Positions 1 to 32,109 of a stretch of DNA of 32,109 bases are shown here, in pieces. Position 1 is the stretch's first letter, and each line of letters begins with the position of its first letter. Below the pieces are notes generated by a model. It had not been told where the DNA came from and did not search any database. It saw only the letters and a program-made list of their open reading frames with translations. This DNA comes from Skermanella sp. (GTDB lineage: Bacteria > Pseudomonadota > Alphaproteobacteria > Azospirillales > Azospirillaceae). The stretch covers positions 1-32,109 of the forward strand of contig DASQKT010000384.1 of NCBI GenBank assembly GCA_035630415.1, read 5' to 3'. A program made the translations under genes and the position numbers.

Positions 1-270
1 ATATCCGGCAGCGGACCCATGGCCTCCCGGAACCTTCGTGACCCCTGCCGTGGCGACGTCGCCCGGCAACCCGACGGCGGCCCGGATCAGGAGCTCGTCG
101 CTTCCGGGGATTGTCTGCATGATCTTGGCGATCGGGGTCTGAAGCCCTCGGGCGACCAGTTCGCACGCCCTTTGGAGGATGAGATCCAGGTCGAAGCACG
201 ACAATGCGAATTGGCCGAACTCGGCCAGCGCATCCTGTTGTTCGGACCACCCTTGCTGTTGGCTGTGCAT
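1..270 (-). CDS. GAF-domain sensor protein, N-terminal part (probably HWE/HisKA_2-type histidine kinase); runs off the window
   Basis: Not in the ORF track. My translation from ATG 270 is MHSQQQGWSEQQDALAEFGQFALSCFDLDLILQRACELVARGLQTPIAKIMQTIPGSDELLIRAAVG...GSAAGY, open to base 1. AGGAGG RBS lies about 11 nt upstream. The pattern is typical of GAF N-termini of alphaproteobacterial sensor kinases; the kinase domain is not visible. Confidence 0.75.
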   Translation of the reverse strand, partial: MHSQQQGWSEQQDALAEFGQFALSCFDLDLILQRACELVARGLQTPIAKIMQTIPGSDELLIRAAVGLPGDVATAGVTKVPGGHGSAAGY

Positions 271-342
271 GGTAAGTTGAGCCTCCTGGACGAGCAGTTC
301 CCGATGGCTTTTGCCAAGGCCATGACCCGGCTTTGCCAAGAC

Positions 343-367
343 AACTTGCCCACAAGCCCAACGTTCC
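343..367 (-). promoter_or_regulatory. Putative EcfG (sigmaT/RpoE2) general-stress promoter
   Basis: Minus strand reads GGAAC-gttgggcttgtgggca(16 nt)-AGTT, close to the GGAAC-N16/17-(C)GTT consensus, about 70 nt upstream of the GAF gene. Confidence 0.45.
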
Positions 368-369
368 CG

Positions 370-394
370 CCGGACGGCTTTCTCCGCCGCCCGG
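370..394 (-). terminator. GC-rich hairpin just after the nuoD stop (possible terminator or stabiliser)
   Basis: Minus strand CCGGGCGGC-ggagaaa-GCCGTCCGG gives a 9-bp stem with one G-U pair; no U-tract. Confidence 0.3.
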
Positions 395-404
395 TGCGGA
401 ATGC

Positions 405-1613
405 TCAGCGGTCGATCTCGCCGAAGACGACGTCGATGGAGCCGATGATGGCGACGGCATCCGCCAGCATGTGACCCTTGGCCATGGCGTCCATCGCCTG
501 AAGGTGGGCGAAGCCCGTGCCCCGGATCTTGCAGCGGTAGGGTTTGTACGTGCCGTCCGCGATCAGGAAGACGCCGAACTCGCCCTTGGGCGATTCCGTT
601 GCCGTATAGGTTTCACCGGCGGGAACGTGAAAGCCTTCGGTATAGAGCTTGAAGTGATGGATCAGGGCTTCCATCGACCGCTTCATCTCGCCCCGGCGCG
701 GAGGCGATACCTTGTGGTCCTGTATCCGGATCGGTCCATCCGGCATCTGCTCCAGGCACTGCCGGATGATGCGGTTGCTTTGCCTCATTTCCTCGATCCG
801 CACCAGATAACGGGCATAGCAGTCGCCGGTCAGTCCGACCGGGATGTCGAAATCCATCTTCTCGTAGACATCGTAGGGTTCGGCCTTGCGCAGGTCCCAG
901 GCGACGTTGGACGCGCGCAGGCACGGCCCCGTGAAGCCCCAGTCGAGCGCCTGGGCTTCGCTGACGATCCCGATGTCCACGGTGCGCTGCTTGAAGATCC
1001 TGTTCTCCGACAGCAAATCCTCCAGTTCGTCGACGAATTTGGAAAACTGCTCGGTGTAGGCCCAGATGTCGTCGGCCAAGCCCGCCGGCAGGTCCAGGTT
1101 GACGCCGCCGGGCCGGAAGTAGTTGGCGTGCAGCCGGGCGCCCGAAACGCGCTCGTAGAACCCCATCAGCTCCTCGCGCTGCTCGAAGCCCCAGAGCGAC
1201 GGCGTGATCGCGCCGACATCGAGCGCGTAGGTCGTGATGTTCAGCAGGTGGTTCAGGATGCGGGTGATTTCCGCGAACATCACCCGGATATACTGGGCTC
1301 GCGGTGGGGCCTGGATGCGCAGCAGCTTTTCGATGGCGAGCACATAGGTGTGCTCCATGCACATCGGGGAGACGTAATCGAGCCGGTCGAAGTACGGGAT
1401 GGACTGGAGATAGGTCTTGTACTCCATGAACTTCTCGGTCCCGCGATGGAGCAGGCCGATATGGGGGTCGGCCCGTTCGACGATTTCGCCGTCCATCTCC
1501 AGGATGAGCCGCAGGACGCCGTGGGCGGCCGGGTGCTGCGGCCCGAAGTTCATGGTGTAGGTCTTGATCTTACCGGGATCGTCGGCGGCGGTGGTCGCGG
1601 TCTGGACAGCCAT
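405..1613 (-). CDS. nuoD: NADH-quinone oxidoreductase subunit D
   Basis: [46 protein letters not shown] and C-terminal [12 protein letters not shown] 1613 overlaps the nuoC stop (alternative GTG 1616). Confidence 0.98.
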
Positions 1614-2254
1614 CACTTGTTGCTCCCCGGCATGTTGCCGCCCGTCGGCGCTTCGGCCTTTTCGTCGCCCGCCAGCATGACGTTGGTCATGCCTTCCCAG
1701 GGCGACAGGAAGTCGAACGAGCGGAAATCCTGCTGCAATTTCACCGGTTCATAGACCACCCGCTTCTGCTCGTCGTCGTACCGCATCTCGACGTAGCCGG
1801 TCAGGGGAAAGTCCTTCCGCATCGGATGCCCCTCGAACCCGTAGTCGGTCAGGATGCGGCGCAGGTCCGGATGGTCGGAGAAGAACACGCCGAACAGGTC
1901 CCAGATCTCGCGCTCGAACCAGTTGGCGACGGTGTAGACGCCGGTGACCGACGGTACGGGCGTGTCCTCGTTCGTACCCAGCTTGATCCGGATGCGCTGG
2001 TTGTGACGCAGGCTGAGCAGATTGTAGACCACGTCGAAACGCTCGTCGCGTTCAGGGTAATCGGCCGCCGTGATGTCCATCAACTGCTGGAACTGGCACA
2101 TCACATCGTCGCGCAGGAAGGTCATCACCCTGATGAGTTCGGCGCGTTCGATCCTGACGACCAGCTCGTTCAGAAGAATGTCCACCGAGCGGACCGTACC
2201 GGGCAGGCTCGCTTCGATATGCGTCCCCAGCTTCTGAAGCGCTTCGTTACTCAT
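1613..2254 (-). CDS. nuoC: NADH-quinone oxidoreductase subunit C
   Basis: [63 protein letters not shown]. Start placed at MSNEAL (2254). Confidence 0.97.
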
Positions 2255-2561
2255 CGACCGATTCTTCCCTGAAGTAGGTTCCCGAATGGATACCCGTGGA
2301 GCCGGTCTGCACGACCGCGATGCCGCGCGGGCACCGGATAGGCCAGCCAAACAGGCCTGCCGGCGGATCGTTGTTGGTAACTTCAGGCAGAAACCCTTCG
2401 GACGGGGGACTGGGAACGATCGACCGGCTCCAGGCGAGGTGAAATCATACCAATGTCAGAAGGCCTATCACTTAATCGTATGAGCCTTTGCTTTCCCTGT
2501 CCGGTTATCGCCCCAGGGAGCCGGCGCCGATGCTGCAAGCCGGCGGCAAGGCATGGTTCCG

Positions 2562-2579
2562 CCACGCGCATGCGCGTGG
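2562..2579. promoter_or_regulatory. Perfect 18-bp palindrome CCACGCGCATGCGCGTGG
   Basis: Read directly in the divergent intergenic region between nuoC and the 2604 ORF; function unknown. Confidence 0.35.
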
Positions 2580-2603
2580 ACCGATCGGAAGAAGGAGAAG
2601 CCG

Positions 2604-3035
2604 ATGGCTAATCAAAACCAGAACGACACCCGGACTCAGGGTTCGCGGTCGAGCGGCGGGCGACAGGATAGCGCCGGAATCGACCCCAACAGCGCCTTTC
2701 CCGGCAACGCGGCCGGCGTCACCCAGCAGGCTACGACGGACCCGGCGGGAGCCGCCGGCGGGCAGCAGGGCGATGGCGCGCCTATGGCGGACATCATAGA
2801 CAAGGCGAAGAACAAGACCGCTGCGGAACTGCCGAACGCGACGGGCTCCAAGGCCTCCGAGGAAGCGGATCGCACCCTGCGCGCCGCAAGCCACATGAGC
2901 ACAGGCAATCTTCCTCACGGCGGGGACGATCCTCAACACCGCACCAATGGGTCCATGACGCCGATGCCCGCCGAAACGGGCGGCAAGGGGAACGTGGGCG
3001 ATACGCCTATGAAGGATACGGGACCCGACAGGTAG
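2604..3035 (+). CDS. Hydrophilic low-complexity (likely disordered) hypothetical protein, 143 aa
   Basis: GAAGGAG RBS before ATG 2604 (MANQNQNDTRTQG...); rich in G/A/D/N/Q/T/S with almost no hydrophobic core. Confidence 0.75.
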   Translation: MANQNQNDTRTQGSRSSGGRQDSAGIDPNSAFPGNAAGVTQQATTDPAGAAGGQQGDGAPMADIIDKAKNKTAAELPNATGSKASEEADRTLRAASHMSTGNLPHGGDDPQHRTNGSMTPMPAETGGKGNVGDTPMKDTGPDR

Positions 3036-3145
3036 CGGGGCCGAGGGATTCCGGGATGGTGTCCGATCGCTTGGGTGACGCCGTCCCGTGAATCATTTAT
3101 TGGTTTGGATGTTGCCGCCCGGCCGGCCAACTCTAGCTACGGTAA

Positions 3146-3502
3146 ATGAACTTGGACTTCATGCAGTTCCATACCGAGCAGGCAAGCTCTCTGCTCCGGG
3201 CGATGGGAAACCCGCATCGCTTGCGCATCCTGCTGCTCCTGGCGGAACGTGAACGCTCGGTCATCGAGCTGGAGGCGCTGGTCGGCCTCAGCCAATCGGC
3301 GGTATCGCAGCATCTTGCGCGGTTGCGTCAGACCAAACTAGTCAGTTTCCGGCGCGATGGCCAAATGACGTTCTATGCGCTGGACGGCGCCGAGGTCCGG
3401 AGCATCCTGATGACGCTCCACCTTCTCTATGGCAGGGATCAGGGTGCGGCGGCTGCCGTACCTTTGGTGGCTGCCGATAGCCCGGTGGATCGCGCCCGCT
3501 GA
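3146..3502 (+). CDS. ArsR/SmtB-family transcriptional regulator (NolR/HlyU-like, no Cys)
   Basis: LLRAMGNPHRLRILLLL..ERSVIELEALVGLSQSAVSQHLARLR..LVSFRRDGQMTFYAL winged-HTH pattern. Confidence 0.93.
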   Translation: MNLDFMQFHTEQASSLLRAMGNPHRLRILLLLAERERSVIELEALVGLSQSAVSQHLARLRQTKLVSFRRDGQMTFYALDGAEVRSILMTLHLLYGRDQGAAAAVPLVAADSPVDRAR

Positions 3503-3890
3503 CGCTATCGGTTCTGATCGCCGGCAGCTGGCAATAGTGTAGGTCATGTTCTCCGCGAGCGTCAGCGTGAAGCACGTACCATGGACGTCAGTGACGGAAA
3601 GACCGGCGAGGAGCCGCTGCACCTGTGATTTCCGCATTCTGAAGAACGAGAATGTACTGACCGCGGTTATCGTCCGCAAAGTAACCCTGCGCATTTCGGA
3701 GTTCGAGCAGCGGCGGCACTGAATGCCGGCATAGGAGCCGAATTGATTCATTAGAGAAATGTGATTGATCGCGTATCGGATTGTTGATTCGCGTGTGGTG
3801 GGATCGAAGGCAGGCAGCGGCACGATCCAGGAAGCCTGTTCAGTGGAGAGACAGGTTGTCCGGCTCGCCGAAAATCCCCCCGATATTGAC

Positions 3891-3908
3891 TGGCACCGTA
3901 CCGTGCCA
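3891..3908. promoter_or_regulatory. Inverted repeat TGGCAC-N6-GTGCCA (candidate operator)
   Basis: Read directly; adjoins TTGAC at 3886 and ends 28 nt before the GTG at 3937. Confidence 0.35.
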
Positions 3909-3936
3909 TCTTCGTCTGGGGCGGAAGGGGGTAAGT

Positions 3937-4212
3937 GTGCTGAGGGAATTCTACGTAACCTGCCGTGTCGATAAATGGTATGTCGATGAAGGCATGGAAT
4001 CGCATGGTCCTTATCTGAGCCGGCACGACGCCATCGCCGACGCGGTGGAAGCAGCCAAGCTGCTGGCCAAGCCGAAAAAGCCGATCGAAGTCATCCTGAA
4101 GGTACGTGGATCGGGAGCCGAGTTGATCTGGAGTTCCAGGAAGTCCTACCTTCCCGTACCGAACTCTTTTGCCTTGGACAATCAGAAGCAGCTCGAAGGT
4201 TTCGGCCTATGA
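3937..4212 (+). CDS. Small hypothetical protein (DUF2188-like pattern), 91 aa
   Basis: GTG start after a GGAAGGGG RBS; FYV...WYV..GMESHGPYLSRHDAIADAVEAAK...IEVIL resembles small beta-beta-alpha proteins. Confidence 0.6.
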   Translation: MLREFYVTCRVDKWYVDEGMESHGPYLSRHDAIADAVEAAKLLAKPKKPIEVILKVRGSGAELIWSSRKSYLPVPNSFALDNQKQLEGFGL

Positions 4213-4398
4213 CGTTCACCGTCCCCCAGGATTGTTCAGGCTGGAGATCATCGAGGTCGATGGTCGTCCACGGATCGGCGTTTCGATCGATGAGAGTGAC
4301 GGTCTCGCATCGATAACCAATTTATAATGTTCGGAAGCGTACAGACCATTCTATCCTAACCGTTGCCAGATACCCGCTATCAACAAGGGTGGTGTCTG

Positions 4399-4620
4399 AT
4401 GGTGGATATTGGTCCTGAAGCTAGGAATGCCCGGCTCGCAGCATTGATGGAGCGAGCAGAAAAGGTTTTCGAGCGTTCCCGTCGTTTGGTCGGCGAAGCG
4501 CGAAAAGTAAGATCCGAGGCCGAGGCGAAGTGTCGGCCGAACCTCGCGCAGAAAAGAACGGATAATGCGGATAGTATTTCAAACCATATTGAGGGAAATT
4601 CCCGCCAAGCAGCGGAATAG
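4399..4620 (+). CDS. Small helical hypothetical protein, 73 aa
   Basis: ATG 4399 (MVDIGPEARNARLAALMERAEKVFERSRRLVGEARK); coiled-coil-like; weak RBS. Confidence 0.45.
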   Translation: MVDIGPEARNARLAALMERAEKVFERSRRLVGEARKVRSEAEAKCRPNLAQKRTDNADSISNHIEGNSRQAAE

Positions 4621-4749
4621 TATTTTCATGCCGGTCATGGTCTTGCGGTTACATCAGGATTTCCTAATTGGGATATATCGCGCATCACGAATCCGGCTGT
4701 GGGCGACTGAGCGAGACGAGTGCTCCCGCTGGACCGAAAGGGGGCACAC

Positions 4750-5496
4750 GTGTCTCAGATCGACCAATCCGCCGTTCGCAACCGGCTTCTCGCCTCTCTT
4801 CCGCCCGCCGACTTCGCCCGTTTGGCAGCCTCCCTGACGCCCGTCTCCCTGTCCCTCAAGCAGGTTCTCCTTGAGGCGGATGAGCCGATCCAGGCTGCCT
4901 ACTTCGTCGAGACGGGCATGGTGTCGTATCTGGCATATCTGGAAAGCGGGGAAGCCATCGAAGTCGGCATCATCGGTTCCGAAGGCATGGTCGGGATGCC
5001 GCTGATCCTCGGCGTCGACAGCGGCCCGGCCGGAGCGATCGTCCAGATGCAAGGTACGGCTCTGCGCATCACCCCGGCAGCACTGAGGCAGGCCTTCGGC
5101 GCGAGCGAAGCGCTGCAAAGCCGACTACTGCGCTACATGCAGGCGCTTTATACCCAGGTTTCGCAAACGGCGGTGTGCAATGGCCACCACTCGATCGAGG
5201 AGCGCTTGGCCCGCTGGATACTCATGGCGGACGACCGCGCCGAGAGCGATCAGTTTCCGATGACCCATGAATTCATGGCGATGATGCTGGGGGTCCGCCG
5301 CTCCGGCGTGACCGTCACCGCCGGCACCCTGAAGCAGGCAGGCCTGATCGCGTATGGGGGTGGCCAGATGACCATACTCGACCGTTCAAGTCTGGAGGCT
5401 GCCGCGTGCGAATGCTACGGCACGGTTCAGCGGCATTTCGAGCAATTGTTCGGAAGCGGCGATTCGAAACGAGCCGGTCCGGAACGGCGTTCCTGA
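4750..5496 (+). CDS. Crp/Fnr-family transcriptional regulator
   Basis: NRLLASLP N-terminus, cNMP-binding barrel (YFVETGMVS..EVGIIGSEGMVG), HTH (MTHEFMAMMLGVRRSGVT), C-terminal ACECY; GTG start after AAAGGGG. Confidence 0.93.
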   Translation: MSQIDQSAVRNRLLASLPPADFARLAASLTPVSLSLKQVLLEADEPIQAAYFVETGMVSYLAYLESGEAIEVGIIGSEGMVGMPLILGVDSGPAGAIVQMQGTALRITPAALRQAFGASEALQSRLLRYMQALYTQVSQTAVCNGHHSIEERLARWILMADDRAESDQFPMTHEFMAMMLGVRRSGVTVTAGTLKQAGLIAYGGGQMTILDRSSLEAAACECYGTVQRHFEQLFGSGDSKRAGPERRS

Positions 5497-5660
5497 AGAC
5501 CGGCGCGTTCAAGGCGGTACTGCCCGCCCGCAAACACGGTGACTTCTAAAATTGCCGGCATGCCGCAGCAATCGGGACGGTGCCGCGTTACTCCCCTGAA
5601 GAAACATCGTGATCGCTCCAGTGCCGGTGGGGCCGATCCGGCAAGTCGAGGGGGAAGCCG

Positions 5661-6689
5661 ATGAAGATTTCAGGACTTTCGCAACTGGCGCTGTGCCTCG
5701 GTCTGGCATCCGCCGTCATGGCGGGGACGGCTGATTTCGCCAGTGCCGAGATCAAGTCGCGCAGCATCAAGCTGCCCATCGTCAACAATATCGAGCATCC
5801 GCAGGGTGTCGGCGCCAAGAAGTTTGCGGAGTTGATCGAGCAGAAGAGCGGCGGCAAGATCAAGGTCAGGGTCTATGCCGGCGGCACGCTCGGCGGCGAG
5901 CAGCAGGTCGCTTCGGCGATGCAGGGCGGCACGATCGAGGCTTCGATGATGGCCCCGGCGCAGCTCGTCGGCAACTTCAAGGACTTCCTCGTGCTCGACT
6001 TCCCGTTCGCCTTCGCGAACGAGCGGGAGGCCGATATCGTGCTCGACGGGCCGCTGGGCCGGAAGCTGCTGGAGCCGATGCCGGCACGGGGGCTGGTCGG
6101 ACTGGTCTACATGGAGCAGGGCTACCGCAGCATCACCAACAGCAAGCGGCCGATCGAGAAGCTTGAAGACATCCAGGGCCTCAAGATCCGCACGATCCTG
6201 AACCCGCTCTATATCGACATGCTTAACGCCTTGGGCGCCAACGCCGTGCCGATGCCGTTCCCGGAACTGTATACCGCGCTGGAAACCGGAACGGTGGACG
6301 GTCAGGAGAACCCCTATTCGACCGTCGAGGCCTCCAAGTTCGATGAAGTGCAGAAGTACTTCAGCAACACCAGGCACATCTACAATTCCCAGCTCCTGCT
6401 GGTCAGCAAGAAGTTCTGGGATCAGCTCTCGGATGAGGAAAAGAAGATCTTCGAGGAGGCCGCCGTCGAGACCAGGGACTATCAGCGCAAGGTGGCGCGC
6501 GAGATGGACGAGAAGTCCCGTCAGACCCTGGTCAAGAATGGCATGCAGATCAACGACATAGCACCGGAGGAGATCGCCCGCATGCGGGAGAAGGTCAAGC
6601 CGGTGGTCGATAAGTACGCGGCCCAGGTCGGCGAGGACCTGACGAAGGAGCTCTATGCCGAGATCGAAAAGGCTCGCGCCCAGCAATGA
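5661..6689 (+). CDS. dctP: TRAP transporter substrate-binding protein (DctP family)
   Basis: Signal peptide; GTLGGE, DFPFAF, EQGYRSIT, GLKIRT (carboxylate-binding Arg), ELYTALETGTVDGQEN. Confidence 0.95.
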   Translation: MKISGLSQLALCLGLASAVMAGTADFASAEIKSRSIKLPIVNNIEHPQGVGAKKFAELIEQKSGGKIKVRVYAGGTLGGEQQVASAMQGGTIEASMMAPAQLVGNFKDFLVLDFPFAFANEREADIVLDGPLGRKLLEPMPARGLVGLVYMEQGYRSITNSKRPIEKLEDIQGLKIRTILNPLYIDMLNALGANAVPMPFPELYTALETGTVDGQENPYSTVEASKFDEVQKYFSNTRHIYNSQLLLVSKKFWDQLSDEEKKIFEEAAVETRDYQRKVAREMDEKSRQTLVKNGMQINDIAPEEIARMREKVKPVVDKYAAQVGEDLTKELYAEIEKARAQQ

Positions 6690-6707
6690 CCCTTTTCCGC
6701 TCCGGCA

Positions 6708-7724
6708 TCACCTGACCGCCATGCGCTGGTTCTGACGGATCGTAGCACCGACTTCATCGATCCAGTCGACCAGCGCAAGGTTCAGCGTCTCGCTCACATG
6801 TTCGCGCGAGTCCTCCAGGACGGCGCGGACCGCGCGTTCGAAGCTGTCGCGGTTGACGACGGCGTCGAGCTGGGCGAGCACGAGGTCTACGATGGTGAAG
6901 ATCGATTTGGCGGCGATGACGACGAACACGGGACCACCGATCAGGGCCACGGGAATGCCGTAGCTGCCCAGCATCGCCACCACCGCCGAGGCGGAAACGC
7001 TCAACGATGCCGTGGTGGTCATGATCGGCCGCGTGACGCGCGCCGCGACGGCGTCGAACCGGCTGCCCGCCTCATAGGCCAGGGGCGGGATGATCTCCCT
7101 CGGCTCCAGCAGTGGCGGCAGCCCGGCGCAGAGGTCGGGTTTGTTGGCCGGTACGTCGATCTGGCGCAGGCCGGCCCAGGCTTCCCGGTTCAGCTCGAAG
7201 CAGAGCTTGTCGATCCGCCGGTCGGTGGAACGCAGCGCCGCCGCAGCAGCGGCTTCCAGGTCCAGGCGTGCGAGGTCCGGCTGAAGCCGCGCCTCGTAGG
7301 CGCCCAGCACGGTCGTCAGCAGACGCTCTTCGACCCGGTTCTGGACGTTGATGAAATCGCCGGTCGCCACCGACGCGATGCCGACGGCGATCGCTTTAAA
7401 TATCAGGATATAGCTGGTCCACCAGTCGAACACCCAGTCGACATAGTGGTCAGCCCGGCCCACCAACTCGGCATGGACCGGTGCCGCTTCCAGCTCCAGA
7501 TCCCGGAGCGCCGCCGCCCGGATGGCATCCAGGGAGCGCGACAGCAGCAGGTCGAAGTCGCCGGACCGCGCGGTATGCGCTGCAACGGCAGGCGGATCGG
7601 CGGGAACGATCGATCCGGCCGCCCCCGACGCCGGGCCGCTGCCGCCCAGCAGCACCGCCAGGATCATCAGTCCGCGCGCGGCCGTCGTGATGCGTGACCT
7701 TATTCCCCGTGCCTTCATCCCCAT
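6708..7724 (-). CDS. Secreted or membrane-associated hypothetical protein with C-terminal hydrophobic hairpin
   Basis: N-terminal signal; RADHYVDWVFDWWTSY segment; helical middle; hydrophobic C-terminal region then VDLVLAQLDAVVNRDSFE. Alternative start 7718 gives an ATGA overlap with the upstream stop. Confidence 0.75.
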   Translation of the reverse strand: MGMKARGIRSRITTAARGLMILAVLLGGSGPASGAAGSIVPADPPAVAAHTARSGDFDLLLSRSLDAIRAAALRDLELEAAPVHAELVGRADHYVDWVFDWWTSYILIFKAIAVGIASVATGDFINVQNRVEERLLTTVLGAYEARLQPDLARLDLEAAAAAALRSTDRRIDKLCFELNREAWAGLRQIDVPANKPDLCAGLPPLLEPREIIPPLAYEAGSRFDAVAARVTRPIMTTTASLSVSASAVVAMLGSYGIPVALIGGPVFVVIAAKSIFTIVDLVLAQLDAVVNRDSFERAVRAVLEDSREHVSETLNLALVDWIDEVGATIRQNQRMAVR

Positions 7725-8485
7725 CGCAGGATATCCATTATGGTCCAGGCGGAGATGCTCATGTCACCCGACCATGGATGGTTCATCAGGATGGCGAGAT
7801 AGGCGATGGTGACGGCCGCGAGCGACATCATCGTGGACAGCAGCATCTGGATAAACAGCGAGGGGCCGGTGACCAGCGAGGCGAACGCCATCGTCGTCGC
7901 GGTGGCGAAGGCGACGCCCAGCCAGGCGTAGCCCATCAGCGGGTCGGGAATGCTGCGGGCGAGGCGCTTGGCGCGGACATCGACGAGCTGCGCCAGGGTT
8001 TCGCCGGTATTGTCCGCCGCCGCCATCACCGGCGCCGCCGCCGCCGCCATGGTGACGAGCATGTCGTCGAACGCTCCCTGGGTGGCGGGATCGGTCCTGC
8101 CGCCGGCGATGGCGGGCAACTCGCGTTCCACCACCATGCGGGCGTACCGCTCGACCAGGACGCCCAGCCCTTCCGGATCGGCCCGGCGGGCCGTGAAGTG
8201 AAGGCCGGTGAGGAGCCGGCCTTCCAGGTCCAGCAGCGTCCGCAGGTCGTATTGCAGCATGGCTCCATGGACCAGCACGAAGACCAGAAGTCCCGAGAAG
8301 ATCTGGCCCAGGACTTCCAGCTTCAGCCCGGTCAGGCTGACGTCGCGCTCGTCGGGGCCGATCACGTAGGTCGCGACGAGAGCGCCCAGCGTACCGATGA
8401 CGGCGCTGCCTATCACGGCCCACGTGCCCCCCACGGCCATCGGCTGTTCGGCGATCCATCGCGCAAGGCTGGCGAACATTTCCAT
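7715..8485 (-). CDS. DUF4239 (bestrophin-like) membrane protein, copy 3
   Basis: True start MEMFAS at 8485 inside the long track ORF. TM-TM (GQIFSGLLVFVLV), LEG..L, YARMVVERELPAI, VDVRAKRL, two TMs, MNHPWSGDMSIS. Confidence 0.8.
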   Translation of the reverse strand: MEMFASLARWIAEQPMAVGGTWAVIGSAVIGTLGALVATYVIGPDERDVSLTGLKLEVLGQIFSGLLVFVLVHGAMLQYDLRTLLDLEGRLLTGLHFTARRADPEGLGVLVERYARMVVERELPAIAGGRTDPATQGAFDDMLVTMAAAAAPVMAAADNTGETLAQLVDVRAKRLARSIPDPLMGYAWLGVAFATATTMAFASLVTGPSLFIQMLLSTMMSLAAVTIAYLAILMNHPWSGDMSISAWTIMDILRWG

Positions 8486-8490
8486 GGCGG

Positions 8491-9240
8491 TCAGAGTCCC
8501 GGCAGGGCGACGAACTGATGCGGGCTGAGCGGCGTGGTCCCGGCGAACGGGCTGCCCATCGCCCAGGCAAGGTGAAGCATCTGCGCCGTCGTCATCGTCA
8601 GCATCGACGTCGTCACGGCATGGATGAAGACCGATGTCGAGCCCAGCGCCCAATTGAAGGCGATGGAGACGAGGGCCAGCGCACCGACTGCCGTCCACAG
8701 CATCCTGTTGAACGCGTTGCCCGCCGCCACGTCGATGCGCTGGTTTCGGGCCGCGACGGCGGCCACCGCCAACTGGCTGCCCATCCCTGCGGCTAACGGC
8801 GATGACAGGCTTGCCGGCGCATTGTGGAAGGCGCGAAGCACCGCGTCGAACCGCCGCTCGGCGACCGGGCTGTGCGCGCCGGCCGCCATCTCGCGCCACT
8901 CGTCGGCGGCGACCGCCTCGCCATAATCCTTGACCGCCGCCGCGATCCGGCCGTCGCCGTCCAGACCGCCGGCACTGGAGACCATGACCAGCGCACGCAA
9001 CGCCGCCGTTTCCCGAGCCATGGCCGTCGCCGCGGATTCCCGCGTGTCGCTGGCCTGGACCAGGACGAAGGCGGCGAAGCCGGCGAAGACCTGGGCGAAA
9101 TACATGTATTTGACGCCGCCGCCGGGATTGTTGCCGGCAAGTTCCGCGTCGGTCAGGTAGTAGCGGACCACTATCAAACCCGATATCGCCCAGAAAGCCG
9201 CCCCGGCCATCCAAAGGAGGAACTCGGTCGTAAGCGTCAT
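8491..9240 (-). CDS. DUF4239 (bestrophin-like) membrane protein, copy 2
   Basis: AQVFAGFAAFVLVQA, ETAALRAL, DYGEAVAADEWREMAAG, ARNQRI, two TMs, MGSPFAGTTPLSP; the best match to the DUF4239 pattern. Confidence 0.88.
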   Translation of the reverse strand: MTLTTEFLLWMAGAAFWAISGLIVVRYYLTDAELAGNNPGGGVKYMYFAQVFAGFAAFVLVQASDTRESAATAMARETAALRALVMVSSAGGLDGDGRIAAAVKDYGEAVAADEWREMAAGAHSPVAERRFDAVLRAFHNAPASLSSPLAAGMGSQLAVAAVAARNQRIDVAAGNAFNRMLWTAVGALALVSIAFNWALGSTSVFIHAVTTSMLTMTTAQMLHLAWAMGSPFAGTTPLSPHQFVALPGL

Positions 9241-10028
9241 CGGCCCTCCTTGACGGCGCCGTGCTGGGGCGAGGCCAAGCCGGTCAAAGTGGCGGGAACC
9301 GCGACCTTCGCGGTCGGCAGGACCAGCGCCAGTGCTACCGTCGCGGCGATCGCGATCCCAGCCGCATGAAGCCCGTTGAACACCGCGTCGCTGACATGGC
9401 CGCTGGTGCGCAGCGTAGCACCCATCAGCAGGCTCAGGCCCAGCGGCACGATCACGAGACCGGGCGGCAGCGGCAGGCTGTACCGGTTGATCGCGGACAG
9501 CCGCGCCTGCCGGGTCGCCGGCAGCAGTTTAGACAATGTGTCCAGAGTGGACCGGGTCTGCGGGCTGCCGATGCCGCGCTCGACCACGTCCCGGCAGATC
9601 GCCACCAGCAGTTCCAGGGAGACGCCGGCGGCGGCCGAGATCCCGCCGTCGGCTTCGGCGCTCACCACGTCCCCGGCATAGGTGCTCACCGCCCGTTCCA
9701 GCCTCCCAGCCTCATCGGCGGGCAGGCCCGATGCGGCGGCGCGGATGCCGCTGAGATACGAGCTTTCGGCGCGGTAGGCGTGCTCCAGCGCATTCCCGGC
9801 GACCCAGCCGAAGCTGAGCGTCGCCGCGATCAGCCCGATGAACACTTGTTCCAGCCAGCCGAAGGCTGCACCGCTCTGTGCTTCCGAGAACAGCGGCGTC
9901 GGGTCCCCGAGGATGTTGCGCATCAGCAGCACGACGCCGCCCCAGACCACGAAGGCGGTGGCGCCTATCGCGGGAACCCCCGCCGCGAGCAGCCAGGAGG
10001 AGGCGCCGGAAGGTCCGTCAAGGCCCAT
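9237..10028 (-). CDS. DUF4239-like membrane protein, copy 1 (most divergent)
   Basis: EQVFIGLIAATLSFGW, AESSYLSGI, TYAGDVVSAE, ATRQARL, two C-terminal TMs. Start MGLDG at 10028 overlaps the upstream stop (alternative 10082). Confidence 0.68.
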   Translation of the reverse strand: MGLDGPSGASSWLLAAGVPAIGATAFVVWGGVVLLMRNILGDPTPLFSEAQSGAAFGWLEQVFIGLIAATLSFGWVAGNALEHAYRAESSYLSGIRAAASGLPADEAGRLERAVSTYAGDVVSAEADGGISAAAGVSLELLVAICRDVVERGIGSPQTRSTLDTLSKLLPATRQARLSAINRYSLPLPPGLVIVPLGLSLLMGATLRTSGHVSDAVFNGLHAAGIAIAATVALALVLPTAKVAVPATLTGLASPQHGAVKEGR

Positions 10029-10629
10029 GGGCTGCCCTGCCGCCGCCGGGCGCCGGGAGATCGGGAAGTGAATCGGGGACATGGGGCGCCAGCCGAAAGG
10101 TGGCGGTGGGCAGGGGGGACAGCGCTATATCCACCCCGACCGCCTCGAACCTAGGGTCTTCGGAGGCTTCCAGCAAGGCGATCACGACGCGCCGGGACAG
10201 CGTGGCGCGGAGACCGCTGTCTTCGGCGGCCCAGTCGTCCAGGCGGCGGCCGATCCAGGTCCGATCCTCTTCGGCCAATTCCAGCGTGCGTTCCAGGTGG
10301 ACCTTCAATTTCGGCAGGATACCGGATTCGGTGACGACCTCGGTCACCCGGTAGCCGCAGTCGGCAATCAGGCGCCAGAAGATGCTGGCTTCGGGCGAAA
10401 CCGCATCGAGGGCTTCGGTCGGGGACGGCGGCAGCACGAAACCGGCGAAGCGGTCGATCAGGTGGTCGAGCGGCGTGCCGCCGGAGACGTCGCCGGAGAG
10501 TACTTCGGCGGAAAGCGCATCGGACGAAAGACCGTTGCCGGCCTGGGCTCCCGGACAATGGCCTGCCCCGGCCGCGATCAGGCTCGCGGCGATCATGCCC
10601 TGGATCAGACGCCCGGACGGTGCCCGCAT
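10018..10629 (-). CDS. Secreted hypothetical protein
   Basis: Start MRAPSG overlaps the upstream TGA (TGATG); signal peptide; GYRVTEVVTESGILPKLKV motif. Confidence 0.75.
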   Translation of the reverse strand: MRAPSGRLIQGMIAASLIAAGAGHCPGAQAGNGLSSDALSAEVLSGDVSGGTPLDHLIDRFAGFVLPPSPTEALDAVSPEASIFWRLIADCGYRVTEVVTESGILPKLKVHLERTLELAEEDRTWIGRRLDDWAAEDSGLRATLSRRVVIALLEASEDPRFEAVGVDIALSPLPTATFRLAPHVPDSLPDLPAPGGGRAAHGP

Positions 10630-11057
10630 CAATCGTCCACCTTGATGCGGTTGTACCATCGCCGGCTGCCCAGCGCCGACCGCTTGGGCGTCAGCGCCAG
10701 CCCGTTCATCAGCGACTTGACGCGCTTCTCGGCCCGCGCGGTGTCCTTCGGACGGTTGGTCAGCGAAGCGTAGGTGGCCACCGCTTCTTCGAAGCGTTTC
10801 CGGGGAACCTTGCCCTTCGGCGTGTTGTTGAGAAGCGCCTGGACGAGTTCGACCGCCTTGCTTTCCAGCACGATGCCCTGTTCGCGCGCGGCCTGCCGGA
10901 TCGTGCCATGGGCTTCGTCGGGGTCGAGGTCGAGGTCCACTACCGCCGTGCGCAGGGCCTCGCGCTCGCGTTCCGCGGTCAGCAGAGATCCGTCGTCGGC
11001 GAAGAACGGCACCATGGCCTTGAATTTTCGGCGTTGTTCGCTGGGGGAGTCGGCCAT
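10629..11057 (-). CDS. Cytoplasmic helical hypothetical protein, 142 aa, basic C-terminus
   Basis: True start MADSPSEQ at 11057 with an AGGA RBS; DDGSLLTAEREREAL..LDLDPDEAHGTIRQAAREQGIVLE; ends RRWYNRIKVDD. Confidence 0.75.
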   Translation of the reverse strand: MADSPSEQRRKFKAMVPFFADDGSLLTAEREREALRTAVVDLDLDPDEAHGTIRQAAREQGIVLESKAVELVQALLNNTPKGKVPRKRFEEAVATYASLTNRPKDTARAEKRVKSLMNGLALTPKRSALGSRRWYNRIKVDD

Positions 11058-11104
11058 CGACGGGTCCTGTAGTTTCCTGGAGCTGGTCAAGCTGGTGGTG
11101 CGTG

Positions 11105-12085
11105 TCACGGTCTGGCGAACCAGCGGGGAGCGATCTCGTGCGCGATGCCCTGAGCGGTCTGCCCGGCCTTGCCGCTCGCCTGTCCGAACAGGCCCGCCGC
11201 TTGGGAGACGGAGACTGACCAGAGGTCGCCGATCCTGTCCATCAGCGACCGGGGAGCGCCCGACAGGCGTTTCTCGTTTGCGGCGATCGCGATGGCTTCG
11301 GAGATGCCGGGCGACGCGGCATCGGAAACCGCGATGCCCAGATCGGTGCAGAGCGCCGCATCGGAGAGCGCCGCATCGGATAGCTTTGTATCGCCGCCCT
11401 TGGTGTCCTCGACGGTCACCTGGCGGCGCTGGTAGCCAAGGCCGGCGGCGTCGGCCGACCGCCAGAGCGCTTCGTCGTTCAGCGGGACGATCCGGACCAG
11501 ACCGTCGATCACGGCGTTGGTGACGACGTCGCCCGGCACGATCTCCAGGCTGGAGAGCAGGACCGCCGAAACCTGTTGGTTGAGCAGGCGCGCGACCGCG
11601 CGCATACCGCCGCGCGACTCGGTCCTGACCGACGCGAGCGGCGGGTGGACGGTCGAAAGCACCGCCCAACTGCCGGCGGTGAGCGATCCGGCGGCACCGA
11701 TGTCGATGGCCCCGCCGGCGGCGGTCGGCAGGGCGGATGCGCCGGTCGCGGCCTCCATCGGCACGAGCAGGACGAAGCAGGCGCGGCGGAGCGGGAAATA
11801 CTCCAGGTCGGCGATAACCGGCGACCGCCGAGCCGCGTTCCGGAAGGTGTCGCCGTGAAGCAGGGCGGCGGCGGCCTGCTTCCGCTCCAGCGCATCGAGC
11901 GGGTCGGCGCCGGGCGCCGGCTTCTCGACGACGACAGGCTGGCCGGGCGGCAAGGCGCCCGGCACGGCATCGGCGATCGCTTCCACCACGGAGCCGGGTG
12001 GTCCGCCGCCCAGCATGGTGACCGCAGCTCCCGCCGGCAGGGGAGACACCGCCGACAGGGCCGCGGCCAGGACGCGGAACGGCAT
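11105..12085 (-). CDS. Divergent TAXI-family (TRAP-associated) solute-binding protein
   Basis: Signal peptide; VTMLGGGPPGSV, GADPLDAL, IDIGAAGSLTAGSW, VRIVPLND follow the TAXI layout. ATG overlaps the TPR stop. Confidence 0.6.
   Translation of the reverse strand: MPFRVLAAALSAVSPLPAGAAVTMLGGGPPGSVVEAIADAVPGALPPGQPVVVEKPAPGADPLDALERKQAAAALLHGDTFRNAARRSPVIADLEYFPLRRACFVLLVPMEAATGASALPTAAGGAIDIGAAGSLTAGSWAVLSTVHPPLASVRTESRGGMRAVARLLNQQVSAVLLSSLEIVPGDVVTNAVIDGLVRIVPLNDEALWRSADAAGLGYQRRQVTVEDTKGGDTKLSDAALSDAALCTDLGIAVSDAASPGISEAIAIAANEKRLSGAPRSLMDRIGDLWSVSVSQAAGLFGQASGKAGQTAQGIAHEIAPRWFARP
11351..11380. repeat. Perfect in-frame 15-bp tandem duplication (GAGCGCCGCATCGGA x2)
   Basis: Read directly; encodes SDAAL-SDAAL. 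Confidence 0.85.
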
Positions 12086-13140
12086 CAAGTCTGCCTCGGC
12101 TTCGTCGCTTTTTCGAGGTCGCCGCTGATCGACCGGTCGGTGGGAGCCAGCCGGAGCGCCCGGCGCAGGGCGGCCGATGCCTCGTCGGTCCGTCCGGACG
12201 CCATCAGCAGACGGCCCAGCCGCGCGTGGAGTGCTGGGTTGTCGGGCGCCAGTTCGGTTCCGACGGAGAGTTCCGCGATGGCGTCCTCCGGTCTGCCGAG
12301 CGCCTCGTAGGCGGTCGCCCGCTCTTCGCGGATCAGCACGGCCTGGGGTTCGAGCCGGGCGGCGATCGCCAGCATGTCCAGGGCTTCGATAGGGCGTCCG
12401 AGCCGGTTCAGCGATTGGCCGATATTGAGGTAGGGAAGGGACAATGTCGGATCGAGTTCGGTCGCCCGGCCGAAGACCGTGATCGCTTCCTCGTACTTCT
12501 TCTGAAGGAACAGCGTCCGTCCCCAGAGATTGAAGATCAGCGGCTGCTCCGCCTCCGGCATCGCGGTGAAGCAGTACTCGATCATCTCGTAGGTCTTGGC
12601 GAAGTCGGGCGACGCGGTCTTCTGCTCGGCGGCCCGGACATACAGGGCCGCGATGTAGGGATCGACCGTCTTGACCGTCTCGAAACCGGCCTGCTTCAGC
12701 AGCAGGGGAATTTCGGACCGCGATCCCGCGAACTGGTTGCTGCGGACCTTGCCGGCCCGGTCGGTGATCCTCATGCGCAGCATGACGTGGTCGTCGTCGA
12801 TGTCGTACAACTCGCCGGAAATGGTCATCTTGACGACGCCGACATATTTTCTGGCGGCGTTGACCAGCACCTGGATCTCGAAATACTCGCCGATCTCGGC
12901 AAGCGATTCGTCCTTTTCCTCGTTGCCGAGGTCGATGCTGCGTATCCGCGACCCTGCGCCCATCCGGACCGCCCGGATTTCGTCGGTCAATTGGCGGGTG
13001 AGGACGCGCGGGCTATAGCCCTGCTCCTGTGCCCATTTGGGTGAAGAGATCGGATCGAACACGATGCTGTCGTACCCGGTATAAAGACCGAGGCCGAAGA
13101 TCGACAGGATCGCGATTATGGGAAACGTGAGGAAGTCCAT
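12085..13140 (-). CDS. Membrane-anchored tetratricopeptide-repeat protein
   Basis: N-terminal TM, an alpha/beta domain (FDPISSP..GYSPRVLTRQL), then about 4 TPRs (WGRTLF..KYEEAI..F.RATELDP; YLNIGQSL..LGRPIEAL; LHARLGRLL..GRTDEA..ALRRALRLAP). Confidence 0.9.
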   Translation of the reverse strand: MDFLTFPIIAILSIFGLGLYTGYDSIVFDPISSPKWAQEQGYSPRVLTRQLTDEIRAVRMGAGSRIRSIDLGNEEKDESLAEIGEYFEIQVLVNAARKYVGVVKMTISGELYDIDDDHVMLRMRITDRAGKVRSNQFAGSRSEIPLLLKQAGFETVKTVDPYIAALYVRAAEQKTASPDFAKTYEMIEYCFTAMPEAEQPLIFNLWGRTLFLQKKYEEAITVFGRATELDPTLSLPYLNIGQSLNRLGRPIEALDMLAIAARLEPQAVLIREERATAYEALGRPEDAIAELSVGTELAPDNPALHARLGRLLMASGRTDEASAALRRALRLAPTDRSISGDLEKATKPRQT

Positions 13141-13342
13141 GCGGTCACCTGATCAGATCGGGTCTTGATCAACTCGGATAAATGCGGATTGCGTTCGATG
13201 CGGGCGCCCGTGACAGTTACCCGCAAAGAAGTAAATATTTCGACCTATGACGAGCGAATGGCGGGCAGGGACTTGCGTCCCGGCGCATCCCCTCACAGGC
13301 GGGCATACCCGAACGATTTACCCGGAAGACTTGATTGAGCTG

Positions 13343-13380
13343 TGCGGGGAGCGCGGCGCTTGCGGCCTGCTCTCCCCGCA
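13343..13380. terminator. Hairpin just downstream of the Gly-zipper gene
   Basis: TGCGGGGAG...CTCCCCGCA perfect 9-bp outer stem, 10 nt past the stop at 13391; no clear U-tract on the minus strand. Confidence 0.4.
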
Positions 13381-13390
13381 TTTGGTCCGG

Positions 13391-13846
13391 TCAGGGCATG
13401 ACGCGGTATGCGACCGACGTCGACAGCTTGCCGGAACGTACCGGAGCCACCGACTCGGGCGAAGTCAGCCAATCCGCGACCAGCGCGCCGACGAGCGAGC
13501 TGGACACCGCGTAGACGCGGCTGACCGCGACTGCGCCTTCGCTGGCGGAGAGGGCGCCGGTGGCCGCACCCGCGCCGCCGATCAGGGGCAGGGCGGACAG
13601 GCCGCCGGTCGCCAGATTGAAGGCGACGACGCCGCCCAGGGCGCCGAGCCCGAGCGCCAGCAGGCGGCCGTTGGCGGCTGCCGCCTCGGGCGCCGGGTTG
13701 ATCGGGCCGGGCAGCGGCGCCGGGATGGGGTTTTCCAGCGACGGGGCCAGCATCGGCGGCGCGGAACCGCCGCTCTGCGCCAGTGCGGGCTGGGCGAGGC
13801 CGATCGCGAGCGTCAGGGCGGCGGCGGTGAACGCACGTGTTTTCAT
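13391..13846 (-). CDS. Secreted Gly/Ala-rich membrane-inserting (glycine-zipper-like) protein, 151 aa
   Basis: AAGGA RBS; MKTRAF..AQPALA signal; Pro-rich linker; LLALGLGALGGVVAFNLATGG and SRVYAVSSSLVGALVADWL hydrophobic segments. Confidence 0.8.
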   Translation of the reverse strand: MKTRAFTAAALTLAIGLAQPALAQSGGSAPPMLAPSLENPIPAPLPGPINPAPEAAAANGRLLALGLGALGGVVAFNLATGGLSALPLIGGAGAATGALSASEGAVAVSRVYAVSSSLVGALVADWLTSPESVAPVRSGKLSTSVAYRVMP

Positions 13847-13881
13847 GTCATCGTTCCTTGGGCCTGTTGCGGGAAAGGTCG

Positions 13882-15288
13882 TCACTCGACCAACGGGTTG
13901 AGAGTGAGGGAGAGGAGGGCGGCCGACGCATCGTCGACGGCGAGCCGGGCATTGGCTTCCAGAAGCCAGCGGCGGGCGACGATGCTGGCCGGTGCTCCCA
14001 TGCGGGAGATCAGTTCGACGGCGCCCTTCAGGTCGCTCTCGGCGAGACGCCGGGCGGTCGCTTCGAGTGTCTGCTGCTCCGGCGAGGTGGTGCGCAGAGA
14101 CTCGGCGCCGGCCGCTTCCGCGACCGACTCGAGCCACGAGCCGACGCGTTCGCCGATACCGCGCTGACTGGTTGCCGCGACCGCCGTCAGGATGCGCGGC
14201 GCGACCAGGGCATTGTAGCTTTCCCGCAGTTCGCTGAGCGTCGCGACGCCGGTCCCCGCGCTCTGGCCGAGTACGGCGACAGTCTCGGCGAAAGCCGGAT
14301 TGCCGGCGCTGAGCCGCCGGATCACGTCGATTTCCCGTTCGAACGGCCGGGACGTCTGAAGCTTCGCGCCCAGATGCTGGACGGCAAGCGCCATCCGCAT
14401 AGCCTTGGAACGGACCAGATCGGCCTGCCGAAGCTCCTCTAACGTGGCGGCGGCGCTGGCTTGGCCGGCTTGCGCGGCCTCGTTCAGCCGGCCCGCCAGG
14501 GCGGCCAGTTCCGCCTGCGCCGTGGCAAGTTCGGTCCGGCTGGCGGCGAGGGCCGCTTCCACCTGCGCCAGACGCCTGTCCTGTTCCGCCGTCGTAGCAC
14601 CGAAGGTCGACACGAGGGCGGCGCCGCGTTCGTTGAACTGCTCGAGAGAAGCGGCGGCGTTGATGCGGGCTTCACCCGCGTCGAGTCGCGCCGCCATCGC
14701 ATCGAGCCTTGCCGTCAGCTCGCTAAGGCGGCTGTCGGTCGAGGACCCGGCGCGCTCCAGCCGGTCTATGCGCAGGGCGGCGACGTTGACGTTGCCGCCG
14801 ACGGCTTCGATCGCGTCCACCCTGTCCGCTACCGTCCCGACCCGGCGCTCGGCGTCGTCGGCCCGCGCCGCGAGTGCGGCGACGCCGCCGTCTCCCAACA
14901 GGAAGGCGTATTGGGGAGGAACGGAAACGTGCTTTTCGACCCAAGGCTTGGCAATCGGCCCGGAAAGAGCAACCAGGGATACGGCGATGGCTAATCCCGA
15001 CAGCAGCAGGGGTGCTCGACTCGAGCGCCGGGGCCGCTGGGCCGATGCGGCATCGTTCGAACGGTGCCGTGCTGTGAATTCCGGTTGGGGAGCGCTGTAT
15101 GAAATCTCTTCGCGCAGCCGCGCGGATGCTGGCGGATGTTCGGGCGGATCGGCGACAATTCCGATATCCGCTGGCCCGATATCCGCTGGGCCAGCGGGGG
15201 AGCCTGTGTCTGTATCGGTCCCGCCGGACAATCCGGGCGGGGGGCGCTCCAACGTATCGCCGGAAGAAATCTGATCCGAAGTCTTCAT
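13882..15288 (-). CDS. Mic60/mitofilin-family (COG4223) inner-membrane protein, paralog A
   Basis: GAGGA RBS before ATG 15288; disordered N-terminus, single TM, long coiled coil, then LAVQHL..L...RPFEREI...GVATLSELR...DLKGAV...RWLLEANARLAVD mitofilin motif. Confidence 0.88.
   Translation of the reverse strand: MKTSDQISSGDTLERPPPGLSGGTDTDTGSPAGPADIGPADIGIVADPPEHPPASARLREEISYSAPQPEFTARHRSNDAASAQRPRRSSRAPLLLSGLAIAVSLVALSGPIAKPWVEKHVSVPPQYAFLLGDGGVAALAARADDAERRVGTVADRVDAIEAVGGNVNVAALRIDRLERAGSSTDSRLSELTARLDAMAARLDAGEARINAAASLEQFNERGAALVSTFGATTAEQDRRLAQVEAALAASRTELATAQAELAALAGRLNEAAQAGQASAAATLEELRQADLVRSKAMRMALAVQHLGAKLQTSRPFEREIDVIRRLSAGNPAFAETVAVLGQSAGTGVATLSELRESYNALVAPRILTAVAATSQRGIGERVGSWLESVAEAAGAESLRTTSPEQQTLEATARRLAESDLKGAVELISRMGAPASIVARRWLLEANARLAVDDASAALLSLTLNPLVE
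15161..15190. repeat. 15-bp in-frame tandem duplication (14/15 identical)
   Basis: CCGATATCCGCTGGC / CCGATATCCGCTGGG; encodes PADIG-PADIG in the disordered N-terminus. Confidence 0.8.
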
Positions 15289-15380
15289 TAAATCCTCAGG
15301 CCGGCGGTCGCGGCGGCGTTGCGAAACCATCTTCATCATATTATCTCTAATTCTTTTGAATTACACTAGATGTATAAATC

Positions 15381-15403
15381 GCTTACCCTTAAGAGAGGTA
15401 AGC
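15381..15403. promoter_or_regulatory. Inverted repeat GCTTACC-N9-GGTAAGC in the AT-rich divergent promoter region
   Basis: Read directly between the two Mic60-like genes. Confidence 0.5.
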
Positions 15404-15621
15404 TGCCGGCGCTGCCGAAACCAAAACGATCTCAGATGCGCAACAATCTGTCGGAGAAGATACATGGATATATCAGCGGGATGTTTGGTCCGTCTCCATG
15501 ACTTGGCCGCCGGTTCTGAACAGGTCATTCCGGTCGGAGCCGGCTGACCTGGACGACATCCGATCCGCATCGTTTCCGGGGCGCCAGGATCTGCAACAGG
15601 CTGTGAGTTATGGAGAGAGCG

Positions 15622-16518
15622 ATGACCGATGAACCCGACGACACCAAGCCCTCGCGCGAGCCGGCCATGAGTGCGCCCGCCAGATCGGGCGGCGGCTCGA
15701 CGGTGGCCGTCTTCCTGTCCTTTATCGCTCTTGCCGCGTCGGTCGGCTCCACCGGCTGGATGCTGACCCGCGTCCAGCCCGCCGTCCGCGACTCGGCCGC
15801 AGCCGCATCCGCGCTCAACGCTTCGGTAAAGGCGGCGACCGCCGCGTCGGGTGCGGCGGCGGCATCCGTCGAGAAGCTGTCCGGCGAAGTCGCGGCGCTG
15901 CGGACCGAGCTGACCGGCCTGCCGGTTCGCGCCGACGCGCTCGACAAGCGGATCTCCCAGGTCGAGGCGAGCCTCGGCGCGCTGGCGCGGGTTGCAGCCG
16001 CCGACATGGCGGTCCGCTCCATGACGACCTCGGCGTCGGGCGCCGTCCTGCCCCAGAACGAGGTGAGCCGACTCGTGACGCTGGGGTCCAGCATCCCGGA
16101 GGCGTTGGCAGCCGCTTTGGAGCTTGGCGCGTCGATGCCGGGCGGCGCCATCTCGCGCCAGAGCCTCAAAGTCGATCTGAGCCGAATCGCCGACCGAATC
16201 GAGGAGACGTCTTCGCCGCATCCGCAGACAACCGTCCATACCGTGCAGACCTTCATCAACCGCACCGTGACGGATGTCGGCGAGACGCTGGGTCTGCCGC
16301 TCAACCAGCAAAGCCCGGCCGCGTCGTTGCGCGACGCCTACCGGTCCGTCGACTCCGATCTGGCCTCGGCTATTCGTATCGCCCAATCCAGCGACCTTCG
16401 GCTCCAGCCGGCGGTGGCCGACTGGATGGTGCGCGCCAAGGCACGACTCGCCTTCGAGCAGTCCATGCGCAAGCTGACCGATGCGCTGGCCGTGGTGCGG
16501 CAGGCGGACAAGACCTGA
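15622..16518 (+). CDS. Divergent Mic60/mitofilin-like protein, paralog B
   Basis: GGAGAG RBS; single TM (VAVFLSFIALAASVGSTGWML), coiled coil, C-terminal SDLASAI...AVADWMVRAKARLAFEQSMRKL matching the mitofilin end motif; the middle is degenerate. Confidence 0.68.
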   Translation: MTDEPDDTKPSREPAMSAPARSGGGSTVAVFLSFIALAASVGSTGWMLTRVQPAVRDSAAAASALNASVKAATAASGAAAASVEKLSGEVAALRTELTGLPVRADALDKRISQVEASLGALARVAAADMAVRSMTTSASGAVLPQNEVSRLVTLGSSIPEALAAALELGASMPGGAISRQSLKVDLSRIADRIEETSSPHPQTTVHTVQTFINRTVTDVGETLGLPLNQQSPAASLRDAYRSVDSDLASAIRIAQSSDLRLQPAVADWMVRAKARLAFEQSMRKLTDALAVVRQADKT

Positions 16519-17180
16519 TGCGCCGGGGCCGTATCCGCTTCGCCGCGCTTGCGGCCCTGGCCCTCGCCGTCCCTCCGGCAGCCTTGACTTCCCGGACCGC
16601 CGAAGCGCGGGACGCGGTCCAGCTGCCGCTTGCGGCGGGGCCGCAGTCCTTACGGACGAACGGCAGGGTCAATATCCGGGCGGAGCCGTCCAGATCGGCC
16701 CCGGTGGTCGGGACGGTGGCGCCCGGAACGCTGCTCGAGTCGCCGGGCATCGTGACCGGCCAGCCCTGGGTGCCGGTGTCGCGTGACGGGCGGTTGTTCG
16801 GCTATGTCTTCGCCGAACTGGTCTCGCCGGTCGCACCGGTACCGAAGGCGGTCGAGGTTCCGGCGACCGATTCGGCAATTGATCCGGCTGGCGGTCCGGC
16901 AGCGGAGAAGATGGCGGCCCCTCCGCCGGCCCTCGGCGCGATCGACGATCGCCTGCGCGTGGTGGAGGAGGCGCTGAGCGGTATGCGCACCGATCTCGAC
17001 CGTCAGGCGCAGTTGTCGCGCGAGGGTTTCGAGCGCACCGGACGGATGCTTTCCAATATCCAGGCGCGGCTGCCGGAGCCGGAAGAGCCGGCGGTCGTCC
17101 GCCTTCATCCGCCGCCGACGCGGCTGGACGTGGCGATCCAGAGCGTTCGCGGTCTGGTAGCGCGCCTGATCGGTGACTGA
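16518..17180 (+). CDS. Secreted SH3b-domain protein with C-terminal coiled coil
   Basis: Signal peptide; VNIRAEPSRSAPVVGTV..G....WVPV...GRLFGYVFAELV; TGATG coupling to paralog B. Confidence 0.85.
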   Translation: MRRGRIRFAALAALALAVPPAALTSRTAEARDAVQLPLAAGPQSLRTNGRVNIRAEPSRSAPVVGTVAPGTLLESPGIVTGQPWVPVSRDGRLFGYVFAELVSPVAPVPKAVEVPATDSAIDPAGGPAAEKMAAPPPALGAIDDRLRVVEEALSGMRTDLDRQAQLSREGFERTGRMLSNIQARLPEPEEPAVVRLHPPPTRLDVAIQSVRGLVARLIGD

Positions 17181-17186
17181 GCGCGT

Positions 17187-17783
17187 ATGACGGAATGGCT
17201 TTCGGCACTGTTTCCGGTCCTGCTGACGGTGGCCGCCCTGCTGCTGCCCGTCGCGGTGCTCAGCGTTTCGGACGGGCTGCTGCACCTGATTGCCCCCCAG
17301 ACGTTCTTCCGCATCCCGGCGCTGTCGGCCCTGCCGAAGCTGGCGGGACTGGCGCTGGGTATCGGCGCGCTATACGATCGGGATGACGGCGCCGCCTACG
17401 AAATGACCCTGCTGTTCGACGCGTCGAGCTTCTGGAACATGACGGCGCTGGAGTTCCTGACCACTCGGGCCGATCCGTCCGGCTATCGCCTGATCGATCT
17501 TTCCGCCGGCGCCTTCGTCGGTCTGCCGGACCCGCTACTCGGCAGTCTCATGCTCGCGTCCGGCTGCATGCTGGTGCTGGCCGGCATAGTGGCCCTGATT
17601 ACGGCGCGCGGGGTCGAGCTTGGGCGCATCTTCCTGGCGATCCCGGCCGTGGCGCTGTCCACGGCGTTCCTGACGGTCTATCTGGTCTCCCTGATCCTGT
17701 GGGCGGCTCACATGCTCAATTTTTGGGTGTTCCTGCTGGCCGCTGCGATCTACCAGAAGCGGCGTTACTCTTCACATATTTGA
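17187..17783 (+). CDS. Integral membrane hypothetical protein (about 4-5 TM)
   Basis: Several hydrophobic segments; 6 nt after the SH3 gene. Confidence 0.8.
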   Translation: MTEWLSALFPVLLTVAALLLPVAVLSVSDGLLHLIAPQTFFRIPALSALPKLAGLALGIGALYDRDDGAAYEMTLLFDASSFWNMTALEFLTTRADPSGYRLIDLSAGAFVGLPDPLLGSLMLASGCMLVLAGIVALITARGVELGRIFLAIPAVALSTAFLTVYLVSLILWAAHMLNFWVFLLAAAIYQKRRYSSHI

Positions 17784-17805
17784 ATATTCTCGGGATCAGC
17801 GGCTA

Positions 17806-18252
17806 TCAGCGGCTCTTGTAGCCCGAGATATAGCGTTTCTGGCTCTGCCCGGTGAGTCGGGTCACCATCGATGCCCAGACGATCCCTCCGGTGGTCAGCA
17901 ACCCGATAGATACGGGAAGCCACCAGGACAGCACCGTCATCCGGTGGTCCGGTGGAGACGCTTCGACGATCATCCAGGTCAGGACAGCGGCAATGATCAC
18001 CGCCACCGCGATGCCGCCCCGGCCCAGTGCCGCAAGCCCGGTCAGGACGCCCCAGCCGGCCAGCACGAGAGCGAAGACCAGGAACGCGACCTTGAGGGCG
18101 AAGCTCCAGCCGTCGTCCGTGGCGAGCCAGCCGAGCAGGGAATAGCCCGACGGGTTCCAGGCCGCCAGCGTCCCGGTTTCGACCAGCAGCAGGCGGACGA
18201 TCAGCCCGCCGGGATCGATGGTCGCGTGATGGTGCCCGCCGCCGCTGCTCAC
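17806..18252 (-). CDS. DUF6524-like membrane protein (divergent copy)
   Basis: WNPSGYSLLGWL, ALKV, AALGRGG, RLTGQ; clear paralog of 18743-19153; GTG start. Confidence 0.7.
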   Translation of the reverse strand: MSSGGGHHHATIDPGGLIVRLLLVETGTLAAWNPSGYSLLGWLATDDGWSFALKVAFLVFALVLAGWGVLTGLAALGRGGIAVAVIIAAVLTWMIVEASPPDHRMTVLSWWLPVSIGLLTTGGIVWASMVTRLTGQSQKRYISGYKSR

Positions 18253-18354
18253 GGCCGGTATCCCCGATCTTTCGTATTAGCAGGCTGCTCTCCGGACCGC
18301 ATCACGCTATGATCTGGAGAACGGTTGGCCGGAGAATGATTGGCATGTCGAGGC

Positions 18355-18741
18355 ATGGGAGCTGCTGTGGACAGGGGTGAAGGGACTGTTCTGGTCGCAC
18401 AGGGGTTCGGCGGCTACCTCGAACTCGAGGGCAACCGGCTGCGCATCGTGCGGGGCGGATGGTTCGGCTATCTCGTCACCCTGTTCGGCCTGGAGGGAGG
18501 ATTCGTCGAGCGGACCGTGCGGGTCGATCAGATATCCAGCATCGAACTCGACGTGCCCGTGATGTTCTTCCGCTATATCCGGTTCTCCTATCCCGGCAGC
18601 CCGGCCATGACCGGCAACAACATCGCCGACATGCTGGCCGAGAACTCGGTCATCATGAGTCTTGTGGACAACCGCCCGTTCTTCCGCATCGTCGAGCGCA
18701 TCGAGGAAATGATGGACCATGCCGGCGCTCCCCGAGCCTGA
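18355..18741 (+). CDS. DUF4429-like (bacterial PH-fold-like) protein
   Basis: QGFGGYLELEGNRLRIVRGG...ERTVRVDQISSIEL...YIRFSYPG...ENSVIM pattern. Confidence 0.65.
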   Translation: MGAAVDRGEGTVLVAQGFGGYLELEGNRLRIVRGGWFGYLVTLFGLEGGFVERTVRVDQISSIELDVPVMFFRYIRFSYPGSPAMTGNNIADMLAENSVIMSLVDNRPFFRIVERIEEMMDHAGAPRA

Positions 18742-18742
18742 C

Positions 18743-19153
18743 TTACCGGAGCGTGACATCGTTCGAGTCGACCTGACCGGTGACGCGCAATGTAAGGCTG
18801 GACCATGAAACGCCGAGCGCCAAAATGCTGGCGACCGCGACCAGCGCCACCGTGAGGTAGGCGCCGTTCGACAGGTTGCTGAGCAGGCCGAAGTCGATCA
18901 TCGTCCAGGTCGCGGCGATCAACAGGCCGGCCGTGGCGAGGATGCCGCGCAGGCCCAGCGACCGCACCGTCGCGAGAAAGAACGTCGCAACGATGCTGCC
19001 GAGCAGAAGCCCGGCCAGGATCTTGAGCGACCATGGCTCCCCGGTGCCGCCCATGACCCAGTGGATATAGGAATAGCCCGACGGGTTGAACGTGGCGAAG
19101 ACGATGAACATCGAGATCAGCCACCGTACGATGATTCCGGGATAGCTGAACAT
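18743..19153 (-). CDS. DUF6524-family membrane protein
   Basis: RWLISMFIVFATFNPSGYSYIHWV, ATVRSLGLRG, LALGVSWS...RVTGQVDSNDV. Confidence 0.82.
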   Translation of the reverse strand: MFSYPGIIVRWLISMFIVFATFNPSGYSYIHWVMGGTGEPWSLKILAGLLLGSIVATFFLATVRSLGLRGILATAGLLIAATWTMIDFGLLSNLSNGAYLTVALVAVASILALGVSWSSLTLRVTGQVDSNDVTLR

Positions 19154-19171
19154 CGCGCGCCCAGCCCTGTC

Positions 19172-20026
19172 TTATTGGGCGAACATGCGGGACTCGATGT
19201 CGAGTCGCTCGTCGCACGACAGCTTCTGTAGCTGCATGAAGACGCTGCGTTCCGCCGCATAGGCATCCAGCGCCTGCTGCTCGAGAGACCGCAGTTCGTC
19301 CCTGACCTCAATGTACTGCAACGTGACGTCGACGACCCGGTAGGGCAGGATGAAGGCGCCGAGCACCGCGTATTGCGCCATGATGGTCAGGGCACGTCCG
19401 GTAGCGTCGCGGACCGATGACGGTCCCAGCACCGGAAGCACGATATAGGGACCGGGTCCGATGCCGTAGTGGCAGAAGACCTCGTCCAGGGTCGCCTTGC
19501 GCGCCGCAAGACCGTATTCCGCCGCCTGATCGTAGACGCCGCCCAGGCCGACCGTGGTGTTGATGGCGAACCGCGCCGCCGTGGTTTCCGCGGCACTCCA
19601 GTCGCCCTTGAGCACGTGTCCGGCCAGCCAGACCGGCTCCCGCAGGTTCGAGAAGACATTGGACATTCCCATCCGGACCGGGGCGGACGTCGCCTCGACA
19701 TAGGCATCGGATACCGGTTCCAGCACGAGGCGGCGGACCTCCTGGTTCAATTGGTGAGCCAGCCGGTTCAACTCCTCTGCCGGATCGTTCTCCGAGTCCT
19801 CCGGAGCTTCGCCGGAGACCGCCGGATCGACCGGCGCCGCCGTCCGCGTGACGGGGGGTCTGTCGTCGCTATACGGATTTACCGGCTTGGCCCGGTTCAT
19901 CGACAGGGCTTCTTCGAAGTCGCGGTCGTCAAGAAAGCGTCCGGCATGACTTTGCGCCATGCTCAGGGTCAGAAAAAGGGCTGCCGTGACGGCAGCATGC
20001 GCACCTTGTCTGAATAACTGCCGCAC
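19172..20026 (-). CDS. mlaA: MlaA/VacJ-family protein lacking a lipobox Cys
   Basis: NDPAEELNR, NVFSNLREP, RFAINTTVGLGGVYDQA, GPGPYIVLPVLGPSSVRD, DAYAAERSVFMQ. Confidence 0.88.
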   Translation of the reverse strand: MRQLFRQGAHAAVTAALFLTLSMAQSHAGRFLDDRDFEEALSMNRAKPVNPYSDDRPPVTRTAAPVDPAVSGEAPEDSENDPAEELNRLAHQLNQEVRRLVLEPVSDAYVEATSAPVRMGMSNVFSNLREPVWLAGHVLKGDWSAAETTAARFAINTTVGLGGVYDQAAEYGLAARKATLDEVFCHYGIGPGPYIVLPVLGPSSVRDATGRALTIMAQYAVLGAFILPYRVVDVTLQYIEVRDELRSLEQQALDAYAAERSVFMQLQKLSCDERLDIESRMFAQ

Positions 20027-20053
20027 GCTTCCTCCAAGCTGGTCGTTGAAGAT

Positions 20054-20075
20054 TTTTAAACGATAACCTTTAAAA
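20054..20075. promoter_or_regulatory. AT-rich inverted repeat TTTTAAA-N8-TTTAAAA upstream of mlaA
   Basis: Read directly in the mlaA/pstS-like divergent intergenic region. Confidence 0.3.
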
Positions 20076-20291
20076 CTTTACGAACCAAGCGCCGCATGTC
20101 CGCCGAGTGCCTTCGGACGAGTCGCTGGCCGCCGGTATCCGCCTTAACTCGCTGATTATGTGATGAACTCGCCGGTTACCGGGAGTCGAATGACCTTTGA
20201 ACTACATTTGTATTTAACCCTTTCGGATGGATAGTCCCAGATAGCGCCGAAACGGCCCCTTCGCAGGAGAGCCGCTCATGAAGGGCCAGCC

Positions 20292-21353
20292 ATGACCATC
20301 GTCGGAAGAAGGCCGCGTCTGCTCGCCGGTATCGCATTGCTCGTCGCGGCCTGCCTGCCGGCGCAGGCGGCGGATATCGGGCGGCAGATGGCCGAGAAAC
20401 CCCGCGACCTGATCGCCATCGCGGCTTCTCCGCCGATGGCCGCCGTGGCGGAAGCCGTATCGGCCGCCTTCGCCGCGCGCTTCGAGACTGCGGGACCCCA
20501 GGTGACCGTAACCTCCACCCAATCCGCCTTCGCTGGCTTCTGCCGCGAGGCGGCATCGCTGCCCGACATGGTGATCAGCAACCGCCGCATGTCCCACGCC
20601 GAACTGGCACGGTGCCGCCGCGCCGACGTGGGCGACATCGTCGAGATCCCGATCGGGTTCGAGACCGCCATATTCGTCACGCGCCGGGGCGGGCCTGCAC
20701 TCGACCTGACGCTGGATCAGATCTTCGATCTTCTTGCGGCGGGCGGTTCGCGGCCGATTCGCTGGGCAGATCAGGGTATCGGCCGGTTCGGCGAGAAAGT
20801 CCGCATCCTCCTGCCGCCGCAAACCGACCCCGCCTTCGGCATCGTGCGCGAACAGGTGCTGATGACGGTCTGCCGCGAGCGTCCCGGACTGGGGGACCGG
20901 CCCAAGGCTGCCGACCGGCTGGCGGCTTGCGGCGCCGTCCGCGACGATGCCGAGGCTGGGGCCGGCGTCGTGATGGAGACGGCGGAGCGGTCGATCCCGA
21001 AGAACCTGGGAGCCGGGGAGATCGGGCTGGTCGGTAATTCCGTGTTTCAGCGCAGTGCCGAGGACCTCCAGCCGGTCCTGATCGACGGGCAGGGACCGTC
21101 GGTCCTGGCGGTCGTTTCCGGCGACTACGCGGCGGCGCGTCCGGTCTTCGTCTATGCCAAGGCGGCGCAAATGCGCAAGGGGCGGGGCGGCGGCAGGGTC
21201 AGGGGCCTGCGCGATCTGGCCGATTTCATCGCGGGCGACGACGTCACCGGCCAGAACGGTGTCCTGGGCCACCTGGGGCTGGTCATGCTGCCGTCGGAGC
21301 GGCGGGTCACGGTGCGCATGCGGACGATGGCGCTGGTGCCCTTCGACCGCTGA
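20292..21353 (+). CDS. PstS-like periplasmic binding protein (degenerate phosphate site)
   Basis: Alphaproteobacterial PstS layout: FAGFC, PDMVISNRRMSHAELARC, IVEIPIGFE, LTLDQIFDLLA, LLPP, AVRDD, GDYAAARPVFVYAK, GVLGHLGLV. Confidence 0.8.
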   Translation: MTIVGRRPRLLAGIALLVAACLPAQAADIGRQMAEKPRDLIAIAASPPMAAVAEAVSAAFAARFETAGPQVTVTSTQSAFAGFCREAASLPDMVISNRRMSHAELARCRRADVGDIVEIPIGFETAIFVTRRGGPALDLTLDQIFDLLAAGGSRPIRWADQGIGRFGEKVRILLPPQTDPAFGIVREQVLMTVCRERPGLGDRPKAADRLAACGAVRDDAEAGAGVVMETAERSIPKNLGAGEIGLVGNSVFQRSAEDLQPVLIDGQGPSVLAVVSGDYAAARPVFVYAKAAQMRKGRGGGRVRGLRDLADFIAGDDVTGQNGVLGHLGLVMLPSERRVTVRMRTMALVPFDR

Positions 21354-21422
21354 ATCTCGATCGTGTTAATCTCTTTGATGGAAATTAGATCGTATTCGTC
21401 ATAATCTGAATTCAATTTGCAT

Positions 21423-22217
21423 ATGGAGGTACGTTTGCGTTTGGCATTAAGGGTAACCGCCAGCATCGGGCTCATACTCGCTCTGTCAATCGCAACGTCC
21501 GTCGTCGTCAGCCGCCATGCCTTCGTGCATATCCTGCTGGACCTGACGGAATCGCGGATCTTCGCCCTGGCCGACGATATCGGCGACGTGTTCGCTGCGA
21601 CCGTCCGGCTGGGTCTGCCGCTCGATCAGATCGGCAACGGTTCCGAAATCCTCGACGGCGCATTGCCGCTCGACCCTCAGATCGTGGCGCTCGTGGTCGT
21701 CGGCGCCGAGGGAGAACTGCTCCATAAGGCCGGCAAGTCGTTCGACTGGCTGAGCGCCGGCGGCATACGCGGCGAAGGCGATCCGAAGAAGGGCAGCCGG
21801 CGCAAGGTGGTCGATGCAGGCGACATGCTGGTCGTCTGGACCGCCATTCTCGACCCGCTGGGCCGGACGACCGGGCATATCGGCATCGCGGCTTCCAGCA
21901 GCTACCGGAACATGCTGGTCCGCAACAGTTTCAACGAAGTGCTTACCCTGTCGGGCATCGTACTGGTGATCGCCACCCTGGTGACCGCCCTGGGAGCGAT
22001 CGTCGCCTGCCGGGGAATTTCCCTGATACTGCGGCGGATCGGCCAGATGGCGGACAATCCGGAGACGGCGGCCGGTGATCCTCTCGGCGGGATCGGCGCC
22101 GCCGCGATGGGCAAGCTGGACTGGATCAACGGGGAACTGGCCGCGATCGAAGCGGCTGCCGCCACCGTTACCAGTGCCGGCGCTGGCGCCGTCTCGCGTC
22201 CGGAGCGCGTGACATGA
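21423..22217 (+). CDS. TM-periplasmic sensor domain-TM protein without an output domain
   Basis: Two TMs flank a Cache-like segment (VRLGLPLDQI..DPQIVALVVVGAEGELL). Alternative TTG start at 21435 after GGAGG. Confidence 0.75.
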   Translation: MEVRLRLALRVTASIGLILALSIATSVVVSRHAFVHILLDLTESRIFALADDIGDVFAATVRLGLPLDQIGNGSEILDGALPLDPQIVALVVVGAEGELLHKAGKSFDWLSAGGIRGEGDPKKGSRRKVVDAGDMLVVWTAILDPLGRTTGHIGIAASSSYRNMLVRNSFNEVLTLSGIVLVIATLVTALGAIVACRGISLILRRIGQMADNPETAAGDPLGGIGAAAMGKLDWINGELAAIEAAAATVTSAGAGAVSRPERVT

Positions 22218-24385
22218 CCGTCTCCGGTGGCATGATCGATCCTGGCGAGGCCGCCGAGCCGGATATGGCTGCCGGCATGGAGGTCACCAGCCTGCTGAAG
22301 GCGTCGCGCAGCCGCGTGGTCGTGCTGTGCATCGCCATGCTGGTGATCGCCACCGTGGTCGCCGGGCTGATGGCGCTGCGTGTCTATGAACGCGTGCTCG
22401 AACCGGAACTGCTTCAGACCGCGCGGATCGCGGCATCGACGATCACGACGACGGCGACGCAGGCGATGGACCTGGGCCTTGAGCCCCGCGACTTCGTCGG
22501 CATGGACGAGTTCATGGACGACACGCTGAAACTCCATCGCGGCCTGCTTTATGCGGCCATGCTGGACGACGGCTGGAAGGTGATCGCGGCGACGGCCGAC
22601 GCCCGGCCCGGCGTACTGCCGCCGCGTCCTGCCGGCCTCGCCTGTTCGGCCAGCGCCGTCGTGGTCACCGAGCCGGTCCAGGGAGTCGTCGTTCCCCTGT
22701 GCCGGAAGGCCTCCGCCGATCCAGGCGGCACCGTGGCCGCCGCCATCCTGATCGCCAACGATCCCGCCTTCGTACACGCCCAGTTCGAAGTGCTGGTGCT
22801 CGACGTCGCGACCGCGCTGCTGATCGGACTGCTGCTCGCCTTCGAGATCCTGCTCGTCCTTATCATGCGGAGCATCGCCGAGCCCCTTACCCTGCTGGTC
22901 GACCAGCTGTCGCGGGTGGCGCACGGGGATATCGGCGCCTCGACGCAGATTACCGGGGCGGGGGAGGTATCCTCGGCGCTGGCGTCGATGGACCGCGCCA
23001 TTGGTTCCATTCATGACCGCGTCGCCGCTCTGAAGCAGCGGATAGCGGCGATGGGCGACGCGGCCTCGCGGGTCCGCCTGTCGGCACGGCTTCAGGAGCT
23101 GCTCGACCGGTTCGCCATCGGCGCCGGCGGGCTCCGCATGGTGAAGTCGATTTCGCCGTGGGACGTGCGGCTGCCGCTGGTGCTGTTCGTGCTGGCCGAC
23201 GAGATGCAGAAGGCTTTCCTGCCGCTGTTCAGCCGCTCGCTGGCCGAACCCATCTTCGGGATCTCGGCGGAGACCGTCTCCGCCCTGCCGCTGACCGTCT
23301 ATATGGCGGTGATAGCGCTCGCCACCCCGTCCTGCGGCCGTCTGGCCGACCGGTTCGGGGCGCGGCGCATGGTCATCCTGGGACTGGTCCCCGCCATCGC
23401 CGGGTATGTCCTGTGCGCGCTGGCGCAGGACGCGCTGTGGCTGATCGGCGGGCGGGGCTTGACCGCTCTCGGCTATGCCCTCATCACCATCGCCTGCCAG
23501 AGCCATATCATAGCGGCTGCCGGCGAGACCAAGCGGTCGCTGGCCATGACGATCTTCATCGGCGCGCTGATGACGGCCAGCATCTGCGGCACCGCCATCG
23601 GCGGCATCGTCGCGGATCGCGTCGGGCCGAACGCCGCCTTCGCTGCGTCGGCGGCCATCGCGGCGCTGGCCGGCGTCATCGCGTGGCGCATGGTGCCACC
23701 CTCGGAAGTCCATCCCGTGACCCGAAGGTCCAGCCTGCTCGCCGCGATGCGCGACATGCTGCTCAACCCGGCGTTCCTGGCGTTCCTGCTGCTGGCGGCG
23801 ATACCGTCGAAAATAGCGCTGACCGGCATCTTGTTCTATCTGGTGCCGCTACGCCTGTCGGAGATCGGGGCGGGGCAGGCGGATATCGCCCGCGTGCTGA
23901 TCATCTACTCCTTCATGAACATCGCGGCGGGTCCGATGGCCGCCCGCCTTGCCGACCGCCGGAACGCCCATTTCGCCTTGATGATCCTGGGCGGCGCCGT
24001 GTCCGGCGCTGGGGCGTGGCTGCTGGCGGGTGCCGACGAGACCCATCTGGTCCTGCTGATCGTGGCCTGCCTCGGCGTCGGCCATGCGATGTGCGTGGCG
24101 CCTGGCGTCGCCTTCGCCACCAAGGTCTGCCAGCCGGAAGCTGAACGCCACGGCCGGACCACCATGCTCGGCGTGCTGCGCATGATGGAGCGGATCGGCA
24201 GCGTCGTCGGACCGGCCGCAGCTGCGGCCATCGCCGTTTCCATCGGCTTCGGGCCTGCCATCGGCGCCATCGGCGCGCTCGTGGTCGTCGTATCCCTGGC
24301 GCACGGACTGATGGCATTGGCGGTGCCTGTCCTTCGAGGTGTCCGGCGGGACTCGATTGATGCCGAACTGAGAGGGGCGGAATGA
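22214..24385 (+). CDS. MFS transporter fused to N-terminal periplasmic sensor and HAMP domains
   Basis: TM-sensor-TM, HAMP (IAEPLTLLVDQLSRVAHGD...GEVSSAL), then MFS motif A (GRLADRFGARR; ARLADRRN) and 12-TM pattern; ATGA coupling. Confidence 0.9.
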   Translation: MTVSGGMIDPGEAAEPDMAAGMEVTSLLKASRSRVVVLCIAMLVIATVVAGLMALRVYERVLEPELLQTARIAASTITTTATQAMDLGLEPRDFVGMDEFMDDTLKLHRGLLYAAMLDDGWKVIAATADARPGVLPPRPAGLACSASAVVVTEPVQGVVVPLCRKASADPGGTVAAAILIANDPAFVHAQFEVLVLDVATALLIGLLLAFEILLVLIMRSIAEPLTLLVDQLSRVAHGDIGASTQITGAGEVSSALASMDRAIGSIHDRVAALKQRIAAMGDAASRVRLSARLQELLDRFAIGAGGLRMVKSISPWDVRLPLVLFVLADEMQKAFLPLFSRSLAEPIFGISAETVSALPLTVYMAVIALATPSCGRLADRFGARRMVILGLVPAIAGYVLCALAQDALWLIGGRGLTALGYALITIACQSHIIAAAGETKRSLAMTIFIGALMTASICGTAIGGIVADRVGPNAAFAASAAIAALAGVIAWRMVPPSEVHPVTRRSSLLAAMRDMLLNPAFLAFLLLAAIPSKIALTGILFYLVPLRLSEIGAGQADIARVLIIYSFMNIAAGPMAARLADRRNAHFALMILGGAVSGAGAWLLAGADETHLVLLIVACLGVGHAMCVAPGVAFATKVCQPEAERHGRTTMLGVLRMMERIGSVVGPAAAAAIAVSIGFGPAIGAIGALVVVVSLAHGLMALAVPVLRGVRRDSIDAELRGAE

Positions 24386-25206
24386 AGATCCTGGTCTGCA
24401 CGAAGCGCGATCTCACATCGCTGGTAGCGATGAACGTCCTGCTGCCGGCCTTGCGCGGGCACGAGGTCCACGTAATGCTGGCCGAGCGGACCCGCCCCAT
24501 CGAGGAATCGACGCCCGAGCTTGCTCAGGTGAAGTTCGTCGAGCGGGATTTCCCGATCGGCGTCGTCGAGCCCTTCGTCGAGCGGCTGGTTTCCAGCGGC
24601 CGGTCCGATCCGGGCAGCCTGATGACCTTTCCCCGGCTGGCGGCCCGTGGCGTCGGAATGGATATCGTGCGGTCTTCCGACGATCCCGTCTTCGCCGCCA
24701 CCGTCGAGCGGATGCGCCCGGACATCCTGCTGTCGATCCGCTACAGCTTCCAGATCAGGCCGGGCTTGCCGGGGATGCCCCGTCTCGCCTTCAACATGCA
24801 TCCCGGAGCGCTGCCCCGGCTGGCCGGGCTGTTCCCGCACTTCTACGCGATGCTCCAGGGCGACCCGGCTTTCACCGTGACCGTCCATCGCATGGTGCCG
24901 GAACTGGACGCCGGCTCCATCGTCATGGTCCACGAAGTGCCGGTCGATCCCGCCGTTTCCGCGCATATGGCCAATATCGAGCTGCACCGCATCGGCGCCG
25001 CCATGATGGCCGAACTGGTCGCCTGGATCGACCGGGGAGAAGCCCTTGACGAGCGGGAGCCGGGCGTGCTGCCGGCCAAGCTCTGCTATTACCCGAACCG
25101 GGAGGCGCTGGACGCCTTCGCGGCGCGCGGGCTGAAGCTGGTCGATATGGCGGCGTATCAAGAGCTGATAAGTGCTTTCCTGCCGCAGCCCCTGCTGGTG
25201 ATGTGA
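24382..25206 (+). CDS. Formyltransferase-family protein (Fmt/PurN-like catalytic domain)
   Basis: PDILLSIRY, FNMHPGALPRLAG, TVTVHRMVPELDAGSIV (catalytic N, H, D present); ATGA coupling. Confidence 0.88.
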   Translation: MKILVCTKRDLTSLVAMNVLLPALRGHEVHVMLAERTRPIEESTPELAQVKFVERDFPIGVVEPFVERLVSSGRSDPGSLMTFPRLAARGVGMDIVRSSDDPVFAATVERMRPDILLSIRYSFQIRPGLPGMPRLAFNMHPGALPRLAGLFPHFYAMLQGDPAFTVTVHRMVPELDAGSIVMVHEVPVDPAVSAHMANIELHRIGAAMMAELVAWIDRGEALDEREPGVLPAKLCYYPNREALDAFAARGLKLVDMAAYQELISAFLPQPLLVM

Positions 25207-25207
25207 G

Positions 25208-26230
25208 ATGGTCAAGGCTTTCCTGCTGGCCCTGTCGCTCCTGATCTCCGCCGGTCCATGCCTTGCCGGAACACCGGATGCCGCCGGTCCGGGCGAGCGG
25301 AAGCAGGTCATGATGCTCCTCTGGCGCGGCTGCGAGGAGCTTTGCCAGGGCTTCAAGAGCTGGTTCGAGCGTCGTCACCTGCCCGTCGCGTTCGAGATGC
25401 GCGACGCCAGGCAGGACCGCCGCCGGCTGGCCGACCTGGTGGAGGAGGCGAGGGACGGGGAGTTGGACCTCGTGCTGACATGGGGGACGACGGTCTCGCT
25501 GGCGGCGCTCGGAACCCTGACGGCTCCCGCCCAGCCACTCGGCGCTCCCGCCGTGTTCGCCAACGTCACCGACCCGATCGGCTCCGGTCTCGTCGCCGGT
25601 CCCCAGGGTTCGGGCCGCGCCGGGATCGCCGGCTCCATGAGCGTGGTCCCCGACGACGTCCAGATCAACGCGATCCGGCGCTACCGGCCGATGCGCCGCC
25701 TGGGTGTCGCCTACAATACCGACGAGCCCAATGCCGTGGACAACGTCAAGCGGCTGCGCGCCCTTGCCGGGCCGATGGAGTTCGAACTGGTGGAAGTGCC
25801 GGTTCCGGTGGACGCATCGGGCCGGCCCGACCCGGCGGCGATCCCCGACGTGATCGGCCAACTGGCCGAAGCGCGGGTGGACTTCGTCTATATCGGGTCG
25901 AGCTCGTTCCTGTTGTCCAACGTGTCCGCCTTCACCGAGGCTGCGGTCGCGGCCGGCCTGCCGGTCGCGTCGGCGGGCGAAGTCCCGATCCGGCAGGGGA
26001 CGGGGCTGCTGGGCGTGGTCAGCCCGAACTTCGTCGTTGGGCTGCTGGCGGGCAGTCAGGCCGAAAAGATCCTGTTCGAGGGAGTCCGCGCGGAAGACCT
26101 GACCGTCGCCAGCCTCAAGGACTATGCGTATCTGATCAACATCGACACGGCCAAGCGCCTTCGCCTCGCCCCGCCCATGTCGCTGCTGCGCAACGCCGTG
26201 ATCGTTGGCAAGGACCAAGGGGTCCGTTAA
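25208..26230 (+). CDS. ABC transporter substrate-binding protein (ABC_sub_bind type)
   Basis: Signal peptide; DLVLTWGTTVS, PAVFANVTDPIGSGLV, RLGVAYNTDEPNA, AEKILFEG, LINIDTAKRL. Confidence 0.9.
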   Translation: MVKAFLLALSLLISAGPCLAGTPDAAGPGERKQVMMLLWRGCEELCQGFKSWFERRHLPVAFEMRDARQDRRRLADLVEEARDGELDLVLTWGTTVSLAALGTLTAPAQPLGAPAVFANVTDPIGSGLVAGPQGSGRAGIAGSMSVVPDDVQINAIRRYRPMRRLGVAYNTDEPNAVDNVKRLRALAGPMEFELVEVPVPVDASGRPDPAAIPDVIGQLAEARVDFVYIGSSSFLLSNVSAFTEAAVAAGLPVASAGEVPIRQGTGLLGVVSPNFVVGLLAGSQAEKILFEGVRAEDLTVASLKDYAYLINIDTAKRLRLAPPMSLLRNAVIVGKDQGVR

Positions 26231-26239
26231 GCCAGGGGT

Positions 26240-27166
26240 TCACCCAGGCTCAGAAATCTGCGGCGTCCTCCGCGTCTCGTCCAGGCGGCGCGCCAGTTGT
26301 TCGGCGAACTTCGCGGTCGCGACGGGCAGGGTGCGGCCCCGCTGCTGGCCCAGGACAAGAGGGCCGTGAGCCAGATCGACGTCGCTCAGCGGCAGCACGA
26401 CGAGGCCGGGGTCCGTCTCAGGCACCGGTGCTCCGATCTCGATCTGGAAGGTCACCACATTGCCGGAGCGGGCGAGGTTGCGCAGCATCTCGAACGAATT
26501 GGCCTCCAGCTCCACCGACAGCTTGGCCGAACTGACGGCAAGCAGGTCGTCGAGGATGGCACGGGTGCCGAAGCTGCCGTCCGGCAGGGCGATGGGATAC
26601 TGCGCGCAATCGCGCAGCCGGACGACCTTCTGACCGGCCAGCGGATGGTCGGCGGCGACGATGGCGACGATGCGCTGTCCCAGCGTCATCAGCGGCTGGA
26701 ATTCCGCCGTCTTGCGCGGGCTGAAGATGATCGCAAGGTCGGTCTCGAACTCCCGCAGCATCCGCAGCGCCGAGCCCTGATCGACGACGGCGATCTGGAA
26801 GCTGACCAGCGGAAAGCGTGCCCGGAACGCCGAGATTTCCGTCGGCAGGAAGTAGTTCACCAGCGCTTGGCTACAGGCGATCCTGACATGCCCGCGCCTC
26901 AAGCCCGACAAGTCCTCGATATGGGAGCGGACGCGGTCGAGGTCGGCGGCCTGGGTGCGGACCCAGCGGATGAAGCTCTCCCCGGCGGCGGTCAGCCGGA
27001 TGCCCTGGGCCGAGCGCTCGAAGATGGCGGCGCCCAGATCCTCCTCGACGTCCTGAATCCTGCGCTGGAGCGCCGACGGCGTGACGTTCAGGTGCTCCGC
27101 CGCCTTGCGGAGCGAGCCGAAGCGCGCGGCTTCCTCGACATAGCGCCAGATGCGCATGTGTCTCAT
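26240..27166 (-). CDS. LysR-family transcriptional regulator
   Basis: GSLRKAAEHLNVTPSALQRRIQDVEEDLGAAIFERSAQGIRLTAAGE HTH. Confidence 0.96.
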   Translation of the reverse strand: MRHMRIWRYVEEAARFGSLRKAAEHLNVTPSALQRRIQDVEEDLGAAIFERSAQGIRLTAAGESFIRWVRTQAADLDRVRSHIEDLSGLRRGHVRIACSQALVNYFLPTEISAFRARFPLVSFQIAVVDQGSALRMLREFETDLAIIFSPRKTAEFQPLMTLGQRIVAIVAADHPLAGQKVVRLRDCAQYPIALPDGSFGTRAILDDLLAVSSAKLSVELEANSFEMLRNLARSGNVVTFQIEIGAPVPETDPGLVVLPLSDVDLAHGPLVLGQQRGRTLPVATAKFAEQLARRLDETRRTPQISEPG

Positions 27167-27297
27167 GTCGGCATATCCCGGTGTGTATACTTTCCGGCAT
27201 CACCATAGCGAGAAAACGGCGTTTGAGGAGTGCTTTGAAGGCTCATAGCCTCTGGTCGCACCGTCGCTTCGACAGAGTCACCGGAGAAAATCGCCCC

Positions 27298-28362
27298 ATG
27301 AACAGCGTCTTCAGCAAGCGGTCCCTGAAATGTGCTGCGAAATATGCCGCCGTCCTGGCGGGCGTCCTGATCGGGACTTCCAGCCTCGCCGCGACGGCCT
27401 TGGCCCAGACACCGGTCAAGCTGGTCCTCAACTGGAAGTACCAGGGTCCGCAGGCGCTGTTCTTCATCGCGGAGGACAAGGGCTACTTCAAGGCGGAAGG
27501 GCTGGACGTCACCATCGACCAGGGCGAAGGGTCGGCAGCCTCCATCACCAAGGTCGCGACGGGAGCCTACGACATCGGCTTCGGCGACGTGAACGCGCTG
27601 ATCACGCTGGCGTCCAAGTCGCCGGACGAAGCGCCTGTTGCCGTCTACATGATGTACAACACGCCGCCCTTCACCATCGCGGTCAAGGCGGACAGCCCGA
27701 TCAAGACAGCCAAAGACCTTGAAGGCAAGACGATCGGCGGCCCCGCCAACGACGGGGCGCTGAAGCTCTTCCCGGCCTTTACCCAAGTCGCGGGGATCGA
27801 CGCCTCCAAGGTCGCCGTCACCAACATGCAGGCGAACTTGCGCGAGCAGATGCTTCAGCGCGGTCAGGTCGATGGCGTCTTCGGCTACGTCAACACGATC
27901 GCCTTCAGCGCCAAGAGCGCCGGCATGAACCCGGACAAAGACTTCCGCTTCATCAACTATGGCGACTACGGGATGGACCTTTATTCCAACGCCATCGTCG
28001 TCTCCCAGGCTTTCGCCAAGGAGCACGGCGATGCGGTGAAGGGCTTCGTCCGTGCCGTCAACCGGGCGACCAGGGACATGATCGCCGATCCCGCCGGTTC
28101 GGTCGAAACCGTGATGAAGCGCGAGCCGCTGCTCAACAAGCAGGTCGAGATCGAGCGCACCGTCGCCACCCTGAAGATGGAAATGAACCATCCGGAGATC
28201 GCCAAGATCGGCCTTGGCGACGTCGATGGCGAGCGGCTGAAGCGGGCCATCGACATGGTCGTCAAGGCCAACGGGCTGGAACGCACCCCGGAAGCCTCGG
28301 CGATCTTCACCGACGCGTACCTGCCGCCGCTGTCCGAGCGTCCGACCACTGTCATCAATTGA
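27298..28362 (+). CDS. NMT1/THI5-like ABC transporter substrate-binding protein
   Basis: LNWKYQGPQA, DKGYFKAEGLDVTIDQGEGS, DLEGKTIG, DLYSNAIVVS; GGAG RBS before ATG 27298. Confidence 0.92.
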   Translation: MNSVFSKRSLKCAAKYAAVLAGVLIGTSSLAATALAQTPVKLVLNWKYQGPQALFFIAEDKGYFKAEGLDVTIDQGEGSAASITKVATGAYDIGFGDVNALITLASKSPDEAPVAVYMMYNTPPFTIAVKADSPIKTAKDLEGKTIGGPANDGALKLFPAFTQVAGIDASKVAVTNMQANLREQMLQRGQVDGVFGYVNTIAFSAKSAGMNPDKDFRFINYGDYGMDLYSNAIVVSQAFAKEHGDAVKGFVRAVNRATRDMIADPAGSVETVMKREPLLNKQVEIERTVATLKMEMNHPEIAKIGLGDVDGERLKRAIDMVVKANGLERTPEASAIFTDAYLPPLSERPTTVIN

Positions 28363-28380
28363 AGATCAGAAGCCAAAGAC

Positions 28381-29172
28381 ATGGAATTGGGACTGAAAGA
28401 GCGGGTCGTCATCATCACCGGCCCCGCCAAGGGGATGGGTGAGGCCGTGACCCTGGCCTTCGCATCCGAGGGCTGCCGCCTGGCGCTGGTCGGGCGCGAC
28501 ATCGCCGCGATCGAGCCGGTCGCGGAGCGGGCGAAGGCGCTGGGGGTGCAAGCCATCGTCATTCCCTGCGACATCACGGACGAGATGCAGTGCCAAGGTG
28601 CTGCCGAGCGCACGGTCGCGGCTTTCGGCCGGATCGACGTGCTGGTAAACGTCGCGGGCGGCTCCGGCCCGGTCGGTAAGACCGGGTGGGAGACGACACG
28701 CGAGGAGTTCGACGAGATCGTCGAGCTGAACATGACCGGCTGCTTCAACTCGATGAGCGCCGTCATGCCGGTGCTGATCGAGCAGCGCTACGGCAAGATC
28801 GTCAATGTCGGCGGCACCTTCGGCATGCGCGGCCGGGCCGGGCGGATGGCCTATTCCGCGTCCAAGTGGGGCCTGCGCGGCATCACCAAGTCCTTCGCGC
28901 TGGAAGCGGGACCTTACAACGTCAACGTCAACTGCGTGGCCCCAGGCATGGTCGAGGGACCGCGCTTCCGGGGCAAGGTGGTGCCGGAAATGGCGAAACG
29001 GCTCGGTATCACGGAAGAAGAAGCCGCCGAGAAACACGCCGCCGACTACGCGCTGCGGCGCGTCTCCACCGGGGAGGACGTGGCCAATGCCTGCCTTTTC
29101 CTCGCCAGCGACGCCGCCCGCCAGATCACTGGCGTCGATCTCCCGGTCGATGGCGGCTGGGCCTCTCTTTAA
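28381..29172 (+). CDS. Short-chain dehydrogenase/reductase (SDR)
   Basis: TGPAKGMG, DVLVNVAG, YSASK, NCVAPG, DGG. Confidence 0.95.
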   Translation: MELGLKERVVIITGPAKGMGEAVTLAFASEGCRLALVGRDIAAIEPVAERAKALGVQAIVIPCDITDEMQCQGAAERTVAAFGRIDVLVNVAGGSGPVGKTGWETTREEFDEIVELNMTGCFNSMSAVMPVLIEQRYGKIVNVGGTFGMRGRAGRMAYSASKWGLRGITKSFALEAGPYNVNVNCVAPGMVEGPRFRGKVVPEMAKRLGITEEEAAEKHAADYALRRVSTGEDVANACLFLASDAARQITGVDLPVDGGWASL

Positions 29173-29175
29173 AGC

Positions 29176-30651
29176 ATGGATACCGATATGGAACCGAACC
29201 ACGCCACGGCCGACCTCGTCATCACGGGCGGCGTCATCGTCACCGATCAGACCAGCTTCAAGGGAGCTGTCGCCATCCGGGATGGCCGGATCGTCGCCGT
29301 CGGCTCCGATGAAGCGATGCCGCCGGCGCGCGAAACCTTCGACGCGACCGGCCTTCACCTGCTGCCCGGCGCTATCGACGCGCATGTCCATTTTCGCGAG
29401 CCCGGCTACACCCATAAGGAAGACTGGCGGACTGGTACGGCGGCAGCCGCGATGGGAGGAGTGACCACCGTCTTCGAGATGCCCAACACCAACCCGCCGA
29501 CTGGCACGGTCGAGGCGCTGAAGCTGAAGCAGAAGGCGGCGGAGAAGGCCTATGTCGATTACGGCCTCTACGGCCTGCTGGCGGAGGACAACCTGGACCA
29601 GCTCGAAGGCTTGGTCAAAGGCGGCGTCGCAGCCTTCAAATGTTTCATGGGAAACACTTTCGGGAACCTGCCGTCGCCCTCCACCGGCGCGATGCTCGAA
29701 GGGTTCGAGATCATCGCCCGGCATGGCTTGCGGATCTCGCTTCACGCGGAAACCGCGTCGATCATGGCGCTGCGGCAGAAGAAGCTGATGGCGGCGGGCC
29801 GGCGCGACCCGCTCGCCCATCTGGCCTCCCGCCCCGCCGTGGTCGCAACCGAAGCGGTCGCCCGCGCCGCGATCCTGGCGGAGTGGACGGGAGCCCGCAT
29901 CCATATCCTGCACATATCGTCGGGCGACGAGCTGCGCCCCTTGCGTGAAGCCAAGGCGCGCGGCGTCGATATCACCGGCGAGACCTGCCCGCACTACCTG
30001 CTGTTCGACGAGCATGCCTATACCGATCTCGGCTCGATCATCCGGGTCAACCCTCCCGTCCGGGAAAAGCATCATCAGGACGCGCTGTGGCAGGGGGTGA
30101 AGGATGGCACGATCGACATGATCGCGACCGACCACGCGCCCCATGATCCCGAGGAAAAGCTGCGCGACGATATCTGGCGCGCCGACTGCGGCTTTCCCGG
30201 CGTCGAGACCCAGATGCCGCTGATGCTGACCCAGGTCCATGCCGGTCGGCTGTCGCTGACCGACTATGTCCGCATATCCTCCACGGCCCCCGCCAAGGCG
30301 TTCGGCCTGTTCCCGAACAAAGGGGCCATCGTTCCGGGAGCCGATGCCGATATCGCGCTGGTCGATCTGAACCGGCGGGAAACCATCCGGGCCAAGGATC
30401 TCCATTCCCGAGGCAAGATCACGCCGTTCGAGGGTTTCGAGACGGTCGGCGCTCCCGTCCATACGCTGGTGCGCGGTCGCTTCGTCATGAAGGACCGCAA
30501 GCTTGTCGAGGACGTCGGCGGCTGGGGACTGTCGGTCACGCGCATCCAGAACATGCCGGCGCCCGAACCGCGCCATGTCGAGGAAACGACGGCCGCCATT
30601 ACCGGCAAGAATATTGGGGGAGCAGGCACTTCCGCCCAGGAGGCCGCATGA
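29176..30651 (+). CDS. Cyclic amidohydrolase (allantoinase/dihydroorotase/hydantoinase family)
   Basis: PGAIDAHVHFREPG, GGVTTVFEMPNT, FKCFM, LHAE, HILHIS, ETCPHYL, VNPP, ATDHAPH. Confidence 0.93.
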   Translation: MDTDMEPNHATADLVITGGVIVTDQTSFKGAVAIRDGRIVAVGSDEAMPPARETFDATGLHLLPGAIDAHVHFREPGYTHKEDWRTGTAAAAMGGVTTVFEMPNTNPPTGTVEALKLKQKAAEKAYVDYGLYGLLAEDNLDQLEGLVKGGVAAFKCFMGNTFGNLPSPSTGAMLEGFEIIARHGLRISLHAETASIMALRQKKLMAAGRRDPLAHLASRPAVVATEAVARAAILAEWTGARIHILHISSGDELRPLREAKARGVDITGETCPHYLLFDEHAYTDLGSIIRVNPPVREKHHQDALWQGVKDGTIDMIATDHAPHDPEEKLRDDIWRADCGFPGVETQMPLMLTQVHAGRLSLTDYVRISSTAPAKAFGLFPNKGAIVPGADADIALVDLNRRETIRAKDLHSRGKITPFEGFETVGAPVHTLVRGRFVMKDRKLVEDVGGWGLSVTRIQNMPAPEPRHVEETTAAITGKNIGGAGTSAQEAA

Positions 30652-31532
30652 CGACCAACCCGAGACCCGTCGCCCGGATCATTCCGGCACCCGTACCCAT
30701 CCCGGAACTGGAACCGCAAACCCGGCCCAACCTGTTCATCGAACTTGAGAACGTCACCGTCTCCTACGGCAAGGGTCCCAGCGCCACCAAGGCGCTCGAC
30801 GACATCTCGCTCCAGATCGGCGAAGGCGACTTCATCGCCTTGGTCGGTCCGTCGGGATGCGGCAAGTCCACCATCCTCAAGCTGGTCGGCGATCTCCTGA
30901 AGGCGTCCAGCGGCCACGTCTTCGTGGCGGGACGGGAAGTCGGCGCGCAGGACGTGCGGATCGGCATGGCCTTCCAGAACCCGACCCTGCTGCCCTGGCT
31001 GAGCATCCGCGACAACGTCATGCTGCCGCTCAAGATCGTCCAGCCGTTCCGGAAGCACTGGGCCACCAAGCGCAAGGGCGAGTACCGCGACCGGGCTGAA
31101 GCCCTGCTCGCCAAGGTCGGGCTGAAGGACTTCGGGGGCAAGTATCCGTGGCAGTTGTCCGGCGGCATGCAGCAGCGGGCGTCGCTGTGCAGGGCGCTGA
31201 TCCACGACCCCAACCTGCTGTTGCTGGACGAGCCGTTCGGCGCGCTCGACCAGTTCACGCGGGAAGAGCTGTGGGGCATCCTTCAGACGCTCTGGATTGA
31301 CACCAAGCCGACGGTATTGCTGGTGACCCACGATCTGCGGGAAAGCGCCTATCTCGCCAACCGCATCGTCGTGATGAGCGCCCGTCCCGGTCGCATCCTG
31401 GTCGATGAGCCGGTCGGCTTCGCCCGGCCCCGGTCGATCGACACGACTTTCGAACCCGGTTTCACCAACCTGACGCACAAGCTGCGCACTCTTATCGTAG
31501 AAGCACGCAGCGCCGTGGGAGCCGCCCCATGA
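30648..31532 (+). CDS. ABC transporter ATP-binding protein (TauB/SsuB-like)
   Basis: GPSGCGKST, LSGGMQQR, LLLDEPFGALD, VTHD. Confidence 0.96.
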   Translation: MTTNPRPVARIIPAPVPIPELEPQTRPNLFIELENVTVSYGKGPSATKALDDISLQIGEGDFIALVGPSGCGKSTILKLVGDLLKASSGHVFVAGREVGAQDVRIGMAFQNPTLLPWLSIRDNVMLPLKIVQPFRKHWATKRKGEYRDRAEALLAKVGLKDFGGKYPWQLSGGMQQRASLCRALIHDPNLLLLDEPFGALDQFTREELWGILQTLWIDTKPTVLLVTHDLRESAYLANRIVVMSARPGRILVDEPVGFARPRSIDTTFEPGFTNLTHKLRTLIVEARSAVGAAP

Positions 31533-32109
31533 CCCGCCTGAACCGCGAGAAACTGGCGTCCGCCGCCCTGATCGTCGGCGTCTTCGTGGTGTGGGAACTT
31601 GCCTGCCTCCTCTTCGGCATCAGCGAGTTCGTCCTGCCCCGGCCAAGCCAGATCGTCATGGTGCTGATCGACCGCTGGCCGGCCCTGATGCCCCATGCCG
31701 TACAGACGCTCTACACCACGCTGGTCGGGTTCGCGCTCGGCGTTTCGGCGGGTATCCTGATCGGAATGCTGATCGGCTCCTCGCGCCTCGCCTATAATGT
31801 GGCATTCCCGCTGCTGGTCGGTTTCTCGTCGATCCCCAAGGTCGCCGTGGTGCCGATCTTCGTGCTGTGGTTCGGGGCCGGCACGGTGCCAGCGATCCTG
31901 ACCTCCATGATCATCTCGGTCTTTCCGGTGGTCGTGAACATGGCGACCGGCCTCGCCACCACCGAACCAGAGCTGGAAGACGTCCTGCGGACGCTGAAGG
32001 CGACCAAGCGCGATATCCTGCTGAACGTCGGTCTGCCGCGCGCGATGCCCTACCTGTTCGCCTCCCTCAAGGTCGCGGTGACGCTGTCGTTCGTCGGCAC
32101 GGTGATTTC
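31529..32109 (+). CDS. ABC transporter permease (TauC/SsuC-like), truncated by the window end
   Basis: Not in the ORF track. ATGA-coupled start MTRLNREKLASAALIVG..WE..FVLPRPS..SIPKVAVVPIFVLWFGAG..LPRAMPYLFASLKV. Confidence 0.92.
   Translation, partial: MTRLNREKLASAALIVGVFVVWELACLLFGISEFVLPRPSQIVMVLIDRWPALMPHAVQTLYTTLVGFALGVSAGILIGMLIGSSRLAYNVAFPLLVGFSSIPKVAVVPIFVLWFGAGTVPAILTSMIISVFPVVVNMATGLATTEPELEDVLRTLKATKRDILLNVGLPRAMPYLFASLKVAVTLSFVGTVI

Follow-up and report, generated by a model that had tools for sequence, protein, structure and literature searches.

The window analysed in this study is a 32,109-nucleotide stretch of Skermanella sp. DNA (Azospirillaceae; contig DASQKT010000384.1). 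Between positions 6708 and 21353 it carries a rare, unnamed set of membrane genes arranged around two relatives of Mic60, a protein that shapes cristae. A sequence-only reading had placed about 16 envelope genes there, in a combination matching no named system and including no metabolic enzyme. The open reading frames, the Mic60 pair and the family matches were recovered, no gene of the cluster encodes a metabolic enzyme, and the set indeed has no name; the gene count was corrected to 18, the right side proved to be more than one operon, and two gene labels went unconfirmed. The 18 genes are split over at least six transcription units. Frequencies below refer to 39 loci carrying g06, the marker gene of the cluster.

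The left arm (g01 to g10) lies on the minus strand and is tightly coupled, as had been proposed (gaps of -10, 2, -4, -65, -1, 47 and -4, then 250 and 35 bp). The outermost gene, g01 (6708..7724), encodes an exported or membrane protein of no assigned family (no Pfam or NCBIfam match); related genes are present in 6/39 loci, those of G424, L126 and L127 among them. It is followed by a trio of bestrophin-like genes. Three DUF4239 members had been claimed; g02 (7715..8485, E 2.7e-18) and g03 (8491..9240, E 1.5e-24) match that family, now PF14023, above cut-off, and the divergent g04 (9237..10082, E 7.5e-7) falls below it (29.4 vs 32 bits). Channel activity is putative, and a PDB sequence search with the bestrophin-like proteins, including g03, returned no match. 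The trio is restricted to three same-genus loci (0/36 loci outside the Skermanella genus); bestrophin-like genes beyond that genus are located elsewhere than beside g06. The product of g05 (10018..10629; 11/39 loci, a member of the reduced core) is likely exported, with a modelled beta-beta-alpha-alpha-beta-beta domain and a weak match to GTP cyclohydrolase I (E 0.009, TM 0.16). The marker g06 (10629..11057) encodes a 142-aa, all-helical soluble protein for which fold searches gave no clear match. Next come g07 (11105..12088; 8/39), an exported protein whose earlier label of TAXI-like found no support in library searches, which gave no match, and g08 (12085..13140; 17/39), a TPR protein with an N-terminal anchor (TPR_2, E 1.8e-20). 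A glycine-zipper hairpin with a signal-like N-terminus and ten G/AxxxG-type units is encoded by g09 (13391..13846; 18/39); this copy has no Pfam match, and as many as three copies of the type were detected per locus elsewhere. The arm ends with g10, Mic60A (13882..15339).

Mic60B (g11, 15610..16518, plus strand) is divergently oriented 270 bp away, confirming the head-to-head arrangement. It is followed on the same strand by g12 (16518..17180; 12/39), exported, with an SH3b domain (SH3_3, E 1.2e-8) and a coiled coil, and by g13 (17187..17783), an unnamed multi-pass membrane protein of the core. Beyond these the strands are mixed. Two core genes for DUF6524 membrane proteins, g14 (17806..18252, E 4e-18) and g16 (18743..19153, E 8.7e-38), lie on the minus strand together with g17 (19172..20026; PF04333, E 2e-49), an MlaA-family protein lacking a lipobox. 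The plus strand carries g15 (18340..18741; 7/39), an unnamed 133-aa protein for which no library match supported the former DUF4429-like label, and g18 (20292..21353; 4/39), a predicted PstS-like periplasmic binding protein (PBP_like_2, PF12849, E 8e-12; PDB 9jwy, E 3e-11; TIGR02136 score under cut-off). The TPR, SH3b, double DUF6524, MlaA and PstS-like assignments stand. The syntenic block extends further than had been noted, to 26230, through an accessory plus-strand cassette identified by Pfam matches (g19 to g22, 21417..26230) that encodes a two-TM protein, a HAMP-MFS fusion, a formyltransferase-like protein and an ABC substrate-binding protein. The cassette is syntenic in G006 and G007; it also adjoins the cluster in G846, and does so in G397 with the formyltransferase missing.

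Both Mic60-like proteins are, judging from profile comparisons, divergent members of the mitofilin-domain family. Pfam searches with either whole protein gave no Mitofilin match for Mic60A and no match for Mic60B. The C-terminal 185 aa of Mic60A align with positions 432-607 of PF09731 (E 3e-4, under cut-off), and a profile of Mic60A and 13 relatives matches the Mic60-Mic19 structure 7pv1 (E 0.005). The full domain of Mic60B is matched by an HMM of 26 other Mic60-like domains (E 7e-5; best reversed decoy 0.04), and hhalign gave 90.6% with E 1.3e-6. Each protein has a single hydrophobic segment, forming an N-terminal anchor, and coiled-coil matches. The cluster proteins share the layout of canonical alphaproteobacterial Mic60, in which a single transmembrane segment and a coiled coil precede a mitofilin-type domain at the C-terminus, but they are shorter, divergent paralogues, two or three per cluster; Mic60B in particular is short and highly divergent. 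The canonical gene is described within a hemC-hemD-mic60-orf52 locus (10.1101/2022.06.14.496148); here hemD and orf52 are not adjoining, the neighbours being g09 and g12, and G006 carries the canonical locus as a distinct unit some 21 kb away from Mic60A.

Two genomes of the same genus show complete synteny of the cluster, which recurs in shuffled order around g06 in 35 of 130 Azospirillaceae genomes and in three other alphaproteobacterial families; g06 was found in none of 400 genomes drawn phylum-wide. Within 20 kb of g06 the most frequent partners were g13 (31 loci) and DUF6524 (30), followed by MlaA-like (25) and Mic60-like genes (22), counts that are not independent because many of the loci are kin. 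Several loci retain g13 and DUF6524 but have neither Mla nor Mic60 genes. Variable members include metal-efflux, Zn/Mn, phosphate and ParA genes: an RND pump occurs in 13/39 loci (the single one scanned is of CusA/CzcA type), parts of a Zn/Mn ABC transporter occur in G846 as well as G424, and G424 is the one locus with a Na/Pi symporter, alongside two PstS-like genes. In none of the g06 loci was a calcium transporter recognised. Genes for RuBisCO are present in 16/35 g06-positive and 40/95 g06-negative Azospirillaceae genomes, and reaction-centre genes in 5/35 g06 genomes. The occurrence of the cluster follows neither that of RuBisCO nor that of photosynthesis.

Comparison with the Mla system (MlaFEDB-MlaC-MlaA) gave a mixed picture. 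The cluster shares with it an MlaA-family protein and, in 16/39 loci, an ATPase-MlaE fusion (ABC-MlaE; MlaE domain E 1.7e-6), which is absent from the window locus. Unlike that system, its ABC partner gene, h431, has no MlaD/MCE match, and a motif scan found a lipobox in 0/25 of the MlaA-like cluster proteins; a second MlaA of the same genome, on contig C290, does have a lipobox-like cysteine. Lacking the lipobox, the MlaA-like cluster proteins are doubtful candidates for the usual Mla task at the outer membrane.

A lead to function came from relatives of g06. We found 252, and among the best 150 of them 13 are fused to an iota- or beta-carbonic-anhydrase-type domain with intact motifs. In ten, a CaMKII-AD/SnoaL domain at the C-terminus ends in H/Q-HSS (QHSS in one of the ten) and has invariant Thr and Tyr; an HHSS-type motif with Thr and Tyr is described as the iota-class signature (PMC8425729). 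The best PDB matches of their profile were 3h51 (E 5e-31) and the iota-class enzyme 7c5x (E 5e-11). The other three (P0195, P0229 and P0271) have an N-terminal beta-type domain with CxDxR...HxxC zinc ligands and Pfam scores under or near cut-off. These domains represent two unrelated enzymes of one reaction; their fused forms, recognised by motif and profile, are putative carbonic anhydrases. They differ from stand-alone iota- and beta-class enzymes in being joined to a g06 domain, within this cluster in other organisms. In both iota-fusion loci retrieved, the fusion is a second g06 copy inside the cluster, together with two Mic60-like genes, g13, DUF6524, g05, g15, a g01-like gene, glycine zippers, ABC-MlaE, ParA and CDF. 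A low-resolution tree groups the fusions with the window g06 (SH-aLRT 87). The g06 domain is promiscuous, with TIR, HEAT, TPR and other fusions and with free copies in Planctomycetes. The window g06 has no enzyme domain, and the window does not encode any carbonic anhydrase; neither fusion type was found in G000, nor the iota-type domain in G006, G007, G397, G424 or G069. In G015 an alpha-type gene is found roughly 2 kb away from g06, and in G874 the distance is roughly 16 kb; alpha-type genes occur in 2/69 genomes of genus g7. In all, a carbonic anhydrase was detected in 4/39 loci, two of them selected for having one.

The sequence-only reading had proposed a dedicated membrane machine, possibly serving an inclusion or biomineral compartment. 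Co-occurrence in two metagenome contigs as well as across four families supports a dedicated, conserved system, and the inclusion idea gained from the enzyme fusions to a core gene inside the cluster. Bestrophin channels (a genus add-on), an outer-membrane phospholipid role for MlaA and a correlation with photosynthetic membranes fared less well. Given the carbonic-anhydrase-type domains joined to relatives of g06, we favour, at a probability of roughly one in three, a conserved and reshuffled membrane system that forms an inner-membrane compartment loaded with bicarbonate or carbonate and divalent cations. From the observed gene content, homology and co-occurrence we infer a role for every part. 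Bending and tethering of membrane would fall to the Mic60 paralogues together with the TPR and SH3b proteins and the MlaA-like proteins that lack a lipobox; lipid would be supplied by the MlaE-type ABC in fuller versions of the cluster; and g13, DUF6524 and the glycine-zipper proteins would make up the compartment's own membrane set. Soluble g06 may act as a docking adaptor, in some lineages carrying its fused enzyme. Interchangeable modules would feed in cations (CusA/CzcA efflux, CDF or Zn/Mn uptake) and anions (bestrophin-like, PstS-like or Na/Pi proteins), and ParA would position the compartment. The window version, with its bestrophin trio and without the ABC-MlaE pair, RND pump, ParA or carbonic anhydrase, may be a reduced form.

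Two known systems offer comparisons. Like the present cluster, the magnetosome island is an organelle-type block that includes small glycine-rich membrane proteins, a cation transporter and a protein with TPR repeats. A Mic60 paralogue, likewise shared, is described for the magnetosome island (10.1101/2022.06.14.496148). No mam or mms family matched above cut-off among 30 window proteins, g08 shows only a generic TPR match to MamA (42 vs 200 bits), G000 gave no MamA match at E 1e-25, and MamA is absent from most cluster carriers. Calcyanin (ccyA) of carbonate-forming cyanobacteria has three tandem GlyZip motifs of about 50 aa with a central Gly-Pro in one protein (PMC8890360). The cluster's long hairpins of the glycine-zipper type, of which as many as three were detected in a locus, resemble it by description, and their neighbours would likewise handle inorganic carbon and cations; unlike the triple repeat they are separate single-zipper genes with signal-like N-termini, and the central Gly-Pro is missing in g09 and in 8/10 zipper copies checked. 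Magnetotactic Azospirillaceae are described as forming lipid-bounded calcium carbonate with neither ccyA nor known determinants, and, according to the same source, membrane-bounded carbonate inclusions in Pseudomonadota have no known molecular determinants (PMC11773610). In 3/5 MamA-like-positive Azospirillaceae genomes (MamA scores under the curated cut-off) g06 and a reduced core were present; next to g06 neither MlaA nor a Mic60 paralogue was observed, though in two of these three genomes the contig ends a short way from g06. The remaining two, G871 and G875, each rated 100% complete, yielded matches to neither g06 nor DUF6524 in searches run without a positive control. The cluster is a candidate source of the genes still sought for carbonate inclusions in Azospirillaceae. 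That it is an organelle island, in which a Mic60-shaped, ParA-positioned vesicle with g06-docked carbonic anhydrase and ion transporters precipitates amorphous calcium or other metal carbonate, is a more specific proposal and, as it stands, rather unlikely.

The main rival to the ion-loaded compartment is an envelope module for lipid traffic or contact sites, in which Mic60 paralogues bridge both membranes, MlaA-like and MlaE-type ABC proteins move lipid or other hydrophobic cargo, and both the ion genes and the carbonic anhydrases are local additions. We regard it as a serious, if somewhat unlikely, alternative. MlaA-like, ABC-MlaE and Mic60-like genes are far commoner in the loci than any carbonic anhydrase, and canonical Mic60 is described as binding BamA (10.1101/2022.06.14.496148). 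The missing lipobox and MlaD/MCE partner weigh against it, as do the loci that keep g13 and DUF6524 without Mla or Mic60 genes, and two independent carbonic anhydrase fusions are left unexplained. Those fusions would also fit a membrane complex that handles CO2, bicarbonate or pH, by uptake or buffering, and involves neither mineral nor separate compartment. Algal bestrophin-like proteins pass bicarbonate, and bestrophin-like genes are present in the window; such a complex would not need several Mic60 paralogues or ParA, however, and there is no link to RuBisCO. We regard it as decidedly unlikely.

An acidocalcisome-like store of phosphate or polyphosphate and metal on the same membrane scaffold would account for g18, the phosphate genes of G424 and the metal transporters, but is quite improbable given the scarcity of PstS-like and Na/Pi genes; no polyphosphate kinase was noticed in the loci, and the enzyme fusions would again go unexplained. 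Photosynthetic intracytoplasmic membranes are another setting in which an accessory system might be sought, canonical Mic60 being described as shaping them and other bacterial internal membranes (10.1101/2022.06.14.496148) and G000, G006 and G007 having reaction-centre genes. Distribution largely refutes this very improbable reading: 20/25 phototrophs lack g06, and in genus g7 g06 is found in 23/69 genomes and reaction centres in 0/69. A chance pile-up of unrelated envelope genes, suggested by the mixed strands of the right side and by the mostly local bestrophin trio and PstS-like gene, is refuted for the core by the recurrence of the same rare families in reshuffled order, and we give it almost no weight.

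No published account of such inclusions in Skermanella or Azospirillum, as far as carbonate is concerned, turned up in a literature search. If true, the organelle reading would supply the missing genetic determinants of non-cyanobacterial carbonate inclusions and would predict that cultured soil Skermanella and about one third of Azospirillum species form them. Since candidate genes can now be named in culturable relatives (L023, L024 and named Azospirillum), the question of determinants becomes testable by microscopy and deletion. Even if lipid traffic were the true function, Mic60 paralogues would be at work in non-photosynthetic, non-magnetic bacteria together with conserved, uncharacterised membrane proteins, which would bear on the origin of the crista-shaping machinery.

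The cluster is made up of 18 genes (g01-g18) at 6708-21353, as obtained by open reading frame analysis of the window, contig C384 of a 5.48-Mb assembly (G000) that is 79% complete. The sequence-only reading had counted about 16 envelope genes, many of them coupled. The count is corrected here to 18, and coupling is retained for the left arm, in which ten genes run leftward from Mic60A with overlap or near-contact for most, and for the rightward trio of Mic60B, SH3b and g13 (a multi-pass membrane protein). Beyond g13 lie, in order, a DUF6524 gene (minus strand), g15 (plus), DUF6524 and MlaA genes (minus), and a PstS-like gene (plus); because the strands are mixed, the rest of the right side consists of several separate units. 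Promoter and terminator scans gave matches at chance level only. The TPR, MlaA, SH3b (SH3_3), PstS-like (PBP_like_2) and both DUF6524 labels were matched by Pfam, as were the three DUF4239 genes, now Bestrophin-like, one of them under the cut-off. Library searches lent no support to the labels TAXI-like and DUF4429-like, and a fold search with g05 returned weak matches only. The flanks are ordinary: the left end (405-2350) carries genes that we take to be nuoD- and nuoC-like, and the right end (26240-32109) a LysR regulator (Pfam) with an operon of ABC transporter, SDR and dihydroorotase-like genes that is syntenic in the related genome G006.

Both Mic60-like genes stand as remote homologies. 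For Mic60A, the C-terminus was matched to PF09731 (E 3e-4, below the cut-off), structure 7pv1 was matched at E 0.005, and relatives of the protein bear PF09731; for Mic60B, support comes from hhalign and from a separately built HMM that was run against decoys. A Mitofilin family search of G000 gave no match. As a custom HMM run genome-wide matched Mic60A alone, canonical Mic60 was not found in this 79%-complete assembly. In G820 (C1:259152-267611), G828 (C43:194763-202889) and G863 (C26:49783-58187) the cluster takes a compact form, in which three Mic60-like genes accompany a glycine zipper, an MlaA-like gene and g06; in G820 and G828 the second Mic60-like gene is separated from the third by the gene of a P-loop protein of about 500 aa, presumably dynamin- or EHD-like.

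The 18 genes together with the accessory cassette g19-g22 are syntenic in two of seven same-genus genomes (G006 and G007). The system is marked by g06, a 142-aa helical protein, which was found at 95% identity in a Skermanella aerolata record (L023) and at 89% in S. stibiiresistens (L024), in 35 of 130 Azospirillaceae genomes and in none of 400 phylum-wide genome draws. Ten genomes were fetched via DUF6524; the cluster was present in four (one within the family, three from other families) and the remaining six had a single-copy DUF6524 gene without it, so that DUF6524 by itself was ruled out as a marker. Gene content was compared at 39 loci: 34 from family genomes with g06 (all 35 except G865, whose locus spans 2 kb), three from the other-family genomes and two from metagenome contigs. 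Counted as present within 20 kb of g06 were g13 (31 loci), DUF6524 (30), MlaA-like (25), Mic60-like (22), glycine zipper (18), h431 and TPR (17 each), ABC-MlaE (16), RND (13; the one scanned is CusA/CzcA-type, above cut-off), SH3 (12), g05 (11), g07 (8), g15 (7), g01 (6), ParA (5), PstS-like (4) and bestrophin (3), all of them lower bounds, many windows being one-sided or ended by a contig edge, and loci from kin genomes not being independent. The same families thus recur near g06, also outside Azospirillaceae, in an order shuffled from lineage to lineage, which bears out the neighborhood conservation on which the earlier proposal depended. Between g01 and dctP, G006 has about 4 kb of extra sequence with h431, its partner ATPase-MlaE fusion, and two glycine zippers. 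The window lacks these four genes, with a clean break near 6695-6702 in their place, and no copy of them was detected in the rest of G000; G007 likewise lacks them at the cluster locus, where what we take to be a transposase-like ORF adjoins g01.

Profile search yielded 252 g06 relatives (50% clustering). Among the best 150, 22 are longer than 200 aa, and ten end in a CaMKII-AD/SnoaL domain in which Thr, Tyr and H/Q-HSS are invariant; the top PDB matches for this domain were 3h51 and 7c5x. These residues match the iota-carbonic anhydrase (CA) signature given in PMC8425729. Three others of the best 150 have an N-terminal beta-CA-type domain (CxDxR...HxxC), and in further relatives the g06 domain is joined to TIR (two), HEAT or TPR domains. 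One further partner, without a Pfam match, we take to be TerD-like; free g06 copies occur in Planctomycetes. In a quick tree of 143 columns and little resolution, the CA fusions form a group (SH-aLRT 93) inside the one holding the window's g06 (SH-aLRT 87), and the TIR and planctomycete copies are placed elsewhere. One metagenome scan retrieved two full iota fusions (L126 and L127), each a second g06 copy inside the cluster, beside ABC-MlaE and DUF6524, at loci that also hold two Mic60-like genes, g13, g05, g15, a g01-like gene, glycine zippers, ParA and CDF; the two loci are alike and weigh as about one event. No Foldseek match to g06 was found at E 0.001; a wide fold search gave no clear match, with a best Z score of 6.2 (Tic110) and a TerB-like match at 5.1 over about 60 residues, and Atlas hints, all below 0.9, agree with that direction. 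The domain was also seen outside the cluster system (P0266, P0231, P0272, P0227; TIR- or TerD-like fusions and free planctomycete copies). Judged from sequence, it would be a widespread adaptor domain that has no name (its Atlas cluster counts 2473 members).

Alpha-CA genes lie near g06 in G015 and G874, and a correlation with g06 was rejected (alpha-CA in two of 69 genomes of genus g7, inferred to be Azospirillum). Reaction-centre genes were detected in five of the 35 g06 genomes, and g06 is absent from 20 of 25 phototrophs; the suggested link to intracytoplasmic membranes, checked for the photosynthetic type, was therefore not borne out. RuBisCO is equally no correlate (16 of 35 g06-positive vs 40 of 95 g06-negative family genomes). 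From these three distributions, the system is tied neither to photosynthetic membranes nor to the Calvin cycle. Magnetotactic Azospirillaceae form lipid-bounded amorphous calcium carbonate with no ccyA and no known determinants, according to PMC11773610. A MamA-like gene, under the curated cut-off in every case, was found in five family genomes, a set defined by that gene alone. Three of them (G873, G014, G018) have g06 with adjoining g05, to which G018 adds g13 and a pair of DUF6524 genes; G871 and G875 gave no match. Around g06 in this group, neither a Mic60 paralogue nor an MlaA gene was detected.

Transport genes vary between versions: Zn/Mn ABC parts are added in G846 and G424, the latter having a Na/Pi symporter and a pair of PstS-like genes as well, and the bestrophin-like trio is an addition of the window's genus, bestrophins being rejected as core members (3/39 loci). 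Algal bestrophins pass bicarbonate. Genus g9 has a single Bestrophin-like gene per locus (L128, L130, L133, L134), adjoining a presumed fumarate-hydratase-like gene and, at three of the four, near a presumed pyruvate-carboxylase-like gene; PF14023 occurs in 8/8 genomes of this genus and alpha-CA in 7/8, making the locus a possible second bicarbonate-channel lead, independent of g06. Beside the G036 cluster (L022:13113-19694), a 1156-aa fusion of periplasmic binding, MscS beta- and cNMP-binding domains adjoins a large MFS; a relative of its MscS-cNMP part is on contig C737 of G000. In G021 (C219:85797-87478), about 5 kb from g06, a series of short ORFs that are very rich in glycine share a C-terminal motif; they may encode peptide precursors or a family of structural repeats.

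No description of such a cluster was found in the literature covered, which excludes subscription journals and bioRxiv supplements. Titles and abstract openings on Mic60 paralogues held nothing on one, no paper on DUF6524 was found, nothing related appeared for DUF4239 in a gene cluster, and the terms looked for in the text of a methanotroph carbonate preprint (10.64898/2025.12.07.689555) were all absent. With negative membership tests against the canonical Mic60 locus, the magnetosome island and calcyanin, the view that this is not a recognized named system stands.

In its presumed working, the cluster comes closest to the gene island of an organelle. The best-supported reading, at a probability of roughly 0.35, is a membrane compartment scaffolded by the Mic60 paralogues, in which g13, DUF6524, the glycine zippers and g05 would be the compartment's own proteins, g06 would act as a docking adaptor able to carry carbonic anhydrase, and cation and anion transporters would be interchangeable between versions; every functional step here is inferred. 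A lipid or contact-site module, somewhat less probable, comes close to it because Mla-type genes are far commoner than carbonic anhydrases; however, the cluster's MlaA-like proteins fail the MlaA lipoprotein test (lipobox missing in 25 of 25), and h431 has no MCE match. The window's copy, with no CA gene and without the ABC-MlaE pair, may for that reason be a reduced form of the system.
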